UHGV virus genome: UHGV-1746862 | Length of the DNA: 13,572 bases | Origin: a virus | Reading direction: 5' to 3' (one strand) | Shown here: piece by piece, positions 1-13,572 of the stretch | Layout of the letters: each line of letters starts with the position of its first letter | Position numbering within the stretch: the stretch's first letter is position 1 | Made by a program: the position numbers and the translations under genes | Notes under the pieces: generated by a model | Databases searched by the model: none | Told to the model about the DNA's origin: nothing | The model's input: only the letters and a program-made list of their open reading frames with translations

Positions 1-144
1 CTCTTACTCCCCCTCTCCCCAAAAGTCAAGAGAAAAATTTGTAGCGGATTGAAAAATAATTCTTGATTTGCGTTCTGTTTTGTGGTAGTCGCGCGCACCC
101 GTTTCATTACAATTTTTTTCAAAAAAATATTTTTAAAATTCCTA

Positions 145-223
145 TTGACTCTTTGAGTATGGTTATCTAGTATTTGCATCAGACGGGCAATCAAGCCCAC
201 TTCCTAAACTGGAGAATCTAAAA
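145..223 (+). promoter_or_regulatory. Putative sigma70-like promoter plus conserved translation-initiation region upstream of a micro-ORF
   Basis: TTGACT (145-150), 17-bp spacer, TAGTAT (168-173); A/T tract upstream (113-140); weak stem GGGC/GCCC 185-198; then CCTAAACTGGAGAATCTAAAAATG, the same initiation region as the downstream cassettes. Confidence 0.4.
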
Positions 224-298
224 ATGCTGTACAGTCGCGAATTGATGGTTACAACTAACGTTAACACAAAAGCAAAACGTTTTTACATGCAAATCTGA
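224..298 (+). CDS. Micro-ORF, 24 aa (MLYSRELMVTTNVNTKAKRFYMQI); hypothetical small peptide or decayed gene remnant
   Basis: ATG at 224 placed exactly as in the other cassette-driven genes (GGAG 9 nt upstream); ends TGA 296-298; below the ORF-track length cutoff. Confidence 0.25.
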   Translation: MLYSRELMVTTNVNTKAKRFYMQI

Positions 299-430
299 GG
301 CGTATGGTCCAGAATATCAGAAGCTGACTATTGCAACTATGTAGAAACAGCTATAAACTCTAATTGCTACCTTACAAGAAATACAAGAAAGTACATAAGA
401 CAGACAGCAGTTTATTACTACAATATCTAA

Positions 431-519
431 TAAAGTACTTTACAAGGGGCTTATAGTTCGATAAAGTAAGCCCCAGATAAAGAACTTTACCACTAAATCC
501 TAAATTGGAGAACTTAAAA
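431..519 (+). promoter_or_regulatory. Type A cassette: promoter-like TTTACA-N17-TAAAGT overlapping a GC-clamped stem-loop, plus conserved RBS
   Basis: TTTACA 439-444; TAAAGT 462-467; stem GGGGCTTA 446-453 / TAAGCCCC 467-474; GGAG 507-510; nearly identical to the copy at 2488-2576. Confidence 0.55.
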
Positions 520-813
520 ATGGCTATTATCAAAAACGTTGTAATTACTGCAAAGACTCGTGATGACGCTCGCGTTATGGCTAAAAAGTTATGCGGGAAA
601 GTGGTTGACAATGGAAAACAATCTGCTGTAAGGTGGGGCGTGAAGGTTGATAAACAGTTGAAGTTAAAAAATTCACCGATAAACCTTTTTACATGTGTAA
701 ACACTATCGGGAAGACAAATGTATACACGAAAAAGGCATACATTAGACGCGTAGCATTAACATCCCCCATTCGTACAATGAGAAGTTATGCAAAGCTGAA
801 AATTAACAAATAA
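520..813 (+). CDS. Hypothetical small basic protein (97 aa)
   Basis: ATG at 520 with GGAG at cassette spacing. The ORF track's 505 start is an in-frame TTG inside the RBS and is rejected. Stop TAA 811-813 immediately followed by the next cassette. Confidence 0.7.
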   Translation: MAIIKNVVITAKTRDDARVMAKKLCGKVVDNGKQSAVRWGVKVDKQLKLKNSPINLFTCVNTIGKTNVYTKKAYIRRVALTSPIRTMRSYAKLKINK

Positions 814-900
814 AGTACTTTACAGGGGGCTTAAAAGTTGATATCTTAAGCCCCAGATAAAGAGCTTTACCACTCAATCCTTAAACTAGGAGATTCAAAA
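811..900 (+). promoter_or_regulatory. Type A cassette (variant stem)
   Basis: TTTACA 819-824; TATCTT 842-847; stem GGGGCTTAA 826-834 / TTAAGCCCC 846-854; CTAGGAGATTCAAAA then ATG at 901. Confidence 0.55.
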
Positions 901-1413
901 ATGAAAACTGTAGACGCTACCTTTGAAGTTGTAAAAGAAAAATTCACCATTATTTACGAAGCTGTCAATTGTTATGAAGCAAGCCATAATCTTGATAATT
1001 GGAAGTTTACAGATGACCATCAAGGCGGCGTGACTGTTAAAAATCCTAACTGTCAGCGTAATGAATTTAAATATGCAATCCCTTTACATTACAGCCTTAA
1101 ACAGCTTTCAAGTGACTATGCAAAACAAGGCCGTGAGAATCCATCGAAAGAGGCTTACACGAGCTTACAGAAAGAACTAGAAAGAGATTTAGAGGCTTCA
1201 GAGTATAACCTTGCCGCGAAAGTTGTGGATGCAAACGGTAGCACGGTTTTAGAAAGTTTTTATCTTGGTTATGCTTTCGATTGGTGCTATCGTGACGGCG
1301 ATGATTTAGAGGATAGACTAAAAGAAGAGGTGAACAACGCAGACGCAGAATCTGAAGTATTAGAACGTTTGGAATCGTTGAAAGACTCAGTGATGAATAT
1401 CTTTAAGAACTAA
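901..1413 (+). CDS. Hypothetical acidic protein (170 aa)
   Basis: ORF with cassette RBS; stop TAA 1411-1413 abuts the next cassette; no recognisable motif. Confidence 0.75.
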   Translation: MKTVDATFEVVKEKFTIIYEAVNCYEASHNLDNWKFTDDHQGGVTVKNPNCQRNEFKYAIPLHYSLKQLSSDYAKQGRENPSKEAYTSLQKELERDLEASEYNLAAKVVDANGSTVLESFYLGYAFDWCYRDGDDLEDRLKEEVNNADAESEVLERLESLKDSVMNIFKN

Positions 1414-1505
1414 ATAGATTTCTTTACACGGGGTTATCAGACTGATAAGATAGCCCCAGATAAAGAGCTTTATTCAAATCAACCCTTAAACTAGGAGATT
1501 CTAAA
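1411..1505 (+). promoter_or_regulatory. Type A cassette (divergent stem with compensatory changes)
   Basis: TTTACA 1423-1428; TAAGAT 1446-1451; stem-loop GGGGTTATCAGACTGATAAGATAGCCCC 1430-1456; CTAGGAGATTCTAAA then ATG at 1506. Confidence 0.5.
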
Positions 1506-1802
1506 ATGAAATTATCAAATAAAGTCCGTGAAAATTTAAGCAAGTTACTTAATAAAATTGATTTCATTGAAACATCAAGGAATAGTCATGATGTTATGGA
1601 ATGGTTACACGGAAAAATCAAAGGCCGTCGTGTAGTGATTTGCTTATGGAACAGTTGCAGGGAGTATAAAAAACCTGTATTGCAAGTCAATATTTATGAT
1701 GATACTTTTAAAAGTCCTGTAAAGTCTAAAAGCGATTTATTAGAATCCTATGAGATAACTGTAAATGGCAAAGTATCACGTAAAGAGGAAACACCATGTT
1801 AA
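1506..1802 (+). CDS. Hypothetical protein (98 aa)
   Basis: ORF with cassette RBS; its stop TAA 1800-1802 overlaps the next start (ATGTTAA). Confidence 0.7.
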   Translation: MKLSNKVRENLSKLLNKIDFIETSRNSHDVMEWLHGKIKGRRVVICLWNSCREYKKPVLQVNIYDDTFKSPVKSKSDLLESYEITVNGKVSRKEETPC

Positions 1803-2128
1803 TGACTGGTATCACTGCAATCATTGTCATTTTCGCGCTATATAAGGCATATAAAGCCTATAATCTGGCAAGTAAGGCAATCACACAACAGGTTAATAAT
1901 AACCTTGTAATGAGCTTTCTAGAGCGTTTAAGTGATGAACAATTAAAACGGCTAGAAATGAGCTTTAGATTCAGGGCGAGAACTTATCAAATCAGTGACA
2001 TTTTCAAAGATAATTTTCAATTAGTCGATGATTATAATTCTCTGATAAATGCTTTAAATATTAGTGACTTAAAAGATTATCACGCTGTAATTGTTCAAGA
2101 ATTGAGCAAACGAAAACAAAACTGTTGA
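1796..2128 (+). CDS. Hypothetical small membrane-anchored protein (110 aa), one N-terminal hydrophobic helix
   Basis: Translationally coupled to the upstream gene; GAGGA 7 nt upstream of ATG 1796; residues 3-17 (MTGITAIIVIFALYK) hydrophobic. Confidence 0.65.
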   Translation: MLMTGITAIIVIFALYKAYKAYNLASKAITQQVNNNLVMSFLERLSDEQLKRLEMSFRFRARTYQISDIFKDNFQLVDDYNSLINALNISDLKDYHAVIVQELSKRKQNC

Positions 2129-2217
2129 CACTGATTTTTAGATAGATTAAATTACACATCAACGGGGAGGCAATAACCTCCCTACTAAATAAAGTCCTTA
2201 AACTAGGAGATTCAAAA
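2125..2217 (+). promoter_or_regulatory. Type B cassette: TTGACA-N17-TAAATT promoter, 5'-proximal GGGGAGG/CCTCCC stem-loop, conserved RBS
   Basis: TTGACA 2125-2130 overlaps the upstream stop TGA 2126-2128; TAAATT 2148-2153; stem 2164-2182; CTAGGAGATTCAAAA then ATG at 2218. Confidence 0.6.
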
Positions 2218-2490
2218 ATGTATACTACTAACAACGGTCGTACTTTAAATGTCACTCTACGTCACTATGTTGATGGTGTAATGTGCTTTGATGATTTACA
2301 AGCTGAGCAACACATCTTAGATTGGCAAGTAGCAGGACTCCAAAAAACTGCTACCGGATACGGGAAAAAGATTCCAACTAGCTGGAAAGTACACTATGAA
2401 GGCCGTTTGCGCAGAATTTATCAAGATGTGCAAAGCAATAGCGCATCGAGTTACATTATAGTAAAAGGCAAAAAACTGCATTTAATGTAA
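2218..2490 (+). CDS. Hypothetical protein (90 aa)
   Basis: ORF with cassette RBS; stop TAA 2488-2490 abuts a type A cassette. Confidence 0.7.
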   Translation: MYTTNNGRTLNVTLRHYVDGVMCFDDLQAEQHILDWQVAGLQKTATGYGKKIPTSWKVHYEGRLRRIYQDVQSNSASSYIIVKGKKLHLM

Positions 2491-2576
2491 AGTACTTTAC
2501 AAGGGGCTTATAGTTCGATAAAGTAAGCCCCAGATAAAGAGCTTTACCACTAAATCCTAAATTGGAGAACTTAAAA
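2488..2576 (+). promoter_or_regulatory. Type A cassette, near-identical copy of 431-519
   Basis: TTTACA 2496-2501; stem-loop 2503-2531; same RBS; about 1 mismatch per 100 nt against 431-519, identity extending into the first codons (ATGGCTATTA). Confidence 0.55.
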
Positions 2577-2981
2577 ATGGCTATTAATAACCGTGAATTA
2601 TCAATTTTAAAAGCACGTTTGACCGTTAACCGGATTAATGTTATCACGTCATCAGCACCAGATGAAACACTGCAAAACATTATTGGGAAGATTCAAAGTG
2701 TTATCTTAGACGTTGAAAGCGTAAAAAATTCATTGGCTGACGTTGCAGCAGGTATCACACTAGACGGTGCGCAATATGAAATGTCCGACATGTTAGGCAA
2801 ATCTAAGGTAATGAATAAAGAGTTAGATTTGAAAATGTTCCGATTTGCTGTTAAAGTGTGGCTATCTGTCGAGTATGATGCTAACTTTGCAATCGCTGAC
2901 TTTTTCGCCACTTGGTTGCAGCGTAATTTGACTAATCATGACTTCCGCGATATCTGGGATGCAATTTATGCAGAACTCTAA
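2577..2981 (+). CDS. Hypothetical protein (134 aa)
   Basis: ATG at 2577 with cassette RBS; the track's 2562 start is an in-frame TTG inside the RBS and is rejected. Confidence 0.7.
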   Translation: MAINNRELSILKARLTVNRINVITSSAPDETLQNIIGKIQSVILDVESVKNSLADVAAGITLDGAQYEMSDMLGKSKVMNKELDLKMFRFAVKVWLSVEYDANFAIADFFATWLQRNLTNHDFRDIWDAIYAEL

Positions 2982-2990
2982 AAAATTTTG

Positions 2991-3085
2991 TTGACACTGG
3001 TTTTTAGATAGATTAAATTACACATCAACGGGGAGGGAATGACCTTCCCCACTAAGTAAAGTCCTTAAACTAGGAGATTCAAAAA
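2991..3085 (+). promoter_or_regulatory. Type B cassette
   Basis: TTGACA 2991-2996; TAAATT 3014-3019; stem GGGGAGGG 3030-3037 / CCTTCCCC 3043-3050; CTAGGAGATTCAAAAA then ATG at 3086. Confidence 0.6.
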
Positions 3086-3289
3086 ATGGCTATTATTAAT
3101 GATTTAACCATTGAAACTACACACATCAAAGATATCAAAGTTGGCGATATAGTCCTTTCCCACGGCGTAGAAAAAACTGTCACTGCAAAGGATATCAAAG
3201 AGGATTCTTTCATGGGTAGGACTCTCTTCGGTGATTCTTATTGCTTAGGCTATCTTGCAGTTTTAAAAGTTGTCAAAAATAACAAATAA
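3086..3289 (+). CDS. Hypothetical protein (67 aa)
   Basis: ORF with cassette RBS; starts MAII like the gene at 520. Confidence 0.65.
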   Translation: MAIINDLTIETTHIKDIKVGDIVLSHGVEKTVTAKDIKEDSFMGRTLFGDSYCLGYLAVLKVVKNNK

Positions 3290-3375
3290 AGTACTTTACA
3301 AGGGGCTTAAAAGTTGATAACTTAAGCCCCAGATAAAGAGCTTTACCACTAAATCCTAAACTGGAGATTCTAAAA
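3287..3375 (+). promoter_or_regulatory. Type A cassette (stem variant as in 811-900)
   Basis: TTTACA 3295-3300; stem-loop 3302-3330; CTGGAGATTCTAAAA then ATG at 3376. Confidence 0.55.
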
Positions 3376-3624
3376 ATGATGAACTACTTTAACATTCCCG
3401 ATACCTGTAGATTATTGACACAAGAAGAAAATTTGGGTAAACCTTTCATTTACCACATGCCAGATAACACGGCAAAAACTTATAGTTACAATGTTAACCG
3501 TTTCACCGCATACGCTGCAAAGAACGGCTATAGGTTGGTTACTCAAAAAGTAATGCTGGTTACAACTGCTGGCGAGATTCCTACAGTTGCAGTCAAACTA
3601 GTTTTCTCAAAGAAAGTTAAATAA
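3376..3624 (+). CDS. Hypothetical protein (82 aa)
   Basis: ORF with cassette RBS; stop TAA 3622-3624 abuts the next cassette. Confidence 0.65.
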   Translation: MMNYFNIPDTCRLLTQEENLGKPFIYHMPDNTAKTYSYNVNRFTAYAAKNGYRLVTQKVMLVTTAGEIPTVAVKLVFSKKVK

Positions 3625-3709
3625 AGCACTTTACAAGGGGCTTATAGTTCGATAAAGTAAGCCCCAGATAAAGAGCTTTACCACTAAATCCTAAACTGGA
3701 GATTCAAAA
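3622..3709 (+). promoter_or_regulatory. Type A cassette
   Basis: TTTACA 3630-3635; stem-loop 3637-3665; CTGGAGATTCAAAA then ATG at 3710. Confidence 0.55.
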
Positions 3710-4252
3710 ATGAAATGCTATCACGGAACTACTCAAGAAAATTTCCTCAACCTGATTAATAACGGTGATAAACCATCAGGCGCATGGGATTGTTCGGATA
3801 TGGACGGCAATTTTTACGTGTATCCAGAAAATAAAATCTATGGCGACGATGATGAAGAGATAACATCGGAAGGTATTCAGCAAGCTCTAGGCAATGCCAC
3901 TATCACCGCAGCTTTTCAGATGAAGACTCAAAATATTGTTATCTTAGAACTCGATATTCCAGAGGATGAGCTAAACGATGATTATTCTTGTGATAATATG
4001 TCGAGTGTAGCAAGTTTTACAGAGTACTTTGATGTAAATTGGATTAAAAAGGTCTATACAACAGAGTTTAATGCTATGTATTCACCTTTTTGTCTTCCTT
4101 CATTGGATAACCCAAATTTAAACTATCTTGATGAGTCTCTGGAGCTTCTTGCTAAAAGTGTTCAACAGTCGGACAGTATTCAGGTTTTTTGTGACATCAT
4201 GGATACACTGACAGGAAACATTGCAGAAGAGGATTTAAAGAGCTTTTTCTAA
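3710..4252 (+). CDS. Hypothetical strongly acidic protein (180 aa)
   Basis: ORF with cassette RBS; many Asp/Glu runs (DDDEE, PEDELNDDY); followed by a terminator-like hairpin. Confidence 0.75.
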   Translation: MKCYHGTTQENFLNLINNGDKPSGAWDCSDMDGNFYVYPENKIYGDDDEEITSEGIQQALGNATITAAFQMKTQNIVILELDIPEDELNDDYSCDNMSSVASFTEYFDVNWIKKVYTTEFNAMYSPFCLPSLDNPNLNYLDESLELLAKSVQQSDSIQVFCDIMDTLTGNIAEEDLKSFF

Positions 4253-4284
4253 AAACCTATGCAATCACCTTATAAACACTAATC

Positions 4285-4304
4285 AGCCCCTTGTAGGGGC
4301 TTTT
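4285..4304 (+). terminator. Putative intrinsic terminator (short T-tail)
   Basis: AGCCCC 4285-4290, loop TTGTA, GGGGCT 4296-4301, then TTTT. Confidence 0.45.
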
Positions 4305-4318
4305 AGAGGGCTTAAATC

Positions 4319-4552
4319 ATGCTTACAACCATTTACCTCATCCTTTCCATCTGTAATGGTCATTCATGTGATTTTAAAGGGCTTGAAGAGTTTACAGGAA
4401 GTAAAGAAAATGCTATTCAAGTTTGCCAGATAGCAAGACAAGACTATCCCGCTAGTGATGATATACAATGTTACTTTAAGACAGAAGATGAAGACGGTAT
4501 CTATTTTGACAGCGTAGATGGTCAGTATGAAATTATCATTGAAAAAGACTAG
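4319..4552 (+). CDS. Hypothetical small protein (77 aa) with hydrophobic, Cys-containing N-terminus
   Basis: ATG at 4319 with weak AGAGGG upstream; the only gene of the array without a cassette; N-terminus MLTTIYLILSICNGHSC. Confidence 0.5.
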   Translation: MLTTIYLILSICNGHSCDFKGLEEFTGSKENAIQVCQIARQDYPASDDIQCYFKTEDEDGIYFDSVDGQYEIIIEKD

Positions 4553-4643
4553 ACAAGCCTGATAAAAATCTGTAAATTGTCAATCAACGGGGAGGGAATG
4601 ACCTTCCCCACTAAGTACAATCCTTAAACTAGGAGATTCAAAA
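4550..4643 (+). promoter_or_regulatory. Type B cassette
   Basis: TAGACA 4550-4555 overlaps stop TAG 4550-4552; TAAATT 4573-4578; stem 4589-4609; CTAGGAGATTCAAAA then ATG at 4644. Confidence 0.55.
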
Positions 4644-4985
4644 ATGGCTTATGTAACCGTAATTACCGATAAAGAAAATTCATCTTGGTCAACTCAAGTA
4701 AGTGATAAGATGTCACCTATGCAGTGCCTAAAATACTTTGAACAGTGGAACAAAGGCGAGGACACAAGCCCCTTTCAAGTGATGCAGATTATCCATGTAG
4801 ATAACGAAGGGAATAAAACGGTTTTAAATAGTGAGTACTACGCAAGCCTTTTTGAAACGAGAAGTAAAACAATGAAGCTTTTACGTGAATCCGGTTATGC
4901 CCATATCGCCGCGTTAATCTGGGATGACCTGCTAAAAAACCAACGTATCAGCTATGTAAAACCTGAAAAAATATTCATCAGTTAA
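4644..4985 (+). CDS. Hypothetical protein (113 aa)
   Basis: ORF with cassette RBS. Confidence 0.7.
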   Translation: MAYVTVITDKENSSWSTQVSDKMSPMQCLKYFEQWNKGEDTSPFQVMQIIHVDNEGNKTVLNSEYYASLFETRSKTMKLLRESGYAHIAALIWDDLLKNQRISYVKPEKIFIS

Positions 4986-5018
4986 TCAATAACTTACAAA
5001 AAACTTTTAAAAAAAATG

Positions 5019-5047
5019 TTGACAATACCCCTTGACATTGGTAACTT
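5019..5047 (+). promoter_or_regulatory. Additional promoter-like element with tandem TTGACA hexamers and upstream A-tract
   Basis: A-run 5004-5016; TTGACA 5019-5024 and again 5032-5037; TAACTT 5042-5047 at 17-bp spacing from the first hexamer. Confidence 0.35.
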
Positions 5048-5115
5048 TGTTCGAGGGGGTTTATCTAAAAGGGATTCACTTAAAAGATTCTTTATAGATA
5101 AGCTCAAAAAATTAC

Positions 5116-5208
5116 TTGCAATCAGCTATCAAAACAAGTAAATTACTAATCAACGGGGAGGGAATGACCTTCCCCACTAAGTAAAATCCTTAAACTAGGA
5201 GAGTCAAA
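5116..5208 (+). promoter_or_regulatory. Type B cassette
   Basis: TTGCAA 5116-5121; TAAATT 5139-5144; stem GGGGAGGG 5155-5162 / CCTTCCCC 5168-5175; CTAGGAGAGTCAAA then ATG at 5209. Confidence 0.55.
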
Positions 5209-5739
5209 ATGAACAAGTTTAAAGCTATCAACTTCATTCGTTCAAATGCTGTAATGTCTAAGCCTGTAAAAGATACATATGAATTTCGTTGTAATGGGGT
5301 ACACTTTGCAACCATCACTAAGTCAGAAAACGGGGCTTATTATGTACATCGTCGTAATGTTGCAACCGTTGTAGTCTCTCACTTTATGCAAGCTGTAGCG
5401 GAATTATTACCGTTATTCTTAGAGATTTACTTAGATGAGTGTAAAAACGTTCACAACCACGTTAAAAACCTTTTAAACGGTTATAAAATGGCTTATGAAC
5501 GTTCTATCAAGTCACTAAACAAGTTTTACAATGCACCTGCAAATACTGTTTCAATGGCTTATGATGTAAACGGTGAGTTAGTTAGTCTCTTTAAAGTGGA
5601 AGAAATTAAACTGTATAATCTACGTCCTAGTGGTTACTCTAAGACTCTTGGTGAAGGTTTAACGTTCAATATCAAGAACTTAGAAAAAACTTTAAAAGAT
5701 ATTGAAAAAGATATTGACGAGACACTTAAAAGTCTGTAA
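5209..5739 (+). CDS. Hypothetical protein (176 aa)
   Basis: ORF with cassette RBS; its last codons and stop contain the promoter of the next cassette. Confidence 0.75.
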   Translation: MNKFKAINFIRSNAVMSKPVKDTYEFRCNGVHFATITKSENGAYYVHRRNVATVVVSHFMQAVAELLPLFLEIYLDECKNVHNHVKNLLNGYKMAYERSIKSLNKFYNAPANTVSMAYDVNGELVSLFKVEEIKLYNLRPSGYSKTLGEGLTFNIKNLEKTLKDIEKDIDETLKSL

Positions 5740-5806
5740 ATTGTCAATCAACGGGGAGGCGATAACCTCCCCACTAAATAAAACCCTTAAACTAGGAGAT
5801 TCAAAA
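5714..5806 (+). promoter_or_regulatory. Type B cassette, promoter embedded in the 3' end of the upstream gene
   Basis: TTGACG 5714-5719; TAAATT 5737-5742 overlaps stop TAA 5737-5739; stem GGGGAGG 5753-5759 / CCTCCCC 5766-5772; CTAGGAGATTCAAAA then ATG at 5807. Confidence 0.55.
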
Positions 5807-6055
5807 ATGGCAACTATCCGCGCTACTGTTAACGAGTTCGGTTTTTCCTCTCTGGATGTTAAATTTGACATTGCAGGCACTGATAACGCCTTTGAAATGG
5901 TGAAATGTCTTATCAGTCAGACCATCAAAGATTATAATCCTTCGGATGAGTTCTGGGAGGAAACAAAACAAGAAGTTCTCAAGGATGGTTATACTTATCA
6001 CTATTGGGGAGAAAAAATCGTCTCCCTGTACTACAACAAACAAGATTATAACTAA
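5807..6055 (+). CDS. Hypothetical protein (82 aa)
   Basis: ATG at 5807 with cassette RBS; the track's 5702 start is an in-frame extension running through the cassette and is rejected. Confidence 0.7.
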   Translation: MATIRATVNEFGFSSLDVKFDIAGTDNAFEMVKCLISQTIKDYNPSDEFWEETKQEVLKDGYTYHYWGEKIVSLYYNKQDYN

Positions 6056-6065
6056 TCGACGCAGC

Positions 6066-6117
6066 GGGGCTAAATAGCCCCAGATACCTGAACAGCCCCT
6101 TAAAATGGGGCTTTTTT
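6066..6117 (+). terminator. Two consecutive GC stem-loops, the second a canonical intrinsic terminator closing the rightward array
   Basis: GGGGCT-AAAT-AGCCCC 6066-6081; AGCCCC-TTAAAAT-GGGGCT 6094-6112 followed by TTTTT 6113-6117. Confidence 0.6.
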
Positions 6118-6560
6118 ACGTCTATGTAATAGCCTCTATTCAATCCTTTTCCTTTCCTTTCCAGAATCTATCCCACTGATTCAATAGAATCTTATCAGAC
6201 CTTAAAAGCAATAACTCTATAGTCTACTCTATAACCTCTTATCAAATCAACTTAAATAAAAGCCAATAACCCCAGAAAGGGGATGGCCCATTTAAACGCT
6301 CTATAAAGCTCTATAACAGCCTTATCAACCTAACTTAAGGGATTGCATTACCTCACCCTAAAAAGCCCTTTATAAAGCTTCCCAGAGACTTAAAAGAATC
6401 TTATAAGGGTGTAAGCTTTATCATCTCATTAGTATTCTTGTGAATATCTAAACAACCCCTTGATAGTCACTAAAAAGTATGTTATAGGGGCTTTAAAGTT
6501 ACTTTGAAGTAGCTTAAAAGTTACGTAAAAGAGGCTATAAAGTTACGTAAATGCTAGCCC

Positions 6561-6661
6561 CCTTAACATTCTCTTAACAATTTCTTAACAATCCCTACAT
6601 AGTTATGCTTTTAAGGCACTTGTTAGCAACTTGTTAGTCCCTTGTTAAATCTCTGTTAAGA
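6561..6661. repeat. Head-to-head sub-array: three CTTAACA sites, then four TGTTA(G/A) sites in the opposite orientation, each set at exact 11-bp spacing
   Basis: TAACA cores start at 6564, 6575, 6586; TGTTA cores start at 6621, 6632, 6643, 6654. Confidence 0.7.
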
Positions 6662-6863
6662 CCACGTAAAAGCCTTGTAAGAGTCTTTGACATAGCCTTA
6701 AAAGCTCCTGTAAAGCCCTATAAAGAGCTATCTGTACAGTTGGGGGATAGATACTAGGAAGAGACTTAAAAGAGCTTACAAAGAGCTATAGAGAGCTTTT
6801 AAGAGGGCTATTTAGAGAATCACTAAGAGAGAAAGGGAACGATAAGACCAGAGATAGTGACCA

Positions 6864-7140
6864 TGTTAATAGCTTGTTAAAAAGATTAAACACTTGTTAG
6901 AAACTTGTTAATTATCTTAACAAAATAACTCTTTAAAATTAACTTGTTAGCTCTTGTTAATCATCTGTTAAGACTCTGTAAAGACTATTCAGCACTTGTT
7001 AGAAAACTGTTACAGCCTTGTTAGTTCTGTTAAGAAACTGTTAAGACCTTTGAAGAGTTGTTAAGAAGGTGTTAGAACTGTTAAGAGATTGTTAAGGATA
7101 TTTTAAAATTTTGCAAAGTACTTGTAAGGGAGCTGTTAAG
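6864..7140 (+). repeat. Tandem array of about 17 TGTTA(A)G-family sites, mostly phased at 9-11 bp
   Basis: TGTTA cores start at 6864, 6875, 6895, 6906, 6945, 6955, 6966, 6997, 7008, 7019, 7028, 7039, 7059, 7070, 7079, 7090, 7134; one inverted copy (CTTAACA) at 6916-6922. Confidence 0.7.
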
Positions 7141-7429
7141 GGCTACCAAGCAGATATACATCCTAATCAGATATTTTTGAGTTCCTTCAAAGACCCTAAA
7201 AAATGACTTGACAGTCCTATTTTATAAAAATTTTAAGATTCTGAATAATTACCTATACAGCCTTTTAAAAATACAGGTAATAACAGGCTTATAAGATACC
7301 TTGTTAGTACCGTGTTAGACCTTGTGAGATAAGGCCTGTAAAGATATTCCTGTTAAGTTTATTAAAACAGTCTATATAGAGGCTTAGTAATACCTAGTGA
7401 ACACCTATAGAGAGTATCATAGCTGACAT

Positions 7430-7635
7430 AGAGATTAAGAGGTGTATAGGAGCTTCTAAGAAGGTGTAGAGGGATGGTTAAGGTGATTGTATAGGTTGTT
7501 AAGAAGGCTTGTTAGAGGGCTTGTTAGAAGGGTTATACAGAGGGGCTATTAAGACCACTAGATAGTTACTAAGATACTATATAGTACTATATAACTATAT
7601 AGAGAGTAAGATTAAGAAGGTTGTTAAGAAGGATA
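7430..7635 (+). repeat. Cluster of longer motif variants ((C)TTGTTA(A)GAAGG, AAGGTGTAGAGG)
   Basis: TTGTTAAGAAGG at 7496-7507 and 7621-7632; CTTGTTAGAGGG at 7508-7519; CTTGTTAGAAGGG at 7520-7532; related GGTGTATAGG / AAGGTGTAGAGGG at 7440-7473. Confidence 0.55.
7575..7602. repeat. TATA-rich palindromic cluster
   Basis: Perfect 12-bp palindrome TACTATATAGTA at 7575-7586; three CTATATA(G) copies at 7577, 7587 and 7595. Confidence 0.6.
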
Positions 7636-7690
7636 GATATTTTGTTCACATATGATGGTGACCCAGAGGTTGGGACAACCGATAAAATTT

Positions 7691-7723
7691 TATAAAAGTA
7701 AAAAGCCCCCAATTAAGGAGGCT
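7691..7723 (-). terminator. Putative intrinsic terminator closing the leftward gene cluster
   Basis: On the minus strand, AGCCUCC-UUAAUU-GGGGGCU (7 bp stem with one G-U pair) followed by UUUUACUUUUAUA, just past stop TAA 7735-7737. Confidence 0.55.
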
Positions 7724-7734
7724 CTTAAGATATT

Positions 7735-8358
7735 TTAAATCAGTGTTTCCAGAACTGTTTTTAATGATGACTTGGTTGTCTGATAAAAATGAGTAAATCC
7801 ATTATTGTTATCGAATATCTGCATCATAACAGCATCTCCCTTGATTGGGTACACTCGGATATCATAGTGAAAACCATTAAAGACACAAGAGCCATTACAG
7901 AATGCACTAAAGTCATCCACTGAGATATACTCTTCATGCCCTGTGATTTTTATACAAACACCTTTACTCGGTCTCTTAGGGTTGATATCTTCCATCACAG
8001 ACATACTCTGCCCACCAAGAGATACCATAGTGACCACTTTACGGTTCTTCTGTTTAAAGTACATCTTAACTTTCTGTAAAGTGTCTTCATAGAACGGGTA
8101 AGACCTTTCTACAAAGATTCCTTCAAGTGGCTCTTTACCATTTTCAACTTCTCTGTTATGCCGTACTGCAAAGATAATTTGTTCGAACCAGTCAAGATTT
8201 TCTTCGGAGAGTGCTTCTCGAACATCACTCCAGTCAAGTACTAGGTAGTTACCTTCAACTTCTTTTAAGTTATCTTTTTCCATAGATATCACACCATTAT
8301 CGTAAAACTTGATATTCTGGTACTGCGAATTTATTACTATTGTTCTTGATGAGGTCAT
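7735..8358 (-). CDS. Hypothetical protein (207 aa; possibly starts at the internal ATG 8283, giving 182 aa)
   Basis: Long ORF; the first 62 nt overlap the upstream gene in another frame; no clear SD before ATG 8358. Confidence 0.65.
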   Translation of the reverse strand: MTSSRTIVINSQYQNIKFYDNGVISMEKDNLKEVEGNYLVLDWSDVREALSEENLDWFEQIIFAVRHNREVENGKEPLEGIFVERSYPFYEDTLQKVKMYFKQKNRKVVTMVSLGGQSMSVMEDINPKRPSKGVCIKITGHEEYISVDDFSAFCNGSCVFNGFHYDIRVYPIKGDAVMMQIFDNNNGFTHFYQTTKSSLKTVLETLI

Positions 8359-8761
8359 CCTCTGAAACTAAAAATGTAATACCACATAAGTGTCTGTAAC
8401 GACTATCATACTCGAATATCTTAAACAGATATTTACCATCATGATAAACCTGTTGCACTTCACCTTCTGCAACAATCTCGCCTGTAATAAAATTTTTTAG
8501 TTTATACACATTACCAACCTTAGGTACTGTTTTCATCTCAGGCTCTTTTAGTGCTACACCTATTTTTACATCACCGAGTAAATGAGAACTCTCAAAAGCT
8601 ACGTGTTTCATATAGGCTTCTGAGCATTCCCAAATAAAACAATGTACAAGAACCTTAGCAGCATGTCTTGAGCAGTTCAACTTATCACAAATTTCTGTGT
8701 ACATCTCATCTTTAGTAGAATTGTCAAGCATTGCTCTTTGCACTACTTCTTTAATTTTCAT
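8297..8761 (-). CDS. Hypothetical protein (154 aa)
   Basis: ORF in the leftward cluster, overlapping the upstream gene by 11 nt. Confidence 0.7.
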   Translation of the reverse strand: MKIKEVVQRAMLDNSTKDEMYTEICDKLNCSRHAAKVLVHCFIWECSEAYMKHVAFESSHLLGDVKIGVALKEPEMKTVPKVGNVYKLKNFITGEIVAEGEVQQVYHDGKYLFKIFEYDSRYRHLCGITFLVSEDDLIKNNSNKFAVPEYQVLR

Positions 8762-9173
8762 AAGCTCTCCGAATAACCCTATTAAGCATCTCTAAAGTCA
8801 GCTTTCCAGATTCTAAATGTGGCATGATGAGTTTTAAAGCTTTTTCAACATCATTCACAACATCTATTATACCTTCTTCATAGGCTTCTACGAGGATATC
8901 TTTTACACCGATATAGCCTTCATTGATAATGATTTGCATATCAAAATCTTTTGATTGCTTGTTTAACTTACCTCTCCAATACCCATCAGCATTAAAAGAT
9001 ATCACTTCACACTCTTTAAAATCCATATCATCTGCATTGAATGGAGTAATTATTGTGCATTGGATTGGGTACTCTACACCAGTGGTGTCAACATCAAAAA
9101 CCTTCACAGAAGTGAGTGGTTTCTTTGTTTTAGAGCAGTAAACTGTCAATCTTTTACCAATAAGCTCTTTCAT
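8751..9173 (-). CDS. Hypothetical protein (140 aa)
   Basis: ORF with GAAGG-type RBS upstream of ATG 9173. Confidence 0.7.
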   Translation of the reverse strand: MKELIGKRLTVYCSKTKKPLTSVKVFDVDTTGVEYPIQCTIITPFNADDMDFKECEVISFNADGYWRGKLNKQSKDFDMQIIINEGYIGVKDILVEAYEEGIIDVVNDVEKALKLIMPHLESGKLTLEMLNRVIRRAYEN

Positions 9174-9226
9174 TTCGCTACCTTCTAAGTTTCTACAAAG
9201 GGGCTATCAAGTAACCCCTCAAGCTA

Positions 9227-9451
9227 CTACTCAGACTTTTCAGTCTTCTTATCGGATTTCTTACTAGTCTTCTTCTCAGCTTTCTGTTCAGGCTCCTTCT
9301 CAGAAGTTGCCTTGATAACCATATCAAGAAGCTCTGATAAGTCACTCTTCAGCAAAGTAACAGGCTGCTCGTTGTAGAAGTTTTTGTCAAGATAAACTTT
9401 GAACTCTTCTATAGAAGGAAATCCAAAAATTGGTACAGGTGTCTTAATCAT
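9227..9451 (-). CDS. Hypothetical small protein (74 aa) with Lys/Glu-rich C-terminal tail
   Basis: ORF with GGAGAG 8 nt upstream of ATG 9451; C-terminus EKEPEQKAEKKTSKKSDKKTEKSE. Confidence 0.6.
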   Translation of the reverse strand: MIKTPVPIFGFPSIEEFKVYLDKNFYNEQPVTLLKSDLSELLDMVIKATSEKEPEQKAEKKTSKKSDKKTEKSE

Positions 9452-9527
9452 TACTTAGTCTCTCCATAGGCATCTTTTAAGATTGCCTTGTTAATCATTT
9501 CAGCGATTGCAAAACGAACACATACAG

Positions 9528-10061
9528 CTATAATTGTAGGTTGCATTCTCTACTTACCTCTTCAAGTTTAACCTCAGAATCCTTAAGTCGTTTCTTATGA
9601 ACTCTGAACCTCATTAGTGAGATGATGATACCAGCTAAAGGAACAGCATACAAGTACCAAACATCATGTGCCTTTGCAGTAATCTGTGTAATGGTCAAGT
9701 CTTGAGCTATGTAGCTGATTGCTGATACGGCTAGTAATGTTGCTAAGAAGAAAACCAGTATCATAACAATATTCAGACAACCTCTGGCATGGTATTCATG
9801 CTTAATGCACTTATTCTTCTCTTCAACAACCCTGTTGTAGTCATTTGTAAAGTCTCTGTAGAAAGCTTTTAAGTATTCTTGAGTGTAGCCTTCAAAGCAA
9901 CCTGTGCCGTACCAATAATCACCACCAAAATGTGCTATGATACCTGTATCCCCATTTGGTTTGGTTACTCTTAGTGAAGTATGATGACCAGTCTTCTGAT
10001 AATCTATCTTGTATCTTTCTTCGTAAATCATTTCCCAACCCCTCTCAATCGTTTGTTCCAC
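9528..10061 (-). CDS. Hypothetical membrane protein (177 aa), soluble N-terminal part then two predicted TM helices and a charged C-terminus
   Basis: Hydrophobic segments IVMILVFFLATLLAVSAISYI and VWYLYAVPLAGIIISLM; alternative coupled start at 10031 (ATGA overlap with the upstream stop). Confidence 0.7.
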   Translation of the reverse strand: MEQTIERGWEMIYEERYKIDYQKTGHHTSLRVTKPNGDTGIIAHFGGDYWYGTGCFEGYTQEYLKAFYRDFTNDYNRVVEEKNKCIKHEYHARGCLNIVMILVFFLATLLAVSAISYIAQDLTITQITAKAHDVWYLYAVPLAGIIISLMRFRVHKKRLKDSEVKLEEVSRECNLQL

Positions 10062-10246
10062 TCAAGGTCAACAAGTCTTTGCAGGACTTTCCCTCTAGGT
10101 GTTACACCTTTTAAATCTGCATCGTAGCAACGGTAAAAGTCACCTTCAGCGTGTTTACCGTAGCATTTTCTGATATTCTGGCTCCTACGATACTGCTCTA
10201 ACAGGGAGAGTCTGTAGTAATCTTCAACTGTAGTTAACTTTTTCAT
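10028..10246 (-). CDS. Hypothetical small basic protein (72 aa)
   Basis: ORF with ATGA overlap to the upstream gene (10243-10246). Confidence 0.55.
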   Translation of the reverse strand: MKKLTTVEDYYRLSLLEQYRRSQNIRKCYGKHAEGDFYRCYDADLKGVTPRGKVLQRLVDLEWNKRLRGVGK

Positions 10247-10788
10247 TCTTTCACCATAGCGTTTCTGAACTGGCGTTGTGTTTCTCTTGTAATTTCGTTT
10301 GGAGTAAACCCTGCTTTTAGCATATCTCTGAAAAGAACTTCTAAATGGTTCCTCTCAATGATGTAAATAGCATTCTGAATAGCTGTTTTGCGCTCCTTCA
10401 GGTCACTACTAATCTCTTCGCACTTACTGGTAAGTTCTGTATCAACTTTCTTATAGACTGGCATAACATGTGCGTAGCAACCTTTATTAGTCTCCATGAA
10501 AAATTTAAAAGACTCTTCAGAGTCCTTTAGAGCAATCCCTATAAAGTTTTTGTAAGCACCTGTGAAAGATAAGGAATCAATCTCAGCAGTTGAGTATACA
10601 GTTCCTGCACACAGTCTTGCAGAAGTACTGAATGTGTGGTTTGGTGTTGTGTCAAAGTCTAAGTTCTTCAGTGGTCGGAAATAAACTGTACCATTGTGTG
10701 AGATGTGTGTTACAACAGCCTCAACACTCTTTGAAGGATTCTGTTTAACATACAAAATAATTTTATCGTGTTCTTTCACTTTAGCCAT
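10243..10788 (-). CDS. Hypothetical protein (181 aa)
   Basis: ORF with GGAGAG RBS upstream of ATG 10788. Confidence 0.7.
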   Translation of the reverse strand: MAKVKEHDKIILYVKQNPSKSVEAVVTHISHNGTVYFRPLKNLDFDTTPNHTFSTSARLCAGTVYSTAEIDSLSFTGAYKNFIGIALKDSEESFKFFMETNKGCYAHVMPVYKKVDTELTSKCEEISSDLKERKTAIQNAIYIIERNHLEVLFRDMLKAGFTPNEITRETQRQFRNAMVKE

Positions 10789-10802
10789 ATCTACTCTCCA
10801 GA

Positions 10803-10835
10803 AACTAAAAAGGGAACTACCTCTCGATAGCTCCC
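10803..10835 (-). terminator. Putative internal intrinsic terminator in the leftward cluster
   Basis: On the minus strand, GGGAGCU-loop-AGUUCCC (10812-10835) followed by UUUUUAG (10805-10811), which runs directly into the RBS of the gene starting at 10788. Confidence 0.45.
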
Positions 10836-10860
10836 ATCATAATCAATATTGTATACTCGG

Positions 10861-11442
10861 TCAAGAGTATTTTTTAGGCAGCAATGCACTGCGCTTGTTA
10901 CTCTCTTCACTCAATAGTGCAATGAAATCATCACTTTTACCTTTCCACGGGCTGAATGAAGGGATATGTTCGCGGATAGCCTCAATCACTGTTTTAAGTG
11001 CTGTGTTCTTCATCCACCAATCAGAATCTGCTGATGCTACCACGTAGTATCCACCGTCATCAGTTAAAATTGGCTCTGAAATACATGGTGAAATCAAAGT
11101 GGTGATGATTGAACCGTTGTTCATGTAGTATGTGCGCTTCATAACCTTTTCAAGAAGCTTGTGAAGGTCACCAAACAATGTTACAAGTTCTTTATGGTCA
11201 ATATCTTTTTCGAGACTAGCTCGATACTTCAAAAGTGCAGCATCAACTTCTCTGTCATTAAACTTGAAGTACTGGACTTCATCAACAAGGCAGACACTAA
11301 TGTTATTAACATTCATAGTCAGCTTGCAAACTTTTGCAGGAGAGTTGATATTTGGTTGAAAAAGTGCAATACACCCTTCAATATTTCCAAAATGTTGTAC
11401 CAGTGTTACTTGTGGAGTGATATTCTGTTGCTCTTCGGACAT
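10861..11442 (-). CDS. Hypothetical protein (193 aa)
   Basis: ORF; start overlaps the upstream stop (TAATG, shared nt 11442). Confidence 0.7.
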   Translation of the reverse strand: MSEEQQNITPQVTLVQHFGNIEGCIALFQPNINSPAKVCKLTMNVNNISVCLVDEVQYFKFNDREVDAALLKYRASLEKDIDHKELVTLFGDLHKLLEKVMKRTYYMNNGSIITTLISPCISEPILTDDGGYYVVASADSDWWMKNTALKTVIEAIREHIPSFSPWKGKSDDFIALLSEESNKRSALLPKKYS

Positions 11443-11786
11443 TACAGTTTCCTCATTAAATACTTTTTAAGTTGTGTGTTAGGTTTCTCAAAAACTTCTA
11501 TAGAAGATATCTTAACAGATTCACCACGCATACCAGTATGTTTGAATATGTAATACTCTAACATCCCTATGTACTTTGCTGGTAAGTCATGCTTGACATA
11601 CACCGTCACAGAATCTTCAAATTCAACGACCTTCGTACCATCTTTGTAGTTAAACTCTTTAGGATGGTTGTAGTTGTCTATGTCATACATTAAAAAGAGT
11701 CTTTTACGTTGTAAATCAAGCTTATTTGTTAAAGACTCTTTGATATCTGAGAAGTTTTTGTACACTGTGACATGGAGCTTACTCAT
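11442..11786 (-). CDS. Hypothetical protein (114 aa)
   Basis: ORF; 8-nt overlap with the upstream gene. Confidence 0.65.
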   Translation of the reverse strand: MSKLHVTVYKNFSDIKESLTNKLDLQRKRLFLMYDIDNYNHPKEFNYKDGTKVVEFEDSVTVYVKHDLPAKYIGMLEYYIFKHTGMRGESVKISSIEVFEKPNTQLKKYLMRKL

Positions 11787-12072
11787 CGTTAAACTCTCTG
11801 ACGAAGAAATAGTTGACTTTGTTATTACCTACCATAAGGTCAAAGCAGGTATTTTCAAAAGGTTTGTTGCAGGCATCATATGAAGTGTATGTATCAGCTA
11901 CTTGCTTAGTAGTGAGCTTTTTACTTGATGGATTTAAGAGGCCACCATACAGTTTCTTGATAGCCTCTTCTACAACAGACCAGATGATTTCGTCAGTAAT
12001 CTCTTCGTACAGGTCAAGTTCACGCTCTAGTGAGAAGTCACAAATAGGGAAAATAACCTGCACTTTACTCAT
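11779..12072 (-). CDS. Hypothetical protein (97 aa)
   Basis: ORF; TAATG overlap with the upstream gene at 12072. Confidence 0.65.
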   Translation of the reverse strand: MSKVQVIFPICDFSLERELDLYEEITDEIIWSVVEEAIKKLYGGLLNPSSKKLTTKQVADTYTSYDACNKPFENTCFDLMVGNNKVNYFFVREFNDE

Positions 12073-12470
12073 TAACGAATCACCTGTGAGACTTGAATTG
12101 CTTCAGTTACTGACAAGTCACCTACTTTCTCTTCTTTGATAAAAGTGAAGGTGAGTTCAACAGGTTCTTGCTCTTCTTGCTCAACTGGAACACCATTAAG
12201 CTCATCAAAGATTGATTGGGTTGTCCAGTCTTCACCACCATCTGGGTAGTGGATTGCGTAAAGAGGGAACTCTATATCAAACCAACCAAATACAGGACAA
12301 CCATCTTCATCATCTCGTACTCGATGAAGTGTGCTTCCAGACCCTGTAAACTGAAGGAATAAATCTCCGTTGCACTTGTATATTACTGCATCGGCAAAAC
12401 CTATATCTTCTCGACCATCATGACCAAACGTGTCAACTTTTACTTGGATATCTCTAACATCTTTATTCAT
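12072..12470 (-). CDS. Hypothetical strongly acidic protein (132 aa)
   Basis: ORF; 8-nt overlap with the upstream gene; Asp/Glu-rich (RDDEDG, EQEEQEP). Confidence 0.7.
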   Translation of the reverse strand: MNKDVRDIQVKVDTFGHDGREDIGFADAVIYKCNGDLFLQFTGSGSTLHRVRDDEDGCPVFGWFDIEFPLYAIHYPDGGEDWTTQSIFDELNGVPVEQEEQEPVELTFTFIKEEKVGDLSVTEAIQVSQVIR

Positions 12471-12861
12471 AAAAACCTCTCTCTGCTTGTTCGATTTTTG
12501 CTCTTAAAGTTTCGCAATGATGTAGATGGTAGTTAGCTTCTTGTTCATGTGTTGCTAACTGCCTTTCCAGAACAGTTTTATAGTAACCTGCAAGTTGCTC
12601 TTTTGTCAATGGGTGCTCTGAAATAATATCAAGTCCACTTTCGCCAAGAGGGTTGAATTGTCCATACTCATTGACATTGTAAGTCTCAAACTTGAACAGG
12701 CCATTGTTCACAGACTCAATAGGTGACAACTCAACAAGCTCTACAGTAAACCGTGTATATACCTTGTCACCTCTTGAAACCACATTGTTCCCGACAATGC
12801 GTACAAGCGAGCCATTACGAGTGTACTTAAAAGTTCCAAAGTCACTAGCCCAAAGTTTCAT
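12463..12861 (-). CDS. Hypothetical protein (132 aa)
   Basis: ORF with AGGAG 6 nt upstream of ATG 12861, directly downstream of the lysozyme terminator. Confidence 0.7.
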   Translation of the reverse strand: MKLWASDFGTFKYTRNGSLVRIVGNNVVSRGDKVYTRFTVELVELSPIESVNNGLFKFETYNVNEYGQFNPLGESGLDIISEHPLTKEQLAGYYKTVLERQLATHEQEANYHLHHCETLRAKIEQAERGFYE

Positions 12862-12876
12862 AGTTTTCTCCTTAGA

Positions 12877-12902
12877 AAATAAAAAAGGCTCCCGAAGGAG
12901 CC
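12877..12902 (-). terminator. Intrinsic terminator downstream of the lysozyme gene
   Basis: On the minus strand, GGCUCC-UUCG-GGAGCC (12887-12902) followed by a U-run (12877-12886). Confidence 0.65.
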
Positions 12903-12912
12903 TATGAAGATA

Positions 12913-13377
12913 TTACTTTGGGTATAAACTGTCAAGATAAATGTCAGCTTCCATTCTACGTCTGTTTTTCAGTCCGTTTGAAGTGACTTTCTTACCTTTG
13001 ACTGTAACCTTGTTCCACCACTGCATAGCTTCTGCACAACCTACCTTATCACCATCGTTGTGGCGCTTGATAAATGTGGAGTCCTGCATAGCTGTGATAC
13101 CAATGTTGTATGTTTCACTTACAAGTGCGTCAAACTCATTCTGAGAAGTTGGAACCTTGACGGCTTTGTTCACTGCTGCAACGAACTTTTCAACATCTGC
13201 GAGAAGATACTGTTCAGCTTGTTCAGCGGTAATCTTCATACCCATCTTAACAGGTTTACCAGCAATACGGATTGTCCCATACCCAATTGTGGGGATTCCA
13301 GCAGAATCTTCGTAAGCCTCAAGCTTAAGACCTTCAAAGAACTTAATAGCTTCTAATCCTTTTCTTGAGAGTTGCAT
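12913..13377 (-). CDS. Phage lysozyme / endolysin, glycoside hydrolase family 24 (T4 lysozyme / P22 gp19 type)
   Basis: Translation has the GH24 N-terminal catalytic signature EGLKLEAYEDSAGIPTIGYGT (Glu, Asp, Thr spaced as in T4 lysozyme E11/D20/T26) and downstream blocks (MKITAEQAEQYL, QNEFDALVSETYNIG, WWNK...GLKNRR) matching P22 gp19-like lysozymes from memory; AGGAGG RBS; no N-terminal hydrophobic segment. Confidence 0.9.
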   Translation of the reverse strand: MQLSRKGLEAIKFFEGLKLEAYEDSAGIPTIGYGTIRIAGKPVKMGMKITAEQAEQYLLADVEKFVAAVNKAVKVPTSQNEFDALVSETYNIGITAMQDSTFIKRHNDGDKVGCAEAMQWWNKVTVKGKKVTSNGLKNRRRMEADIYLDSLYPK

Positions 13378-13572
13378 TATGCCCCTCCTACTGGGTTAAC
13401 TGTAACTGTTGCCGCATTAGATGTTACAGAGCCACCTGCACCTGTTACAACGCAAGTGTATGAACCTGCATCTGCTGGCAGAGCACCAGACTTGCTATAG
13501 GTAGCATTTGTCGCTGAAGGAATGTCAGAGCCATCTTTCTTCCATTGGTAACCAGTTGCACCAGTTGCAGTA
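13377..13572 (-). CDS. 3' end of a gene truncated by the window edge; C-terminal Ig-like domain, probably a virion structural or decoration protein
   Basis: Open frame running out of the window; the translation ends ...YQWKKDGSDIPSATNATYSKSGALPADAGSYTCVVTGAGGSVTSNAATVTVNPVGGA, with the Y-x-C core and beta-strand pattern typical of Ig-like domains; stop TAA 13377-13379 overlaps the lysozyme ATG (TAATG). Confidence 0.6.
   Translation of the reverse strand, partial: TATGATGYQWKKDGSDIPSATNATYSKSGALPADAGSYTCVVTGAGGSVTSNAATVTVNPVGGA

Follow-up and report, generated by a model that had tools for sequence, protein, structure and literature searches.

A phage of the Felix O1 type carries a 6-kb block of small genes in which nearly every gene is preceded by a repeated unit of about 90 nt, made up of a host-type promoter, a G/C hairpin and a standard ribosome-binding site (RBS). 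What are these units, and how could they shape the expression and evolution of the genes that they precede? The block studied here lies in a window of 13,572 nt (the whole stretch of DNA that was analysed), which database comparison assigns to a Felixounavirus (Ounavirinae) with 93.8% identity to phage KhF1. Its 14 ORFs, all on the + strand, define 13 junctions, 11 of which hold a cassette. The two others are the overlapping ORF pair 1796-1802 and the junction 4253-4318, the only long one without a cassette, where a different hairpin, AGCCCCTTGTAGGGGCT followed by TTTT (4283..4303, + strand), separates two genes that always travel together. The cargo of the cassettes consists of small proteins to which no function could be assigned. 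In the Felix O1 genome paper, the cassette sequences were entered merely as direct repeats.

Two families of cassettes

The initial annotation had sorted eleven intergenic spacers into two families, and the repeat search and alignments found all of them at exactly these coordinates, with the modules described (the type B positions being the first base of the -35 hexamer). The cassettes are thus a confirmed feature of the window, and a chance origin of the two families is excluded because they recur 178 (type A) and 129 (type B) times in related genomes. The repeat search recovered five type A copies of a 99-nt repeat at 431, 811, 2488, 3287 and 3622 (74-99% identity), a divergent sixth copy, at 1411, being detected via sub-families of 26 and 33 nt. 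Type B gave five copies of 80-107 nt, at 2112/2148, 2978/3015, 4537/4574, 5103/5140 and 5737.

All cassettes are on the + strand. The type A cassette 431..522 comprises the TAA stop of the upstream gene (431), a -35 TTTACA (439-444), a -10 TAAAGT (462-467), an inner stem (446-474), a 3' box (475-489), a Shine-Dalgarno motif (SD, 506-510) and the ATG (520). The copy 2488..2579 is 99% identical to it (-35 2496-2501, -10 2519-2524, stem 2503-2531, box 2532-2546, ATG 2577). The copy 811..903 has its TAA at 811, -35 at 819-824, a TG-extended -10 TATCTT at 842-847, inner stem at 825-854, box at 855-869, SD at 888-892 and ATG at 901. The two cassettes 3287..3378 (-35 3295-3300, -10 TAACTT 3318-3323, stem 3302-3330, box 3331-3345, ATG 3376) and 3622..3712 (-35 3630-3635, -10 3653-3658, stem 3637-3665, box 3666-3680, ATG 3710) form the left and right borders of a variable 249-nt gene, absent from most relatives. 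In the divergent copy 1411..1508 (TAA 1411, -35 1423-1428, -10 TAAGAT 1446-1451, stem GGGGTTATC/GATAGCCCC 1430-1457, box 1458-1472, SD 1493-1497, ATG 1506), the stem and outer arms are unlike those of the other type A copies, yet pairing is kept. The initial annotation had the type A modules right, the 3' box included; it missed that CTTTACA holds the -35 of a promoter-like TTTACA-N17-TAnnnT whose -10 lies in the hairpin loop, and that the box is an arm of a longer hairpin.

In type B, the stem lies downstream of the promoter-like hexamers. The cassette 2125..2220 comprises TTGACA (2125-2130, with the upstream gene's TGA stop inside), TAAATT (2148-2153), ATCAAC, a stem (2164-2183), SD (2205-2209) and ATG (2218). 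The others are 2991..3088 (TTGACA 2991-2996, TAAATT 3014-3019, stem 3030-3050, SD 3072-3076, ATG 3086), 4550..4646 (TAGACA 4550-4555 with the upstream TAG stop inside, TAAATT 4573-4578, stem 4589-4609, SD 4631-4635, ATG 4644), 5116..5211 (TTGCAA 5116-5121, TAAATT 5139-5144, stem 5155-5175, SD 5197-5201, ATG 5209) and 5714..5809. In this last one, the -35 TTGACG (5714-5719) and the spacer are within the upstream gene, whose TAA stop provides the first bases of the -10 TAAATT (5737-5742); the stem follows at 5753-5772, the SD at 5794-5798 and the ATG at 5807. Thus, of the pattern TTGACA-N17-TAAATT given initially, the spacing and TAAATT hold throughout, and a perfect TTGACA occurs at 2125 and 2991 only. 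In the same way, the initiation region is indeed shared, in two versions of the RBS module rather than one, CCTTAAACTAGGAGATTC and CCTAAA(C/T)TGGAGA.

A degenerate twelfth cassette, B-like and the first of the array, lies at 145..226 (+ strand), upstream of the range initially annotated. It has TTGACT (145-150), a 17-nt spacer, TAGTAT (168-173), a stem GGGC (184-187)/GCCC (195-198), the same RBS as other cassettes (TGGAG, about 210-214) and an ATG at 224; the homologous position of KhF1 holds a full type B cassette. An orphan promoter-like site, TTGACA-17-TAACTT (5019..5061, + strand), sits inside a CCCC..GGGG hairpin (dG -18, z -3.1) with neither standard RBS nor gene and is possibly a decayed cassette. 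The array ends at 6066..6118 (+ strand) with a type-A-like stem remnant, GGGGCTAAATAGCCCCAGATA (6066-6086), then a canonical intrinsic terminator (6094-6112 plus T run) that corresponds, by position and not by alignment, to t23 after ORF23 in Table 2 of the Felix O1 paper.

Promoter signature

Conservation was scored over distinct copies from relatives, 134 of type A and 114 of type B. In type A, TTTACA is kept in 133-134 of the 134 copies and a 17-nt spacer in 133; the first T and A of the -10 are present in all, its final T in 128 and a G at -14 in 124, while the three middle positions of the -10 and the adjoining loop bases are unconstrained. In type B, the T and G of the -35 (112/112) and the T, A and T of TAAATT (114/114) are invariant, and the spacer is always 17 nt, with an unconstrained sequence even where it is coding. 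The conserved positions of both families are those required by a sigma-70 promoter. On the other side, a generic promoter scan of the region showed no overall enrichment (33 sites vs 25.7 +/- 5.4 in shuffles), and the type A -10 hexamers match TATAAT at just 3-4 of 6 positions.

The cassettes are probably composite regulatory units of the promoter-early stem-loop (PeSL) type, which combine a promoter, a hairpin and a leader. The unmodified host sigma-70 RNA polymerase would read each promoter, that is TTTACA-17-TAnnnT with a G at -14 in type A and a TTGACA-like hexamer-17-TAAATT in type B. We infer that each cassette has its own promoter; the standard leader, with its SD (A/TGGAG) 7-9 nt ahead of the ATG, may direct the strong initiation proposed initially. 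Each gene or gene pair would thereby form a small, insulated unit, expressed early. The initial view of every small gene as autonomous is mostly right and slightly overstated, as the two gene pairs 1506-2128 and 3710-4552 have one cassette each per pair. In Felix O1, RT-PCR places ORFs 16, 20, 21 and 22 of the block in the 5-min class and ORFs 17, 19 and 23 in the 25-min class (PMC3185647). The first group fits early expression and the second speaks against it, and this timing class is unrelated to cassette type.

Hairpins and their possible effects on the transcripts

The type A hairpin overlies the promoter. The box AGATAAAGAGCTTTA pairs with the stop-codon/-35 region, which gives a hairpin of about 20 bp (dG -24 to -25 kcal/mol, z -4.1 to -4.7). 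In model-fitted alignments of related sequences, stem pairing is kept in 98.8% of cells, against 32-54% with the 3' partners slid, and five stem pairs with changes on both sides are compensatory. In Erwinia phage phiEa104 the design is retained, the stems being GGTG..CACC and the outer arm AAAAGT/GCTTTT. Alignments of this model-fitted kind gave 219 G.U cells against 13 A.C cells, three columns supplying most of the G.U cells. This asymmetry and the folding energies of the type B stems, which favour the + strand (-13.0 vs -10.3 kcal/mol), both suggest that the G/C-rich hairpins work in + strand RNA.

Because the 5' arm of type A takes in the -35 and spacer as well as the stop codon of the upstream gene, with the -10 in the loop and the invariant box as 3' arm, the full hairpin would form solely in transcripts from upstream, whose 3' end it may mark or attenuate. 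For the cassette's own transcript, the predicted start is near the A of AGATAAAG. The type B hairpin, 2-4 nt 3' of the predicted start, could serve the upstream message as a 3' hairpin and the cassette's own message as a protective 5' hairpin. No U tract follows the type A or the type B hairpin, which makes classical intrinsic termination doubtful.

These features could also be read as RNA punctuation only: one long early RNA would start at the first promoter (145-173), the hairpins would be processing or stability sites cutting it into monocistronic mRNAs, and the promoter-like hexamers would be incidental. In its favour, the longer hairpin of type A is both strong and conserved, with a 3' arm that scarcely varies, the wobble asymmetry indicates + strand RNA and the complete hairpin is possible in read-through RNA only. 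Furthermore, a helix of about 20 bp that is interrupted by internal loops is reminiscent of the sites for RNase III found between T7 early genes. This explanation is nevertheless unlikely. It does not account for the fixed unpaired T and A of the loop (134/134) and the G at -14 amid varying neighbours, for the exact 17-nt distance of TTTACA in every copy or for the persistence of TTG-17-TAnnnT in type B, where the surrounding sequence is unconstrained or coding. Both readings can hold together, and RNA processing may well come on top of the promoter function.

Type B stems are marked as Rho-independent terminators on the opposite strand in the KhF1 GenBank record; this annotation and their G/C richness speak for such a role, which is nevertheless hardly credible: the stems have no T run behind them on either strand (CCTCCCCACTAAATAAAG on +, GGGGAGG..CCCCGTTGATGTG on -), they are not picked up by a terminator scan, the genes here are all on the + strand and true T-run terminators bound the array (6094-6118).

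Distribution and plasticity

KhF1 carries seven type A and seven type B cassettes, all inside about 7 kb, and neither family was found in the other 72.6 kb of its genome. In the phage collection, 288 records have type A and 244 type B; all listed matches of both cassette searches are Ounavirinae phages, the organism tallies including a few otherwise-named records (one 'Staphylococcus' in both, and for type A also one 'Campylobacter' and two more). The cassettes are conserved across three genera.

In comparisons with KhF1, MBP4696116, Felix O1, nataliec and finno, homology breaks internally at 26 points, each of them 7 nt or less from a cassette. The flanks overlap there by one cassette, the overlaps ranging from a 32-nt RBS module up to a whole 97-nt cassette, and 29 of the 30 best database matches begin inside a cassette or at most 9 nt away. 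Where two genes have no cassette between them, the pair is gained or lost as one. Michonne has the opposite cassette type in front of its homologues of genes 3376 and 4644, a tandem duplicate of one unit and one empty cassette. The cassettes ahead of the 170-aa gene and of the 180-aa gene are 100% identical to each other within KhF1 and likewise within nataliec, with orthologues in other genomes reaching 87-93% identity only; cassette copies inside one genome are thus homogenised. Within the genus, gene order is kept, and plasticity is mostly presence or absence rather than free shuffling. The block is the plastic part of the genome, with indels and cassette swaps exactly at cassettes, and other genera place the same genes after the opposite cassette type. 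This bears out the hyperplastic region proposed initially; the 'host takeover' role proposed with it lacks support, none of the cargo having an assignable function. Within the reach of sequence analysis, the initial interpretation as a whole is supported.

Being long direct repeats of similar sequence, the cassettes would let general homologous recombination delete, duplicate, insert and convert units, and such unit-wise recombination would make the block hyperplastic. It could also be proposed that the cassettes are sites for proteins that bind DNA, namely the palindrome TAAAGTACTTTA, which covers the -35, and a near-repeat of it, TAAAGAGCTTTA, 47 bp further downstream, either as operators for a phage repressor shutting off type A promoters or as targets of a dedicated, integron-like recombinase that moves the units. 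Of the 14 copies of TAAAGnnCTTTA in the KhF1 genome, 13 are in cassettes, paired 47 nt apart, and the boxes are the most invariant part of the cassette; the PeSL authors, too, speculated on a stem-binding recombination protein. The near-invariance of AGATAAAGAGCTTTA and TAAAGTACTTTA, beyond what pairing alone demands, could reflect a bound protein. However, the box is absent from type B cassettes, which are equally plastic, 120 of 133 copies have a G.U at one outer-arm pair, where a DNA palindrome would be mismatched, crossovers are spread over overlaps of 32 to 97 nt and no candidate recombinase or repressor was identified, so that this proposal is quite improbable. Selfish, non-functional MITE-like repeats spreading through intergenic DNA would also be multi-copy and similar, with inverted repeats, but their constant orientation and register to stop and start codons, confinement to one block, three-genus conservation, promoter-typical position-specific constraint and compensated stems make this origin extremely unlikely.

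Comparison with known systems

Like the cassette units, lambdoid morons and integron cassettes are single genes with their own expression signals, added or removed as units. Morons, however, lack conserved flanking repeats, and integrons rely on attC sites, an integrase and one common promoter, whereas the repeat here is itself the promoter and RBS and no recombinase is evident.

The T7 early region has three host promoters, then RNase III sites between genes. It shares with the present block an early set of small non-essential genes, the host polymerase, a conserved hairpin between cistrons and, for type A, a helix of about 20 bp with internal loops. It differs in that its promoters are at the block start only and not ahead of every gene; the hairpins of the present phage overlap promoter elements, and RNase III cleavage is only putative here.

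The closest likeness is to PeSL cassettes of the T4-like phages RB49/phi1, PST/T4 and nt-1/KVP40 (Arbiol et al. 2010, PMC2839356; Comeau et al. 2014, PMC4122927), for which promoter and terminator activity and recombination were demonstrated, with mini-circles in RB49/phi1. The initial annotation proposed this likeness, and against the two papers it fits feature by feature. Both are repeated intergenic units of about 100 bp, from the upstream stop codon through SD and ATG, with an AT-rich stretch, sigma-70-like -35 and -10 hexamers, a 17-nt spacer and a polyG..polyC stem-loop. Type A corresponds to the PeSL subclass whose stem lies between the two hexamers or overlaps the -10, and type B to the subclass whose stem follows the -10; the -35 consensus TTTACW of T4/PST is that of type A. 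Both have their units gathered in a hyperplastic stretch of ORFans, with the indels and replacements that separate close relatives ending in cassettes, and both include decayed half-cassettes. The differences are the lineage, Ounavirinae and not T4-like, a single block per genome instead of several hyperplastic regions, and the extra outer helix of type A, formed by two TAAAGnnCTTTA boxes and taking in the stop codon and the -35. Promoter and terminator activity and mini-circles, demonstrated in RB49/phi1, are putative here. Searches with both cassettes listed Ounavirinae only, with no T4-like phage and no similarity to PeSL sequences. Judged by their sequence features, the cassettes match the published definition of PeSLs in another phage lineage, without sequence homology.

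Genomic Context and Cassette Inventory

A megablast search of the window against 50,697 phage records matched 263 of them. Almost all bear the names of Escherichia, Salmonella, Shigella or Citrobacter phages of the Felix O1 type, and the best matches are KhF1 and KhF2 (93.8% identity over 429-13568). The window thus belongs to the genus Felixounavirus (Ounavirinae). Its positions 1-6055 are the end of a rightward transcription unit, approximately ORFs 14-23 of Felix O1, with 14 + strand ORFs preceded by Shine-Dalgarno (SD) sequences (224-298, 520-813, 901-1413, 1506-1802, 1796-2128, 2218-2490, 2577-2981, 3086-3289, 3376-3624, 3710-4252, 4319-4552, 4644-4985, 5209-5739 and 5807-6055). Positions 7735-13572 carry tightly packed - strand genes, a lysin gene among them.

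A repeat search returns both cassette families of the initial annotation at exactly the positions where it had placed them (type A at 431, 811, 1411, 2488, 3287 and 3622; type B at 2125, 2991, 4550, 5116 and 5714), and alignments show the modules that it had described. A degenerate B-like copy at 145-226 (+ strand; TTGACT-17-TAGTAT, a 4-bp GGGC/GCCC stem and the same RBS) brings the number of copies to 12, each of 82-98 nt; the homologous position of KhF1 holds a complete type B cassette. A cassette is present at 11 of the 13 junctions between + strand ORFs, the two others being an overlapping gene pair and 4253-4318, where a different hairpin is followed by TTTT. The array ends with a canonical terminator at 6094-6118 (+ strand). 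The feature is real, and its initial interpretation as repeated promoter, stem-loop and RBS units is supported. An Rfam scan of the whole window found no family. Generic promoter and terminator scans are uninformative alone: the promoter scan gave 33 sites for 25.7 expected and missed the copies with only 3/6 matches to the -10.

Just before the closing terminator, 6066-6086 (GGGGCTAAATAGCCCCAGATA) consists of a shortened type A stem and the start of the A box. In the relative MBP4696116, a deletion joins the B cassette at 5116 to this point (window 5155 to 6038). The long spacer before this same cassette holds, at 5019-5061, an orphan TTGACA-17-TAACTT inside a CCCC..GGGG hairpin, without the standard RBS. 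This site is overlapped by a 41-aa ORF (5016-5141), whose counterpart in phage nataliec is annotated as a 38-aa gene but is probably not a real gene.

Beyond the array, about 1.6 kb (6120-7700) lie between two convergent terminators without any credible ORF. This stretch is dense in an 8-mer family, CT(T/G)(T/A)(T/A)A(A/G)G (CTTGTTAG, CTGTTAAG, CTTAAAAG and others), which has 63 matches in the window for 13.4 expected, about half of them here. An 11-nt phasing of the 8-mers is frequent, and inverted copies lie at 6561-6600. Relatives conserve the stretch, and the Erwinia phage phiEa104 has a comparable gap without genes. The stretch resembles an iteron or protein-binding array, perhaps an origin, a packaging site or a partition site.

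Cargo Genes

All 13 full-length proteins encoded by the small genes behind the cassettes (cargo genes) match only PHROGs of ‘unknown function’. No match reached a curated cut-off for the ten cargo proteins scanned against Pfam or for the ten scanned against PADLOC. A PDB sequence search found no relative for the three largest, and AlphaFold could not usefully model the 180-aa protein from its single sequence (pLDDT 37). As these searches yielded no function, the role in host takeover that the initial annotation had evoked for this region is unsupported.

The ORF that follows the first cassette (224-298) encodes only 24 aa and is followed by 130 nt of non-coding DNA. It is a truncated remnant, since its homologue encodes 68 aa (MLYSRELMV...) in KhF1, MBP4696116, Felix O1, nataliec, finno and the Citrobacter phage Michonne. 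The 62-aa gene that precedes the 68-aa gene in KhF1 is absent from the window. Furthermore, three unrelated cargo genes open with the same ten bases, ATGGCTATTA (Met-Ala-Ile; 520-529, 2577-2586 and 3086-3095). The homology between cassettes therefore extends a few codons into the genes, as a result of conversion tracts or of selection acting on the initiation region.

Architecture of the Two Cassette Types

In type A, the first triplet is the TAA of the upstream gene in 6/6 copies, and A+T makes up 65-85% of the 20 nt that precede the -35. The -35, TTTACA, is supplied by the CTTTACA motif and is followed 17 nt further by TAnnnT (TAAAGT, TATCTT, TAAGAT or TAACTT), itself preceded by (T/C)GA. 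TAnnnT lies at exactly 17 nt from the -35 in every copy. The -10 thus falls within the GGGGCTTA..TAAGCCCC stem-loop, in its loop and 3' arm; this stem spans both the promoter spacer and the -10. The box AGATAAAGAGCTTTACC, which the initial annotation had listed as a further module, is according to folding an arm of a longer hairpin and no separate module. In this hairpin, TAAAGAGCTTTA pairs with TAAAGTACTTTA, a perfect 12-nt palindrome in which the stop codon and a portion of the -35 lie. The resulting extended hairpin has about 20 bp and two internal loops, with a dG of -24 to -25 kcal/mol (z -4.1 to -4.7); none of 200 shuffles folds as well.

Type B follows another order: promoter (TTGACA-like, 17 nt, TAAATT), ATCAAC, stem, leader and RBS. 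The promoter often lies partly or wholly within the upstream coding sequence, the upstream stop codon being inside the -35 at 2125 and 4550 and forming the first three bases of the -10 at 5737. The TTGACA proposed for all copies is perfect in only two of them. The stem, GGGGAGG(G)..(C)CCTCCCC, comes after the -10 and has 7-8 bp (dG -12 to -14 kcal/mol). Both types end with an SD and ATG. Here the same RBS module does recur, as had been noted, but in two versions rather than one. A weak TCC(T)-SD pairing of 3-4 bp is predicted in all copies.

Constraints on Promoter and Hairpin

Covariance models of both types were searched over the window, the whole KhF1 genome (three stretches), other GenBank relatives and 43 IMG/VR stretches containing the A box. 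The models retrieved 178 copies of type A and 129 of type B, and conservation was counted on 134 and 114 distinct copies, respectively. In type A, the -35 is TTTACA in 133-134 of the 134 copies and the spacer has 17 nt in 133. The first two bases of the -10 (T, A) are kept in 134/134 and its last T in 128/134, while its three middle bases vary freely; a G is found at -14 in 124. In type B, the T and G of the -35 are invariant (112/112) and its ACA is kept at 66-77%; the T, A and T of TAAATT are found in 114/114 copies and ATCAAC in 112-114 of 114, on either side of a 17-nt spacer of unconstrained sequence. Thus, TTG is more constrained than ACA in the -35, positions -12, -11 and -7 more than the others in the -10, and the spacer is fixed in length and free in sequence. 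Such a position-specific pattern is the information profile expected of a sigma-70 promoter.

This pattern bears on the alternative according to which the cassettes are RNA punctuation only, i.e., one long transcript cut by RNase III-like processing. That alternative accounts for the hairpin, and such processing may be an additional function; however, it leaves the promoter-type constraint unexplained, as a hairpin alone would not yield it.

The hairpin has its own signature. In the type A alignment, 98.8% of 2663 cells are paired, against 32-54% when partners are slid by 1-3 columns. Both partners have changed in five pairs (67 cells), and the covariation score exceeds that of every shuffle. 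Since the alignment is model-fitted and the sequences are related, this test lends support but is not conclusive. A second, independent line of support is provided by a different genus, in which phiEa104 (Kolesnikvirus) keeps the design with GGTGTTTATA..TATAAGCACC stems, a compensation from G-C to U-A; in one of its copies, the outer arm AAAAGT/GCTTTT replaces TAAAGT/GCTTTA. Type A has 219 G.U cells for 13 A.C cells, most of the G.U cells coming from three columns, and the folding energy of type B stems is lower on the + strand (-13.0 kcal/mol) than on the - strand (-10.3 kcal/mol); the energies of the type A hairpin are equal on both strands. The G.U excess and the + strand stability of type B therefore favour an RNA structure of the + strand over a DNA palindrome.

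The TAAAGnnCTTTA boxes of type A could also bind a protein. In KhF1, 13 of their 14 occurrences are in cassettes, where they are paired 47 nt apart and nearly invariant. However, type B is devoid of these boxes, one type A arm pair is mostly G.U and crossovers occur at various points of the cassette. Type A, in which two nearly invariant TAAAGnnCTTTA boxes flank a compensated G/C stem, might be more than a passive stretch of homology and form a specific recognition structure, either an RNase III-type site or the target of a dedicated protein, but this seems unlikely. If it were an RNase III-type site, every cistron would become an independent mRNA; if a dedicated phage protein (repressor or recombinase) were involved, the block would be an integron-like platform for gene capture common to three genera. 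A genome-wide operator role of TAAAGnnCTTTA was rejected, the cassettes themselves accounting for 13 of the 14 KhF1 sites.

In the GenBank record of KhF1 (KT184313.1), the type B stems are annotated as rho-independent terminators antisense to the genes (3060-3080, 3925-3945, 5483-5503 and 6642-6662 of stretch L001), an annotation that is unsupported, since neither strand has a T run after the stems. In the same way, a scan of the window for intrinsic terminators (a G/C hairpin directly followed by a T run) hits no cassette stem; its sites are 6094-6118 on the + strand and 7706-7726, 4285-4301, 6269-6284 and 4759-4772 on the - strand.

Gene Turnover at Cassettes

Breakpoints were located by blastn of positions 1-6200 of the window against five Felixounavirus genomes, the whole comparison covering seven relatives. 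All 26 internal block ends fall within 7 nt of a cassette, and the blocks are colinear, adjacent ones overlapping by one cassette. Furthermore, among the best 30 of the 263 database matches, 29 start in cassettes or at most 9 nt from them.

That cassettes flank different cargo among relatives, a check suggested by the initial annotation, is borne out by gain and loss of genes within the genus and by swaps of cassette type in Michonne. For example, the gene 3376-3624 lies between the A cassettes at 3287 and 3622, and in its place MBP4696116, nataliec and finno have a single cassette. Two stretches are missing from Felix O1: 520-813, where the junction is in an A cassette, and the entire 3086-4552, where it is in a B cassette corresponding on its left to the copy at 2991 and on its right to that at 4550. 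KhF1 and finno each have one extra gene between two B cassettes near 5740-5800, and an extra 127-aa gene lies between two A cassettes in KhF1, MBP4696116, nataliec and finno. In finno, a 52-aa gene is flanked by a duplicated RBS module. The two gene pairs that have no internal cassette are always jointly present or absent. Within the genus, the cassette type is constant for each gene.

In Michonne, the homologue of 3376-3624 is behind a cassette of B architecture and that of 4644-4985 behind a type A cassette, and the homologue of the 62-aa first gene of KhF1 is located far downstream. A cassette-plus-gene unit is present there as a perfect tandem duplicate (stretch L056, 6968-7750) encoding two 85-aa proteins, with 86/86 translated positions identical, stop included. 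Michonne also carries an ‘empty’ type A cassette, whose ATG is fused straight to the next CTTTACA, the sole case among 56 loci. Six of the cargo families are also found in phiEa104, where their order is partly different.

In KhF1, the cassette preceding the 170-aa gene and that preceding the 180-aa gene are 100% identical, and the same holds independently for nataliec, whereas the orthologous cassettes are only 87-93% identical across genomes. This higher identity within than between genomes is a signature of gene conversion between copies. Recombination between direct repeats of 85-105 nt is proposed as the cause of the unit-wise indels, duplication, swaps and homogenisation.

Distribution

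The covariance models found seven type A and seven type B copies in the complete KhF1 genome, all on one strand at 81.3-88.0 kb, and none in the remaining 72.6 kb. The cassettes are thus concentrated among ORFans, in a single block of about 7 kb. In the phage collection, 288 records match type A and 244 match type B, at up to 10 places per genome. Among the matches listed, all are Ounavirinae, i.e., Felixounavirus, Mooglevirus and, for type A only, Kolesnikvirus; the organism tallies also hold a few records under other names (one ‘Staphylococcus’ record with each type and, for type A, one ‘Campylobacter’ record and two others).

A bacterial origin of the cassettes was rejected, as the A box occurs in only four MAG contigs among 185,579 bacterial and archaeal species genomes. 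These contigs, one of which is 64.9 kb long, are labelled Dehalococcoidales or Oscillospiraceae and are most likely mis-binned phages.

Proposed Mode of Action

The best-supported reading is that each cassette joins a promoter for the host polymerase, an RNA hairpin and a standard translation-initiation region, with functional steps that we infer from sequence. In type A, transcription is predicted to start at the A of AGATAAAG, 7-8 nt past the -10, so that the cassette's own mRNA would have an unstructured A/U-rich leader of 45 nt. The full hairpin would form only in RNA coming from upstream, from the stop codon on; there it might weaken read-through, hinder 3' exonucleases or serve as a cleavage site. 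In type B, the predicted start lies within ATCAAC, which would place the stem 2-4 nt from the 5' end. A stem near the 5' end protects E. coli mRNAs such as ompA from RNase E. The type B stem might additionally end the upstream message.

RT-PCR on Felix O1 placed ORFs 16, 20, 21 and 22 in a 5-min class and ORFs 17, 19 and 23 in a 25-min class (PMC3185647). These classes are compatible with early expression, although the data are crude and bear no relation to cassette type.

For Salmonella and E. coli, Felix O1-type phages have found wide use in typing, biocontrol and therapy. For this practically important genus, the cassettes provide a concrete, testable map of about a dozen predicted early promoters and transcript boundaries. 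They are also a natural set of compact, standardised promoter/RBS parts and could mark sites where foreign genes can be inserted with the least disruption.

Comparison with Known Systems

Two parts of the cassettes, the 57-bp core of type A and the 39-bp promoter of type B, appear in the genome paper of Felix O1 as direct repeats only and are absent from its predicted promoters; how transcription passes the many terminators, and how it is temporally regulated, was said not to be known. The literature search found no interpretation of these repeats and no Felixounavirus transcript map, nor any reporter or transcript-end data for an Ounavirinae phage. The wV8 paper does not mention the repeats, and the PhageMaP study of Bas63 goes no further than to describe mosaic regions with small hypothetical genes.

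The resemblance to the promoter-early stem-loop (PeSL) cassettes of T4-like phages, which the initial annotation had evoked, holds on closer comparison. PeSLs are elements of about 100 bp that start from the stop codon of the upstream gene, in AT-rich sequence, and comprise two sigma-70 hexamers separated by 17 nt, a polyG..polyC stem for which five positions are described, an SD and an ATG; they are clustered among ORFans in hyperplastic regions, with indels at cassettes, and reporters have proven their promoter and terminator activity, while recombination of neighbouring cassettes yields excised mini-circles (PMC2839356, PMC4122927). All the features that can be compared in sequence are found here, namely the repeat unit, the hexamers, the stem, the span from stop to ATG, the ORFan block and the indel endpoints. 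Even the -35 consensus of T4/PST, TTTACW, is that of type A.

However, the window belongs to Felixounavirus and PeSLs to T4-like phages, and there is no sequence similarity, T4-like phages being absent among the matches listed for both cassettes in the phage collection. Furthermore, no U tract follows the stems here, and the promoter and terminator activities proven for PeSLs are here predicted. The different lineage and the lack of similarity therefore point to analogy, i.e., the same design, rather than homology. The Felixounavirus cassettes would thus be the same kind of device as PeSLs in another phage group and not their homologues, which extends to an unrelated group of virulent phages a modular shuffling hitherto described only in T4-like phages. 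This supports the view that shuffling by cassettes is not peculiar to the latter and is a general route for the turnover of small accessory genes in virulent phages.

Follow-up and report, generated by a model that had tools for sequence, protein, structure and literature searches.

Background

To our knowledge, PeSL-mediated modular shuffling of genes has so far been documented only in T4-type phages. PeSLs are short intergenic composites in which a sigma-70-type early promoter and a stem-loop of the GGGG...CCCC type are combined with a Shine-Dalgarno sequence and a start codon (PMC2839356, PMC4122927). They recur densely in a hyperplastic region, where they separate small genes without known function, and the insertions, deletions and replacements that separate close relatives end in them. 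The early promoters of the T4/PST PeSLs follow the consensus TTTACW-N17-TAYWAT (PMC4122927).

Here we describe intergenic cassettes that share this composition, this dense distribution and this placement at the ends of gene differences, and whose -35 hexamer, TTTACA, fits the TTTACW of the T4/PST elements. For PeSLs, promoter, terminator and circle formation have been put to experimental test, whereas the present cassettes are described from their sequence. They were found in a 13,572-nucleotide stretch of viral DNA (UHGV-1746862; the window), whose source is a Felixounavirus, that is, a Felix O1-like myovirus. Intergenic direct repeats of 57 bp and 39 bp, representing both of the sequence types discussed below, were listed without interpretation in the Felix O1 genome paper (PMC3185647). 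We consider it likely that the repeats are expression cassettes (about 88 nt in the case of type A) and that recombination or conversion between their copies shuffles genes and leaves chimeric junctions behind.

Organization of the array

Six type A cassettes (beginning at 431, 811, 1411, 2488, 3287 and 3622) and five type B cassettes (2125, 2979, 4550, 5116 and 5714) alternate along positions 1-6100 of the window. They are set among thirteen small genes that are gained and lost as units between cassettes (w1-w13, 520-6055; like all features given here, on the plus strand): w1 (520-813), w2 (901-1413), w3 (1506-1802), w4 (1796-2128), w5 (2218-2490), w6 (2577-2981), w7 (3086-3289), w8 (3376-3624), w9 (3710-4252), w10 (4319-4552), w11 (4644-4985), w12 (5209-5739) and w13 (5807-6055). 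Each type A cassette, of about 88 nt, spans the full interval between two small early genes, from the stop codon of the first to the ATG of the second, with the -35 hexamer directly after the stop codon. The first (431-519) lies between a disrupted gene, x2, and w1, and comprises a hairpin (431-489), TTTACA (439-444), a -10 hexamer TAAAGT (462-467), a predicted transcript start near A475 and GGAG (507-510). The fourth copy (2488-2576, w5 to w6) repeats this arrangement, with the -35 at 2496-2501, the -10 at 2519-2524, the hairpin at 2488-2546 and GGAG at 2564-2567. The second (811-900, w1 to w2) belongs to loop class 2 and has TG before its -10, TATCTT; the third (1411-1505, w2 to w3) is divergent, with the stem GGGGTTATC/GATAGCCCC and TG before TAAGAT; and the fifth and sixth occupy 3287-3375 (w7 to w8) and 3622-3709 (w8 to w9). 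For the second to sixth copies the transcript is predicted to begin near 855, 1459, 2532, 3331 and 3666, respectively, and for type B about 7 nt past each TAAATT.

Among the type B cassettes, that between w4 and w5 (2125-2217) has TTGACA (2125-2130) overlapping the w4 stop codon, TAAATT (2148-2153), a GC hairpin (2164-2183) and an AGGAG ribosome site. The w6 to w7 copy (2979-3085) has TTGACA at 2991-2996, TAAATT at 3014-3019 and its hairpin at 3030-3050; the w10 to w11 copy (4550-4643) has TAGACA-N17-TAAATT and a hairpin at 4589-4609; and the w11 to w12 copy (5116-5208) has TTGCAA-N17-TAAATT and a hairpin at 5155-5175. In the w12 to w13 copy (5714-5806) the -35, TTGACG, lies within w12, whose stop codon shares bases with TAAATT (5737-5742). 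The head of the array (145-223) carries a candidate promoter, TTGACT-N17-TAGTAT, with an AT-rich stretch before it and a GGGC/GCCC hairpin and GGAG, ahead of x2 (224-430); TAAAAAATTTTGTTGACA, at 120-144, has a counterpart stretch in some type B copies. Gene x2 has 68 codons in relatives and is interrupted in the window by an in-frame TGA (296-298). The only canonical intrinsic terminator of the plus-strand array, a stem with a T-run, follows w13 at 6094-6112.

Pfam gave no match up to the curated cut-off for the 13 cassette-flanked genes, and PHROGs placed them in families without known function, so that gene content is uninformative. In the complete genome of LMP33 all 12 cassettes lie on a single strand at 56.0-62.2 kb, and the cassette family is limited to the Ounavirinae (1276 places in 288 records).

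Near-identity of the repeats

The original prediction held that the copies at 431 and 2488 differ at about one position per 100 nt and that their identity runs on into the first codons of genes beginning MAI; both statements are borne out. Within the window, 431-529 and 2488-2586 align without gaps at 98 of 99 bases, the sole mismatch (A484 against G2541) separating exact runs of 53 and 45 nt. The identity extends from the TAA stop triplet to the end of ATGGCTATTA, and the 40 nt beyond each end show no relationship. A deletion between the two copies would span 2,057 bp. At 520, 2577 and 3086 the genes all open with ATGGCTATTA, read as MAI (520-529 in w1, 2577-2586 in w6 and 3086-3095 in w7), and this start is kept in relatives by w1 (13/13), w6 (13/14) and w7 (13/14); under a conservative codon-shuffle null, the same seven bases after ATG in three of 23 gene families have P ~0.014. 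Across 30 genomes the w1 and w6 cassettes show 0 to 15 differences, and within one genome they are no more different from each other than are orthologous copies between genomes. Near-identity is a property of the whole family, peculiar neither to the window nor to the 431/2488 pair.

Promoter-like signals and hairpins

A survey of 36 genomes recovered TTTACA in 186 and TAnnnT in 184 of 187 type A copies, at a spacing of 17 nt. The loop outside TAnnnT is variable, weak -10 hexamers have TG in front, and the same promoter positions are invariant in the copies of Erwinia and Citrobacter phages. The type B plan consists of TTGACA-N17-TAAATT, a GC hairpin 10 nt downstream of the -10, and then a ribosome-site module common to type A; TAAATT and a -35-like hexamer 17 nt apart recur in five settings whose upstream sequences are unrelated and in some cases coding. 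GGAG stands 6-9 nt ahead of the ATG in 11 of 11 window cassettes; for type A in general the distance is given as 9-10 nt. Judged by sequence, both cassette types contain a sigma-70-like early promoter (-35, 17 nt, -10), and each small gene would possess its own host-type early promoter and ribosome site. Generic promoter-like matches in this AT-rich region number 33 against 25.7 expected, and since the -35 and the final T of the -10 both lie in paired parts of the hairpin, their conservation does not count as separate support for a promoter. In Felix O1 the 57-bp type A repeat precedes ORFs 16 and 20, whose expression peaks at 5 min; of two ORFs that each follow a type B repeat, ORF 21 also peaks at 5 min and ORF 19 at 25 min (PMC3185647). 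A literature search found no transcript maps for Felix O1-like phages.

The type A hairpin (59 nt, about 20 bp in three tiers with two internal loops) encloses the promoter spacer and the -10, and the shape of its predicted fold resembles an RNase III site. Folding energy lies between -24 and -26 kcal/mol, with z between -4 and -5. Pairing is retained in 96.8% of cells of the type A hairpin, with double-sided changes at three pairs, as in the compensatory replacement of GGGG/CCCC by GGTG/CACC in 4/4 Erwinia copies; frequent G.U pairs point to an RNA of the plus strand. The covariation score of 0.106, against 0.073 when shuffled (0/500 reach 0.106) and at most 0.034 with slid partners, is modest owing to the strong conservation of the cassettes, and it was obtained on related sequences. 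An initial count on Felixounavirus copies only had too little variation, with one double-changed pair, and the signal improved only once the Erwinia and Citrobacter phage copies were added. A scan for intrinsic terminators picked up 0/11 cassette hairpins, which are followed by AGATAAAG or ACTAA and not by a T-run, although type B hairpins are labelled terminators in some GenBank records. A search of the whole window with Rfam gave no true match, the one hit being a spurious, sub-threshold mir-980 (E 0.13).

Since the cassette's own predicted transcript start lies just past the 3' arm, the type A hairpin is expected to form only in RNA reading through from upstream; in type B the GC hairpin would instead form the 5' end of the RNA started by the cassette itself, ahead of the shared ribosome-site module. 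The hairpins may serve to attenuate, process or stabilise the upstream message. The earlier description of the array as built for gene shuffling is overstated. Conservation falls on three parts at fixed spacing, namely the sigma-70-type promoter, the RNA hairpin and the Shine-Dalgarno site. Because of this conservation the cassettes are most simply read as expression and insulation signals, with recombination as a by-product of their similarity, and their primary role is probably expression control.

Gene gain, loss and exchange among relatives

Gene order in the 36 genomes follows a conserved syntenic backbone. Along it whole genes come and go, are replaced or change their order, and comparison of relatives indicates that genes can change slot between cassettes. 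Most variable junctions carry a type A or type B cassette and measure 86-94 nt; about one-fifth are without a cassette (w1>w4, w2>w4, y108>w3, x8>w5 and x17>w11). Comparative genomics had been proposed as a check on cassette-bounded gene presence and absence, and relatives do differ by whole genes with boundaries in cassettes. Whole-gene indels with intergenic boundaries are also expected from selection for intact genes.

Several junction cassettes are chimeric between left and right parents, namely those at 5737-5806 in the window, at x2>w1 in the window and ASO1A, at w7>w9 in SeKF_63 and at w10>x4 in KhF3. The left part of the w12>w13 cassette of the window corresponds to the relatives' w12>x4 cassette and its right part to x4>w13, with the crossover in ATCAACGGGGAGG; the cassette marks the absence of gene x4. 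In the chimeric cassettes the switch from left to right parent is clean and lies inside a shared stretch, and crossovers fall anywhere along such stretches. At orthologous positions the loop classes and ribosome-site types are found in new combinations, and within a genome they tend to be made uniform: arbitrary 13-nt loops are common to non-orthologous positions and swapped at orthologous ones, and ESCO56 carries a private loop class, J, in 4/4 of its type A cassettes. A strict filter for private variants among paralogous copies found little, and the table of loop classes was more informative.

Some candidate observations were discarded. Greater conservation of cassettes than of genes was rejected (identity 0.81-0.95 versus 0.82-0.96), and the supposed absence of w2 in SflM_004 was withdrawn, as a degenerate w2 remains. 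The ORF family x16 was an artefact of reading through a type B cassette and was dropped; in L027 it marks a tandem B-B duplication. Families y102 and y105, ORFs of 28-32 codons, were judged spurious. VpaE1_ev035 was not accepted as a laboratory-evolved derivative of VpaE1, from which it differs in four slots, and was counted as one further variant; a literature search found no publication on it.

Within 6 kb the copies lie in direct orientation and have 40-100 nt of identical sequence in common, for which reason recombination and gene conversion between them would be frequent over evolutionary time. These exchanges would hold the copies near-identical by concerted evolution, and would also delete, insert, replace or permute the intervening genes and leave chimeric cassettes at the junctions. 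The claim that such repeats are substrates for homologous recombination is supported by the cassette-bounded gene differences, the chimeras and the reassortment of modules across the family; for the 431/2488 pair itself the pertinent case is phage DE7, which may be misassembled. DE7, a single record and the sole rearranged relative for this pair, has both of the reciprocal junctions predicted for recombination between the two copies, x1-A-w6 (deletion) and w5-A-w1 (circle). Its order is a circular permutation of a block, the outcome expected if a circle were excised at A and inserted again at B, and fits the excised-circle route proposed for PeSLs. Exact sharing amounts to 81 nt between its A copies and 78 nt between its B copies, a configuration that lets an assembler swap two blocks, so that the rearrangement could be a repeat-induced misassembly; a literature search found no account of the DE7 sequencing method.

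As a tentative and rather doubtful extension, the two interleaved cassette families might form a gene-exchange platform common to all Ounavirinae. As the order in DE7 suggests, blocks with cassettes of one type at both ends would leave as circles and be reinserted at any other cassette of that type, within or between co-infecting genomes, the nested promoter making moved genes self-sufficient and insulated. If true, the platform would resemble an integron lacking an integrase, and its terminator and promoter would overlap in a compact design for which PeSLs offer no described precedent.

Alternative interpretations

The hairpins might be the real function and the hexamers incidental, with one long early transcript from the strong promoter at 145-173 (and from the TTGACA promoters). 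As in the T7 early region, the irregular 20-bp type A hairpins would then act between cistrons as RNase III-type processing sites or as 3' stabilisers. Such a role would suit a 59-nt hairpin of about 20 bp with two internal loops, whose pairing persists in 97% of cells and includes G.U pairs and some compensatory changes; moreover, the 3' half (CAGATAAAG..CTTTA) is almost invariant though downstream of the predicted start, the -35 hexamer belongs to the middle stem, and chance promoter-like matches are common in the region. Pairing, however, offers no explanation for the loop T and A of TAnnnT, which are invariant in 184/187 copies and in other genera while their neighbours are free, nor is a fixed 17-nt spacing from TTTACA with TG ahead of weak hexamers in keeping with incidental hexamers. 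Given also that in type B the shared ribosome-site module is clearly coupled with a promoter close to consensus, and that hairpin and promoter roles are compatible with each other, we regard this account as unlikely.

Two other accounts concern how the copies come to be alike and the genes to move. Purifying selection on regulatory sequence could by itself keep the copies near-identical, with gene differences arising from unrelated illegitimate events; the key positions are under obvious constraint, and cassette identity between genomes is about that of genes. This is very improbable in view of 13-nt loops shared across non-orthologous positions and swapped at orthologous ones, of a private variant in all four A cassettes of ESCO56, and of junction cassettes that pass cleanly from left to right parent within a shared stretch. 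That the cassettes are instead sites of a dedicated recombination system, as integron-like folded hairpins or a mobile miniature element, is suggested by the imperfect 59-nt hairpin element, by genes acting as cassettes able to change slot, and by the circularly permuted DE7 block, as for circle excision and reinsertion. We find it scarcely credible: crossovers occur anywhere in shared stretches and not at one point, and the copies are all in one orientation within one 6-kb region. Neither the window nor the neighbouring annotated genes showed an integrase or transposase, and no integrase was seen in a relative's annotated genome; the cassette sequences have no visible GTTRRRY-type attC core sites, and no attC-type R'/R'' consensus, terminal inverted repeats or target duplications. 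Recombination and conversion between expression cassettes remain our preferred reading.

Implications

Felix O1-like phages are used in typing, biocontrol and therapy of Salmonella and E. coli. Exact repeats of 80-100 nt could bring genome instability to production stocks and assembly errors to short-read genomes; the cassettes could equally serve as ready-made, self-contained engineering slots. A promoter inside a hairpin would offer a simple and testable case of overlapping termination/processing and initiation signals. The same logic as in PeSLs, if at work in an unrelated and widely used phage group, would suggest that virulent phages generally renew their host-takeover genes in this manner.

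Comparison with known systems

Lambdoid morons resemble the present units in being single accessory genes with their own expression signals, present or absent between syntenic relatives, but they are individually different and have canonical terminators, whereas here there are two repeat families, the hairpins lack a T-run, and the signals themselves would supply the homology for exchange. The RNase III hairpins of the T7 early region are likewise long, irregular, interrupted by internal loops and placed between consecutive early cistrons. They bear no sequence relationship to the cassettes, for which cleavage would be putative, contain no promoter, and are not known to act as substrates for recombination. 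In halovirus HF2, intergenic repeat families also act as promoters within a virus genome (PMC8707807); the available part of that report describes an archaeal promoter type, with neither a hairpin/ribosome-site module nor documented cassette-bounded exchange.

The PeSLs come closest. They differ in belonging to T4-type myoviruses, whereas the window phage is a member of the Ounavirinae of about 88 kb, and in having the stem-loop upstream of the promoter, where the type A hairpin encloses the spacer and the -10 and the type B hairpin follows the start site. The present array further differs in its two interleaved families with a common 3' module, in elements of a fixed 86-94 nt that take up all of the space between genes, and in the long, three-tier type A hairpin. 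The cassettes are a close counterpart of PeSLs in another phage subfamily, with the hairpin in another position.

Two cassette families in an array of small genes

The window derives from a Felixounavirus, one of the Felix O1-like myoviruses (about 88 kb), and its top matches are the Escherichia phages ECML-1 (97%), LMP33 and LMP25. Window positions 1-6100 hold thirteen small + strand genes, w1-w13, and eleven of the intergenic spaces there are occupied by members of two repeat families with a fixed layout: six type A cassettes (starting at 431, 811, 1411, 2488, 3287 and 3622) and five type B cassettes (2125, 2979, 4550, 5116 and 5714), all on the + strand. Every type A copy contains the promoter-like core TTTACA-N17-TAnnnT, whose spacer and -10 are enclosed by a three-tiered 59-nt hairpin with stems of 6, 5 and 8-9 bp, internal loops of 1x1 and 3x3 and a loop of 11 nt, predicted to fold at -24 to -26 kcal/mol (z -4 to -5); a GGAG follows 9-10 nt upstream of the ATG. 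Type B copies display TTGACA or a near variant, N17 and TAAATT, with the hairpin GGGGAGG/CCTCCCC (7-8 bp) ten nt past TAAATT. The ribosome-site module is common to both types. No T-run follows the hairpin in any copy of either type in the window, and a terminator scan recovered a sole canonical + strand terminator, 3' of w13 (6094-6112). The cassettes are confined to one stretch of the early region: the complete relative LMP33 has six A and six B cassettes, all within 6 kb and on a single strand.

The Felix O1 genome paper lists, without interpretation, a 57-bp repeat (CTTTACATGGGGCTTA...CTTTACCACT) between genes 15/16 and 19/20 and a 39-bp repeat (TTGACACTGG...CATCAAC) between genes 18/19 and 20/21 (PMC3185647). 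Apart from this bare list, our search of the literature on Felix O1-like phages found no description of such cassettes or of a role for them in gene turnover.

Other elements of the region are distinct from the cassettes. The w9-w10 gap (4285-4301) lacks one and instead has a short AGCCCC/GGGGCT hairpin followed by TTTTA, which is kept in relatives with compensatory-looking loop changes and is possibly a weak terminator or attenuator within the array. Upstream of the w11>w12 type B cassette lies a conserved extra segment of about 130 nt (4983-5115), with TTGACAATACCCCTTGACATTGG, a possible ACCCC/GGGGGT hairpin and a 41-codon ORF at 5016-5141; most relatives share the segment, and their junction here measures 201-227 nt. 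Beyond the array, a 1.6-kb gene-free region (non-coding 6113-7700) separates convergent + and - strand units. Its part at 6560-7630 contains 27 of the 37 YTGTTAR motifs of the window, almost all of them sharing a strand and frequently spaced by 10-11 bp, beside several further short tandem arrays. They resemble iteron-like arrays for protein binding, perhaps of a replication origin or packaging region; the GenBank records of several relatives start or stop near the equivalent position.

Conservation of the promoter-like and pairing positions

Of the 187 type A copies found in 36 genomes, 186 contain TTTACA and 184 have TAnnnT at 17-nt spacing. Since the paired parts of the hairpin include the -35 hexamer as well as the final T of the -10, only the TA in the loop provides independent evidence of a promoter. 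The variable parts are the three inner -10 bases and the remaining loop, and a TG precedes the weaker hexamers TATCTT, TAAGAT and TAACTT. When copies from an Erwinia phage (Kolesnikvirus; four copies) and Citrobacter phage Moogle (three copies) are included, the conserved positions are still invariant. In type B, TAAATT is kept, with a -35-like hexamer at 17 nt, across five upstream contexts unrelated to each other; in two of these the element overlaps the upstream coding sequence or sits inside it.

The type A hairpin is likewise conserved, with 96.8% of cells paired and double-sided changes at three pairs, as in the GGGG/CCCC to GGTG/CACC replacement seen in all four Erwinia copies. Its covariation score is 0.106 against 0.073 for shuffled alignments (reached in 0 of 500) and at most 0.034 with slid partners; as the copies are related to each other, these conservation and covariation statistics are supportive rather than decisive. 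Many positions are G.U, which would become A.C if read on the other strand, and hence the hairpin is most plausibly one of + strand RNA. Erwinia phage Ea_Tu10 (6061-9915) has its own type A-like cassettes with GGTG/CACC stems and AAGGA ribosome sites, along with a second hairpin type, GGGGTTAcggttatgagacTATAACCCC, repeated ahead of three genes. Given these cassette families of its own, arrays with lineage-specific families seem general in the subfamily.

Homogenisation of cassettes within genomes

The original prediction held that the type A copies at 431 and 2488 are near-identical, with identity extending into the first codons, and pairwise comparison bears this out: positions 431-529 and 2488-2586 match ungapped at 98 of 99 positions (A484 versus G2541 being the sole mismatch), from the TAA stop triplet to just past ATGGCTATTA, between unrelated flanks. 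This decamer opens the genes at 520, 2577 and 3086 and heads the w1, w6 and w7 families in nearly all relatives examined (P ~0.014, by a conservative codon-shuffle null, for its occurrence in three of 23 families). Between the w1 and w6 cassettes of one genome there are 0-15 differences (median 6; two or fewer in 8 of 30 genomes), no more than separate the orthologous copies of different genomes (median 5-6). Thus, the near-identity in the window is one case of a general homogenisation and not a recent private event.

Modules of the cassettes are also reassorted. They fall into discrete loop classes and three types of ribosome-site spacer; one position can have different loop classes in different genomes, and one class can occupy several positions. 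ESCO56 has a private class (TATAGT for TAAAGT) in all four of its A cassettes, the array regions L026 and L029 are similarly uniform, and in PHB11 a divergent w3-type cassette is found at w8>w9.

Cassette-bounded gene turnover and chimeric junctions

We compared the array region of 14 GenBank phages and 21 IMG/VR contigs, calling genes and cassettes uniformly. Gene order follows a conserved backbone, with almost every architecture different: x5, x1, w1, w2, w3, x8, w7, w8, w10, w12 and x4 (x and y denoting extra genes of the array) are present or absent between genomes, the unrelated genes y107 and y108 occupy two slots, and a w8-like gene lies ahead of w7 in L018 and L029 and takes the place of w7 in VpaE1_ev035. 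The architecture of the window (a disrupted x2, without x5, x1, x8 and x4) is matched by none of the 35 relatives. An A or B cassette, in junctions of 86-94 nt, is found at about four-fifths of the variable adjacencies, and cassette-bounded presence and absence of genes is seen in relatives; the adjacencies lacking one are w1>w4, w2>w4, y108>w3, x8>w5 and x17>w11.

Where a gene is missing, the single leftover cassette changes from the left to the right parental cassette within a shared stretch. In the window at 5737-5806, where x4 is absent, the sequence up to ATCAACGGGGAGG agrees with the w12>x4 cassette of ASO1A and KhF1, and from there on with their x4>w13 cassette. Similar switches occur inside TAAAGTACTTTACA in the x2>w1 cassettes of the window and ASO1A (x1 absent), inside a 40-nt identical stretch at w7>w9 of SeKF_63 (w8 absent), and inside about 60 nt at w10>x4 of KhF3 (w11-w12 absent). 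On comparative grounds, such junctions bear the mark of homologous exchange between the cassettes on either side, or of the reverse, insertion. Together with the cassette-bounded differences and module reassortment, they support the view that the cassettes serve as recombination substrates.

In the window, x2 (224-430) is interrupted by an in-frame TGA at 296-298, with the frame unchanged after it; this reflects either a nonsense mutation of recent date or an error in sequencing. An intact x2 of 68 codons is present in relatives, among them ASO1A and KhF1. The IMG/VR contig region L027 has a tandem pair of type B cassettes between w6 and w7, and the ORF 'x16' called there is no gene, being merely a reading frame through both, which indicates that a cassette was duplicated without a gene. 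In some GenBank records, L006 and L011 among them, homologues of w3, w4 and w7 (65-112 codons, early region) bear the labels 'tail sheath monomer', 'tail tube protein' or 'prohead assembly scaffold protein', which look like annotation-transfer errors.

A possible permuted block in phage DE7

Recombination between the 431 and 2488 copies is expected to create two junctions, x1-cassette-w6 (deletion) and w5-cassette-w1 (circle or duplication), and synthetic versions of both were used to search 50,697 phage records. One record, Escherichia phage DE7, contains both. Its order is x1 A w6 B w7 A w9 w10 B x17 w11 B w5 A w1 w4 B w12 (OL825705.1, 4164-8736): w6 comes right after x1, and the block w5-A-w1-w4 lies between w11 and w12. 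DE7 also lacks w2 and w3, and its w1>w4 junction has no cassette. It looks as if the block between the two A cassettes had been taken out and put back at a B cassette in circularly permuted form, an order that fits the excision and reintegration proposed for mini-circles of the PeSLs, the promoter-early stem-loop cassettes of T4-type phages (PMC2839356). This apparent circularly permuted transposition is found in the DE7 record alone, one of about 288, and may be a misassembly: the two A copies share exactly 81 nt and the two B copies 78 nt, a configuration that permits the two blocks to interchange in an assembly graph. If genuine, the transposition in DE7 would be a natural case of block movement.

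Proposed function and relation to PeSLs

Each cassette probably supplies its downstream gene with an early host-polymerase promoter and a ribosome site. This role is suggested by Felix O1 ORFs 16, 20 and 21, which are 3' of such repeats and peak at 5 min, but ORF 19, 3' of a type B repeat, peaks at 25 min (PMC3185647); it is further suggested by the T4/PST PeSL promoter consensus, TTTACW-N17-TAYWAT (PMC4122927). In RNA that reads through from upstream, the type A hairpin might serve for attenuation, processing or 3' stabilisation, and that of type B would cap its own transcript at the 5' end. General homologous recombination, of host or phage, could act on the identical tracts of 40-100 nt. 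The further proposal of an array 'built for' shuffling is not borne out, since expression control is the simpler primary role.

The phenomenon is known, and these observations extend it, with good support and a distinctive promoter-in-hairpin layout, to a new group of phages; DE7 adds one possible natural case of block transposition. The nearest described system is the PeSLs: both are composites of promoter, stem-loop and ribosome site, both are sited among small genes of unknown function, and both are associated with indels. They differ in host group, PeSLs occurring in T4-type and the present cassettes in Felix O1-like phages; moreover, the latter form two interleaved families with a common 3' module and exactly fill the intergenic space. 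As the defining stem-loop of PeSLs is upstream of the promoter, whereas here the hairpin lies inside (type A) or after it (type B), we file the cassettes as a new variant that works like PeSLs rather than as members of that family.

Follow-up and report, generated by a model that had tools for sequence, protein, structure and literature searches.

The window analysed here, a stretch of 13,572 nucleotides of the virus genome UHGV-1746862, comes from a Felixounavirus with 94–97% identity to the E. coli phages ECML-1, LMP25, and KhF1. Between its small early genes lies a repeated spacer of 90 bases, termed type A, of which the window holds six copies on the + strand (the original prediction had listed three). 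Together with a sister class, type B, 11 cassettes are present within 6 kb, and the genes that they flank all match PHROGs of unknown function. Cassette 1 (428–522) illustrates the layout of type A: a flanking box TAAAGTACTTTA (431–442) is followed by a -35 hexamer, TTTACA (439–444), a hairpin (446–474) that contains the -10 hexamer TAAAGT (462–467), a predicted transcription start at A475, a second flanking box TAAAGAACTTTA (478–489), a Shine-Dalgarno sequence (SD; 507–510), and the ATG of the next gene (520). The TAA stop codon lies inside AATAAAGTAC, 5–8 nt ahead of the -35, and GGAG is found 9–10 nt 5' of the ATG in six of six window copies.

Cassette 2 (808–903) has its upstream stop codon TAA at 811–813, the -35 at 819–824, the hairpin at 826–854, the -10 TATCTT at 842–847 with a TG before it, a predicted start at A855, the SD at 889–892, and the ATG at 901. 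In cassette 3 (1411–1508), the corresponding elements are the stop codon TAA (1411–1413), the -35 (1423–1428), a hairpin of the 28-nt class, GGGGTTATC/GATAGCCCC (1430–1457), the -10 TAAGAT (1446–1451), the predicted start A1458, the SD (1494–1497), and the ATG (1506). The coordinates first proposed for hairpins 1 and 2 are correct, while the third hairpin ends at 1457 and not at 1456. Cassette 4 (2488–2579; -35 2496–2501, -10 2519–2524, ATG 2577) carries a hairpin (2503–2531) of the same sequence as in cassette 1. The remaining copies are cassette 5 (3287–3378; -35 3295–3300, hairpin 3302–3330, -10 TAACTT 3318–3323, ATG 3376) and cassette 6 (3622–3712; -35 3630–3635, hairpin 3637–3665, -10 TAAAGT 3653–3658, ATG 3710). 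Type B, represented on the + strand at 2125–2220 and by further copies starting near 2991, 4550, 5130, and 5714, consists of TTGACA, 17 bp, TAAATT, and then a hairpin (GGGGAGG..CCTCCCT) that begins approximately 3 nt inside the predicted transcript. The two types are interchangeable upstream of orthologous genes.

For comparative purposes, 189 type A copies, equivalent to 71 distinct cores, were collected from approximately 35 genomes of the Ounavirinae genera Felixounavirus, Mooglevirus, and Kolesnikvirus. TTTACA is invariant among them, also when it is left out of the copy search; owing to the quasi-palindromic flanks, the hairpin-only anchored search behind this result gave matches on the reverse strand as well, and its matches were used solely for the invariance of TTTACA. 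A TAnnnT hexamer follows 17 or 18 bp after TTTACA in 70 of 71 variants, and TAAAGT, TATCTT, and TAAGAT occur 17 bp downstream as first described. Within the hexamer T1, A2, and T6 are conserved and positions 3–5 are free (approximately 0.1–0.25 bits), a G is found at -14 in 84% of the variants, and positions -15/-14 often carry TG or G. As a unit, the GATA said to be kept in or near the loop shows no conservation: TA (positions 1–2 of the -10) alone is invariant, preceded by G (-2) in 84% and A (-1) in 63%. The slot before orthologous genes is occupied by type A, type B, or a hairpin-less sigma-70 promoter, and in other phages such genes are headed by clear TTGACA-17-TAAATT promoters. In Felix O1, which is without an RNA polymerase of its own, genes 16 and 20 lie downstream of a 57-bp type A repeat, belong to the 5-minute expression class, and peak at that time.

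A promoter overlaid on the same bases as the hairpin, as the original prediction had it, is supported at the sequence level by a sigma-70 signature, with an invariant TTTACA and retention of T1, A2, and T6. From this signature we infer that type A is active as a promoter and that transcription starts at an A, the first base past the hairpin. Because this predicted start lies directly 3' of the hairpin, the hairpin should form only in read-through RNA from upstream. The literature searched yielded no mapped transcript starts or ends for Felix O1-like phages.

The stem of the hairpin (GGGG..CCCC) starts 1 nt past the -35, encloses the -10, and stops at the predicted start. Each type A copy in the window forms a 9-bp stem with a loop of 10–11 nt, at a fold energy of approximately -14 kcal/mol and with z-scores of -2.9 to -4.7 relative to dinucleotide shuffles. 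This also applies to copy 3, for which a bulged TTATCAG/CTGATAA pairing had been drawn; that pairing is at odds with the family and has not the lowest energy, the minimum-energy fold being a plain 9-bp stem, GGGGUUAUC/GAUAGCCCC, with a 10-nt loop. The stems of copies 1 and 2 differ by a single pair (U.G to A-U), and the changes in copy 3 are C-G to U.G, U-A to A-U, A-U to U-A, and U.G to C-G. The T6 of the -10 and the bases that follow it sit within the stem, so that promoter and structure are not separable as causes of the conservation of these bases.

The claim that the three hairpins differ in sequence and yet keep their pairing proved solid on the 71 variants. In a structure-blind MAFFT alignment of these variants, paired cells amount to 95.0% compared to 88.6% in shuffles, and the covariation score is 0.204 compared to 0.101 in shuffles (0 of 500 as high) and to at most 0.071 with slid partners; the counts behind these figures overstate independent events, since many copies are orthologues or recombinants of each other. 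An alignment anchored from the flanks gave the pairs position by position. Two-sided changes are seen at stem position 3 (GC 59, UA 9), position 7 (UA 56, AU 12), position 8 (AU 52, UA 10), and position 9 (AU 23, UA 13, CG 11, UG 10, GC 5), and position 5 forms a C-G/U.G/U-A series (CG 31, UG 35, UA 1). Such compensatory change, above controls that keep relatedness, indicates at the level of sequence that base pairing of the + strand is under selection, as the original prediction had expected an alignment of related genomes to reveal.

Between variants that are single-step neighbors, 35 changes affect the loop and 11 the stem. The latter comprise nine changes from Watson-Crick to G.U, one that creates A.C, and one from G.U to a mismatch, and among the non-Watson-Crick cells of all variants G.U outnumbers A.C by 51 to 1. 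Since this tolerance of G.U is strand-asymmetric, the folding molecule would be the + strand RNA; the excess favors a hairpin of mRNA sense over a cruciform or a protein-binding palindrome. Thus, where the element had been described as an RNA hairpin or a DNA cruciform, the first half of the alternative is favored over the second (nine G.U-compatible changes vs. one A.C). Rfam covariance models, searched against the whole window with E up to 1, gave no family match, the sole match being mir-980 on the minus strand (E = 0.13; 24 bits vs. a gathering score of 47), which is sub-threshold and attributable to chance.

Taken together, type A is probably a dual-coded intergenic cassette that combines a host sigma-70 early promoter, acting as DNA, with an RNA hairpin formed by upstream transcripts. 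At the DNA level, TTTACA, a spacer of 17–18 bp, and TAnnnT, often with an extended TG, would serve as the promoter of the next small gene. In read-through RNA, the same bases would fold into a GC-clamped 9-bp stem-loop, which may cap a longer interrupted helix starting at the upstream stop codon. The likeliest task of the hairpin would be to label the 3' end of the upstream message, shield it, and reduce read-through into the following unit, so that each module of one or two genes could be transcriptionally self-contained. The role of 3'-end stabilizer or leaky terminator given in the original prediction is plausible and agrees with measurements on the analogous stem-loops of T4-like phages discussed below (PMC2839356), and the hairpin may act as an attenuator, processing site, or stabilizer rather than as an efficient intrinsic terminator. 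Some orthologous slots contain a promoter without the GC hairpin, so that the hairpin is dispensable in places.

It is possible, though somewhat doubtful, that the functional unit is instead a three-tier helix of approximately 20 bp that is cut by a double-strand-specific RNase such as the host RNase III. In this fold, AAAGU of the stop-codon box would pair with GCUUU at +10 to +14 (tier one), CUUUA of the -35 with UAAAG at +4 to +8 (tier two), and the GC stem would form tier three; after such a cut, the GC hairpin would cap the upstream message, and the 5' end of the downstream message would lie near the primary start. The fold was predicted by RNAalifold on 156 cassettes, and the prediction extends to all genera; for every window copy, as well as for Erwinia-phage and Mooglevirus copies, it has the lowest energy, at -21 to -25 kcal/mol with z-scores of -4 to -6. 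The outer helix is 96.8% paired, and its changes include G-C to U-A (14 sequences), U-A to A-U (4), and U.G to U-A or C-G (15), but most of the double changes among them come from a few orthologous sites and could result from whole-cassette descent. The divergent copy 3 retains the outer helix in another register. Pairing with the fixed -35 would account for the invariance of AGATAAAG; however, a single quasi-palindrome (TAAAGnnCTTTAC) is also repeated directly in the two flanks, which may be conserved for another cause, and boxes 2 and 3 are invariant and thus provide no covariation for their pairing. Because the outer helix starts at the stop codon, it would be melted by the terminating ribosome.

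A broader version of the same idea, in which type A is a single overlapping code whose helix is cleaved by a double-strand RNase and which, as a portable unit, shuffles genes, appears unlikely as a whole. Here, a hairpin would cap the 3' end of the cleaved upstream message, the 5' end of the downstream message would not differ between initiation in the cassette and processing of a longer RNA, and the portable cassette would drive gene shuffling across the three Ounavirinae genera. A precedent for the cleavage step is found in T7, whose early mRNA is cut by RNase III at intercistronic sites. The T7 hairpins share with type A an interrupted helix of about two turns between early cistrons (here a predicted fold), from which a 3' hairpin protecting the upstream message could result. 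They differ in that, to our knowledge, none of the T7 intercistronic RNase III sites doubles as a promoter, and cleavage of type A is a prediction.

The hairpin could also be an efficient intrinsic terminator of upstream transcripts, which is how GenBank annotators regard the hairpins of type B (in ASO1A and KhF1, these are annotated as terminators through WebGeSTer and TransTerm), although for type A we consider this quite unlikely. The stem is GC-rich and lies directly past the stop codon, a feature shared with canonical Rho-independent terminators, and the PeSL211/210 stem-loop, which belongs to the promoter-early stem-loop (PeSL) cassettes discussed below, lowered lacZ about as far as rrnB T1 even though it is without a clean U-tract. 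Type A departs from the canonical terminators in the U-tract: the 3' flank of the stem is AGAUAAAG in all copies, a U-run is present in 0 of 189, and a consensus terminator scan called none of these hairpins. Canonical U-tract terminators do occur elsewhere in the window, near 4285–4305 and 6094–6118. The missing U-tract after the stem thus disfavors efficient intrinsic termination; moreover, in type B a terminator placed approximately 30 nt downstream of the cassette's promoter would cut short the very transcript made from it. A terminator on the minus strand was rejected, given a weak T-rich tail, no minus-strand genes in the stretch, and the G.U asymmetry, which points to the + strand.

A very unlikely alternative is that type A contains no promoter, with TTTACA and the loop TA kept for RNA structure or as a protein-binding loop and the genes expressed by read-through from type B. 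In the extended fold, UAAAG is the pairing partner of TTTACA, the T6 of the hexamer is located in the stem, and TAAAGT, TATCTT, and TAAGAT are weak -10 sequences that match the consensus at no more than four of six positions. Against this, conserved T1, A2, and T6 around free positions 3–5, with frequent TG at -15/-14, form a sigma-70 signature that no obvious need of a loop would explain, other phages fill the type A slot with clear sigma-70 promoters, Felix O1 genes 16 and 20 are in the earliest expression class, and PeSLs of like design are active promoters. A middle promoter of the T4 MotA type was considered as well, as GTGCTTTA and GAGCTTTA resemble a MotA box. It was rejected on spacing (the upstream box lies 19 nt and the downstream box 10 to 14 nt from TAnnnT) and because the start would land inside the SD.

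Least probable of all is an inverted repeat that acts on DNA, either by forming a cruciform or by binding a dimeric regulator that controls the embedded promoter: the repeat does overlap the promoter spacer and the -10, and its flanks are palindromic 12-mers, but the U.G found at position 5 in more than half of the variants, and as the commonest pair at the base of the outer helix, is an A.C mismatch on the other strand or in a dyad, pairing on the + strand is preserved 9 to 1 among substitutions, the stem sequence shifts by compensation in a way that a sequence-specific protein site would not tolerate, and a loop of 10–13 nt disfavors cruciform extrusion.

Where relatives have gained or lost genes, the breaks lie at the cassettes, an observation that is new here. 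Of 137 homology breakpoints, 105 fall inside cassettes, compared to 20% expected. Three clean cassette-bounded deletions were counted: L047, L039, and L009 each lack some of the window genes and have one cassette at the junction. In the dual-coded cassette favored above, the conserved cassettes would act as homology patches through which recombination could add, remove, or swap the small genes that they flank.

The type A element is real and largely familiar in kind, and parts of it have been noted before. The genome paper of Felix O1 listed direct repeats of 57 bp and 39 bp, located between genes 15/16, 19/20, 18/19, and 20/21 (PMC3185647). The 57-bp repeat, CTTTACATGGGGCTTAAAAGTCTGTAAAGTAAGCCCCAGATAAAGAGCTTTACCACT, is a type A core and the 39-bp repeat corresponds to the type B promoter; that paper reported the repeats only, without mention of a promoter, hairpin, or covariation, and called secondary promoters downstream of terminators unknown (PMC3185647). 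In the Citrobacter phage Mordin, a start-associated 26-bp repeat, CCAACAATCCTAAACTGGAGAATCTA, was described (PMC4611695), which corresponds to the ribosome-binding part at the 3' end of these cassettes, the promoter and hairpin being outside the scope of that paper. Database annotation can be corrected, in that type A promoters are unannotated and type B hairpins directly past promoters are labelled terminators, and exact positions can now be named for transcript-end mapping. Felix O1-like phages serve in typing, biocontrol, and therapy. The cassette also shows how one stretch of DNA can meet two constraints, a promoter and an RNA fold, with strand asymmetry revealing which molecule folds.

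The closest known counterparts are the PeSL cassettes of the T4-like phages RB49, phi1, T4/PST, and KVP40/nt-1 (PMC2839356; PMC4122927). In RB49 and phi1, the PeSL promoters are active and the stem-loop lowered reporter expression (PMC2839356). PeSL and type A cassettes have the same order of elements (the stop codon of the upstream gene within A-rich sequence, -35 and -10 hexamers of sigma-70 type, a stem-loop, an SD, and ATG) and a stem of a G-run and a C-run with G.T pairs, placed between the -35 and -10 or over the -10. Both occur in many copies among small genes of unknown function and bound gene gains and losses between relatives, and the PeSL subclasses, defined by the position of the stem-loop, have their counterpart here in type A vs. 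type B. On the other hand, blastn with type A and type B queries retrieved Ounavirinae records only, with no detectable homology to the PeSLs of RB49 and phi1, and the resemblance of RB49 intergenic regions to type A is limited to short functional motifs. Judged by sequence, type A is an analogue and not a homologue of the RB49/phi1 PeSLs. The two also differ in host phage (Ounavirinae vs. Straboviridae) and in extent: the type A stem-loop of 28–30 nt covers the spacer, -10, and discriminator and ends at the predicted start, whereas the hairpin of RB49 measures 17 nt and occupies the spacer. Activities were measured for the PeSLs and are predictions for type A, which may also fold on into a three-tier helix with the -35 and the stop codon. 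A cassette of promoter plus stem-loop, hitherto known from T4-like phages only, is thus present in an unrelated subfamily, and such self-contained expression modules may offer virulent phages a general means of keeping and exchanging accessory genes.

By megablast, the window falls in the genus Felixounavirus (Felix O1-like myoviruses), matching 259 phage records, and positions 1-6500 are 94-97% identical to the E. coli phages ECML-1, LMP25, and KhF1. Positions 1-6060 hold an array of small genes, all on the + strand. Every one of them matches PHROG families to which no function is assigned, and almost all have a copy of one of two repeated cassettes, type A or type B, in front of them. The - strand carries an endolysin ORF (12913-13377; PHROG 7, E = 1e-56), and for the remaining - strand ORFs (7735 to 12861), the matching PHROGs have no known function. 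Between the convergent + strand array and the - strand genes lies ~1.6 kb without ORFs (6100-7700, 34% GC), in which TGTTA(A/G) is found in 27 + strand copies, many at 10-11 bp spacing (e.g., 6621/6632/6643/6654 and 7059/7070/7079/7090); these resemble a helically phased, iteron-like array and could mark a candidate origin or protein-binding region.

The type A cassette consists, in order, of a stop codon, TTTACA, a GGGG..CCCC hairpin, AGATAAAGAGCTTTACC, a Shine-Dalgarno (SD) sequence, and ATG. Six type A hairpins are present on the + strand: 446-474, 826-854, 1430-1457, 2503-2531, 3302-3330, and 3637-3665, the last three being additional to those originally predicted. The first two lie exactly where they had been placed; the third starts at 1430 as proposed and ends one base beyond the proposed 1456, and rather than adopting the bulged structure first drawn, it folds as GGGGUUAUC/GAUAGCCCC. 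Each hairpin has a 9-bp stem, a loop of 10-11 nt, and a free energy of about -14 kcal/mol (z-scores -2.9 to -4.7 against dinucleotide shuffles). On either side of the hairpin stands the quasi-palindrome TAAAGnnCTTTAC (431-442 and 478-489 in the first copy, with the other type A copies arranged alike), and its upstream occurrence takes in both the -35 and the stop codon; among Kolesnikvirus copies, the 12-nt core of both flanks is identical (TAAAGAGCTTTA). Type B cassettes (2125-2217, 2991-3086, 4550-4644, 5130-5208, and 5714-5806) contain TTGACA, 17 bp, TAAATT, and then the hairpin GGGGAGG..CCTCCCC, which begins ~3 nt into the transcript predicted from this clear sigma-70 promoter, a typical position for a 5' stabiliser. 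A third hairpin type, GGGGTTACGGTTATGAGACTATAACCCC, occurs in Erwinia phages (phiEa104, 8706-8760 and 11147-11200), following TTTACA or TTGCAA without a AGATAAAG box or a well-spaced -10.

Because three copies are too few to show compensation, relatives were collected. An IMG/VR pattern scan yielded 46 loci on 28 contigs (almost all 82-94 kb long and of Felix O1 type), to which the genomes of ASO1A, KhF1, Mordin (Mooglevirus), and four Kolesnikvirus (Erwinia phages phiEa104, Rouille, and Coenus, and Salmonella phage ST-3) were added, for 189 type A copies and 71 distinct cores. In a structure-blind MAFFT alignment, 95.0% of stem cells are paired, vs. 88.6% after shuffling, and the stem covariation score of 0.204 (0.101 shuffled) was reached by 0/500 shuffles; sliding the 3' partners, a control that preserves relatedness, gives at most 0.071. 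When the arms are anchored from the conserved flanks, position 3 of the stem is G-C in 59 and U-A in 9 (the Kolesnikvirus copies, GGTG..CACC); position 5 is C-G (31), U.G (35), or U-A (1); position 7 is U-A (56) or A-U (12); position 8 is A-U (52), U-A (10), or G.U (3); and position 9 takes six forms (A-U 23, U-A 13, C-G 11, U.G 10, G-C 5, and G.U 2). Variants one base apart differ 35 times in the loop and 11 times in the stem, where nine changes turn a Watson-Crick pair into G.U, one creates A.C, and one turns G.U into a mismatch. Since alignment controls, pair types, and single-step neighbours agree, the selection on secondary structure that had been claimed from three copies is real.

The original prediction allowed either an RNA hairpin or a DNA cruciform. 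Each G.U pair is an A.C mismatch on the opposite strand or in a dyad-symmetric DNA site, which places the constraint on the + strand in single-stranded form. Stem cells contain 51 G.U vs. 1 A.C, and the single-step changes lean likewise (9 to 1), which suits an mRNA-sense RNA far more than either a cruciform or a protein site of palindromic sequence.

RNAalifold on 156 cassettes predicts a larger, three-tier structure: AAAGU, which shares bases with the TAA stop of the upstream gene, pairs with GCUUU at +10 to +14 from the predicted start, the -35 CUUUA pairs with UAAAG at +4 to +8, and the GC stem forms the top tier. This is the minimum-energy fold in every copy in the window and in the Erwinia-phage and Mooglevirus copies (-21 to -25 kcal/mol, z-scores -4 to -6). 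When all three tiers are scored together over 149 distinct cassettes, pairing is 96.3% vs. 92.8% after shuffling, with covariation of 0.120 vs. 0.064 shuffled (0/500) and at most 0.043 slid; the -35/+4 tier is invariant, hence offers no covariation by which to judge its pairing, and each flank is at the same time a direct copy of a single quasi-palindrome. Outer-helix changes include G-C to U-A (14 sequences), U-A to A-U (4), and U.G to U-A or C-G (15), the double changes coming mostly from a few orthologous sites. The modelled three-tier fold is best regarded as suggestive rather than established.

The same DNA carries a promoter signature. Every + strand copy keeps TTTACA unchanged, also in a search anchored on the hairpin only, and the predicted 17-bp step from it to TAAAGT, TATCTT, or TAAGAT is present. 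Among the 71 variants, the spacing to TAnnnT is 17 bp in 61 and 18 bp in 9, of which eight have a one-base insertion in the loop and one carries an additional G after TTTACA and ahead of the stem; the sole exception to TAnnnT, TAAAGC, belongs to a variant that also breaks a stem pair. Positions 1, 2, and 6 of the hexamer are fixed, and positions 3-5 hold 0.09, 0.10, and 0.25 bits; G occupies -14 in 84% of variants and TG -15/-14 in 63%. Judged by sequence, this is the usual sigma-70 -10/extended -10 pattern. The GATA thought to be retained in or near the loop is not conserved as a unit; only its TA is fixed. Assuming a 6-7 nt discriminator, transcription is predicted to start at the A directly after the stem (475, 855, 1458, 2532, 3331, and 3666), so that the cassette's own transcript would lack the hairpin and only upstream-derived RNA would contain it. 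In the Felix O1 genome paper, the type A core appears, uninterpreted, as a direct repeat of 57 bp that precedes genes 16 and 20; its RT-PCR table assigns both genes to the 5-minute class, and its authors state that the phage lacks an RNA polymerase of its own.

Efficient intrinsic termination at the type A hairpin is unlikely, because no copy has a U-tract after the stem and the terminator scan of the window left these hairpins uncalled, reporting only two canonical terminators, near 4285-4305 and 6094-6118. The hairpin precedes the start site in type A and follows it in type B, yet the classes are interchangeable: ahead of the same orthologous genes, some phages have type A and others have type B or a hairpin-less TTGCAA-17-TATAGT promoter. 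Common to both classes is that read-through RNA has a hairpin between its cistrons. The type A hairpin thus most likely acts on read-through RNA, where its role may be that of a stabiliser or barrier at the 3' end or of a processing site, with weak attenuation also possible. Overall, the type A element is real and under dual constraint; the original prediction was right in substance, is now sharpened on the strand and corrected on the third hairpin and GATA, and its proposed function is putative.

The cassettes may also serve as recombination linkers. Between the window and related loci, 105 of 137 homology breakpoints (events that are not independent) fall in cassettes, against 20% expected from cassette length. 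Three relatives lack the gene at 520-813 (L047), the gene at 3376-3624 (L039), and 3091-4573 (L009), each with a single cassette at the junction. In Mordin, 4420-4545 holds a tandem pair of type A cores with no intervening gene (...AGATAAAGAGCTTTACCAACTTTACATGGGG...), which looks like a scar of cassette-to-cassette recombination.

No Rfam family matches the window. In GenBank records, type A is unannotated, and type B hairpins, immediately behind the promoter, carry the label of a Rho-independent "terminator", probably in error. In the Mordin genome note, a 26-bp repeat adjoining the ribosome-binding site is the only part mentioned. Every cassette has a conserved CCTAAACTGGAGA or CCTTAAACTAGGAGA at its 3' end (e.g., window 500-519), and phiEa104 has a T4 RegB-like endoribonuclease annotated at 2049-2561. 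As T4 RegB cleaves at GGAG in early SD regions, these 3' ends could, by analogy, be candidate RegB-type shut-off sites.

The promoter-early stem-loop (PeSL) cassettes of the T4-like phages RB49 and phi1 are described as having the anatomy of type A: a stop codon embedded in A-rich sequence, then sigma-70 boxes, a poly-G/poly-C stem-loop that usually lies between the -35 and -10 or over the -10, an SD, and ATG (PMC2839356, PMC4122927). PeSL promoters are very strong, their stem-loop lowers lacZ about as much as rrnB T1, and recombination between PeSLs shuffles ORFans (PMC2839356, PMC4122927); the promoter and stem-loop activities were measured for PeSLs, whereas they are predicted here from sequence. 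On inspection, a typical RB49 PeSL reads TTGACA-GGGGATCACGTATCCCC-TATACT. When RB49 intergenic regions are set beside type B of the window, PeSLs and Felix O1-type cassettes prove to have short motifs in common, ACACA(C)ATCAA downstream of the -10 and, around the ribosome-binding site, CTTAAAC(N)GGAGAATCAAAAATG, which could reflect convergence on strong E. coli signals or old phage exchange. BLAST detects no similarity of type A or type B to RB49 PeSLs, so the Felix O1-type elements, which belong to a different subfamily, are analogues of PeSLs rather than homologues, and type A is best classed with the PeSL kind as such an analogue.

Follow-up and report, generated by a model that had tools for sequence, protein, structure and literature searches.

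Promoter-hairpin cassettes among the small early genes of a Felix O1-like phage as candidate portable expression modules

The 13,572-nt stretch of viral DNA analysed here (UHGV-1746862; hereafter the window) constitutes the array of small early genes of a Felix O1-like myovirus (Felixounavirus), and is 93.8% identical to phage KhF1 by BLAST. It contains five copies of a cassette, type B, which on balance we regard as portable early-gene expression cassettes of the promoter-early stem-loop (PeSL) kind, with a hairpin that would act at the RNA level as a boundary element between transcription units. Promoter signature, hairpin potential, stop-codon placement and gene shuffling at the cassettes are evident in the sequences compared; promoter activity, the exact start and all effects of the hairpin are ones that we infer. 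In Felix O1 the cassettes are restricted to a single array (8.4-12.0 kb). Felix O1 has no gene for an RNA polymerase, and its array ORFs 16, 20, 21 and 22 peak 5 min after infection (PMC3185647). All 10 array proteins tested belong to PHROG families without known function. The searchable literature on Ounavirinae phages holds no measurement of transcription start, half-life or read-through.

Read from 5' to 3', each type B cassette has an A-tract, a TTGACA-like -35 box and, after a 17-nt spacer, TAAATT as its -10; ATCAAC comes four variable bases further on, and then a G/C stem-loop, which is followed by an A-rich leader, the ribosome site GGAG and ATG (Table 1). The core ATCAACGGGGAGG occurs five times, always on the + strand (at 2158, 3024, 4583, 5149 and 5747), against a chance expectation of 0.01, and (A/T)TCAAC or TCAGAC precedes the stem in 18 of 18 type B cassettes of three arrays, in an unfiltered reading. 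A promoter scan recovered four of the five promoters with 17-nt spacers (at 2125, 2991, 4550 and 5714); the fifth, TTGCAA-17-TAAATT, matches at 8 of 12 positions and was identified by eye, and its -35 variant is also found in 38 of 147 related cassettes. For copies 4 and 5, the original prediction gave no -35 box. The first promoter of the array has the type B layout with another hairpin (z -3.2), and a homologous element exists in Felix O1 and Maleficent.

Table 1. Coordinates of cassettes and terminator in the window (all promoters listed have 17-nt spacers)
Feature	Position	Strand	Upstream stop	-35	-10	Motif before stem	Hairpin	ATG	Remarks
Type B cassette 1	2125..2220	+	TGA 2126-2128 (ORF 1796-2128)	TTGACA 2125-2130	TAAATT 2148-2153	ATCAAC 2158-2163	2164-2183	2218	AGGAG 2205-2209
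Type B cassette 2	2979..3088	+	TAA 2979-2981, at A-tract start	TTGACA 2991-2996	TAAATT 3014-3019	ATCAAC 3024-3029	3030-3050	3086	
Type B cassette 3	4550..4646	+	TAG 4550-4552 (ORF 4319-4552)	TAGACA 4550-4555	TAAATT 4573-4578	ATCAAC 4583-4588	4589-4609	4644	
Type B cassette 4	5105..5211	+		TTGCAA 5116-5121	TAAATT 5139-5144	ATCAAC 5149-5154	5155-5175	5209	A-tract
Type B cassette 5	5714..5809	+	TAA 5737-5739 (ORF 5209-5739)	TTGACG 5714-5719	TAAATT 5737-5742	ATCAAC 5747-5752	5753-5772	5807	
First promoter of array	145..226	+		TTGACT 145-150	TAGTAT 168-173	TTGCATCAGAC	GGGC-AATCAA-GCCC 185-198	224	Type B layout; leader, ribosome site; promoter scan
Type A cassette	431..522	+		TTTACA 439-444	TAAAGT 462-467		GGGGCTTA...TAAGCCCC	520	TAAAGTAC before the -35; shared leader, ribosome site; family D1
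Type A cassette	811..903	+	TAA 811-813	TTTACA 819-824	TATCTT 842-847			901	
Type A cassette	1411..1508	+	TAA 1411-1413	TTTACA 1423-1428	TAAGAT 1446-1451		GGGGTTATC...GATAGCCCC	1506	Family D7
Type A cassette	2488..2579	+	TAA 2488-2490	TTTACA 2496-2501	TAAAGT 2519-2524			2577	
Type A cassette	3287..3378	+	TAA 3287-3289	TTTACA	TAACTT			3376	
Type A cassette	3622..3712	+	TAA 3622-3624	TTTACA 3630-3635	TAAAGT 3653-3658			3710	
Intrinsic terminator, canonical	6094..6118	+					AGCCCC...GGGGCT		Followed by TTTTTT; array end; terminator scan; Felix O1 terminator t23 (PMC3185647)

Among 147 distinct related cassettes, the -10 position holds TAnnnT in 146, and TTGnnn or TAGACA lies 17 nt upstream of it in 144; the mean match to TTGACA at this offset is 4.88 of 6, compared with 0.9-2.0 at 13 neighbouring offsets. 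The original prediction called the -10 TAAATT invariant, which is true within the window, but relatives have TAAAGT, TAGTAT or TAATAT there, always of the form TAnnnT. Across about 20 contexts from three Ounavirinae genera, with unrelated spacers and some of them inside coding sequence, a -35 of the form TTGnnn is kept at 17 nt from a -10 of the form TAnnnT, and all have an upstream A-tract at about -45 to -40. In type B cassette 5 of the window, too, the -35 and spacer fall within the coding end of ORF 5209-5739. Because these elements are kept even inside coding sequence, their putative activity as host sigma-70-type early promoters is well supported. The standard spacing between a -10 box and its start places the predicted type B transcription start in CAAC, with the hairpin at about +3/+4. 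Thus, the type B mRNA would have the hairpin at its extreme 5' end, and after it a leader and ribosome site common to the set. This arrangement had been proposed from the window itself, and it is supported by the promoter scan and the comparison, with the start as a predicted position.

A type B hexamer was also said to overlap the stop codon of the preceding gene. The coordinates given for three such overlaps all agree with the sequence and the ORF list, but the claim holds in only three of the five copies: in copy 2 the stop lies in the A-tract, 10 nt 5' of the -35, and in copy 4 the end of the upstream ORF is 130 nt away. Of 86 distinct contexts from related phages, 35 have the stop as the opening triplet of the -10, 23 have it within the -35 (as TGA or TAG), five immediately 5' of the -35, and 20 in the A-tract; stop-codon overlap is general among these phages. 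It would result from a modular design, in which the 5' edge of the cassette is the joining point for any ORF and the hexamers themselves include TGA, TAG or TAA.

All five type B copies have a G/C hairpin at this place, of which the window has two variants, namely GGGGAGG-N6-CCTCCC(C/T) in cassettes 1 and 5, and GGGGAGGG-AATGA-CCTTCCCC in cassettes 2, 3 and 4. RNA folding of the type B leader segments gave -16 to -19 kcal/mol (z -2.5 to -3.8). The hairpin is retained in 58 of 59 distinct cores, which comprise at least six stem families, and seven sequence-distinct hairpins from three genera all begin at +4/+5 (z -3.2 to -5.6). Compensatory covariation was not found in 54 distinct sequences, where 93.8% of cells pair with zero two-sided changes; this is no better than shuffles, and a partner shifted by one column pairs in 96%. 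Structural support therefore rests on the replacement of the hairpin by different stems. Loop sequences such as AATGA, GATAA, GAAA and AAGCAA show that this part varies freely, which speaks against recognition of a specific loop.

One explanation of the constant position is that the hairpin mainly caps the 5' ends of type B mRNAs, blocking RppH and 5'-end-dependent RNase E and thereby prolonging mRNA life, perhaps also serving as a common handle for co-regulation. We consider this possible but rather doubtful. It accords with the accepted role of 5' secondary structure as a stabiliser, RppH and RNase E requiring single-stranded 5' ends (PMC3997798), with the fixed +4/+5 position of the seven unrelated hairpins, and with the invariant motif before the stem. 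Among these seven are the hairpins at the first array promoter and at phiEa21-4 gp29, both downstream of canonical terminators, so that attenuation would be needless there. Emory et al., in 1992, are said to have found a stem-loop protective if it lies within 2-4 nt of the 5' end. However, the predicted 5' tail, AC or AAC (2-3 nt), is borderline for protection and would still satisfy both enzymes, which need at least two unpaired nucleotides and prefer three (PMC8833179), and simple/orthogonal stem-loops are bypassed by RNase E (PMC9943677). Furthermore, the loop sequences are unconserved, covariation is lacking, and in type A and C cassettes hairpins of equal strength are kept at a place that the cassette's own transcript does not include. 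The stem-loop of the RB49/phi1 PeSLs, which have an equivalent architecture, was measured as a terminator/attenuator (PMC2839356). A role of the hairpin as an mRNA stabiliser is thus only partly supported.

Type A cassettes outnumber type B cassettes in the same array. Their G/C hairpin equals that of type B in strength and has the G/C-rich stem base in common with it, but lies within the promoter and ends 0-1 nt 5' of its own predicted start (at 431..522 it covers the spacer and the -10); it folds as an interrupted helix of about 20 bp. Since type A hairpins are upstream of their own start, hairpins are retained for some reason that does not depend on a 5' end. This location and the common stem base would also suit a pure attenuator or insulator, the classical PeSL function, which acts on upstream transcripts to limit cumulative read-through, the +4 position in type B being an accident of assembly. 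An RB49 PeSL stem-loop placed before lacZ lowered expression to the same extent as the rrnB T1 terminator, and PeSL stem-loops occur in five different positions relative to the promoter (PMC2839356). We nevertheless think a purely attenuating hairpin unlikely. No U-run (T-run) follows any of the cassette hairpins, unlike the canonical terminators used elsewhere in this phage, so that efficient intrinsic termination is not expected; the +4 hairpins also follow promoters behind a real terminator; and the +4/+5 start is constant across unrelated stems.

Genes are shuffled at the cassettes. The BLAST match is broken into pieces at cassette positions 429, 799, 811, 1422, 2148, 2989, 3014 and 3619; one gene family is located behind type A or type B cassettes, depending on the phage; genes G and H are swapped at locus L071 with the cassette order unchanged; and a chimeric cassette has its crossover within the shared leader. 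[quoted passage not shown] This seems very improbable, for the crossover observed here is in the leader and not in the hairpin, hairpin potential outlasts complete sequence replacement, and the G-T pairs of the dominant stem (GGGGAGGG/CCTTCCCC) are A-C mismatches on the opposite strand. Owing to G-U pairs, the sense RNA folds more stably than the antisense RNA in 44 of 69 type B and 40 of 57 type A cores. The KhF1 GenBank record labels the homologous hairpins as rho-independent terminators on the strand opposite to the genes, a reading to which we give almost no credence: the ORF list has no minus-strand genes within the array, on the minus strand the hairpin contains an A-C mismatch and runs into GTTGAT with no T-run, and the terminator scan finds the cassette hairpins on neither strand.

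In the preferred reading, portable cassettes with a boundary hairpin, host RNA polymerase with sigma-70 would initiate in CAAC right after infection, at promoters whose A-tract resembles an UP element, so that each small gene would have its own mRNA with a hairpin near the 5' end. In read-through RNA from the upstream gene, the same hairpin would lie 20-50 nt past the stop codon; towards that unit it may hinder read-through and block 3' exonucleases, as measured for PeSL stem-loops. Type B hairpins alone would also close the 5' end of their own mRNA, with stabilisation depending on the number of unpaired nucleotides. The repeated cassettes are probably the crossover points for the swap, loss and gain of genes without known function. 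The +4 hairpins behind promoters that already follow a canonical terminator are left unexplained by a boundary role.

In the early region of phage T7, intercistronic hairpins are processed by RNase III, and one promoter cluster feeds the whole region. Conserved hairpins likewise stand between the present early genes and would come to lie at the 3' ends of mRNAs, and the type A helix is about 20 bp long; however, the 7-8 bp of the type B stem are too few for RNase III, and every gene here has its own promoter. The 5' UTR stabilisers of ompA and papA in Escherichia coli (Emory, Bouvet and Belasco 1992; PMC3997798) similarly have a sequence-independent hairpin a few nucleotides from the 5' end, followed by an unstructured leader and ribosome site. 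In contrast, the type B 5' end is predicted, its 2-3 unpaired nucleotides are at the edge of RppH/RNase E acceptance, and the same phage also has similar hairpins outside the transcript (type A).

PeSLs have been described in the T4-like phages RB49/phi1, PST/T4 and nt-1/KVP40 (Arbiol et al. 2010, PMC2839356; Comeau et al. 2014, PMC4122927). By definition they have a stop codon at their 5' edge, then an AT-rich tract and a sigma-70 promoter, and a ribosome site with ATG at the 3' edge; their polyG/polyC stem-loop has G-T pairs and a variable position, and that of RB49/phi1 was measured as a terminator/attenuator (PMC2839356). Direct reading of the RB49 cassettes revealed short blocks in common with the present cassettes (such as TAAAAAGTTGTTGACA, GGGGAGGATAACTCCCC, CATCGAAAC and GGAGAATCAAAATG), and homology of the cassettes to RB49 PeSLs was not demonstrable by blastn or nhmmer. 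The phages here belong to Ounavirinae, not Straboviridae; the type B stem-loop begins 10 nt past the -10, inside the predicted transcript; and the promoter, terminator and mini-circle activities on record are those of PeSLs. The whole type B design nevertheless matches that of PeSLs: repeated intergenic modules of about 100 bp among small genes without known function, an upstream stop at the 5' edge, an A/T tract, a sigma-70-type -35 and -10 with a 17-nt spacer, a polyG/polyC stem-loop containing G-U pairs, a 3' edge formed by a ribosome site and ATG, and gene gain, loss and swapping with breakpoints at the cassettes.

The window is most similar to phage KhF1 (best BLAST match of the 13.6-kb window, 93.8% identity) and belongs with the Felix O1-like myoviruses of the genus Felixounavirus. 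Its array of small open reading frames (ORFs) occupies the + strand from position 1 to ~6055 and contains 12 cassettes within 145–5809; in Felix O1 the cassettes are confined to 8.4–12.0 kb. All 10 array proteins tested were assigned to PHROG families whose function is unknown. The Felix O1 counterpart, ORF15–23, is the end of the rightward early transcription unit, and transcripts of ORFs 16, 20, 21 and 22 peak in RT-PCR at 5 min post infection in this phage, which has no RNA polymerase of its own (PMC3185647). The cassettes are of two architectures, here called type A and type B, and both are also present in the arrays of Mooglevirus (Maleficent) and Kolesnikvirus (phiEa21-4). The genome paper on Felix O1 mentions the two elements as no more than direct repeats of 57 and 39 bp and treats early transcription as not understood (PMC3185647); no description of promoter/stem-loop cassettes in this phage group was found in the literature searched.

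Type B cassettes consist of a –35 hexamer, a 17-nt spacer, a –10 hexamer, the motif ATCAAC, a G/C hairpin, a leader, a ribosome site and an ATG. The sequence ATCAACGGGGAGG occurs in five + strand copies in the window, against 0.01 expected by chance, each preceded by a –35 element.

Predicted –35 elements of the type B cassettes and the terminator of the array
Feature	Position	Strand	Basis
–35 TTGACA, 17 nt before TAAATT	2125	+	promoter scan
–35 TTGACA, 17 nt before TAAATT	2991	+	promoter scan
–35 TAGACA, 17 nt before TAAATT	4550	+	promoter scan
–35 TTGCAA, 17 nt before TAAATT (fifth copy)	5116	+	read from sequence
–35 TTGACG, 17 nt before TAAATT	5714	+	promoter scan
Canonical terminator, closing the array	6094–6118	+	terminator scan

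For comparison we searched contigs and genomes of the Ounavirinae type and assembled 147 distinct type B cassettes. A first IMG/VR pattern (TAAATT-N4-ATCAAC...ACTAA) was too loose, its single matches being mostly due to chance and its multi-match contigs of ~85–90 kb the relevant ones; a second pattern matched solely in contigs of 51–94 kb. The fixed –10 position reads TAnnnT in 146 of the 147 cassettes, and in 144 a –35 hexamer (TTGACA, TTGCAA, TTGACG, TAGACA, TTGACT or TTGATT) stands exactly 17 nt upstream. At the 17-nt offset, hexamers agree with TTGACA at 4.88 of 6 positions on average, compared with 0.9–2.0 at 13 neighbouring offsets. The cassettes lie in ~20 contexts with unrelated spacers, all with an A-tract ~5–10 nt upstream of the –35 hexamer (around –45 to –40), and in many of them the –35 hexamer and spacer form the last codons of the upstream gene while the promoter positions are still kept. 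This conservation of –35, spacing, –10 and A-tract supports the originally predicted promoter, as one of sigma-70 type. The –10 hexamer, which had been called invariant, is so within the window only: among the 147 cassettes, 98 have TAAATT, and others have TAAAGT (21), TAGTAT (12) or TAATAT (10). As judged from sequence, the type B element has the signature of a sigma-70 promoter with a UP-like element, and these predicted promoters are very probably active early. Hairpin promoters of the N4 type, which serve a phage RNA polymerase, are out, given the full sigma-70 signatures and a relative, Felix O1, that lacks such an enzyme (PMC3185647).

From the end of the –10 hexamer to the stem there are 10 nt (TAAATT-ACAC-ATCAAC-GGGG). 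Transcription usually starts 7±1 nt after the –10 hexamer, preferably at a purine that follows a pyrimidine. From this spacing and preference the 5' end is likely to be AACGGGG or ACGGGG, which would place the hairpin at +3/+4. A start within CAAC is probable, and the expected unpaired tail before the stem would be AC, AAC or CAAC. A literature search for start-site or RNA-seq data on the Felix O1 group found none that were usable.

The three overlaps of a promoter hexamer with the stop codon of the preceding gene are exactly as originally described, by sequence and ORF list. As a rule for type B cassettes, however, the overlap holds in three of the five window copies and fails in the other two. 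Among 86 contexts in related phages, the stop codon forms the first three bases of the –10 hexamer in 35, lies inside the –35 hexamer in 23, stands immediately 5' of it in five and falls within the A-tract in 20; another count puts it in the A-tract, beside or within the –35 hexamer, or in the –10 hexamer for 85 of the 86. The overlap arises because the 5' edge of the cassette is its joint to any ORF and the hexamers contain TGA, TAG or TAA. At the 3' end every cassette has GGAG and ATG. A weak mini-hairpin (UCCU-UAAACU-AGGA, window 2196–2209) recurs at the same place in every cassette and pairs part of the ribosome site with the upstream CCU(U); its equivalent in phiEa21-4 is CCUU-AUA-AAGG.

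Folding of the RNA from the predicted start to the ATG gave, in all five window copies, the same 7–8-bp G/C hairpin and, after it, an A-rich leader that stays open, in line with the constant 5'-leader hairpin and shared leader first proposed. Of 59 distinct cores, 58 can form a hairpin, with at least six stem families (GGGGAGGG/CCTTCCCC, GGGAGG/CCTCCC, GGGGAGG-GAAA-CTTCCCC, GGGGC/GCCCC, GGGA/TCCC and GGGC/GCCC). In phiEa21-4, a distant phage of Erwinia, a hairpin of unrelated sequence (GGTTCAG/CTGAACC) takes this place, following TATACT. Seven hairpin versions all start at +4/+5, with z-scores of –3.2 to –5.6 relative to shuffled sequences. A covariance-model alignment collected 130 matches, 54 of them distinct. 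Pair counting in these 54 found no compensatory change on both sides of any pair, and pairing was no better than in shuffled controls; sliding the partner by one column gave equally good pairing, because a G-run faces a C/U-run. There is thus no formal covariation, and the case for selection on the hairpin rests on the exchange of one stem for another of different sequence and on an asymmetry between the strands, the sense RNA being somewhat more stable than the antisense owing to G-U pairs. A MAFFT/RNAalifold alignment of the hairpin variants was mis-registered and uninformative, and a search of 1–7700 with the Rfam covariance models gave no family match, just two sub-threshold chance matches (mir-980).

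Several known functions do not fit the type B hairpin. It is unlikely to act as an efficient intrinsic terminator, for it lacks a U-run (ACTAARTAAAG follows the hairpins on the + strand, GTTGAT on the – strand), and a terminator scan called no cassette hairpin on either strand while calling the real terminator at 6094. Minus-strand terminators are rejected on the same grounds, GTTGAT standing in place of a U-run and none being called. In the KhF1 record, type B hairpins are nevertheless marked as rho-independent terminators on the strand opposite the genes (3060–3080, 3925–3945, 5483–5503 and 6642–6662), and the RefSeq start of Felix O1 ORF19, at 9983, is an ATG inside a type B hairpin loop (GGGAATGACC); both are likely annotation errors. 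An RNase III site was rejected for type B, with a stem of 7–8 bp against the ~20 bp of (interrupted) double helix needed. A Shine–Dalgarno/anti-Shine–Dalgarno-like reading of the GGAGG/CCUCC stem was dropped because the families GGGGC/GCCCC and GGGC/GCCC lack these motifs.

Six type A cassettes lie in the same array and have the leader and ribosome site in common with type B. Their promoter, TTTACA-17-TAnnnT, is kept in 115 of 118 distinct copies while the middle varies freely, and their G/C hairpin extends across the spacer and the –10 hexamer, ending 0–1 nt before the predicted start. An alternative –10, TAAAGT at the stop codon, which would place the hairpin at the 5' end, was rejected, since there is no enrichment of a –35 hexamer 16–18 nt upstream and AAAAGT, TAGATT or TAAAGC often stands at that site. 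With the type A hairpin upstream of its own predicted start, this phage retains strong hairpins within the transcripts that they accompany as well as outside them. When folded, type A cassettes form a helix of ~20 bp with interruptions (–24 kcal/mol, z –4), at 431–522, 811–903, 2488–2579, 3287–3378 and 3622–3712 of the window and at 10776–10864 and 11714–11800 of the sequence L155; in phiEa21-4 the outer pair U-A has become A-U and the stem GGGG/CCCC has become GGUG/CACC, both compensated. By its length of ~20 bp this helix could qualify as an RNase III site, and it would suit a processing site of that type overlapping the promoter.

Some features of the array and its surroundings lie outside the cassettes. 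The sole ORF driven by the first cassette has 24 codons (224–298) and looks like a disrupted homologue of ORF15, because 1–522 is 86% identical to the Felix O1 segment (8203–8719) that holds this 68-codon ORF. One junction inside the array (4253–4321) is without a cassette and has a short hairpin, AGCCCCTTGTAGGGGCT, then TTTAG and an ORF (4319–4552) whose ribosome site is poor. The 130 nt between genes at 4986–5115, 5' of the fourth type B cassette, are structured, with tandem TTGACA boxes and a fold into two hairpins (–30.5 kcal/mol, z –4.6); this piece is kept in Felix O1 and Maleficent and could be a small RNA or regulatory leader. Directly before the array's terminator, GGGGCTAAATAGCCCCAGATAC at 6066–6086 is a remnant of a type A-like hairpin. 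The 1.6 kb at 6120–7700 are without genes and separate convergent transcription units; of the 37 copies of YTGTTAR in the window (16.5 expected), 27 lie within 6574–7627, mostly on the + strand with 10–11-nt phasing, and the stretch may function as an origin, in packaging or as an array of protein-binding sites.

The hairpin can be read as acting at the mRNA 5' end or as a boundary or attenuator, and these readings are not exclusive. A 5'-end role accords with the constant start at +4/+5 across unrelated stems, with hairpins behind promoters that already follow canonical terminators (the first array promoter; phiEa21-4 gp29) and with the known stabilisation of mRNA by 5' structures (PMC3997798). 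However, RppH and RNase E need just two unpaired nucleotides, though they prefer three (PMC8833179), so that a tail of AAC or AC would be borderline; RNase E can bypass simple stem-loops (PMC9943677), the loops are not conserved, and the role is impossible for type A hairpins. The stem of a 5'-terminal stem-loop stabiliser would be expected to begin within ~0–4 nt of the mapped 5' end; the start predicted here would leave the tail AC, AAC or CAAC. We consider it unlikely that the hairpin simply protects the 5' end or serves as a handle, as originally proposed. A boundary or attenuator role agrees with the type A architecture and, by analogy, with promoter–early stem-loop (PeSL) cassettes of T4-like phages, in which promoter strength and the terminator/attenuator activity of the stem-loop have been measured (PMC2839356); against it, the hairpins here lack the U-run that the true terminators of the phage possess. 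We hold as somewhat more likely than not a picture in which the hairpin would be an RNA-level boundary element and closure of the 5' end an additional effect of type B only. It seems improbable that the invariant (A/T)TCAAC and the GGG-based 5' stem form a handle marking the type B (not type A) subset of early mRNAs, through which a phage or host factor would time protection or shut-off, the cassette types being two post-transcriptional regulatory classes; if so, types A and B would be more than two assemblies of one module.

Gene exchange is also bounded by the cassettes. BLAST pieces shared with relatives start at cassette positions; in 31 arrays, one gene family stands behind type A or type B depending on its neighbours; in one contig (L071), genes G and H are exchanged with the cassette order b, a, a unchanged; and a chimeric cassette has its crossover within the shared leader. 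In IMG/VR contig 2974556886, gene family B occurs as a tandem pair, its two copies set apart by a remnant of 9 codons and a type A cassette, which looks like a cassette-mediated duplication.

PeSLs are described as an upstream stop codon, an AT-rich tract, a sigma-70 promoter, a ribosome site and an ATG, with a polyG/polyC stem-loop that contains G-T pairs and takes any of five places with respect to the promoter, and they sit in plastic regions rich in genes whose function is unknown (PMC2839356); recombination between them leads to gene shuffling and mini-circles (PMC2839356; PMC4122927). The cassettes here are likewise a repeated intergenic motif of ~100 bp in a plastic region made up of small genes whose function is unknown, with a predicted sigma-70-like promoter (–35, ~17 nt, –10) and an upstream AT-rich tract, a stop codon at the 5' edge, a 3' edge with ribosome site and start codon, and a polyG/polyC stem-loop of variable place (across the spacer and –10 in type A, at +4 in type B); modular shuffling is bounded by the cassettes, and a chimeric cassette occurs. 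Short blocks (TAAAAAGTTGTTGACA, GGGGAGGATAACTCCCC, CATCGAAAC and GGAGAATCAAAATG) are common to them and the 24 kb of phage RB49 that we read. Distant-mode blastn of the cassette matched Ounavirinae-type records only, and nhmmer profiles found nothing in the same 24 kb of RB49; this does not exclude PeSL membership, because the published definition is architectural. For a phage specialist this is no surprise, and its value lies in annotation and in testing the role of the PeSL stem-loop, for which hairpin-in-promoter and hairpin-at-+4 forms side by side are a natural test. It also yields a first concrete, if predicted, map of early promoters for Felix O1-like phages, which are used in biocontrol and typing of Salmonella and E. 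coli. Beyond the T4-like phages, the range of PeSL-type linker cassettes now takes in the Felix O1 group (Felixounavirus, Mooglevirus and Kolesnikvirus), which supports the view that such cassettes serve generally as a means to express and shuffle accessory early genes; to the known PeSL kind, the present cassettes add a new host group and one subclass, with the stem-loop at +4.

Follow-up and report, generated by a model that had tools for sequence, protein, structure and literature searches.

Felix O1-like phages are widely used in the typing, biocontrol and therapy of Salmonella and E. coli, so the true ends of their DNA are of practical importance. Most of their database records have been opened at an arbitrary position and are missing the second copy of the terminal repeat. 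For several members of the group, the ends have been described. In UAB_Phi87, a terminal repeat of 608 bp was defined by Bal31 digestion combined with run-off sequencing, with Bal31 degrading two defined fragments (PMC4837284). PhageTerm places Ro111lw, Pr103Blw and SPARTY in the DTR class (PMC6454146, PMC8303462, PMC8928762), with a repeat of 613 bp in Ro111lw (PMC6454146), and a 581-bp terminal repeat has been published for Pr103Blw (PMC8303462). Additionally, the TerL proteins of Felix O1-like phages cluster as a group of terminal-repeat phages (PMC4837284). The paper on wV8 contains nothing on DNA ends.

The DNA analyzed here, referred to as the window, is a stretch of 13,572 nucleotides from the virus genome UHGV-1746862. 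Sequence comparison identifies it as Felixounavirus DNA, with 90-96% identity to many Felixounavirus genomes. Within the window, the genes of the plus strand stop at position 6055 and those of the minus strand at 7735, and the list of open reading frames therefore defines a gap of 1679 bp at 6056-7734, inside which only two marginal TTG-start frames are found, at 5979..6143 (54 aa) and 7587..7712 (41 aa). In alignments of the relatives, the insertions and deletions of this gap are 11-bp repeat units instead of triplets, which fits its reading as non-coding DNA. A non-coding RNA gene was also considered and rejected, as an Rfam scan of 5700-8000 returned only a chance-level Phe-leader match on a terminator hairpin (E = 0.23) and the tRNA scan was empty.

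The gap is flanked by two converging gene sets. The last gene of the rightward array of small genes, at 5807..6055 on the plus strand, encodes an 82-aa homologue of Felix O1 ORF23/gp23 that matches PHROG 4559, a family without assigned function; it is the gene closest to the right chromosome end, and gp23 is present in the virion proteome of Felix O1. On the other side, the first gene of the leftward cluster, at 7735..8358 on the minus strand, is a homologue of Felix O1 ORF24, with a product matching PHROG 4330 (likewise without assigned function), and is the gene closest to the left chromosome end. Among the ten flanking proteins, no Pfam match was obtained and PHROG matches were confined to families without an assigned function, giving no initiator, DNA-binding clue or small terminase. 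RT-PCR of Felix O1 places the peak expression of ORFs 20-22 at 5 min and that of ORFs 23-26 at 25 min, and the plus-strand gene set thus includes early genes. A literature search found no Felixounavirus transcriptome, the available expression data being RT-PCR timing.

Mapping of the end repeats of relatives onto the window places the direct terminal repeat at 6557..7147 (591 bp). The window holds a single copy, as a concatemer junction or a circularized assembly would, and the repeat is predicted to occur twice in virion DNA. The evidence from the relatives is convergent: the record of Ro111lw has identical 613-bp sequences at its two ends, which equal window positions 6557-7147, the record of I14.1 (source paper PMC11737134) carries an exact 581-bp repeat at both ends with the same boundaries as Ro111lw, and that of Kolesnikvirus SPARTY (terminal repeat paper PMC8928762) has an exact 439-bp repeat at both ends, with boundaries homologous to 6557 and 7147. 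The published repeat sequence of UAB_Phi87 maps to 6565-7149. Furthermore, at least seven records, for example those of Ro111lw, I14.1, E9, H12, D4, ECP2307 and NBEco004, open or close exactly at 6557, and old draft assemblies break at approximately 6552 and 7145.

Both boundaries are marked by conserved sequences, in which a stroke here denotes the cut. The left boundary, ...AAATGCTA/GCCCCCTTAACA at 6549..6568 on the plus strand, is cut between 6556 and 6557, so that the top strand of virion DNA would have G6557 at its 5' end; the cut sequence GCTA/GCCCCCTTAACA at 6553-6568 is complete in the window, and nine relatives from three genera carry it in identical or almost identical form. At the right boundary (...GGGCTACC/AAGCAG...), the box AAGCAGATATAC, located just outside the repeat at 7148..7159 on the plus strand, is invariant in nine relatives, and the cut sequence as a whole, GGGCTACC/AAGCAGATATAC at 7140-7159, is likewise complete in the window and changes little or not at all among the nine relatives. 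The virion DNA of relatives starts at TA/GCCCCC and ends at CTACC/AAGCAGATATAC. The box AAGCAGATATAC is also kept in the Kolesnikvirus phages Roscha1 and SPARTY, and it occurs only once in the 87-kb genome of Ro111lw, at position 614.

The exact position of the boundary calls varies among sources: the run-off boundaries of UAB_Phi87 lie 8 nt and 2 nt from those of the PhageTerm type, and the record of MET-P1-301 departs by 32 and 14 nt. The length of the repeat, 591 bp here and predicted to be 569-625 bp in the genus, changes by gain or loss of units of approximately 11 bp. Other genera align with 95-100% of the repeat, as against 31-41% of the 13.5-kb window. Two similarities between the ends are no more than suggestive, the boundary calls carrying an uncertainty of up to 8 nt: with the left cut moved by 3 nt, each cut is preceded by GCTA(G)CC, and both 5' ends, read inward, start with G..CCCTTAACA. 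With respect to the packaging enzyme, TerL is encoded outside the window, and that of Ro111lw contains Terminase_6N/6C domains; no small terminase was found in the literature on these phages, nor in PHROG and Pfam scans of the TerL-adjacent genes of Ro111lw.

Each of the converging gene sets is followed by a predicted intrinsic terminator. The one closing the rightward array, at 6094..6118 on the plus strand, consists of a 6-bp GC stem with a 7-nt loop and six U residues; in the consensus scan, AGCCCC at 6094-6099 pairs with GGGGCT at 6107-6112, followed by T6 at 6113-6118, and the fold has an energy of -11.8 kcal/mol (z = -3.2). The one closing the leftward cluster, at 7696..7726 on the minus strand, has a 10-bp stem, a 6-nt loop and five U residues, with the stem spanning 7726-7701 ahead of the U-run in the consensus scan and a folding energy of -15.2 kcal/mol (z = -3.5). 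The terminator scan as a whole showed no enrichment, yielding 10 sites against 7.2 +/- 2.9 in shuffled sequences; the two terminators of the gap are nevertheless regarded as more than chance occurrences because of their proximity to stop codons (39 nt on the plus strand, 9 nt on the minus strand), their one-way action, the U-run being absent on the opposite strands, and their conservation, a hairpin with a U-run being present at both positions in nine of nine relatives from Felixounavirus, Mooglevirus and Suspvirus. The stem sequence of the minus-strand terminator is replaced in Mooglevirus and Suspvirus, and its position is kept in Mordin, Moogle and SUSP1. The plus-strand terminator is t23 in the list of the Felix O1 paper, and both have been annotated by others in phages Mordin and Moogle. 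Between the stop codon and the plus-strand terminator, folding reveals a further GC hairpin, GGGGCT-AAAT-AGCCCC, at 6066..6081 on the plus strand, which lies directly 3' of the stop codon, at the first position of the region named in the original prediction, and has no U-run; it is kept in nine relatives, resembles the hairpin of the upstream repeated intergenic cassettes (family D1) and looks like a remnant of such a cassette hairpin. Six weak sigma-70 promoter-like matches (9/12 positions) are located inside the gap, and such matches are not enriched over the whole window (46 against 39.5 +/- 6.0 in shuffles).

The dominant short element of the repeat is the hexamer TGTTAR. In the window, it occurs in 53 copies against 28.2 +/- 5.0 in shuffles, none of 200 shuffles reaching 53; 24 of these copies lie in the 591-bp repeat, seven in its right flank and none in its left flank. 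Just inside the left boundary, at 6563..6590, three inverted copies of TGTTAA on the minus strand (TTAACA on the top strand) are spaced by 11 bp, followed at 6621..7139 by an array of 20 forward hexamers on the plus strand, with spacings of mostly 9-11, 20-22 and 31 bp, and one further inverted copy at 6917 on the minus strand lies within this array. The forward copies follow a phase of 10.4 bp, with a Rayleigh power of 11.1 against 8.95 for the 99.9th percentile of the null distribution. This layout is conserved in three genera, and the hexamer columns are 95% conserved, against 85% for hexamers drawn at random from the repeat (p of approximately 5e-5 by permutation). In the 87-kb genome of Ro111lw, other 600-bp windows contain at most seven copies versus 24 at the ends. 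The papers searched contain no description of the array, and a search for the motif TGTTAAG gave unrelated papers only.

The unique non-coding DNA on the two sides of the repeat differs in composition. The flank of the right-end repeat copy, at 6119..6556, has a pyrimidine-rich top strand with a GC skew of -0.25 to -0.32, and is built of CTnTAAAG/CTTAAAAG-type units of approximately 11 bp, giving self-similarity at a lag of 10-11. The flank of the left-end copy, at 7148..7695, has a purine-rich top strand with a GC skew of up to +0.40 and a column conservation of approximately 89%, and includes an AT-rich patch at 7218-7257 and a palindromic, TATATAG-rich patch at 7566-7603; further AT-rich patches are found at 6910-6949 and 7088-7127. 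Scans for DnaA, IHF, Fis and Chi sites gave no enrichment, with a single match to the IHF consensus, at 6453, and none to Chi.

Because the exact end repeats and the cut-site sequences of relatives map inside the gap, the gap is most probably where the linear chromosome of a Felix O1-like myophage ends or, in concatemers, where its copies join, the DNA being packaged with short, exact, non-permuted direct terminal repeats of the T7 type. The original prediction had described the region as a module boundary bracketed by terminators, with the DNA between them (6121-7690) presumed to be transcriptionally silent, and possibly close to a genome terminus. Predicted terminators do stand on both sides of the non-coding region, at 6094-6118 (plus strand) and 7726-7696 (minus strand), and are kept in nine relatives, and the proximity of a terminus is supported, and made more exact, in that both virion ends of congeneric phages fall inside the gap, at 6557 and 7147, together with the whole repeat (PMC4837284, PMC6454146, PMC8303462). 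The module boundary also proved sound: the converging gene clusters are, as predicted from the mapped ends, the two ends of a linear chromosome, each closed by its predicted terminator. A terminal repeat situated between terminators is already known for close relatives, and the finding is in this respect correct but ordinary.

On this T7-type reading, replicative concatemers would carry one repeat copy per junction, and the terminase would cut or nick at both conserved boundaries, at 6556/6557 on the top strand and 7147/7148 on the bottom strand, after which strand-displacement synthesis would duplicate the repeat in the manner of the Watson model for T7. A recognition protein, or else the terminase, could assemble on the TGTTAR array together with the AAGCAGATATAC box, which would serve as a cis-acting platform; the role of the terminators would then be to stop RNA polymerase from running through the nucleoprotein complex and, in addition, to prevent antisense transcription into the adjoining genome copy. 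That the array and the invariant box form the DNA-recognition platform of a packaging system without a recognizable small terminase is offered as a tentative proposal, for which the odds are somewhat unfavorable. If it is true, whatever binds the array would represent a novel type of factor for packaging specificity or DNA-end binding in Ounavirinae; candidates are TerL by itself, a small protein not previously described, the 66-aa protein encoded upstream of TerL, and virion proteins, for example the small gp23 encoded beside the end.

Several other explanations of the region have to be weighed against this one. An unlikely one is that the TGTTAR array is a replication origin, with iterons for a phage initiator and AT-rich patches for unwinding, acting beside or instead of a role in packaging. 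The arrays are indeed iteron-like and helically phased, the three AT-rich patches (7218-7257, 6910-6949 and 7088-7127) are available, and T7 has secondary origins near its ends. However, perfect DnaA boxes are absent and near-matches are not enriched, no initiator-type family is matched among the flanking genes, the replication genes of Ro111lw lie 40-50 kb away, and the cumulative GC skew over that genome tracks the direction of transcription alone, without an origin signal; the array, moreover, fills exactly the stretch between the two virion ends. Highly improbable is a T5-like layout, in which the repeat-rich DNA would serve as a stop signal for injection, bordering a segment transferred in a first step. 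Early genes do adjoin one end (Felix O1 ORFs 20-22, with their 5-min peak), and T5 likewise has repeat-rich non-coding DNA associated with its terminal repeat, but the repeats of the present group are gene-free and measure 0.44-0.63 kb, versus approximately 10 kb with pre-early genes in T5. Published PhageTerm results place Felix O1-like phages with the short repeats of the T7 type, and neither the sequence nor the literature examined gives a sign of two-step DNA transfer. Of the original prediction, the T5 analogy is the least sound element: the repeat, of approximately 0.6 kb, is of the gene-free T7 type, and no pointer to an injection stop was found.

The view that the gap is a mere transcriptional buffer, its repeats being neutral products of slippage and its link to the ends an artifact of how records are opened, deserves very little credence. 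It would account for the many records opened elsewhere, for example at rIIA, and for repeat units that come and go by 11-bp slippage, but Bal31 digestion and run-off sequencing established the ends of UAB_Phi87 by experiment (PMC4837284), and homologous boundaries emerged from PhageTerm analyses that separate laboratories ran independently on different genera. The alignment of the repeat over 95-100% across genera, against 31-41% for the window, and the stronger constraint on TGTTAR positions than on the spacers also argue against neutrality. Scarcely credible, finally, is a gap that codes for small proteins or a non-coding RNA, to which the terminators would belong: hypothetical proteins of 25-49 aa are annotated in the gap in some records and weak promoter-like matches occur there, but no open reading frame is conserved, the indels are 11-bp units, and each terminator points from its flanking gene into the gap.

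From the two conserved boundary sequences, chromosome ends and repeat length can be read directly off any assembly of the subfamily. Together, the cut sites and the phased TGTTAR array constitute a concrete cis-element with which a DNA-recognition factor can be sought; beyond this question of the array and its recognition, the finding confirms known biology.

Among known systems, the repeats of the Felix O1-like phages UAB_Phi87, Ro111lw, Pr103Blw, I14.1 and SPARTY are orthologous to that of the window, sharing its boundaries, its position between ORF23 and ORF24 and its TGTTAR array, and length is the sole difference (608 bp in UAB_Phi87, 613 bp in Ro111lw, 581 bp in Pr103Blw and I14.1, and 439 bp in SPARTY). 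T7 reportedly has a 160-bp terminal repeat flanked by the short-repeat arrays SRL and SRR, as Dunn and Studier in 1983 and Chung and Hinkle in 1990 are said to have described; its sequence contains three CCTAAAG in the repeat and approximately 12 YYTAAAG at 175-340. In both T7 and the window, the unique ends bear an exact repeat that is short and without genes, early genes adjoin one end, and arrays of a short element at approximately helical spacing lie in and beside the repeat; the left flank of the repeat in the window, like T7, contains CTnTAAAG-type units. Unlike T7, the phage of the window belongs to the myoviruses and lacks an RNA polymerase of its own, a TerL with Terminase_6N/6C domains is found in the relative Ro111lw with no recognizable small terminase, and TGTTAR, the dominant element, is placed within the repeat with a 10.4-bp phase. 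In T7, transcription runs into the concatemer junction, whereas the junction in the window is flanked by convergent predicted terminators. With T5, whose repeat of approximately 10 kb carries the pre-early genes and is transferred in the first step, the window shares repeat-rich non-coding DNA with a terminal repeat and early genes near an end, but its repeat of 0.6 kb contains no genes and there is no sign of two-step entry. Lambda cos with its R sites, P1 pac with its TGATCA/G hexamers and SPP1 pac are terminase recognition arrays whose binding proteins are known; as in the window, a short element recurs several times, in either orientation, around a terminase cut site, whereas they give rise to cohesive ends or headful series and the window to exact terminal repeats.

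The non-coding gap at 6056-7734, on which genes of both strands converge, represents the terminal region of a linear phage chromosome that carries short direct terminal repeats, and each of the two gene clusters running towards it marks one end of that chromosome. In similarity searches, approximately 260 phage records were matched by a 1.66-kb region and by the full 13.6-kb window, nearly all of them Felix O1-like myophages (Felixounavirus) of Escherichia, Salmonella, and Shigella, with Felixounavirus LF82P3 as the best match to the window (96% identity). Several odd GenBank records, which are probably mixed or mislabelled, were encountered (PP892526.1, GU169904.1, and MG065664.1); phage I14.1 is filed under Tequintavirus, yet its sequence is Felix O1-like, and Felix O1-like DNA is found inside the 147-kb "Staphylococcus phage SA1" and "Campylobacter phage A132" records. 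Within the window, a rightward small-gene array is followed by the gap and then by a leftward cluster running on to the lysin gene. According to the ORF list, the last plus-strand gene stops at 6055 and the first minus-strand gene has its end at 7735, leaving 1679 bp touched by only two ORFs, both marginal and with a TTG start.

Several records from the full-window search open or close exactly at the base homologous to position 6557. An exact 613-bp repeat that aligns to 6557-7147 is found at each end of the Ro111lw record, and PhageTerm gave a T7-like terminal repeat of 613 bp for this phage (PMC6454146). I14.1, whose announcement states direct terminal repeats (PMC11737134), has an exact 581-bp end repeat with boundaries as in Ro111lw; the terminal repeat of Pr103Blw is 581 bp (PMC8303462), and the 544-bp end repeat of MET-P1-301 maps to approximately 6589-7133. 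The ends of UAB_Phi87 were determined in experiments (Bal31 digestion and then run-off sequencing), which yielded a 608-bp repeat (PMC4837284) that, as presented in Figure S1 of that paper, maps to 6565-7149, with boundaries 8 nt and 2 nt off those of the PhageTerm type. Additionally, two old draft assemblies are broken at approximately 6552 and 7145, and short terminal repeats had been inferred earlier in the Felix O1 paper from the difference between genome size and sequence length. The end records and mapped repeats of these relatives therefore place the repeat wholly within the gap, with unique flanks of 501 bp on the left and 587 bp on the right, in agreement with the original prediction that this region may lie near a genome terminus.

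The repeat is bounded by ...AAATGCTA/GCCCCCTTAACA... and ...GTTAAGGGCTACC/AAGCAGATATACATC..., where the slash marks the boundary, and these sequences are almost invariant across Felixounavirus, Mooglevirus, and Suspvirus; in the much more distant Kolesnikvirus, no more than approximately 125 nt of the region can be aligned, at 71% identity. In Hafnia phage SPARTY, both ends of the record nevertheless carry an exact repeat of 439 bp (PMC8928762), bounded by ...GGTTA/GCCACTTTTACA... and ...CCACT/AAGCAGATATAC, and the record of Erwinia phage Roscha1 starts one base away from the same spot. The AAGCAGATATAC box has a single occurrence in the Ro111lw genome (87 kb), at position 614 and immediately 3' of the 613-bp repeat. 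That independent laboratories and methods, in different genera, arrived at ends with homologous conserved sequences argues for sequence-specific cutting.

The window contains 53 copies of the hexamer TGTTAR, compared with 28.2 ± 5.0 in shuffles (0 of 200 reaching 53). The 591-bp repeat holds 24 copies (20 forward, 4 inverted), the left flank none, and the right flank seven, with a background of approximately 1-2 per kb in coding DNA; in Ro111lw, any 600-bp window away from the ends contains at most 7, versus 24 at the ends. Three inverted copies, 11 bp apart, are located just inside the left boundary and one forward copy just inside the right boundary, so that both DNA ends, read inward from 5', begin G..CCCTTAACA. 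Neighbouring copies are mostly 9-11, 20-22, or 31 bp apart, and the forward copies are phased at 10.4 bp, the helical repeat of DNA, across the whole repeat (Rayleigh power 11.1 versus a null 99.9th percentile of 8.95). Three genera share this layout, and TGTTAR columns are 95% conserved versus 85% for random hexamers in the repeat, or 91% versus 75% in Mooglevirus and Suspvirus alone (permutation p ~5e-5 in each case). The flanks consist of related units of ~11 bp (CTnTAAAG and similar), with top strands of opposite composition, C-rich on the left and G-rich on the right. Repeat length differs by gain or loss of units: in phage heid, an additional 11-bp TTTCTTAACAA unit is found at the repeat's left end, aligned to 6591/6592, and lengths are predicted to be 569-625 bp for Felixounavirus and 570 bp for both Mooglevirus and Suspvirus, with 439 bp measured in Kolesnikvirus. 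The array evolves by unit slippage between fixed boundaries. Two other conserved elements were observed in the right flank, namely two copies of CAGATAT at a distance of 18 nt, immediately beyond the repeat (7148-7180), and a TATATAG-rich palindromic patch (7566-7603).

The best candidates for a putative cis-acting recognition platform are the TGTTAR array and the AAGCAGATATAC box, which are limited to the ends, located on a single helix face, and under selection. By analogy with T7-type packaging, for which Casjens and Gilcrease (2009) is reportedly the source, each concatemer junction would contain a single repeat, both conserved boundaries would be nicked or cut by the terminase on opposite strands, and strand-displacement synthesis would then double the repeat. 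The predicted terminators on either side may exclude RNA polymerase from the recognition complex and may also block antisense transcription into the adjacent genome copy of the concatemer. No small terminase is known for Felix O1-like phages in the literature, and none was found next to TerL in Ro111lw. By position, a conserved 66-aa ORF directly upstream of the large terminase gene in Ro111lw (16758-16958, outside the window) is a candidate for the missing subunit; it has no family annotation and matches PHROG 4397, of unknown function.

With lower probability, the gap could be an origin of replication, possibly alongside a packaging role, but nothing specific supports this: DnaA boxes are not enriched in the region, family scans revealed no initiator among the flanking genes, and the Ro111lw genome gives no GC skew signal. 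The reading as a neutral buffer is rejected, given that the ends were mapped experimentally and the motif is constrained, and a hidden RNA or protein gene finds no support in the ORF list or in Rfam and tRNA scans. The T5-like arrangement drawn by analogy in the original prediction is likewise rejected, as the repeat is short and gene-free, and a T7-type short repeat replaces it.

The convergent terminators proposed to bracket the gap were both recovered by the consensus scan, one on the plus strand (stem AGCCCC 6094-6099 / GGGGCT 6107-6112, then T6; -11.8 kcal/mol, z -3.2) and one on the minus strand (10-bp stem 7726-7701, then a U-run; -15.2 kcal/mol, z -3.5), each with a U-run on one strand only. 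The scan overall is not enriched (10 sites versus 7.2 ± 2.9 in shuffles), and the real support for both sites is positional and comparative. A hairpin with a U-run follows the same two genes in 9/9 aligned relatives from three genera, with stems kept and loops variable, and the minus-strand hairpin of Mooglevirus and Suspvirus has another sequence in the same place. The plus-strand terminator is t23 of the Felix O1 genome paper (PMC3185647), and both had already been marked by the annotators of phages Mordin and Moogle. The original observation of terminators bracketing the gap is thus confirmed.

The gene nearest the chromosome end (5807-6055, plus strand) encodes an 82-aa homologue of Felix O1 gp23, with no family annotation in family scans. 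Shotgun proteomics of purified virions detected Felix O1 gp23 (9.7 kDa, 53% coverage), an odd result for a gene located in the early small-gene array. Felix O1 ORFs 20-22 peak at 5 min and ORFs 23-26 at 25 min (PMC3185647); homologues of ORFs 20-22 lie at 4644-5739 (that of ORF20 not mapped), and because of this early peak the small-gene-array end may possibly enter the cell first. A repeated cassette of 80-107 nt, from one of two families, precedes each small rightward gene (431-5816, plus-strand intergenic); copies of the first family start at 431, 811, 2488, 3287, and 3622, and those of the second at 2112/2148, 2978/3015, 4537/4574, 5103/5140, and 5737. Every cassette contains a promoter-like element (TTTACA-N17-TAAAGT or TTGACA-N17-TAAATT) along with a GC hairpin and a ribosome-binding site, and 57- and 39-bp repeats of this kind are mentioned in the Felix O1 paper. 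A conserved plus-strand hairpin lacking a U-run (6066-6081, GGGGCT..AGCCCCAGATA), located after the stop codon but ahead of the true terminator, is similar to that of one cassette family and may be what is left of a cassette.

The main result is not new, since the closest matches are the published orthologous repeats of UAB_Phi87, Ro111lw, Pr103Blw, and others. In the literature covered (motif search included), which is incomplete and makes any absence provisional, no description was found of how the TGTTAR array is confined to the ends, phased with the helix, and selectively constrained, or of the fact that both cut-site sequences are conserved in four genera. Mechanistically, the T7 concatemer junction is the nearest model: the 160-bp repeat of T7 and the adjoining DNA also hold arrays of a short element (YYTAAAG), whereas in T7 transcription enters the junction and the terminase subunits are known.

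Follow-up and report, generated by a model that had tools for sequence, protein, structure and literature searches.

The gene-free region at positions 6121-7690 very probably marks the junction between genome units in the concatemers of a Felix O1-like myovirus, that is, the known direct terminal repeat (DTR) locus of Felixounavirus, as judged from sequence comparison with relatives whose ends have been recorded. The evenly spaced motifs that fill it are most likely a landing pad for the DNA-packaging machinery, a role we propose from their arrangement. On this reading, an odd 1.6-kb block without genes is explained as the physical ends of the genome. The DTR locus itself was already known, but its internal architecture was not found described in the literature that we searched. 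The papers that we consulted on Felix O1-like DTRs give the length or existence of the repeat only, and describe neither the motif arrays nor the orientation switch, the 10.4-bp phasing, or the quantized indels reported below.

Virion ends placed by homology in a gene-free region

BLAST identifies the window, by which we mean the whole 13,572-nucleotide stretch analyzed, as DNA of a Felixounavirus (Felix O1-like myovirus). The 1.68-kb gap at 6056-7734 matches 256 to 291 phage records, nearly all of them from the Ounavirinae and at up to 96% identity; the genera concerned are Felixounavirus, Mooglevirus, and Suspvirus, with Erwinia Kolesnikvirus matching weakly. Small early-type genes on the + strand end at 6055 on one side of the gap, and a block of genes on the - strand (lysin, tail protein, and others) ends at 7735 on the other. 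The preliminary description had called the region free of open reading frames, and this holds even at a lower cutoff, as the six-frame list contains no ORF of at least 50 amino acids between 6144 and 7734. In relatives, the gap is annotated with nothing or just with calls of 30 to 45 amino acids and automated "repeat_region" features.

Both flanking gene blocks are closed by an intrinsic terminator (Table 1). In phage ASO1A, the annotation lists a rho-independent terminator at the site homologous to the left-hand one, and the homologue of the right-hand one is marked as a terminator in both ASO1A and Moogle. The two terminators face inward, one per side, and shield the repeat-filled region from flanking transcription. 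Searches with ten flanking proteins yielded no Pfam domain and only PHROGs of unknown function, with no DNA-binding or other annotated function among them.

By homology with the termini of relatives, positions 6557 and 7147 are the left and right virion ends, respectively. The two boundaries in the window, gcta/GCCCCCTTAACA (6556/6557) and TGTTAAGGGCTACC/aagcag (7147/7148), where the slash marks the cut, have the same sequences in Pr103Blw (581 bp), I14.1 (581 bp), and SeKF_63 (613 bp). The records of these three phages come from different laboratories, and each carries the exact repeat, several hundred base pairs long, at both ends. In seven GenBank records (MW481326, OR498728, PP892526, OR863361, MN994503, ON868915, and MN994498), the first or last base is exactly the counterpart of 6557, and one of them, MW481326 (Pr103Blw), has a 581-bp "short direct terminal repeat" marked at either end. 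For the present phage, fixed and nonpermuted ends are seen by homology only, through the relatives' records and the data on UAB_Phi87.

Independent published determinations support this assignment. The 581-bp DTR of Pr103Blw was called by PhageTerm (PMC8303462), as was a 613-bp DTR in Ro111lw (PMC6454146), and the repeat of UAB_Phi87 was put at 608 bp by Bal31 digestion and run-off sequencing (PMC4837284). The window-type boundaries lie 614 bp apart in UAB_Phi87, 6 bp off the run-off estimate, which counts against the assignment. Philippine isolates have been reported as DTR phages (PMC11737134), and Kolesnikviruses have been reported with short DTRs (PMC11984208). The large terminases of relatives cluster with those of short-DTR phages (PMC4837284, PMC11984208); the window itself does not include terL. 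In the original Felix O1 paper, the existence of "short terminal repeats" was deduced from genome size alone, and the region was not discussed.

The window holds a single copy of the 6557-7147 repeat, a consequence of its junction (collapsed or concatemer) form; by homology, the virion DNA of the present phage is predicted to carry the repeat at both ends. Since the termini fall inside the region, the virion carries the "1.6-kb block" as about 1.1 kb of noncoding DNA per end: the left virion end consists of the DTR and 7148-7700, and the right virion end consists of 6113-6556 and the DTR. The earlier remark that a noncoding block of this size is unusual has to be amended accordingly, as the block is unbroken in the collapsed or concatemer form alone.

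The cut sites themselves were compared with each other. An inverted-repeat relation between them was considered and set aside: TAGCCC..TTAACA is shared with a 2-nt indel, and we claim no symmetry. A direct-repeat reading, GCTAgCC / GCTACC, fits the cut sites equally, and the Erwinia boundaries do not settle the choice.

Table 1. Features of the terminal-repeat junction and its borders, in window coordinates
Feature	Position	Strand	Basis
Intrinsic terminator closing the early-type gene block	6094..6112	+	Terminator scan
Left flank: noncoding, just inside the right-end DTR copy in the virion	6113..6556	.	
Short direct terminal repeat (DTR) by homology, 591 bp	6557..7147	.	Boundary identity with relatives
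Three reverse 11-bp units CTTAACAWTTT (TGTTAAG reversed)	6560..6594	-	TRF, 11-bp unit x2.9; reverse-strand PWM hits
Four forward CTTGTTAR units at exact 11-bp spacing	6618..6662	+	Sites 6621, 6632, 6643, 6654
Central DTR segment, second family CGTAAAAG, CTTGTAAG, CTTAAAAG, CTGTAAAG, CTATAAAG	6665..6830	+	
Main array, 17 forward TGTTA sites, reaching the right terminus	6861..7140	+	
Invariant block TGTTAAGGGCTACC/AAGCAGATATACA across the right terminus	7134..7160	.	23 aligned sequences, three genera
Right flank: noncoding, just inside the left-end DTR in the virion	7148..7700	.	
Perfect 16-bp palindrome TATATAGTACTATATA	7578..7593	.	Unique in window, invariant in 23 relatives
Intrinsic terminator closing the lysis/tail gene block	7701..7726	-	Terminator scan

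Motif arrays and helical phase

The preliminary description had proposed a motif family in many copies with the consensus cTTGTTAAGaagg, and the counts bear this out; the consensus obtained here, ACTTGTTAAGAA, agrees with it. Against 1000 dinucleotide-preserving shuffles of region 6121-7690, TGTTA was observed 29 times where 2.8 ± 1.6 copies were expected (z = 16), and YTGTTAR was observed 24 times where 1.0 was expected (z = 23). Two other sequences were likewise enriched, CTNTAAAG with 7 copies (0.5 expected; z = 9) and CTTAAAAG with 5 copies (0.2 expected; z = 12).

The spacing of the sites is as regular as first described. All nine TGTTA starts that had been listed (6997, 7008, 7019, 7028, 7039, 7059, 7070, 7079, and 7090) are exact, and the claim of 9- to 11-bp spacing on one face of the helix agrees with the wider set, in which 16 of the 28 consecutive TGTTA spacings measure 9 to 12 bp; the maxima were 2 in shuffles and 7 under random placement. 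The periodicity also exceeds that of shuffled sequence, the check by which the earlier reading was to be judged, as the Fourier power of base composition peaks at 10.4 to 11.3 bp with a value of 5.6, compared to a maximum of 3.9 among 300 shuffles.

This regularity extends well beyond neighboring sites. Over about 500 bp, the 21 forward sites in the DTR share one phase at a period of 10.40 bp (Rayleigh R = 0.76; null 99.9th percentile, 0.65), and all 28 forward sites keep phase over 1 kb at 10.45 bp. The main array taken by itself has a mean phase of 10.3 bp, with a Rayleigh R of 0.85 at 10.30 bp (null 99.9th percentile, 0.71). The local unit is 11 bp with 9-bp steps interspersed, and the common phase is 10.40 bp; the sites therefore lie on one helical face. 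They also have a preferred strand, TGTTAR occurring 27 times forward versus 4 times in reverse within the region, which holds 27 of the 37 forward copies found in the window.

The arrays differ from one part of the region to the next. The left flank carries the CTTAAAAG / CTATAAAG / CGTAAAAG family at 11- and 22-bp spacing, including an array at 6489-6551 that TRF resolves into 2.9 copies of a 22-bp unit, and its TGTTAR content is 0 to 1 copies in all 23 relatives. This second motif family, to which CTNTAAAG belongs, is found both in the left flank and in the central DTR segment, which also holds AAGAGCTnnn arrays at 10 to 12 bp. TGTTAAG is reversed at the left edge of the DTR, where the CTTAACAWTTT units begin 4 nt inside the left terminus, and is forward through the remaining DTR and into the right flank. 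GC skew passes from negative to positive near 6600, matching the switch of motif family and orientation.

Within the main array, sites are 9 to 11 bp apart locally and about 20 bp apart at a skipped unit, with gaps of 31 to 44 bp between clusters. Past the right terminus, the flank is AT-rich at 7160-7290, where positions 7217-7235 form an invariant core, and then carries groups of forward TGTTAR sites at 7297-7325 (TGTTAG units), at 7496-7531 (a 12-bp unit in 2.9 copies), and at 7620-7633, the last being TTGTTAAGAAGG. The IHF consensus has one match in the region, at 6453-6465 on the - strand, which is not above chance.

Evolution of the junction among relatives

Conservation was assessed in an alignment of 23 distinct sequences from three genera, and identity in the region was compared with that in genes on the 18 long loci. 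Mean identity on those 18 loci is 0.81 in the left flank, 0.88 in the DTR, and 0.91 in the right flank, the best-conserved part of the region, compared to about 0.63 in the adjoining genes. TGTTA cores are conserved at 0.95 versus 0.86 for the spacers between them. The invariance of the block across the right terminus includes loci that were found by BLAST and not by pattern search. The region is thus under purifying selection, with the motif cores and the cut-site blocks most constrained.

Length changes among relatives come in steps. There are no indels of 3 to 9 bp, whereas 13 measure 10 to 12 bp, 13 measure 20 to 24 bp, and 3 measure 32 to 33 bp. Several longer indels (88, 99, 121, and 132 bp) have lengths exactly divisible by 11, and about 33 of the 48 indel events of at least 9 bp come within 1 bp of such a length. 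The reverse units at the left edge vary likewise, from 2 to 5 copies in whole 11-bp steps. This quantization in steps of 11 and 22 bp rules out hidden coding, and it indicates that the region evolves largely by whole units. Replication slippage alone could yield quantized indels, which counts against the packaging reading of the arrays.

Phase coherence near 10.4 bp recurs in most of the 23 relatives (best period, 10.2 to 10.55 bp) despite DTR lengths of 567 to 638 bp, although the 23 tests are not independent because the sequences are related. A more distant comparison is offered by Erwinia phage vEam_PM_6 (Kolesnikvirus), in which only about 75 to 125 bp can be aligned, yet the layout recurs. 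Its record has an adapter remnant at the homologous left end, followed by GCCAC...TTAACA units, and a forward TGTTAAG array stands at the right edge of its 412-bp DTR. The left flank of this phage carries a different unit, CTTCTAAG, also at 11-bp spacing. About 27 nt separate the deposited right end from the homologous invariant block, which the record does not reach; this counts against an exact correspondence of the boundary.

Packaging, its alternatives, and known systems

Packaging sites, ParR-type centromeres, and iteron origins had all been offered beforehand as possible functions of the arrays. The packaging option is favored because exact identity of the boundaries with those of relatives puts both virion ends (6557 and 7147) within the region; the companions expected of a centromere or an origin were not found, there being no par or rep genes and no DnaA boxes. 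As we picture it, the one-faced TGTTAAG units would bind a packaging nuclease made up of the large terminase and a putative recognition partner, which would assemble on replicated concatemers. Assembly would set the two cuts, gcta/GCCC (6556/6557) and GCTACC/aagc (7147/7148), and the repeat would then be duplicated in T7-type packaging. We hold this whole explanation, a DTR concatemer junction whose arrays assemble the packaging nuclease, to be somewhat more probable than its alternatives taken together. For its central element, that the arrays are binding or positioning sites for terminase or a recognition factor at both DTR boundaries, we consider the chances to be even.

No small terminase was recognizable in Felix O1 or UAB_Phi87 (PMC4837284), and Pfam and PHROGs searches found none among the flanking proteins in the window. 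The arrays run more than 400 bp past both cuts and comprise two motif families, an observation that speaks against a simple cut-site signal. A more specific version of the packaging model can be put forward tentatively, as a possibility that we think is less likely to be right than wrong: the TGTTAAG units, phase-locked at 10.4 bp throughout the terminal repeat and reversed at its left edge, may form a polar, one-faced pad for a candidate recognition subunit, the second family in the left flank may mark the other side of the junction, and together they would specify the cut sites and the direction of packaging. If this were true, the way in which a phage measures and duplicates a short exact terminal repeat would become directly testable in a myovirus.

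The strongest of the competing explanations, although in our view an unlikely one, is that the region is structural or end-handling DNA: a phased, possibly curved, gene-free leader and not a set of terminase sites. Such DNA might sit in the portal and tail, enter the cell first, serve as a buffer against exonucleases, or bind a protein that protects the ends or controls ejection. The presence of about 1.1 kb of gene-free DNA at each virion end agrees with this, as do A/T-rich units phased at 10.4 bp, which are expected for bent or one-faced DNA, and the fact that the most conserved part is the right flank, past the cut site. However, the positions of the invariant blocks coincide exactly with the cut sites, and the motif orientation flips at the left boundary. 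Furthermore, both boundaries, when either strand was folded by itself, were less structured than shuffled sequence and thus lack a hairpin signal like that proposed to form the right end of T7, and the window has no Chi site.

It is improbable that the region is an iteron-type replication origin, with initiator sites repeated beside an AT-rich unwinding element. The direct repeats are spaced about one helical turn apart and the AT-rich stretch at 7160-7290 has its invariant core, but an AT-rich stretch alone is not diagnostic, no initiator or helicase-loader gene was found nearby among flanking proteins without known function, and the region contains no DnaA box. Moreover, the arrays are organized around termini that were mapped experimentally in relatives, and transcription ends, rather than starts, on both flanks.

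We see very little chance that the arrays are a by-product of replication slippage in terminal noncoding DNA with no sequence-specific function. Slippage would account for copy numbers in whole 11-bp units and for quantized indels, but not readily for a region conserved above its adjacent genes with cores conserved above spacers, for a long-range 10.4-bp phase kept across variable DTR lengths, or for a layout retained in a genus with little alignable sequence (Kolesnikvirus). Finally, it is scarcely credible that the region serves as a partition centromere of the plasmid type (ParR/ParB-like), as a transcriptional decoy, or as a noncoding RNA locus: the 10- to 11-bp tandem units do resemble parC-type centromeres, but these are virulent phages rather than stably maintained replicons, with no adjacent partition operon and no par genes in the window or in annotated relatives; promoter-like sites are at chance (7 in a sigma-70 scan versus 5.8 in shuffles); an Rfam scan of 5900-7900 returned as its sole hit a subthreshold chance match at the terminator; and the 11- and 22-bp indels exclude hidden coding here as well.

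Felix O1-like phages are in wide use for Salmonella and E. coli typing and biocontrol. Knowing the junction helps to orient and annotate their genomes correctly, and it matters for their engineering because insertions in the region may break packaging. The fine structure also supplies targets that can be mutated to probe recognition and cutting of the terminal repeat, namely, the switch of orientation at the left terminus, the invariant block at the cut site, and the phase lock at 10.4 bp, together with the indels in steps of about one to three units and the two motif families.

Among known systems, the closest are the DTRs of other Felixounavirus and Ounavirinae phages (UAB_Phi87, Ro111lw, and Pr103Blw), which share the same locus, the same boundaries, and the same convergent gene blocks. 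Iteron origins and ParR/parC centromeres have in common with this region, and with each other, tandem direct repeats of 10 to 11 bp; unlike them, the region lacks DnaA boxes and has neither an initiator nor a partition gene beside it, and its arrays are centered on virion termini.

Packaging sites of other phages offer a further comparison. In the pacL/pacR boxes of SPP1 and the cosB R-sites of lambda, which act with IHF, short sites lie about one helical turn apart beside a nuclease cut. These phages encode a known small terminase next to the site, and their ends are permuted (pac) or cohesive (cos). Here, by contrast, the ends are exact direct repeats, neither permuted nor cohesive, the arrays are far longer, and no small terminase is recognized at the site.

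For the proposed mechanism, the nearest counterpart is the concatemer junction of T7. The comparison with T7 is based on the T7 sequence itself, the ends of which we inspected directly. The T7 junction contains CCTAAAG / CATAAAG units in one orientation at 12- to 13-bp spacing, both inside its 160-bp repeat and in the two flanks. These short-repeat arrays were reportedly named SRL and SRR by Dunn and Studier in 1983 and are said to have been treated also by Chung and Hinkle in 1990; to our knowledge, their function has not been firmly established. Distant-mode BLAST detected no homology to the T7-group junction, returning essentially Ounavirinae and one record named "Staphylococcus phage SA1." T7 is a podovirus with a much shorter repeat than the 591 bp of this myovirus-type phage, and it has one motif family and no reverse units at the left edge, whereas two families and reverse units are present here; its spacing compares with 11 bp locally and 10.4 bp on average in our region. 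What the two junctions share is an exact short terminal repeat in gene-free DNA, with units of 7 to 8 bp inside and beside it, and the T7 units resemble the second family of this phage, CTTAAAAG / CTATAAAG. The region thus has the features of a T7-like array, that is, one-orientation units of 7 to 8 bp spaced at about a helical turn, within and next to the repeat.

Sites flanking the termini

The right flank of the gene-free terminal region contains a perfect 16-bp palindrome, TATATAGTACTATATA, which occurs once in the window and does not vary across the 23 relatives, and it looks like a candidate site for a dimeric DNA-binding protein. To the left of the left terminus lies one match to the IHF consensus WATCAANNNNTTR, a number that does not exceed chance for the window. 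Closer to the right terminus, some relatives (L014, L029, and L040) carry a 24-bp insertion, ATGAGGTAGATTCTACCGAATCAA, which is among the few indels whose length is not near a multiple of 11 bp.

Features and their positions in the window
Feature	Position	Location
Palindrome TATATAGTACTATATA	7578-7593	~430 bp inward of left genome end
IHF consensus match	6453-6465, - strand	~100 bp left of left terminus
ATGAGGTAGATTCTACCGAATCAA insertion point	7162	15 bp rightward of right terminus
Type 1 spacer cassettes	814-900, 1414-1505, 2491-2561, 3290-3375, 3625-3709	between + strand genes
Type 2 spacer cassettes	2129-2217, 2982-3085, 4553-4643, 5740-5806	between + strand genes
Divergent stretch	10250-10750	- strand gene block

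Records of related phages

The deposited genome of Erwinia phage vEam_PM_6 (PP079182.1, L012) opens with TTCCGATCT at positions 1-9. These bases appear to be left over from an Illumina adapter and are a small error of the record, and they incidentally support the reading that the next base is a true physical end. The taxonomy line of Escherichia phage vB_EcoM_I14.1 (PP892526.1, L008/L009) reads Demerecviridae; Tequintavirus, but the sequence belongs to a Felixounavirus and carries the same 581-bp terminal repeat, and the taxonomy in this record is therefore probably wrong.

Spacer cassettes and a divergent stretch of the - strand gene block

Within the divergent stretch, identity with relatives falls to ~0.1, compared to 0.8-0.9 on both sides, and this drop suggests that the module of genes here is mosaic or has been swapped.

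The small + strand genes are separated by copies of two types of cassette, each ~85 bp long, in which a G+C hairpin (e.g., GGGGCTTAAAAG..CTTAAGCCCC) is followed by a conserved leader terminating in CCTTAAACTAGGAGATTCAAAA, which carries the ribosome-binding site. The type 1 cassette contains CTTAAAAG and ATAAAGAG, both of which resemble the terminal region's second motif family (the short units filling that region's left flank and the middle of the terminal repeat). The Felix O1 paper noted 57-bp repeats, to which this cassette corresponds.

Follow-up and report, generated by a model that had tools for sequence, protein, structure and literature searches.

Gene context and features of the locus

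The stretch of DNA analysed here (13,572 nucleotides of UHGV virus genome UHGV-1746862, in the following called the window) is a segment of a Felix O1-like myovirus (Felixounavirus, Ounavirinae). It is 90-94% identical to Felix O1-like myoviruses, with 93.8% identity to phages KhF1 and KhF2. Felix O1-like sequence at the same 90-94% identity is also found in GU169904.1 ('Staphylococcus phage SA1') and in an 88-kb contig of a 'Methanobrevibacter gottschalkii' assembly, and contamination or chimeric assembly most likely accounts for both. An ORF-free stretch of 1.6 kb (6143-7735) separates two convergent gene blocks, one rightward and one leftward. More than 200 of the deposited Felix O1-like genomes retain this non-coding region in its full length, and Erwinia phages retain it in part; its GenBank annotation consists of 'repeat_region', 'terminator' or short hypothetical ORFs only. 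The features to which we refer are the following:

2148-2227, 3014-3096, 4572-4649, 5137-5218 and 5736-5806: copies of a cassette of about 80 bp, ahead of rightward small genes
6094-6112, plus strand: terminator-like hairpin ending the block of rightward small genes, left limit of the ORF-free region (terminator scan, ORF list)
6117-6556, plus strand: unique non-coding flank just inside the right virion end (k-mer enrichment, motif census, map on the E9 genome)
6489-6556, plus strand: 22-bp repeat in about three copies, finishing exactly at the left cut (TRF, period 22, 2.9 copies)
6557-7147, plus strand: direct terminal repeat (DTR) of the virion DNA, 591 bp, with cuts between 6556 and 6557 and between 7147 and 7148 (terminal redundancy in relatives, run-off data)
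6562-6590, minus strand: inverted heptamer set, three CTTAACA at 11-bp spacing (pattern and shuffle counts, relatives)
6594-6606, plus strand: spacer CCTACATAGTTAT, which separates the opposed sets and is conserved to 90% or more in an alignment of 25 sequences
6610-6660, plus strand: direct set, TTTTAAG and four TGTTAR heptamers at 11-bp spacing (motif census, shuffles, relatives)
6862-7140, plus strand: main direct array, with 16 forward TGTTAR and one inverted (6916-6922), in the right-hand half of the DTR
7134-7162, plus strand: longest block of high conservation within or beside the DTR, lying across the cut between 7147 and 7148 (conservation profile)
7148-7700, plus strand: unique non-coding flank inside the left end, with conserved AT-rich blocks (motif census, conservation profile)
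7701-7726, minus strand: terminator-like hairpin ending the leftward gene block, right limit of the ORF-free region (terminator scan)

The neighbouring genes give few hints at function. For the ten flanking proteins Pfam returned no match and PHROG families of unknown function only, ParM/ParA or ParR/ParB genes were recognised neither among these ten nor in the annotated relative, and no initiator gene was recognised nearby. A small terminase subunit is not annotated in the related genome E9, where the genes for primase/helicase and polymerase are found 30-40 kb from the terminal region. The first gene inside the left end (7735-8283) encodes a product which is Whirly-like by fold similarity alone, and a Foldseek search with this candidate gave no significant match. 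Whirly proteins bind single strands and show little sequence specificity.

Two other repeats were seen among the genes of the window. The cassette of about 80 bp (AATCAACGGGGAGG..CCTTCCCCACTAAGTAAA.TCCTTAAACTAGGAGATTCAAAAATG) stands upstream of five rightward small genes. In it, a GC hairpin precedes a ribosome-binding region that is identical from copy to copy, and these presumed early genes may have the cassette in common as a leader or regulatory module. A 12-bp tandem repeat (CTTCTCAGCCTT, 9236-9303, 5.7 copies, 63% matches) lies within a minus-strand ORF (9227-9451).

Opposed heptamer sets and the surrounding array

Three copies of CTTAACA, the complement of TGTTAAG, occupy 6562-6568, 6573-6579 and 6584-6590 and are followed by four TGTTAR sites (R being A or G), which start at 6621, 6632, 6643 and 6654 and thus advance in 11-bp steps; ahead of these four, TTTTAAG at 6610 forms a fifth, degenerate direct unit. 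Both patterns, CTTAACAN4CTTAACAN4CTTAACA and the four-site TGTTAR series, match the window exactly once and were absent from all 200 dinucleotide-preserving shuffles (0/200 in either case), which confirms the first-pass annotation in its description of three inverted and four direct sites, each at exact 11-bp spacing. A cruciform or hairpin-forming inverted repeat at the switch found no support, as the DNA fold of 6550-6670 (-9.1 kcal/mol, z = -1.4) stays within the range of shuffled sequences, 17 of 200 being as good.

The opposed sets do not stand by themselves but form the margin of a larger array, whose 31 TGTTAR sites, 27 facing one way, cover the DTR and about 500 bp of its inner flank. 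Within 6143-7735 the motif occurs 27 times forward and four times inverted, as against 10 forward and 12 inverted sites in the other 12 kb; the full heptamer TGTTAAG, counted on both strands, was observed 17 times with 3.75 +/- 1.78 expected, and 15 of the 17 fall within 6562-7628. The sites share the consensus (C/T)(T/C)TGTTA(A/G)(G/A)A. Neighbouring forward sites are most commonly 11 bp apart (10 of 26 intervals), the others being separated by 9-13 bp or by larger gaps. The final forward heptamer of the main direct array (7134-7140) stops 7 nt short of the right cut, and seven more forward sites follow beyond it in 7148-7700 (at 7302, 7313, 7351, 7497, 7510, 7522 and 7622). In the 87.7-kb E9 genome, all TGTTAR pairs 11 bp apart but one fall within the terminal regions. 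A long-range helical register with a period of 10.4 bp (R = 0.74) exceeded a uniform null model but not one preserving the clusters, and we leave a genome-wide register unclaimed because p is about 0.10 once the local clusters are preserved.

Just inside the left copy of the DTR lies a highly conserved AT-rich block (7168-7240, AGATATTTTTGAG...TTGACAGTCCTATTTTATAAAAATTTTAAGAT), which could be an unwinding element or a further binding site. It includes a TTGACA at 7208, for which inspection revealed no acceptable -10 element.

The flank on the other side of the left cut has a different composition. The motif census found no TGTTAR site in 6117-6556, a stretch rich in CTCTAT and in units of the TAAAAG/TAAAG type, all in one orientation. 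The 22-bp repeats at its end hold two perfect TTACGTAA palindromes (6521-6528 and 6543-6550), and AAAGTTACGTAAA (6539-6551), with one of these palindromes in the last repeat copy, is invariant in all 25 aligned sequences; the 22-bp repeat is a second candidate recognition element, placed just outside the DTR. A second repeat family in a single orientation (CTATAAAG, CTTAAAAG, CTGTAAAG) was noticed both in this flank and in the middle of the DTR (6664-6860), while the equivalent flank of Erwinia Kolesnikviruses contains TTCTAAG arrays instead (Erwinia phage Roscha1, 2080-2380). The TAAAG core resembles the CCTAAAG/CATAAAG units of T7, possibly by coincidence.

The direct terminal repeat and its boundaries

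The terminal repeat as such is not new. The DTR of Felix O1-like phages has already been published, and the element described here is the same as that of UAB_Phi87. The ends of the window phage were derived from relatives. Three genomes from independent sources, E9, CRP22 and NBEco004, carry an exact terminal redundancy of 580, 579 and 628 bp, respectively, and share their boundaries, which read GCTA/GCCCC..., that is ...AAATGCTA/GCCCC(C)TT(T)AACA..., on the left and ...GGGCTACC/AAGCAG on the right (the slash marking the cut). Since both boundary sequences of these relatives occur verbatim in the window (...AAATGCTA/GCCCCCTTAACA on the left, TGTTAAGGGCTACC/AAGCAGATATAC on the right), its DTR is placed at 6557-7147. 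Further records begin or stop at window position 6557 or 7146-7147.

Experimental data from related phages agree with this placement. The DTR of UAB_Phi87 was determined as 608 bp by Bal31 digestion and run-off sequencing (PMC4837284), and that of Ro111lw was found to be 613 bp by PhageTerm. The run-off DTR of UAB_Phi87, which starts with AACATTTTCTTAACAATT... and ends with ...GGGATGTTAAGGGCTACCAA (also given as ...TGTTAAGGGCTACCAA), aligns to window positions 6565-7149, within 8 nt of the left and 2 nt of the right boundary (Fig. S1 in PMC4837284). Bal31 degrades two SpeI fragments of that phage, of 4322 and 2819 bp (PMC4837284); the sum of both minus the 608-bp DTR predicts 6533 bp, and the SpeI sites flanking the region (13014 and 19582) are 6568 bp apart. 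The large terminases of UAB_Phi87 and Felix O1 have further been reported to cluster with DTR-generating terminases (PMC4837284); in the present phage, the gene for this protein falls outside the window. In the relatives, the same sequence is thus present at both ends and the ends are fixed, as is typical of a T7-type terminus with a short exact DTR.

Several other terminal overlaps were considered and set aside. Those of MET-P1-301, KMM2, PC79-13 and mistaenkt (43-545 bp) turned out to be assembly artefacts or imprecise ends, and as they are not true DTR boundaries, these records were left out of the placement of the cuts. Erwinia phage vEam_W_25 (PP079183.1) has a redundancy of 410 bp with six mismatches and an imprecise left end, and only its right end was used. 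This right end, homologous to that of Felixounavirus, reads ...GCGGCCAC followed by an Illumina adapter remnant: the last nine bases of the record are AGATCGGAA, the adapter start, which therefore marks the right end of the virion DNA.

That the heptamer sites sit at the DTR boundary is, in our view, practically certain. With the left cut between 6556 and 6557, the inverted heptamers begin 5 nt inside the left physical end; the CTTAACA sites occupy nucleotides 6-34 of the virion DNA, counted from that end, and the four direct TGTTAR come next. Read 5' to 3' from their own ends, the termini are GCCCCCTTAACA... (left) and GGTAGCCCTTAACA... (right), and the two boundaries mirror each other in CCCTTAACA, which lies 6-8 nt inward of either cut. 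The mirror is short (CCCTTAACA and CTW/G), with a distance from cut to site of 6 nt at one boundary and 8 nt at the other, and it is weaker in the Erwinia phages. A reading of the boundaries as direct repeats (GCTA at both cuts) and the mirrored CTW/G were both discarded, being too short to rely on. The relevant symmetry of the locus is that between the two DTR boundaries and not that of a local two-armed complex.

Conservation among relatives

The alignment comprised 22 Felixounavirus sequences and three from Suspvirus and Mooglevirus, the latter being about 76-81% identical in this region. In all 24 scorable relatives, which represent the three genera, the spacing in both heptamer sets is 11 bp. 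Copy number varies from two to four in the inverted and from three to six in the direct set, the changes comprising whole units, and indels within the sets are of 11-bp units only. Even the gap between the sets follows this rule, measuring 24 or 35 bp (25 in one sequence), a difference of one 11-bp unit. Conservation is higher in the heptamer cores than in the spacers (0.955 versus 0.88), and the register-shift control peaks at zero shift. Orientation, spacing and phase being kept and the cores being conserved, the heptamers fit with protein-binding sites, and on this comparative sequence evidence we regard them as candidates for such sites. A loss of spacing or orientation in close relatives, named at the outset as the observation that would speak against a functional arrangement, was encountered in none of the 24.

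The architecture extends beyond the three genera. In Erwinia Kolesnikviruses the flanks can no longer be aligned and the end architecture is retained: the block at 7134-7162 is still recognisable, the sole BLAST match to Erwinia phages being window 7036-7160, and one Erwinia record opens with CCACTTTTACATTTCGTTAACA..., continues with a longer inverted run of TTAACA type and then switches to direct TGTTAA units.

As far as we could see, this organisation has not been described before. A full-text literature search for TGTTAAG returned unrelated matches only, no description of an array or origin was found in the papers on Felix O1, wV8, Danish wastewater phages and PhageMaP/Bas63, and the accessible parts of the UAB_Phi87 (PMC4837284) and Ro111lw papers report the length and sequence of the DTR and no more. 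To the extent that these sources allow, the organisation of the heptamers as an array phased at 11 bp, their change of orientation at the boundary, the mirrored words and the copy variation in whole units appear to be new.

Possible functions of the array

We lean, by little more than even chances, towards a role of the heptamers in packaging or in the generation of the termini. They would be binding sites for a sequence-specific packaging or end-processing protein, predicted to be either the DNA-recognition function of the terminase or an accessory protein. Once bound, this protein would assemble on the repeats, position the cuts at both DTR boundaries in the concatemer and initiate packaging; the cuts at the two boundaries would be made on opposite strands, and the repeat would then be duplicated. 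As CCCTTAACA lies 6-8 nt inside each cut, the two termini come to share one site geometry through the change of orientation at the left edge, and this shared geometry would thereby meet the need for opposite-strand cuts and duplication of the repeat.

A different protein could occupy the same sites. An end-binding phage or virion protein, telomere-like or related to ejection and distinct from the terminase, might sit on the repeats by both ends and shield them from host exonucleases, or organise the first and last DNA passing the portal. On one side only, however, the arrays continue for 500 bp past the DTR, an extension for which end protection has no need, and the Whirly-like assignment of the neighbouring product, resting on fold similarity, came without a significant Foldseek match. 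We hold this possibility to be unlikely.

A function as a replication origin, in which an initiator would use the heptamers as iterons, is a shade less probable still. No non-coding stretch of the genome is larger than this region, and its phased and oriented repeats adjoin conserved AT-rich blocks (7097-7118 and 7217-7236). However, the orientation switch falls to the nucleotide on the packaging cut and not on an AT-rich unwinding element. Typical iteron sets have few copies of 17-22 bp, unlike the 31 units of about 11 bp spread here over 1.1 kb. The AT-rich blocks are thus present, but iterons of 17-22 bp with an initiator beside them are not: the adjacent genes include no initiator, those for primase/helicase and polymerase being 30-40 kb away, and the cumulative GC skew tracks gene orientation only.

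Comparably doubtful is a more elaborate version of the packaging role, in which a dedicated, sequence-specific end complex would assemble along the arrays and define the two DTR boundaries by means of the mirrored CCCTTAACA, cuts and duplication included. Such a complex might be built by the Whirly-like product of 7735-8283 or by an unrecognised DNA-recognition subunit of the terminase; the opposite-strand cuts would be placed 591 bp apart and the repeat copied by strand displacement. If this were true, the way in which short DTRs arise, an unsettled question, could be studied in the Felix O1-like phages as a tractable system, and a lytic myovirus would possess a telomere-like nucleoprotein end.

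Transcriptional control, either by promoter-like sequences or by an operator array titrating a regulator of the convergent gene blocks, seems improbable to us. The Felix O1 genome paper leaves the regulation of transcription unexplained and a related genome encodes an annotated transcriptional regulator, but the region is downstream of both gene blocks, between two terminators. A scan for sigma-70-like promoters found seven matches with 5.8 +/- 3.0 expected, which is the level of chance, and an Rfam scan of 5900-7900 returned no family, only a sub-threshold chance match.

Very little speaks for a functionless satellite placed at the genome end by chance. Close relatives do differ by whole 11-bp units, as would result from slippage or unequal recombination; against this stand the conservation of the cores above the spacers with the register control peaking at zero shift, the persistence of orientation, spacing and inter-array phase in three genera at about 76-81% identity, the equivalent switch in Erwinia phages with unalignable flanks, and the restriction of clustered phased arrays to the terminal region genome-wide. 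The initial view that the arrangement is not a simple satellite repeat is upheld by the same features, kept in 24 relatives from three genera.

The first-pass annotation had gone further and expected a symmetric nucleoprotein complex, as in two-armed centromeres or bidirectional origins. Of this proposal the protein-binding sites are supported by the conservation of the cores, while the local two-armed arrangement gives way to the edge of a DTR: the sites mark its left boundary, at the margin of a 31-site and mostly one-way array of about 1.1 kb, in a lytic phage with no partition or initiator genes recognised among the neighbouring genes. A partition centromere can be practically dismissed, as the opposed arrays of short repeats at helical spacing resemble the parC of plasmid R1 (or a parS-like two-armed site) only superficially and belong to a virulent myovirus, where they coincide with the virion DNA terminus, with no cognate NTPase or binding protein (ParM/ParA, ParR/ParB) recognised in the ten flanking proteins or the annotated relative.

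Relevance for Felix O1-like phages

Phages of this type are in wide use for the typing and biocontrol of Salmonella and E. coli and for therapy, and the number of deposited genomes runs into the hundreds. Many of these records are opened at arbitrary positions, and the region is annotated as 'repeat_region' or with spurious small ORFs. GCTA/GCCCCCTTAACA and TGTTAAGGGCTACC/AAGCAG, which rest on three records and one experimental determination, provide a simple sequence rule for orienting the genomes and annotating their ends. Insertions in this region could affect packaging, and the array is therefore relevant to the engineering of Felix O1-like phages. The mechanism of DTR end duplication is only partly worked out even for T7, and a phased, copy-variable array with a switch at the cut constitutes a mutable cis-element, on which the way the terminase of a DTR phage finds and duplicates its ends can be tested.

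Comparison with known systems

Among the packaging sites of other phages, those of SPP1, P22 and lambda offer functional analogies, and we do not consider the present array a member of either class. In the pac regions of SPP1 and P22, oligomers of the small terminase are thought to bind, or to be wrapped by, phased short repeats, and phased short repeats flanking the cut might be compared with them here; those phages, however, package by the headful mechanism and have permuted genomes, whereas Felix O1-like phages have fixed ends (Bal31, run-off). In cosB of lambda, the R-sites of gpNu1 lie beside the cosN cut, at least one of them is inverted, and an IHF bend site is found in between. The several short repeats directly inside the cut end and the spacer CCTACATAGTTAT, which parts the opposed sets, may be seen as analogous to this layout. 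Unlike lambda, with its 12-nt cohesive ends and three R-sites, the present phage has a DTR and 31 sites, a Nu1-like gene is not adjacent and an IHF consensus is not evident.

The closest analogue is the concatemer junction of T7 and T3, where pac signals as well as heptamer arrays flank the DTR. In T7, 13 CCTAAAG heptamers, all facing the same way, occur on both sides of the 160-bp DTR and inside it; these arrays were reportedly named SRL and SRR by Dunn and Studier in 1983, and to our knowledge no function has been established for the T7 arrays themselves. The two junctions differ in motif (TGTTAAG here, CCTAAAG in T7) and in the length of the DTR (about 590 bp versus 160 bp), and the strict local spacing of 11 bp as well as the orientation switch at the boundary are peculiar to the present array, T7 having no switch. 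Moreover, we are dealing with a myovirus, in a relative of which no phage RNA polymerase gene is annotated, and the involvement of the phi-OL and phi-OR promoters, as known from T7, is therefore without counterpart here. What the two types of junction have in common is a non-permuted genome, a short exact DTR in a mostly non-coding junction, and a single heptamer repeated many times both inside the DTR and in the unique DNA next to it; the DTRs of Felix O1-type phages have accordingly been called T7-like in the literature (PMC4837284; Ro111lw paper).

What the first reader, a model, noticed from the sequence alone, without database searches (positions are those of the whole stretch)
7575..7602. 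TATA-rich palindromes next to the motif arrays: possible unwinding or recognition element
A perfect 12-bp palindrome TACTATATAGTA (7575-7586) and three CTATATA(G) copies lie between motif clusters. An easily melted palindromic A/T element beside repeated binding sites is the classic iteron-plus-unwinding-element layout of replication origins, but it could equally be a nuclease or terminase recognition site.
Basis: partly seen in the sequence, partly recalled or inferred. Interest (0 to 1): 0.5.

Follow-up and report, generated by a model that had tools for sequence, protein, structure and literature searches.

The report
Meltable TATA repeats near phage genome end
The TATA-rich palindromes are real and are the most easily melted DNA of a Felix O1-type phage genome. 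The "motif arrays" beside them are the phage's 591-bp terminal repeat and its non-coding end regions, so this is a conserved element of the genome end, probably a strand-opening site, rather than a plasmid-style iteron origin.

Summary
The window is Felixounavirus (Felix O1-like myophage) DNA. In detail: TACTATATAGTA at 7575-7586 and three ACTATATA units at 7576-7601.

The element lies in a 1.68-kb ORF-free stretch (6056-7734) between convergent gene blocks. This stretch is a collapsed concatemer junction:
- right-end leader, 6130-6556
- direct terminal repeat (DTR), 6557-7147
- left-end leader, 7148-7734

The DTR matches duplicated or annotated termini in three database records. DTRs of similar length are published for this genus, in one case from wet-lab mapping.

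The element sits 428 bp inside the DTR. CTATATAG occurs nowhere else in a related 87-kb genome. Its window bases are unchanged in 24 relatives, and its units are kept across three genera. With nearest-neighbour energies it is the least stable 30-50-bp duplex of that genome.

It is absent from Kolesnikvirus, which keeps the arrays and DTR-boundary boxes and has a different AT-rich box instead.

Best guess (about 0.35): a strand-opening site near the concatemer junction, like T7's AT-rich origins. Main rival (about 0.3): a bendable protein-binding site in a packaging or end complex. A classical iteron origin is unlikely, and it is not the cleavage site. No paper found describes it. Interest is moderate.

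The parts
6066..6112 (+). Two terminator-like hairpins that end the rightward (+) gene block (GGGGCTAAATAGCCCC; AGCCCCTTAAAATGGGGCT followed by a T run)
   Evidence: conserved across genera
6130..6556 (.). Right-end subterminal non-coding leader. It is unique sequence that precedes the right DTR copy in the virion. It is C-rich on the + strand and carries phased CTnnnnAG units (CTCTATAA, CTTAAAAG, CTATAAAG).
   Evidence: CTCTATA occurs 4 times on the + strand here, at 6215, 6227, 6299 and 6309.
6557..7147 (.). Direct terminal repeat (DTR), 591 bp, present once in this collapsed assembly. It is built of about 11-bp-phased CTTGTTAG / CTGTTAAGA units.
   Evidence: The start of record MH571750 maps to 6557 and its end to 7147; its 613-bp ends are 100% identical. 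The query 6557-7147 matches record positions 1-581 of MW481326 (annotated 'short direct terminal repeat'), 1-591 of OR498728 and 1-613 of MH571750, each present twice in its record. Literature: PMC8303462, PMC6454146, PMC4837284.
6557..6568 (+). Left terminus box GCCCCCTTAACA. CCCTTAACA starts 3 nt from the left end.
   Evidence: unique in the window; conserved across genera, with TTAA/TTTA variation
7134..7162 (+). Right DTR boundary box TGTTAAGGGCTACC|AAGCAGATATACATC. It contains an inverted copy of the terminus motif 5 nt from the end, followed by a conserved box just outside the DTR.
   Evidence: The core GGGCTACCAAGCAGATATACA is identical in the six sequences from three genera and recognisable in Kolesnikvirus.
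7148..7734 (.). Left-end subterminal non-coding leader. It is G-rich on the + strand and is the most conserved part of the region. It contains the finding.
   Evidence: 94-97% identity to 24 relatives against 91% for the adjacent ORF. About 78% DNA identity to Mooglevirus, where the adjacent protein is only about 50% identical.
7217..7236 (.). Conserved A/T box CTATTTTATAAAAATTT(TAA), the second least stable site
7372..7399 (.). Arm A of a three-block inverted repeat: CTATATAG-n3-CTTAGT-n5-CTAGTG. It includes the fourth CTATATAG.
   Evidence: (I9, I22). The blocks are nearly identical across three genera while the spacers vary.
7556..7584 (.). Arm B of the inverted repeat: CACTAG-n6-ACTAAG-n3-CTATATAG. 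It overlaps the first TATA unit.
7575..7602 (.). The finding: three ACTATATA(G/A) units (7576, 7586, 7594) and two overlapping 12-bp palindromes. GC content is 18%, with 11 TpA steps.
7701..7726 (-). Terminator-like hairpin that ends the leftward (-) gene block; possibly bidirectional

Best explanation
SHOWN: the window is the concatemer-junction view of a Felix O1-like phage genome with short direct terminal repeats (DTR). The repeat is 6557-7147. The TATA element lies 428 bp inside it, about 1.0 kb from the left physical end, in a gene-free leader that is conserved more strongly than the neighbouring genes.

INFERRED: the element works as a strand-opening (DNA-unwinding) site. Its 11 TpA steps make it the weakest duplex of the genome. 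Under negative superhelical stress, or when a nearby protein-DNA complex forms on the phased arrays, it would open first and let the phage's T7-like replication proteins (primase-helicase, PolA-type polymerase) load.

This would start DNA synthesis next to the terminal repeat. That is the layout of the promoter-plus-AT-rich origins phiOL and phiOR that flank the T7 concatemer junction (from my own knowledge of T7, not tested here). Such synthesis could serve genome replication, the regeneration of the terminal repeat during packaging, or both.

The arrays are not plasmid-type iterons. They are the terminal repeat and its flanks. They probably bind a packaging or end-binding protein, because the same motif marks both cut sites.
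For: Context:
- Felixounavirus identity.
- DTR mapped to 6557-7147 (PMC8303462, PMC6454146; a similar-length DTR mapped by experiment in PMC4837284).

Meltability:
- Least stable 20-100-bp window of the 13.5-kb window.
- Least stable 30- and 50-bp window of the whole 86,950-bp relative.
- Dominant opening site (P about 0.93-0.96) in a simplified stress-induced-opening model with nearest-neighbour energies.

Repeat anatomy:
- Three tandem AT-rich 8-10-mers, as in the 13-mers of oriC-type unwinding elements (from my own knowledge).
- The first two units are identical in all 25 aligned Felixounavirus sequences. The third tolerates (TA)n expansions of +2 to +6 bp in 8 of 25. Spacing and copy number vary between genera. 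So composition and repetition matter more than exact geometry.

Uniqueness: CTATATAG occurs only here in the genome, as expected of a single cis-acting site.

Property conserved where the sequence is not: Kolesnikvirus lacks the TATA triple. Its left leader carries another A/T box that is the second least stable 30-bp window of that 84-kb genome.

Replication genes: T7-like replication genes are annotated in the relative's record, and no initiator gene is annotated there.
Against: - No replication data exist. Nothing in the sequence shows initiation.
- With AT/GC-only energies the model opens at about 6918 and about 7232 instead, so the ranking depends on the energy model.
- The divergent DNA-polymerase/primase intergenic region of the relative (50,090-50,290) is the least stable 100-200-bp stretch and is a more conventional origin location.
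- No convincing promoter faces the element. Promoter-like sites number 7, against 6.5 expected.
- Exact conservation of the ACTATATA units across three genera, and membership in a conserved three-block inverted repeat, look more like protein recognition than a pure composition requirement.
- The element is absent from Kolesnikvirus, which keeps the arrays.
Confidence: 0.35

Rival explanations
1. Architectural or recognition site of a packaging or genome-end protein-DNA complex. A phage protein (an unidentified small terminase or an end-binding protein) coats the phased GTTAAGA/CTnnnnAG arrays. The TATA triple, which is very bendable at its TpA steps, would be a specific binding site or hinge. 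It would let the DNA fold so that both DTR boundaries can be cut, or so that the end is protected or positioned.
For: - The element sits between two clusters of the array motif.
- The same motif, CCCTTAACA / TGTTAAGGG, lies inverted 3-5 nt from each DTR end and occurs nowhere else in the window.
- Array indels come in multiples of about 11 bp, so helical phase is preserved. The spectral period is about 11.1 bp.
- The element forms a conserved three-block inverted repeat with 7372-7399. Blocks are conserved and spacers vary.
- CTATATAG is unique to this region of the genome.
- CTCTATA occurs only left of the DTR, and its complement TATAGAG only to the right of 6787.
Against: - The element is 428 bp from the nearest cut site.
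- (TA)n expansions and spacing changes are tolerated.
- No small terminase or DNA-binding protein was identified. The neighbouring proteins have no known domains.
- Shared k-mers between the inverted flanks are only weakly above shuffles (z about 1.4-1.7).
- The element is absent in Kolesnikvirus although the boundary boxes are kept.
Confidence: 0.3
2. Transcription element: a promoter, an operator, or part of a non-coding RNA made from the left leader. This would fit the G-rich inward-reading strand and the flanking, possibly bidirectional, terminators.
For: - TATAGT, a good -10-like hexamer, occurs on both strands of the element.
- GC skew in both leaders is opposite to that of the flanking genes.
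- Palindromic 8-mers are typical of sites bound by dimeric regulators (from my own knowledge).
Against: - No -35 partner lies at 16-18 bp, and promoter-like sites are not above chance.
- No Rfam family matches.
- RNAalifold gives an unfavourable covariation term, with only 2 compensatory pairs out of 121.
- Fold energies are not below those of shuffles (z = -0.6 and -1.0).
- The motif is absent from all other intergenic regions, so it is not a general phage promoter.
Confidence: 0.12
3. Classical iteron origin. The arrays would be initiator-binding iterons and the TATA repeats the adjacent unwinding element, as in plasmid or lambda-type origins.
For: - Repeated motifs lie beside a highly meltable tandem AT-rich repeat.
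- The region is non-coding.
Against: - There are roughly 100 units spread over 1.68 kb, not 3-10.
- The central block is the terminal repeat.
- No Rep-like gene is adjacent or annotated.
- DnaA and IHF sites are not enriched.
- Kolesnikvirus keeps the arrays without the element.
Confidence: 0.07
4. By-product without a function of its own. The element would be just another CTnnnnAG array unit (CT-ATAT-AG) whose inner TA dinucleotides expand by slippage, conserved only because the genomes are closely related.
For: - It fits the generic unit, CTATATAG = CT-nnnn-AG.
- TA-microsatellite length variation occurs in the third copy.
Against: - All window bases of the element are unchanged in 24 relatives (99.9%), while the adjacent ORF is 91% identical.
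- The units persist in genera whose neighbouring protein is only about 50% identical.
- The motif is genome-unique and clustered.
Confidence: 0.08
5. The element is itself the terminase or nuclease cleavage site, that is, a DNA end.
For: - Palindromes are typical nuclease targets (from my own knowledge).
- The element is near the genome end.
Against: Independent records and published termini place the ends at positions equivalent to 6557 and 7147, which are 1018 and 428 bp away (a similar-length DTR by experiment).
Confidence: 0.02

Closest known systems
Phage T7 concatemer junction: the terminal repeat flanked by short-repeat arrays and by the phiOL/phiOR promoter-plus-AT-rich secondary origins (from my own knowledge; no T7 sequence was examined here)
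   Same: - Short exact DTR.
- Gene-free leaders beside it, filled with short imperfect repeats.
- An AT-rich, easily opened segment a few hundred bp inside the repeat.
- A T7-like replication gene set: primase-helicase, PolA-type polymerase, exonuclease and ligase.
   Different: - No phage RNA polymerase and no recognisable promoter next to the element.
- The DTR is about 590 bp, against 160 bp in T7.
- The repeats are phased at about 11 bp and extend through the DTR itself.
- The flanking genes point outward towards both ends.
Phage T5 'injection stop signal' region: the large untranslated, repeat- and palindrome-rich part of the left terminal repeat (Davison, bioRxiv 10.1101/866236)
   Same: A long untranslated region tied to the terminal repeat. 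It is dense in direct repeats, inverted repeats and palindromes, is conserved across relatives, and has no proven function.
   Different: - T5's region lies inside a repeat of about 10 kb and is defined by 8 ordered DnaA boxes. Here DnaA boxes are at chance level.
- Two-step DNA injection is not known for Felix O1.
DNA-unwinding elements of oriC-type and plasmid origins (tandem AT-rich 13-mers)
   Same: - Three tandem AT-rich repeats.
- The lowest helical stability in the replicon.
- Next to repeated motifs.
   Different: - No DnaA boxes.
- No initiator gene.
- The units are 8-10 bp and palindromic.
- The neighbouring repeats are the terminal repeat, not iterons.
Phage phi29 protein p6 complex at the genome ends (from my own knowledge)
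   Same: Periodic signals, spaced at about one helical turn, near both genome ends could organise a wrapped protein-DNA complex that helps open the DNA.
   Different: - phi29 replicates by protein priming from the very ends and has no DTR.
- No p6-like protein was identified here.

Membership tests
Short direct terminal repeat (T7-type DTR) genome end / concatemer junction | An identical sequence of a few hundred bp at both physical ends of the virion DNA | tested here: met
   Record MH571750 carries 613-bp, 100% identical ends that map to window 6557-7147. The same interval matches the duplicated or annotated termini of MW481326 and OR498728. Published: 581 bp and 613 bp by PhageTerm, 608 bp by Bal31 digestion plus run-off sequencing.
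Short direct terminal repeat (T7-type DTR) genome end / concatemer junction | The finding itself lies inside the repeat or at a cut site | tested here: not met
   7575-7602 is 428 bp beyond the inner DTR boundary at 7147/7148.
Iteron-type replication origin (plasmid / lambda type) | A small set of direct repeats bound by a replicon-encoded initiator, whose gene is usually adjacent | tested here: not met
   Roughly 100 phased units over 1.68 kb. The ten flanking proteins have no Pfam domain and fall in PHROG families of unknown function. No initiator gene is annotated in the relative.
Iteron-type replication origin (plasmid / lambda type) | An AT-rich unwinding element of low helical stability next to the repeats | tested here: met
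   Least stable 20-100-bp window of the window and least stable 30-50-bp window of the related genome. The stress-opening model result depends on the energy set used.
Iteron-type replication origin (plasmid / lambda type) | Host-factor sites (DnaA boxes, IHF sites) in the origin | tested here: not met
   TTATNCACA with up to 1 mismatch: 20 matches against 19.5 expected. IHF consensus: 3 against 1.5 expected, none near the element.
Iteron-type replication origin (plasmid / lambda type) | Replication actually initiates there | not testable with these tools
   This needs marker-frequency sequencing, 2D gels or electron microscopy of infected cells.
T7-type origin (promoter followed by an AT-rich loading zone) | AT-rich, low-stability segment | tested here: met
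T7-type origin (promoter followed by an AT-rich loading zone) | A promoter directing transcription into the AT-rich segment | tested here: inconclusive
   The sigma-70 scan is at chance level and finds no site facing the element. Phage-specific promoters are unknown for this group (PMC3185647).
T5-like injection-stop (iss) untranslated repeat region | An ordered series of DnaA boxes within the untranslated repeat region of the terminal repeat | tested here: not met
   DnaA boxes are at chance level. The definition is taken from the Davison preprint.
Structured non-coding RNA (Rfam families or a new one) | A match to a covariance model, or covariation supporting a conserved fold | tested here: not met
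   No Rfam hit in the region at E <= 1. No tRNA. RNAalifold covariation term +2.92, with 2 compensatory pairs of 121. Fold z-scores -0.6 and -1.0.
General phage promoter motif (for example the T4-type late TATAAATA) | The motif recurs upstream of many genes | tested here: not met
   CTATATAG occurs only in this leader. TATAAATA occurs 3 times in 87 kb.

The most novel reading that the evidence does not exclude
The two gene-free leaders and the terminal repeat, about 1.1-1.2 kb at each virion end, carry roughly 100 CTnnnnA(G/A) units phased at about 11.1 bp. Together they could form a telomere-like wrapped protein-DNA structure built by an unrecognised phage protein whose motif also marks both cut sites.

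In this reading the genome-unique TATA triple, paired with its inverted partner at 7372-7399, is the hinge or melting point of that structure. It would couple end protection, replication start and terminal-repeat regeneration. That would be a new kind of end organisation for a tailed phage.
Probability: 0.12. Interest if true: 0.7.

Novelty: new member of a known kind. Interest (0 to 1): 0.42.

Why it matters
Felix O1-type phages are widely used for Salmonella and E. coli typing, biocontrol and therapy. More than 250 genomes are deposited, yet nothing is known about their replication origin or packaging signals.

This analysis shows three things:
- The largest non-coding stretch of these genomes is the concatemer junction.
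- That stretch is under stronger constraint than the neighbouring genes.
- It contains a genome-unique, maximally meltable repeat.

Together these give a concrete and cheap target for mapping the origin and the packaging signal, and for engineering. For example, they show what must be kept when rebooting synthetic genomes or building transducing vectors.

The analysis also explains why assemblies and database records of these phages open at different places, and why many lack the second repeat copy.

Tried and rejected
- Rfam and tRNA scans of the window found nothing in the region.
- The sigma-70 promoter scan was at chance level.
- DnaA-box and IHF-site scans were at chance level.
- Pfam and PHROG scans of ten flanking proteins found no domains and only families of unknown function, so no initiator or DNA-binding candidate emerged.
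- GC skew as an origin indicator was rejected. Cumulative skew simply follows the direction of transcription.
- RNA or ssDNA structure: there is no covariation support and fold energies are not better than shuffles.
- T4-type late promoter idea: the motif is not enriched.
- Inverted symmetry of the two leaders: shared k-mers are only weakly above shuffles, so this is kept as an observation only.
- Scanning IMG/VR for CTATATA triplets found many unrelated contigs with similar tandem triplets. No common context was evident, and this was not followed up.
- Literature searches found the DTR lengths but no description of the arrays or the TATA element, and no transcriptome or replication mapping for this group.
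- The similarity of CTTAAAAG-type motifs in other intergenic regions to the array units was considered as evidence for a global regulator. It was set aside because there they are parts of terminator hairpins or promoter modules.

Full report
**What the window is.** Megablast of 5900-8400 finds 256 phage records, almost all Felixounavirus. The best is OZ035779 at 96.6%, and Felix O1 itself matches at about 90% at 12,150-14,585. The finding lies in an ORF-free stretch, 6056-7734. Rightward genes end at 6055 and leftward genes end at 7735. Terminator-like hairpins sit on both sides. Annotated relatives show the same gap, at most labelled 'repeat_region' or 'terminator'. The Felix O1 and wV8 genome papers do not discuss it.

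**The observation.**
- The sequence at 7575-7602 is TACTATATAGTACTATATAACTATATAG.
- TACTATATAGTA is a perfect palindrome, and so is the overlapping TATAGTACTATA.
- CTATATA starts at 7577, 7587 and 7595, and a fourth CTATATAG lies at 7372.
- Twelve-bp palindromes are not rare here: 11 observed against 4.2 expected.
- The triple cluster never appeared in 300 simulations, and CTATATA is four-fold over-represented.
- In the complete genome of the relative Ro111lw, CTATATAG occurs three times, all in this region.

**What the 'motif arrays' are.** The whole non-coding stretch holds roughly 100 CTnnnnA(G/A) matches, such as CTTGTTAG, CTGTTAAG, CTTAAAAG, CTATAAAG and CTATATAG. Most lie 10-12 bp apart or at multiples of 11 bp. 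The spectral peak is at 11.1-11.2 bp. Among 25 relatives, indels cluster at 10-12, 21-24, 32-33 and 88-121 bp, so units are gained and lost whole.

Many independent records open about 570 bp upstream of window position 7130. Record MH571750 has 613-bp ends that are 100% identical. Its first base maps to window 6557 and its last to 7147. The interval 6557-7147 matches positions 1-581 of MW481326 (annotated 'short direct terminal repeat'), 1-591 of OR498728 and 1-613 of MH571750, each present twice in its record.

Published work agrees on DTR length. PhageTerm gave 581-bp and 613-bp repeats (PMC8303462, PMC6454146). Bal31 digestion plus run-off sequencing gave 608 bp in UAB_Phi87 (PMC4837284).

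So the window is a collapsed concatemer junction:
- right-end leader, 6130-6556
- DTR, 6557-7147
- left-end leader, 7148-7734

The 5' ends of the two strands read GCCCCCTTAACA... and GGTAGCCCTTAACA.... CCCTTAACA and its complement TGTTAAGGG each occur once in the window, inverted, 3 and 5 nt from the ends. The array motif is therefore also the motif at the cut sites. Array density of this kind is found only at the two genome ends.

**Where the element sits and how it is conserved.** It lies 428 bp inside the inner DTR boundary, about 1.0 kb from the left physical end.
- In 24 relatives every window base of the element is unchanged (99.9%).
- The left leader is 94-97% identical, against 91% for the adjacent ORF.
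- The only variation is (TA)n expansion of the third unit, by +2, +4 or +6 bp, in 8 of 25 sequences.
- Across genera (Mooglevirus: Mordin, Silverhawkium, SFPB; Suspvirus: SUSP1) the ACTATATA units persist. Spacing changes from 10/8 to 11/10, and SUSP1 has four copies.
- The 12-bp palindrome itself is not kept, but the 8-bp CTATATAG is.
- These genera share about 78% DNA identity in the leader but only about 50% identity in the neighbouring protein. The non-coding DNA is therefore under the stronger constraint.
- The first unit is part of a conserved three-block inverted repeat: CTATATAG..CTTAGT..CTAGTG at 7372-7399 and CACTAG..ACTAAG..CTATATAG at 7556-7584. The blocks are conserved and the spacers vary.

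**The more distant relatives.** Kolesnikvirus phages of Erwinia (FIfi106, Roscha1) have the same convergent gene-free region with GTTAAGA and CTTCTAAG arrays. Both boundary boxes are recognisable (..TTAG|CCACTTTTACA.. and ..TTTGCAAAG..GGCCAC|TAAG(C/T)AGATATACA). The Roscha1 record opens exactly at the homologous left terminus. There is no CTATATA triple, and the aligned position is occupied by GTTAAGA units.

Their left leader instead carries TAATTTTTAAAAAATAGAAAATTA. This is the second least stable 30-bp window of the 84-kb FIfi106 genome. So a very meltable box in the left leader is conserved across the subfamily, while the TATA sequence is specific to one clade.

**Melting.**
- With SantaLucia nearest-neighbour energies the element is the least stable 20-, 30-, 50- and 100-bp window of the 13.5-kb window (z = 3.2-3.8).
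- It is also the least stable 30- and 50-bp window of the whole Ro111lw genome.
- At 100-200 bp it ranks second, behind the divergent DNA-polymerase/primase intergenic region.
- A simplified single-run version of Benham's stress-induced-opening model gives P(open) about 0.93-0.96 at the element for sigma -0.055 to -0.07 with nearest-neighbour energies.
- With AT/GC-only energies, opening goes to about 6918 (inside the DTR) and about 7232.
- All predicted sites are inside this non-coding region, but the ranking depends on the energy model.

**What it is not.**
- Not a DNA end: the termini are at 6557 and 7147.
- Not a known RNA: there is no Rfam or tRNA hit, no covariation support, and unremarkable fold energies.
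- Not a recurrent promoter motif.
- Not surrounded by DnaA or IHF sites.
- Not next to any recognisable initiator or DNA-binding gene (annotations).
- GC skew only tracks the direction of transcription.

**Most likely mechanism.** The context is solid. The function is inferred.

I favour a strand-opening role (about 0.35), for these reasons:
- The element is the weakest duplex of the genome.
- It consists of tandem AT-rich units.
- It tolerates TA expansion and spacing change.
- It is replaced in Kolesnikvirus by a different but similarly unstable box.
- The phage encodes a T7-like replisome without an initiator.
- T7-type origins are AT-rich zones, and two of them flank the T7 concatemer junction (from my own knowledge).

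The main rival (about 0.3) is a bendable recognition site or hinge in a packaging or end-binding complex assembled on the phased arrays. Supporting it:
- The same motif marks both cut sites.
- The element belongs to a conserved inverted repeat.
- It is unique in the genome.

The two ideas are not exclusive. Lesser rivals are a transcription element (0.12), a functionless array variant (0.08), a classical iteron origin (0.07), and the cleavage site itself (0.02).

**Comparison with known systems.** The closest analogues are:
- the T7 concatemer junction, with its repeat arrays and AT-rich secondary origins beside the repeat;
- the untranslated repeat- and palindrome-rich 'iss' region of the T5 terminal repeat (Davison preprint);
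- oriC-type 13-mer unwinding elements.

The defining features of an iteron origin (adjacent initiator, few iterons, host-factor sites) and of T5 iss (ordered DnaA boxes) were tested and not met. The DTR membership of the neighbouring array block was tested and met.

**Novelty and interest.** The DTR of these phages is known. No paper I could find describes the phased array structure, the motif at the cut sites, or the TATA element. The finding is best classed as a new member of a known kind: a cis-acting element of a DTR-phage genome end. Interest is moderate. It offers a precise, testable candidate for the unknown origin or packaging signal of a much-used phage group.

Noticed in passing
window 6056-7734: Length differences among 25 relatives in the non-coding region cluster at 10-12, 21-24, 32-33 and 88-121 bp, that is, whole multiples of the ~11-bp unit. 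The arrays therefore evolve by gain and loss of whole units while keeping helical phase.
   Followed up: partly
window 6560-6568 and 7134-7142: The inverted terminus motifs vary together between phages. The central tetranucleotide is TTAA at both ends in the window, Felix O1 and Silverhawkium. It is TTTA at both ends in Mordin and SUSP1. SFPB is mixed. This hints that one protein reads both DTR boundaries.
   Followed up: partly
L032 5070-5305 (Ro111lw 50,070-50,305): The divergent intergenic region between the DNA polymerase gene and the primase-helicase block is the least stable 100-200-bp stretch of the genome. It carries tandem TTGACA boxes and a 27-nt near-palindrome, and is a conventional alternative candidate for the replication origin.
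   Followed up: partly
window 780-905, 1400-1510, 2120-2225, 2975-3090, 3280-3380, 3615-3715, 4545-4650, 5730-5812: The small rightward genes are separated by recurring modules of about 70-90 bp. Each has a GC hairpin (GGGGCTTAAAAG..CTTAAGCCCC or GGGGAGG..CCTCCCC), sometimes a TTGACA promoter, and a near-identical ribosome-binding leader CCTTAAACTAGGAGATTCAAAAATG. The 12-bp palindrome TAAAGTACTTTA recurs 4 times. These match the direct repeats reported for Felix O1 (PMC3185647).
   Followed up: partly
L029 (Shigella phage Silverhawkium), aligned to window ~6420, ~6918 and ~6950: Three copies of a 22-bp palindromic insert, AATTGGTATTGTTACCAATCCC, interrupt the arrays in this phage only. It looks like a miniature mobile palindromic element.
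   Followed up: no
L033, L048, L054, L055, L058, L061, L063, L083, L086, L089, L093, L095 and other IMG/VR contigs: Tandem triplets or longer arrays of CTATATAG-containing units occur in dozens of unrelated viral contigs, for example CTATATAGACTATATAGACTATATAG. This may be a recurrent phage motif or just tandem-repeat noise.
   Followed up: no
window 6130-6556 versus 7148-7734: The two leaders have opposite strand composition. GC skew is -0.2 to -0.35 on the left and +0.27 to +0.49 on the right, so the strand read inward from each virion end is G-rich. This is opposite to the flanking genes. CTCTATA occurs only in the right-end leader, and its complement TATAGAG only to the right of 6787.
   Followed up: partly
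GU169904.1 (Staphylococcus phage SA1, 147 kb), 137,082-137,669: This Staphylococcus phage record contains Felix O1-like sequence. The neighbouring protein matches at 89% identity, and the non-coding region also matches. The record is probably chimeric or contaminated.
   Followed up: no
window 3615-3685 (- strand): A weak Rfam hit to the mir-980 microRNA precursor (24.3 bits against a gathering score of 47, E = 0.13). It overlaps an intergenic terminator hairpin and is almost certainly chance.
   Followed up: no
window 7642-7665: The box TT(G/A)TTCACATATGATGGTGACCCA is conserved across three genera. In Felix O1 itself it contains a perfect DnaA-box consensus, TTATTCACA, but the window has TTGTTCACA and Mooglevirus has a 1-nt deletion there.
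   Followed up: partly

Follow-up and report, generated by a model that had tools for sequence, protein, structure and literature searches.

Does a tightly packed string of small phage genes necessarily encode products that act together? The question is raised by the leftward genes at positions 7735-12861 of the virus genome UHGV-1746862, which a first-pass annotation read as a candidate functional module of twelve co-translated genes. The window analysed here (the whole stretch of 13,572 nucleotides) belongs to a Felixounavirus with 93-96% nucleotide identity to wV8, XTG1 and LF110P2, and its leftward genes, g1 to g12, map gene by gene and in the same order onto Felix O1 ORF34-ORF24, wV8 gp39-gp28 and Bas63 gp122-gp112.

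Identity and layout of the gene string

Junctions taken from the minus-strand sequence confirm the interval 7735-12861 with its overlapping starts and stops, and the string does lie between the capsid-decoration/lysis genes and the repeat region, the Ig-like decoration gene sitting upstream of it. The count of twelve has to be revised to 13 with the addition of a 31-aa ORF, g8b, at 9451-9546:

12463-12861, minus strand: g1, 132 aa; Felix O1 ORF34, Bas63 gp122; phrog_4266, unknown function
12072-12470, minus strand: g2, 132 aa, acidic (pI 4.2); ORF33, gp121; phrog_4348
11779-12072, minus strand: g3, 97 aa, acidic; ORF32, gp120; phrog_4385
11442-11786, minus strand: g4, 114 aa, basic; ORF31, gp119; phrog_4040
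10861-11442, minus strand: g5, 193 aa; ORF30, gp118
10243-10788, minus strand: g6, 181 aa; ORF29; optional, first slot after P2/T2 (see below)
10028-10246, minus strand: g7, 72 aa, basic (pI 9.8); ORF28, gp117; phrog_4459
9528-10031, minus strand: g8, 167 aa; ORF27, gp116
9451-9546, minus strand: g8b, hydrophobic micro-ORF of 31 aa, from translation; Bas63 gp115
9227-9451, minus strand: g9, 74 aa, lysine-rich tail; ORF26, gp114; phrog_4457
8751-9173, minus strand: g10, 140 aa; wV8 gp30; optional, first slot after the hairpin
8297-8761, minus strand: g11, 154 aa; ORF25, gp113
7735-8283, minus strand: g12, 182 aa; ORF24, gp112; alternative upstream ATG at 8358

Of the 12 junctions in the 13-gene string, 10 show overlaps of 1-19 nt, as found in translationally coupled operons: on the minus strand, g1/g2 and g3/g4 overlap by 8 nt (ATGAATAA and ATGAGTAA, respectively), g2/g3 and g4/g5 by 1 nt (TAATG), g6/g7 and g7/g8 by 4 nt (ATGA) and g10/g11 by 11 nt. 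Spacers separate g5 from g6 (72 nt, containing a strong terminator of -16.3 kcal/mol and a conserved predicted promoter), g9 from g10 (53 nt, containing a conserved hairpin) and g11 from g12 (13 nt). The string is packed above the window background, the rightward genes at 900-5740 being spaced by 66-104 nt at 9 of 11 junctions, and such density is normal for phage operons. The micro-ORF g8b shares 19 nt with g8 and a TAATG with g9, filling an apparent gap of 76 nt between them. The annotations of Bas63, SUSP2, Mijalis and Sf13 include it, and it is conserved, though unannotated, in wV8 and Felix O1, with 100% identity within the genus, 68-76% in other genera and a dN/dS of 0.18-0.19. A GTG at 10061, which opens the longest ORF, was rejected as the start of g8, the PHROG alignment setting it at the ATG at 10031; for g12, the start is most likely the ATG at 8283 rather than that of the longest ORF at 8358. 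The genes are real and conserved: dN/dS values of 0.08-0.30 across all 13 indicate purifying selection.

No catalytic or structural motif had been recognised in any product, and the searches agree, since all 13 fall only into PHROG families of unknown function. None scored above the cut-off in Pfam or matched NCBIfam or PADLOC, no sequence relative was found in the PDB for the eight profiles tested, and the profile searches assigned none to well-known housekeeping phage functions. Anti-defence families (in Pfam, such as Gad1, Ocr and ArdA, and the PADLOC models) likewise gave no match for the 13 products, nor did any known family of host-takeover proteins; Gad1 (anti-Gabija) was found only in the distant relative L008, inside the same gene string. 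GenBank labels g2 homologues 'D-Ala-D-Ala carboxypeptidase', a label we consider unsupported, as neither g2 nor seven aligned homologues match the peptidase families M15/VanY, S11 or S13 in Pfam, NCBIfam or the PDB. As to the virion, none of ORF24-34 is among the proteins identified in the available portion of the Felix O1 proteome report (PMC3185647), and the available portion of the Bas63 cryo-EM study describes a virion of at least 23 gene products in which only the Ig-like decoration gene is placed from outside the structural module. On the literature, as far as these portions extend, products of the string are not reported in virions and do not count as structural proteins.

Predicted promoters, terminators and transcription units

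One uninterrupted transcription unit is contradicted by a stable U-tract terminator at 10812-10835 and a hairpin at 9198-9220, and a further terminator precedes g1:

12907-12935, minus strand: P1, predicted sigma-70-type promoter from sequence motifs (TTGACA, 17 nt, TATCTT)
12886-12903, minus strand: T1, intrinsic terminator between the endolysin gene and g1 (AGGCUCC-UUCG-GGAGCCU then U6)
10836-10864, minus strand: P2, predicted sigma-70-type promoter (TTGACC, 17 nt, TATGAT), its -10 directly abutting the T2 stem
10812-10835, minus strand: T2, intrinsic terminator (10-bp stem then U5; -16.3 kcal/mol, z -5.1)
9198-9220, minus strand: hairpin (GGGG-loop-CCCC) with a poor U-tract (-12.6 kcal/mol)
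7701-7726, minus strand: T4, intrinsic terminator ending the string (-15.2 kcal/mol), with an equivalent in other genera

The breaks divide the string into g1-g5, g6-g9 and g10-g12, and their elements are conserved in three genera. P1 and P2 each agree with the consensus at 10 of 12 positions, with conserved hexamers and a spacing inside the 16-18 nt range. The -35 hexamer of P1 falls within the 3'-terminal part of the endolysin gene; in Suspvirus and Mooglevirus the hexamers and spacing are kept (TTGACG, 17 nt, TAGATT) in a different sequence. In P2, the three genera share TTGAC and TATGAT without change, and the spacer has diverged. T1 (-12.9 kcal/mol, z -3.96) begins 3 nt past the P1 -10 hexamer and shows no difference among six genomes that span three genera; T2 was described earlier in Felix O1 as terminator t29 (Whichard et al. 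2010, PMC3185647). The hairpin at 9198-9220, retained in three genera with different loops and annotated as a terminator in wV8, may be a partial terminator or a site of RNA processing. In every locus examined, the promoter/terminator composites stand exactly at P1/T1 and P2/T2.

In Felix O1, transcripts of ten genes (ORF24-26 and 28-34) were detected, with maxima mostly at 25 min (by RT-PCR, 5 min for g4, 60 min for g5 and 25 min for the others; PMC3185647). Because these maxima differ inside one predicted operon, the unit structure is provisional. The same paper likewise proposed host-type promoters, from a search that covered intergenic DNA and did not include P1 and P2, and left open how transcription gets past its many terminators (PMC3185647). 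Judged from the sequence, the abutting arrangement is a candidate answer: promoters set against terminators may be a deliberate insulation device that halts incoming transcripts and restarts transcription inside the hairpin.

Accessory block, sub-modules or single module

On balance, and with some reserve, we favour an accessory block that comprises several units, each transcribed separately, and includes optional genes, rather than one machine. The region would form the distal end of 'ORF40-24', the leftward transcription block of the Felix-O1-like phages (Felixounavirus, Suspvirus, Mooglevirus), and its 13 small proteins would be made from at least two units read by the host RNA polymerase (sigma-70-type), the first running from P1/T1 through g1-g5 to T2 and the second from P2 through g6-g9, the hairpin and g10-g12 to T4. 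Each promoter abuts the terminator that closes the unit before it. Transcripts from upstream would stop there, and those initiated at the promoter, starting within the hairpin's 5' arm, would escape termination; overlapping stops and starts would couple translation within each unit. The products would be accessory factors acting on the host or on nucleic acids, with a fixed core (g1-g5, g7-g8-g8b-g9 and g12) and three exchangeable slots (g6, g10 and g11). The sub-blocks, g1-g5 among them, may each act jointly, g8, g8b and g9 at the inner membrane, and g12 may serve as a single-strand nucleic-acid binder. We infer the promoter/terminator logic and the membrane topology, and also the accessory or host-interaction role, for which context, partial dispensability and analogy are the basis.

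Gene content among relatives argues for this reading and against one co-acting module, as do the internal breaks and the mosaic synonymous divergence. Three genes are optional: g6 is present in 122 of about 253 records (absent from Bas63, IME338, SP4 and Si3; longer and only 29-43% identical in other genera), g10 in 110 of about 253 (two alleles, of ~96% and ~57% identity; absent from Felix O1, Bas63, SP4, Si3 and IME338), and g11 is absent from Si3 and IME338. The window carries both g6 and g10, as does wV8, whereas g10 is missing from Felix O1 and both are missing from Bas63. The distant relative L008 keeps only g2, g3, g5 and g8, four of the 13 genes. Synonymous divergence from Bas63 varies about 25-fold between genes, which points to recombination inside the block, and the Bas63 knock-out screen reports that the small genes interspersed here differ in how essential they are. 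Translational coupling stands as an indication of co-expression within sub-blocks; the joint function that had been read from it is not shown thereby.

Could g1-g5 alone be a true module, whose products are subunits of one complex or steps of one activity made in fixed ratios? The same 8-1-8-1 nt overlaps and gene sizes recur in Felixounavirus, Suspvirus, Mooglevirus and, at a greater distance, L010 (40-59% identity), and of the twelve related loci compared only L008 does not have all five genes. That locus, however, has g2, g3 and g5 without g1 and g4, and alleles of g1, g2 and g5 were exchanged independently of g3 and g4 (dS 0.75-1.3 vs 0.13-0.24), so that we regard such a module as doubtful, if worth entertaining. 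The product of g1, with a seemingly beta-rich N-terminal and a helical C-terminal part as judged from sequence, has no Pfam or PDB match, a dN/dS of 0.10-0.13 and no counterpart in L008. The most variable core gene is g2 (65-98% identity within the genus), with motifs DGCPxF and YPDG..DW invariant in the alignment. The gene g3 is retained even in L008 (40% identity; dN/dS 0.09-0.30), g4, for which no PDB match was found, is 97-100% identical within Felixounavirus, and among the genes of the first unit g5 is retained most widely; this strong conservation of g3, g4 and g5 would equally fit an important core function, a point against the accessory reading.

At the other end of the string, g12 has an N-terminal domain of ~75 aa that is widespread and unnamed and, in the predicted structure, a Whirly-like C-terminal domain of beta4-alpha-beta4-alpha topology. 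In the 207-aa model, the tandem beta-beta-beta-beta-alpha repeats typical of the Whirly/PC4-like fold are formed by E108-112, E118-123, E133-137, E142-146 and H147-154 and by E158-161, E165-171, E176-183, E189-195 and H196-206, both with pLDDT >90, and the domain superposes on solved members of that family. Searches with g12 gave no PDB sequence match and, bar one chance match, no Pfam match of any kind at E up to 1, Whirly and PurA included; identity to T. brucei MRP1/MRP2, plant Why2/p24, Streptomyces SsgB and jumbo-phage ChmC is 7-14%, with no sequence similarity, and the additional N-terminal domain sets g12 apart from Whirly/PC4-like/PUR proteins. From the model we infer a nucleic-acid binder, although SsgB, which has a Whirly-like fold and binds no nucleic acid, shows that the fold is not always a binder. 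In virulent enterobacterial phages, g12 may then represent a new Whirly-type binder of single-strand nucleic acid with two domains, whose target might be the adjacent YTGTTAR iteron array or phage mRNAs, and the invariant g1-g5 operon could specify an as yet unseen host-directed complex. Taken together, these two proposals and the insulation device seem to us rather unlikely.

The iteron array itself is a 1.6-kb non-coding region that adjoins g12, which ends 35-100 nt away, and contains 27 YTGTTAR repeats, often phased by 11 nt, enriched about 20-fold and conserved in three genera. [quoted passage not shown] We consider this improbable: adjacency is the sole link, Whirly-like folds occur in non-binders such as SsgB, and g10 and g11 are optional. 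The g11 family is restricted to Ounavirinae and has no Pfam domain; in the alignment its N-terminal 55 aa are nearly invariant and its C-terminal domain is variable.

A lysis function also comes to mind for g8. Hydropathy indicates an N-terminal soluble domain of ~80 aa, two hydrophobic segments and a basic C-terminal tail, and g8 is predicted from its sequence to be an inner-membrane protein with both ends cytoplasmic. It was found in all 253 Ounavirinae records, and in the Bas63 screen gp116 (g8) and gp114 (g9) matter mainly on E. coli S17-1, being conditionally needed; the preceding g7 has ATGA overlaps at either side and a dN/dS of 0.09. The two membrane segments with a charged tail, and a same-strand position 2.9 kb downstream of the endolysin gene, would be consistent with g8, together with g8b and g9, acting alongside this endolysin as a holin, antiholin or lysis-timing device; the authors of the Bas63 screen raised a lysis role as speculation. 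Such a device is decidedly improbable, however, since (i) g8 matches no holin or spanin family in Pfam or PHROGs, (ii) its soluble N-terminal domain is atypical for holins, (iii) spanins are annotated elsewhere in the Bas63 genome, and the screen's authors put holins in a different, non-essential segment, (iv) the Moogle genome paper calls the lysis genes of Felix-O1-like phages scattered and, (v) six genes and two terminators separate g8 from the endolysin gene.

The reading that fares worst is that all twelve products act together in a single complex or pathway, which we hold to be very unlikely: the gene order from endolysin to g12 is conserved in three genera, 8 of the 11 junctions between the twelve genes overlap and most transcripts peak simultaneously, but the string is broken by two internal terminator/promoter breaks and a hairpin, g6, g10 and g11 are often absent, L008 retains four of 13 genes, synonymous divergence is mosaic, Bas63 phenotypes differ from gene to gene, and natural isolates without g6, g10 or g11 (Bas63, Si3) are viable and deposited in culture collections.

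Prior knowledge and comparison with known systems

The genes themselves are already known: the counterparts in Felix O1, wV8 and Bas63 are catalogued, all as hypothetical, and their transcription timing, virion proteome and knock-out fitness are published. What is newly added is the conservation of g8b, the promoter/terminator composites and the fold of g12. As a discovery this is modest, and no new kind of system emerges. Felix-O1-like phages are widely used in Salmonella and E. coli typing, biocontrol and therapy, and about one tenth of their genes lie in unannotated blocks of this kind; a core with three slots, predicted host-type promoters and a nucleic-acid-binding-type fold in g12 simplify the planning of targeted deletions and host-range tests.

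Similar blocks of early or middle accessory genes are familiar from other virulent phages: T4 has many small non-essential ORFs, and T7 its class I/II genes. They are small, packed, non-structural, often dispensable in the laboratory and variable, and some of their genes proved to act in host takeover or anti-defence. No product of the string matches any characterised member of the T4 and T7 sets, and the Felix O1 transcripts peak in mid-infection, not immediately early. Like those blocks, the string consists of small, packed, non-structural genes that vary between relatives, one of which, L008, carries Gad1 in the equivalent string.

Gene content and packing of the leftward string

In a nucleotide search with bases 7500-13572, more than 250 phage records matched, 178 of them over at least 80% of the query, and the best matches were the Felixounavirus phages LF110P2, XTG1 and wV8 (93-96% identity). 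The leftward genes, here named g1 to g12 with g8b, match published genes of wV8, Felix O1 and Bas63 one for one.

Correspondence of the leftward genes (minus strand) with those of three published phages
g1: wV8 gp39; Felix O1 ORF34; Bas63 0122
g2: wV8 gp38; Felix O1 ORF33; Bas63 0121
g3: wV8 gp37; Felix O1 ORF32; Bas63 0120
g4: wV8 gp36; Felix O1 ORF31; Bas63 0119
g5: wV8 gp35; Felix O1 ORF30; Bas63 0118
g6: wV8 gp34; Felix O1 ORF29; absent from Bas63
g7: wV8 gp33; Felix O1 ORF28; Bas63 0117
g8: wV8 gp32; Felix O1 ORF27; Bas63 0116
g8b: not annotated in wV8 or Felix O1; Bas63 0115
g9: wV8 gp31; Felix O1 ORF26; Bas63 0114
g10: wV8 gp30; absent from Felix O1 and Bas63
g11: wV8 gp29; Felix O1 ORF25; Bas63 0113
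g12: wV8 gp28; Felix O1 ORF24; Bas63 0112

The start and stop overlaps reported in the first-pass annotation were all found (ATGAATAA, TAATG, ATGAGTAA, TAATG, ATGA, ATGA and an 11-nt overlap). The string, counted there as twelve genes, has thirteen: what had looked like a 76-nt space separating g8 from g9 is filled by g8b, a hydrophobic micro-ORF of 31 aa (9451-9546, minus strand, MQPTIIAVCVRFAIAEMINKAILKDAYGETK) that shares 19 nt with g8 and a single base with g9. This small gene, also annotated in SUSP2, Mijalis and Sf13, keeps 100% identity among members of the genus, falls to 68-76% in other genera and has a dN/dS of about 0.19. For all 13 genes dN/dS lies between 0.08 and 0.30 (against Bas63, SUSP2 and Mijalis) and all are therefore real coding genes. 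Two starts deserve mention. The PHROG alignment places that of g8 at ATG 10031, and that of g12 is most likely ATG 8283, because this methionine is invariant in 26 homologues, because the 40 residues upstream are modelled as disordered and because a shared domain begins at the first residues of 289 remote homologues.

The rightward genes, in contrast to the leftward string, stand apart, with repeat cassettes of 66-104 nt between them. Such a cassette precedes most of the small rightward genes between 770 and 5210 (plus strand); most copies, which correspond to the 'DR' repeats annotated in wV8, combine a GGGG...CCCC hairpin with a ribosome-binding stretch that hardly varies (AAACTAGGAGATTCAAAAATG), and two types alternate. 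At the other end of the window, the gene at 12913-13377 encodes the endolysin (Pfam Phage_lysozyme, E 4e-41). Just upstream of it comes an Ig-domain gene (13377-13572 and upstream, beyond the window) labelled 'tail protein' in most GenBank records; the Bas63 cryo-EM study shows that its product is Hex-Dec, which decorates the capsid hexamers although its gene lies apart from the structural module.

Transcription signals, core genes and exchangeable slots

The string had also been proposed to form a single functional module. We find several probable units instead, with predicted internal terminators and promoters and with optional genes. Conserved signals mark three junctions at which genes do not overlap, endolysin/g1, g5/g6 and g9/g10, and the first two combine a promoter and a terminator.

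12886-12935, minus strand: P1/T1, endolysin/g1 junction; TTGACA-17-TATCTT and, 3 nt on, a 7-bp GC hairpin with U6 (-12.9 kcal/mol)
10812-10864, minus strand: P2/T2, g5/g6 junction; TTGACC-17-TATGAT, directly followed by a 10-bp hairpin with U5 (-16.3 kcal/mol)

At both places a predicted sigma-70-type promoter abuts the terminator of the preceding unit, an arrangement kept in three genera: hexamers, spacing and hairpins are retained in Suspvirus and Mooglevirus, where the spacer sequence differs and the -10 sequence at P1 reads TAGATT for TATCTT. A pattern search of five loci of 12.5-26 kb found the composite at these two places only. At the g9/g10 junction a GGGG-loop-CCCC hairpin is conserved; its U-tract is weak and no promoter accompanies it. 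A strong terminator lies downstream of g12. Rfam gave no match anywhere in the window. A transcript starting about 7 nt past the -10 hexamer, as predicted, would begin inside the 5' arm of the hairpin; the hairpin would then stop incoming transcripts but not those begun at the abutting promoter. T2 is terminator t29 of the Felix O1 genome paper (Whichard et al. 2010, PMC3185647), which left open whether transcription gets past its many terminators by read-through or from secondary promoters. The abutting signals offer a possible answer to the question of how transcription passes them. In the same study, RT-PCR signals peaked at 25 min for the endolysin and for ORF24, 25, 26, 28, 29, 32, 33 and 34; ORF31 peaked earlier, at 5 min, and ORF30 later, at 60 min, ORF27 being unlisted.

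Felixounavirus, Suspvirus and Mooglevirus share one arrangement: the endolysin, g1-g5, a terminator, g6-g9, the hairpin, g10-g12 and a closing terminator. All 253 Ounavirinae records returned by the search contain g8, while g6 and g10 are optional (122 and 110 records, respectively), each occupying the first slot past a regulatory element; g11 is absent from Si3 and IME338. Of two more distant metagenomic relatives, L010 retains g1-g5, g8 and g9 at 30-59% identity, and the Ounavirinae-like L008 only g2, g3, g5 and g8, beyond which it carries a long series of other small genes, a clear anti-Gabija gene among them.

L008, 9993-10994, in the leftward string, 2.4 kb beyond the g5/g8 homologues: Gad1 (anti-Gabija), Pfam E 2.7e-65

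Synonymous divergence from Bas63 is uneven, dS being 1.0-1.3 for g1, g5 and g11 and 0.05-0.3 for g3, g4, g7-g9 and g12 (g9 0.05, g4 0.13, g7 0.20). Recombination has therefore occurred within the block, and the mosaic indicates gene-by-gene allele exchange within the genus. The string is best described as a conserved accessory region made up of several units, in which exchangeable slots accompany a fixed core. In a Bas63 knock-out screen, the small hypothetical genes interspersed here were described as differing in essentiality; gp114 (g9) and gp116 (g8) mattered more on strain S17-1, and the adjoining endolysin gene behaved as an Ec67 retron trigger.

Searches for function among the products

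On two counts the first-pass annotation holds: the packed string exists, and its products have no recognised function. Sequence and profile searches of the 13 products assigned none. Each product matches a PHROGs family of unknown function only; none passes a Pfam family cut-off (sub-threshold noise only), NCBIfam and PADLOC gave no match, and searches of PDB sequences with profiles of eight families returned nothing with E below 0.009. When the 13 proteins were compared all against all by BLAST, no paralogues emerged. Homologues of g5, g11 and g12 come solely from Ounavirinae-like contigs, and these families lack a Pfam domain. In 18 of 19 members, the g5 family has a sub-threshold match to Pfam DUF5092, itself uncharacterised and not mentioned in the literature searched, and the g5 model (pLDDT 69.5) gave no significant fold match.

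By hydropathy, g8 has a soluble N-terminal domain (about 80 aa) followed by two hydrophobic segments, 81-112 and 124-142, and ends in a basic tail; the positive-inside rule would place both ends in the cytoplasm. The first 55 residues of g11 (8297-8761) are nearly invariant in 22 homologues, with C30, S31, R32, H33, C46 and E48 fixed, and its C-terminal half is swapped for different sequences in different lineages. A helix-turn-helix, suspected from sequence in the N-terminal domain, had no Pfam support in any of the 22 members.

Three specific roles were considered and rejected. The name 'D-alanyl-D-alanine carboxypeptidase' has spread over many Felixounavirus records for homologues of g2 (12072-12470), e.g. 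nataliec_38 and Si3 gp008; no profile or PDB-sequence search backs it. A holin role for g8 is rejected because it matches no Pfam or PHROGs holin family, has the soluble N-terminal domain and lies six genes and two terminators from the endolysin. Finally, a virion role is discounted, the virion protein list in the abstract of the Felix O1 paper (PMC3185647) containing none of ORF24-34.

The g12 protein and the adjacent repeat array

The AF2 model of g12 (7735-8283) is confident at residues 108-206 of the 207-aa form, where it predicts a beta4-alpha-beta4-alpha topology. Pfam and PDB sequences gave no sequence-level support for a Whirly-like assignment, and SsgB is a member of this fold without known nucleic-acid binding; for these reasons the modelled protein is called Whirly-like in fold only. 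A BFVD search with g12 retrieved uncharacterised phage proteins only. The N-terminal domain, some 75 aa long, is widespread and unnamed, starting 289 representative proteins (a set including P0170-P0312) with many different C-termini; its consensus, RE.RYLV.K..D....L ... GK.PL.CVV.E.DWP.YE.TW..IE., corresponds to no Pfam family.

Directly downstream of g12, between convergent terminators, lies a 1.6-kb stretch (6113-7700) with no ORF longer than 41 aa. It contains 27 copies of YTGTTAR, often phased at 11 nt (17 per kb, compared with 0.8 per kb for the rest of the window), and a similar enrichment (10-17 per kb) is seen in wV8, Bas63, SUSP2, Mijalis and Sf13. Judging by these repeats, the stretch is possibly an iteron array, a candidate origin or protein-binding array.

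The region has already been published, as Felix O1 ORF24-34, and what we add is modest: a conserved 31-aa gene, abutting promoter/terminator cassettes, start-codon corrections, a map of core versus optional genes and, from the predicted model, a Whirly-like fold for g12, for which the jumbo-phage protein ChmC provides a phage precedent.

Follow-up and report, generated by a model that had tools for sequence, protein, structure and literature searches.

The two-helix membrane protein downstream of a Felix O1-type endolysin is most likely a dispensable accessory protein, not the missing holin

The stretch of viral DNA analysed here (the window; 13,572 nucleotides) is part of the genome of a Felixounavirus, that is, a Felix O1-like myovirus. 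The best explanation of its lysis genes, to which we assign a probability of roughly three in four, is that they are dispersed, that the holin is encoded outside the window and that a protein with two transmembrane (TM) helices, encoded 2.9 kb from the endolysin, is an accessory membrane protein with a function other than that of a holin. The initial annotation had proposed that either the lysis genes are scattered or the holin lies beyond the window; both are true, yet textbook for Felix O1-like phages.

A megablast search of the window against phage records returned 242 matching records, the best of them a Felixounavirus at 96% identity, and known Felixounavirus genomes share 88–96% DNA identity with it. 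The gene content and order of the Felix O1 lysis layout, known from Whichard 2010 and from how Moogle, Michonne, Mushroom and Meda are annotated, are identical in the window, with gp27 the eighth gene downstream of gp35, and its arrangement of Ig-like gene, endolysin and terminator, with no adjacent holin, is common to Felix O1, Bas63, Michonne and humlepung. Nothing material sets the window apart from Felix O1-type phages, of which it is an ordinary member; its rightward cluster of small genes shows mosaic differences from these relatives. Rfam and tRNA scans across the window gave no matches. The features on which the argument rests are as follows.

13377–13572, minus strand: 3′ end of the gene for an Ig-like virion ('tail') protein (Felix O1 gp36, Bas63 gp124)
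12913–13377, minus strand: soluble GH24 endolysin, 154 aa (Felix O1 gp35, LysO1 type; Bas63 orthologue gp123)
12886–12903, minus strand: strong Rho-independent terminator directly 3′ of the endolysin gene (Felix O1 t35)
10861–12861, minus strand: five unknown-function genes between two terminators (Felix O1 gp34–gp30), singly at 12463–12861, 12072–12470, 11779–12072, 11442–11786 and 10861–11442, placed by PHROG unknown-function families and synteny
10812–10835, minus strand: second terminator (Felix O1 t29), parting the endolysin-proximal genes from the membrane-protein segment
10243–10788 and 10028–10246, minus strand: two genes (181 aa and 72 aa) upstream of the membrane gene
9528–10031, minus strand: two-TM inner-membrane protein, 167 aa (Felix O1 gp27, Bas63 gp116, Michonne gp104; phrog_4343)
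9451–9546, minus strand: conserved 31-aa ORF with a hydrophobic N-terminal half (Bas63 gp115; phrog_6279)
9227–9451, minus strand: 74-aa gene (Bas63 gp114)
7701–7726, minus strand: terminator closing the leftward cluster

The product of 12913–13377 had been described as a GH24 lysozyme with neither an N-terminal signal nor an anchor, and the searches bear this out. It matches Pfam PF00959 (Phage_lysozyme; E = 3.9e-41, 140.7 bits, above the curated cut-off of 22.3) and PHROG phrog_7 (endolysin; E = 1e-56), and the catalytic motif E15-x8-D24-x5-T30 can be read in MQLSRKGLEAIKFFEGLKLEAYEDSAGIPTIGYGT. Its N-terminus contains no hydrophobic stretch, signal, SAR domain or anchor (the maximum 19-residue Kyte–Doolittle mean is 0.79). 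Because it lacks a signal or SAR domain, the enzyme is holin-dependent; soluble GH24 endolysins of Gram-negative phages need a holin, as in the lambda, P22 and T4 systems. The gene, part of the leftward '40-24' transcription unit, lies, as first described, between a structural gene and a terminator. Upstream, the translation of the Ig-like gene, whose homologues are annotated as tail or Ig-like proteins in relatives, ends in YTCVVTGAGGSVTSNAATVTVNPVGGA, and its stop codon, TAA, overlaps the ATG of the endolysin gene (TAATG) in a start/stop coupling. Downstream, the terminator hairpin (12903–12886) is identical to t35 in Table 2 of Whichard 2010, and a promoter-like TTGACA-17-TATCTT at 12935–12907 abuts it. 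The claim that no small membrane protein lies beside the endolysin also held: a TM scan found no TM-containing real ORF flanking the gene within the window, and the collinear Bas63 gp124–128, in which we looked for a canonical holin just past the window edge, include no TM protein. Further ORFs within the endolysin gene were rejected as genes because they are antisense to it.

Where the holin may lie instead is indicated by relatives. Whichard 2010 reported that Felix O1 has no holin–lysin cassette (PMC3185647), and the genome announcements of Moogle, Michonne and Meda describe scattered lysis genes; the dispersed arrangement is thus already known, published in 2010 and often restated since. 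In the Michonne annotation, gp57, which follows the tail fibres, is a putative holin, gp96 is the lysozyme and the spanins (gp138/139) adjoin rIIB. Homologues of this putative holin (Felix O1 gp79, Bas63 gp29) occur in 261 phage records, are more than 90% identical across genera and are often annotated as holin. The protein has 124 aa, one TM domain (TMD) and a periplasmic coiled-coil ectodomain, and therefore resembles an i-spanin topologically, with a weak Rz-like PHROG match (E = 0.0097). All close relatives that we examined carry its locus and the i-/o-spanin pair near rIIB, both of which fall outside the 13.6-kb window. On the basis of topology and of fitness cost in a pooled screen, gp79/gp29 is the best candidate for the actual holin, although it could serve another late function.

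We propose that the soluble muramidase is made from the '40-24' unit in translational coupling with the virion Ig-like gene, and so would need a separately encoded, large-hole holin. That holin would be the single-TMD protein ending the tail-fibre operon (gp79 of Felix O1, gp29 of Bas63 and gp57 of Michonne), encoded 30 kb or more away from the endolysin and possibly acting with the small hydrophobic gp78/gp28 just upstream; the spanin pair would lie near rIIB, about 2–3 kb past the left window edge. Phage T4 offers a parallel, as its lysis genes are unlinked (t for the holin, e for the endolysin and pseT.3/pseT.2 for the spanins) and T is a class III holin. Unlinked lysis genes and rIIA/rIIB are common to T4 and Felix O1-type phages. 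The t gene follows gene 38, much as gp79/gp29 closes the run of tail-fibre genes, and T likewise combines one TMD with a periplasmic C-terminal domain. However, T has no detectable similarity to gp29, the 124-aa putative holin with its coiled-coil ectodomain, and the window itself carries only the endolysin.

The two-TM gene shares its strand and large transcription unit with the endolysin, but seven genes and two terminators stand between them. None of the five genes at 10861–12861 (0 of 5) encodes a TM helix. A promoter-like TTGACC-17-TATGAT at 10864–10836 abuts the second terminator, and the stop of the 72-aa gene overlaps the membrane gene start (ATGA). The initial annotation had placed this gene at 9528–10061, which needs correction: the ATG at 10031 is preceded by a GAGG Shine–Dalgarno sequence, takes part in the ATGA overlap and agrees with the 167-aa family profile, making the true coding sequence 9528–10031. 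Because translation starts there and not at GTG 10061, the soluble N-terminal domain comprises about 85 residues, down from about 95. The protein had also been presented as the only holin-like candidate of the leftward cluster. It is otherwise the only TM protein there, but the 31-aa ORF had been missed; this ORF overlaps the last 19 nt of the membrane gene, is conserved in three genera and has substitutions biased to third positions. A further ORF with two hydrophobic segments (372–770, minus strand) was rejected as a gene because it runs antisense to a rightward gene preceded by a cassette.

Both TM helices and the charged C-terminus described at the outset are real. The N-terminal domain is followed by TM1 (residues ~86–108; Kyte–Doolittle hydropathy 2.7), a short periplasmic loop, TM2 (~124–143; 1.6) and a mixed-charge tail (6 K/R, 5 D/E), and both helices and the tail are kept in all homologues, down to 24–30% identity. 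A topology check predicted N-in/C-in, which fits flanks of net positive charge and a neutral or negative loop. Identity between genera is 59% in the N-terminal domain, 56% in the tail, 42% in TM2 and 22% in TM1; conservation is therefore concentrated in the parts predicted to be cytoplasmic, not in the TM helices. Searches with the protein found nothing in Pfam at E ≤ 0.1 apart from noise, no holin family in PHROGs, NCBIfam or PADLOC (only PHROG 4343, 'unknown function'), and nothing below E = 0.08 among PDB sequences in a profile search (a weak GpsB match); its Michonne homologue, gp104, was left as hypothetical. A first AlphaFold model built from 11 sequences was unusable (pLDDT 57), and a Foldseek search of the PDB gave nothing at E ≤ 0.001; the 85-aa N-terminal domain was modelled as a beta/alpha fold of a four-strand sheet and a helix. 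Deep homology searches of 5.8 billion proteins recovered only 13 and then 28 clusters, and 1.84 billion representatives yielded 5 matches; all are Ounavirinae-like. One distant homologue, P0016, is on a 1.3-kb contig, the context of which adds little because it is simply collinear.

Fitness data for an orthologue are available from PhageMaP, a published pooled knock-out screen in Bas63 that reports fitness as betaML in three replicates; overnight lysis of the pool permits trans-complementation, and two holins may be redundant. Bas63 gp116 is 90% identical to the two-TM protein, and its score, which derives from a single insertion variant, was +1.06/+0.91/+0.84 on MG1655, where the endolysin gp123 scored −0.86/−0.53/−0.77, gp29 −1.54/−1.70/−1.43 and gp28 −0.75/−0.73/−0.58. 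On DH10B, gp29 scored −1.6 to −1.9 and gp28 −1.4 to −1.8, and gp116 reached +0.5 to +0.7 on a third K-12 sheet. Across the three K-12 hosts, gp116 ranged from +0.5 to +1.1, compared with −0.5 to −1.2 for the endolysin. On S17-1, disruption of gp116 was mildly deleterious (−0.1 to −0.2, where neutral genes score about +0.5 to +1), gp114 showed a similar S17-1-specific shift, and the authors of the screen speculate on a lysis-related role for gp116. Published RT-PCR timing for Felix O1 is noisy, and we gave it no weight because gp27 was not in the tested set and capsid genes fell into the 'early' class.

Our best guess is that the two-TM protein is an accessory, host-conditional inner-membrane factor. 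It would form a lineage-restricted N-in/C-in hairpin with the cytoplasmic N-terminal domain and C-terminal tail as its functional surfaces, and may anchor a cytoplasmic interaction domain at the membrane as a non-essential factor for host interaction, superinfection exclusion or counter-defence on particular hosts. T4 Imm-type proteins are likewise small, non-essential inner-membrane hairpins encoded amid accessory genes, but this likeness is an analogy only: the two-TM protein has no sequence or fold similarity to Imm, and its conserved part is instead the cytoplasmic domain.

A role in lysis short of being the main holin is possible but rather unlikely. The protein would then be an antiholin, a timing regulator or a second, host-conditional holin, its cytoplasmic domain acting on the true holin or the envelope, perhaps jointly with the 31-aa ORF that overlaps its gene and the adjacent 74-aa gene. 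The predicted topology, which holds the conserved domains at the cytoplasmic face of the membrane, is consistent with such a role, as are the loss of fitness of gp116 and gp114 specifically on S17-1 and the presence of rIIA/rIIB, a hint of lysis control as in T4. The 74-aa gene, moreover, adjoins the membrane gene even in the most distant homologous contig; however, the retained pair may mirror overall collinearity, because the next gene is also collinear. No likeness to known antiholins was found, the S17-1 effect is small and comes from a single variant, and many other functions would explain a neutral knock-out just as well. We consider it unlikely that gp116, gp115 and gp114 (the two-TM protein, the 31-aa ORF and the 74-aa neighbour) together form an envelope module required only on certain hosts, such as carriers of RP4-type conjugation, where it might help lysis conditionally, serve as a second holin or counteract a membrane-acting exclusion mechanism.

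That the two-TM protein is itself the holin, as the initial annotation implied, we judge very improbable. In that case it would form holes much as a class II holin does, in N-in/C-in topology and with an extra N-terminal regulatory domain, and would free the endolysin encoded 3 kb upstream; its two conserved helices and charged tail, the strand and transcription unit shared with the endolysin and, the 31-aa ORF aside, its position as the sole TM protein among real leftward-cluster genes all speak for this. Class II holins such as S21 of phage 21 have two TMDs, an N-in/C-in topology and about 70 aa (about 65–95 for the type). The two-TM protein shares with them the two helices, the predicted topology and a charged cytoplasmic tail, but at 167 aa it is more than twice as large and includes a conserved 85-aa cytoplasmic domain, with the TM helices its least conserved parts. 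It matches no holin family and lacks a dual-start motif, having a single ATG and a GTG 10 codons upstream inside the preceding gene. The gene adjoins neither endolysin nor spanins and sits in a separate, terminator-bounded segment, expert annotators assign the holin to another gene, and knock-out of the orthologue is neutral on three K-12 hosts, whereas loss of the endolysin is costly. We give almost no credence to an exit of the endolysin independent of any dedicated holin, by virion association or another export route, in which case there would be no holin to seek: translational coupling to the gene of a virion protein and the absence of an experimentally shown holin in any Felix O1-like phage speak for it, but gp36 was detected in virions and gp35 was absent from the virion proteins detected, the endolysin lacks a signal, an SAR domain and an anchor, enzymes of its kind depend on a holin, and gp28 and gp29 knock-outs cost at least as much as that of the endolysin on MG1655 and DH10B.

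Felix O1-type phages are in use for Salmonella diagnostics and biocontrol, and the lack of an experimentally established holin bars rational engineering of their lysis timing. On the dispersed layout, our re-examination contributes nothing new. It does narrow the search for the holin, as the published knock-out data favour the gp78/gp79 pair after the tail fibres (Bas63 gp28/gp29) and not the two-TM protein, which is left as an orphan membrane protein that may have a host-specific role.

The window belongs to a Felix O1-like phage. A megablast search with 9400-13572 matched 242 phage records, 204 of them with at least 80% query coverage; the top match was Felixounavirus LF82P3 (96% identical), and all well-covered matches were Ounavirinae with Escherichia, Salmonella, Shigella or Citrobacter hosts. 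Gene order is the same in the window, Felix O1, humlepung, XTG1, Bas63 and Michonne, and the leftward (minus-strand) cluster corresponds to Felix O1 genes 35 down to 24, within the '40-24' transcription unit. The features considered here are as follows.

200-5820, plus strand: cluster of small rightward genes
6143-7587: stretch of around 1.45 kb without an ORF of at least 40 aa
9451-9546, minus strand: 31-aa ORF (MQPTIIAVCVRFAIAEMINKAILKDAYGETK, phrog_6279)
9528-10031, minus strand: gene of the protein with two transmembrane (TM) segments, from its almost certain start
10861-11442, minus strand: orthologue of Bas63 gp118
12463-12861, minus strand: orthologue of Bas63 gp122
12903-12886: hairpin 3' of the endolysin gene
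12913-13377, minus strand: GH24 endolysin gene

The endolysin matched Pfam Phage_lysozyme (140.7 bits, E=3.9e-41) and the PHROG endolysin family, carries the motif E15-x8-D24-x5-T30 and has no hydrophobic segment (19-residue hydropathy peaks at 0.79). The endolysin ATG and the stop codon (TAA) of the gene upstream overlap as TAATG; the product of that upstream gene ends in an Ig-like domain, and its orthologue in Felix O1, gp36, belongs to the virion (Whichard et al. 2010, PMC3185647). The hairpin, 7 bp and GC-rich, precedes a T-run and matches Felix O1 terminator t35 exactly. No TM helix was found in the real ORFs adjoining the endolysin in the window, or in gp124-128 of the collinear Bas63, which are the five genes past the window edge. 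These results bear out the initial annotation, which had described an unanchored lysozyme flanked by a structural gene and a terminator, with no membrane protein beside it. A sigma-70-like promoter (TTGACA-17-TATCTT, within 12935-12886(-)) ends 0-3 nt ahead of this hairpin, and a second (TTGACC-17-TATGAT, within 10864-10812(-)) abuts another terminator hairpin (10836/10835). Transcripts begun there would start in the 5' arm and escape termination, and upstream transcripts would stop; the arrangement at two sites may be chance, because shuffled sequence contains at least as many promoter-like sites in total.

A better holin candidate sits outside the window. Whichard et al. (2010, PMC3185647) reported that Felix O1 is without a holin-lysin cassette and that, as in T4, the holin does not adjoin the lysin gp35; they listed gp79, gp116, gp118, gp119 and gp131 as holin candidates and tabulated gp27, the two-TM protein, as 'Membrane protein, 167 aa'. 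The absence of a holin beside the lysin is restated in further papers. Texas A&M annotations describe scattered lysis genes in Felix O1-like phages, where the lysozyme is soluble, the spanins are an i-/o- pair and the putative holin is of class III; in Michonne, that putative holin is gp57 (124 aa, immediately 3' of the tail-fibre genes), the spanins gp138/139 adjoin rIIB, and gp104, the two-TM homologue, is annotated as hypothetical. The initial annotation had proposed that lysis genes are dispersed or that the holin lies beyond the window, and by these sources both are true. By tblastn, the gp57 protein (gp79 in Felix O1, gp29 in Bas63) occurs in 261 phage records, at >90% identity across genera and frequently annotated as holin. 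The two-TM protein occurs in 253 records and is never so annotated. Felix O1 gp79 (53740-54096) lies 34.6 kb from gp35 (18691-19155). In Bas63, gp28-gp29 (6129-6694 of that genome) also lie outside the window: gp28 (65 aa, phrog_402), with a hydrophobic N-half and an acidic tail, is immediately upstream of gp29, whose layout of TMD and coiled-coil is i-spanin-like, and gp28 and gp29 may work together as holin and partner.

What the initial annotation observed was accurate, apart from the start codon of the two-TM protein and one overlooked ORF. The ORF 9528-10061 opens with a GTG lying within the preceding gene, and the true start is almost certainly ATG 10031, which is served by a GAGG Shine-Dalgarno sequence and overlaps the stop of the gene upstream as ATGA; the 167-position PHROG 4343 profile aligns to residues 11-177 of the longer product, and almost every homologue in the databases has 167-168 aa. 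Hydrophobic segments at ~86-108 (score 2.7) and ~124-143 (score 1.6) are kept throughout the homologues, even in one with 24-30% identity. Because charge is net positive before TM1 and after TM2, with a neutral or negative loop, an N-in/C-in topology is predicted. Identity between genera is higher in the N-domain (59%) and tail (56%) than in TM1 (22%), the loop (38%) or TM2 (42%), so selection is mainly on the cytoplasmic parts. In an AlphaFold model (22 sequences, pLDDT 71), residues 7-43 form a four-stranded sheet; a very long helix (51-110) then continues into TM1 and, after a tight turn, residues 114-162 form a helix running back.

The 31-aa ORF, which the initial annotation had overlooked, shares the last 19 nt of the two-TM gene. 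It is probably a real gene: Felixounavirus, Suspvirus and Mooglevirus all retain it, with substitutions biased towards third positions. It is absent from the most distant homologous contig. The overlap helps to explain the invariant ...ECNL terminus of the two-TM protein.

Bas63 (MZ501086) gene 0116 encodes a 90% identical orthologue, which was covered by the PhageMaP barcoded knock-out screen (bioRxiv 10.1101/2024.10.10.617714, supplementary data 2; betaML, three replicates each). Disruption of gp116 scored +1.06/+0.91/+0.84 on MG1655, +0.74/+0.52/+0.55 on the third K-12 sheet and -0.18/-0.11/-0.21 on S17, in pooled overnight infections with one gp116 insertion variant. The endolysin, gp123, showed an only moderate effect (-0.86/-0.53/-0.77, ~-0.95 and ~-1.1, respectively), and spanins scored positively. 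The putative holin gp29, labelled 'holin*', scored -1.54/-1.70/-1.43 on MG1655, -1.62/-1.93/-1.59 on DH10B and -0.35 to -0.48 on S17; disruption of gp28 was about as costly (-0.75/-0.73/-0.58, -1.83/-1.73/-1.43 and -0.47 to -0.74). Separately, gp118 and gp122 were strongly fitness-relevant, far more so than the endolysin, with scores of ~-2.4 to -2.9 on K-12 hosts (~-1.3 to -1.6 on S17) for gp118 and of -0.8 to -3.0 for gp122.

In our reading, the two-TM protein tethers a cytoplasmic interaction domain to the membrane and plays an accessory part that depends on the host. The PhageMaP authors found gp114 and gp116 conditionally more important on S17-1 and speculated about a lysis role tied to pili; we consider it unlikely that the protein regulates lysis. 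As a holin, the role for which the initial annotation named it the only candidate in the leftward cluster, it is not supported and highly improbable: even allowing for the pooled overnight infections, the single insertion variant and the moderate endolysin effect, a gene that can be lost on three K-12 hosts as neutrally as a tRNA gene is unlikely to be the sole holin.

Elsewhere in the window, the ORF-free gap separates the rightward and leftward clusters where they converge, near a peak in cumulative GC skew. The same gap occurs in Bas63, in Michonne and, flanked by genes 23 and 24, in Felix O1. No tRNA or Rfam match was found in it; its degenerate CTTGTTA(A/G)/TGTTAAGA repeats (6590-7105) may be an iteron-like, origin-like or protein-binding array. 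The rightward cluster is the mosaic portion of the genome. Upstream of many of its small genes lies a recurring cassette of 80-100 nt (4-7 copies per family), in which CTAGGAGATTCAAAAATG comes after a GC-rich hairpin (GGGGCTTA...TAAGCCCC or GGGGAGG...CCTCCCC). An ORF of 132 aa at 372-770(-), whose product would have two hydrophobic segments, runs antisense to a rightward gene with such a cassette and was judged spurious.

Dispersed lysis genes are thus a known trait of Felix O1-like phages, in print since 2010, which the present observation re-discovers; the identity of the holin in these phages is a modest, testable question.
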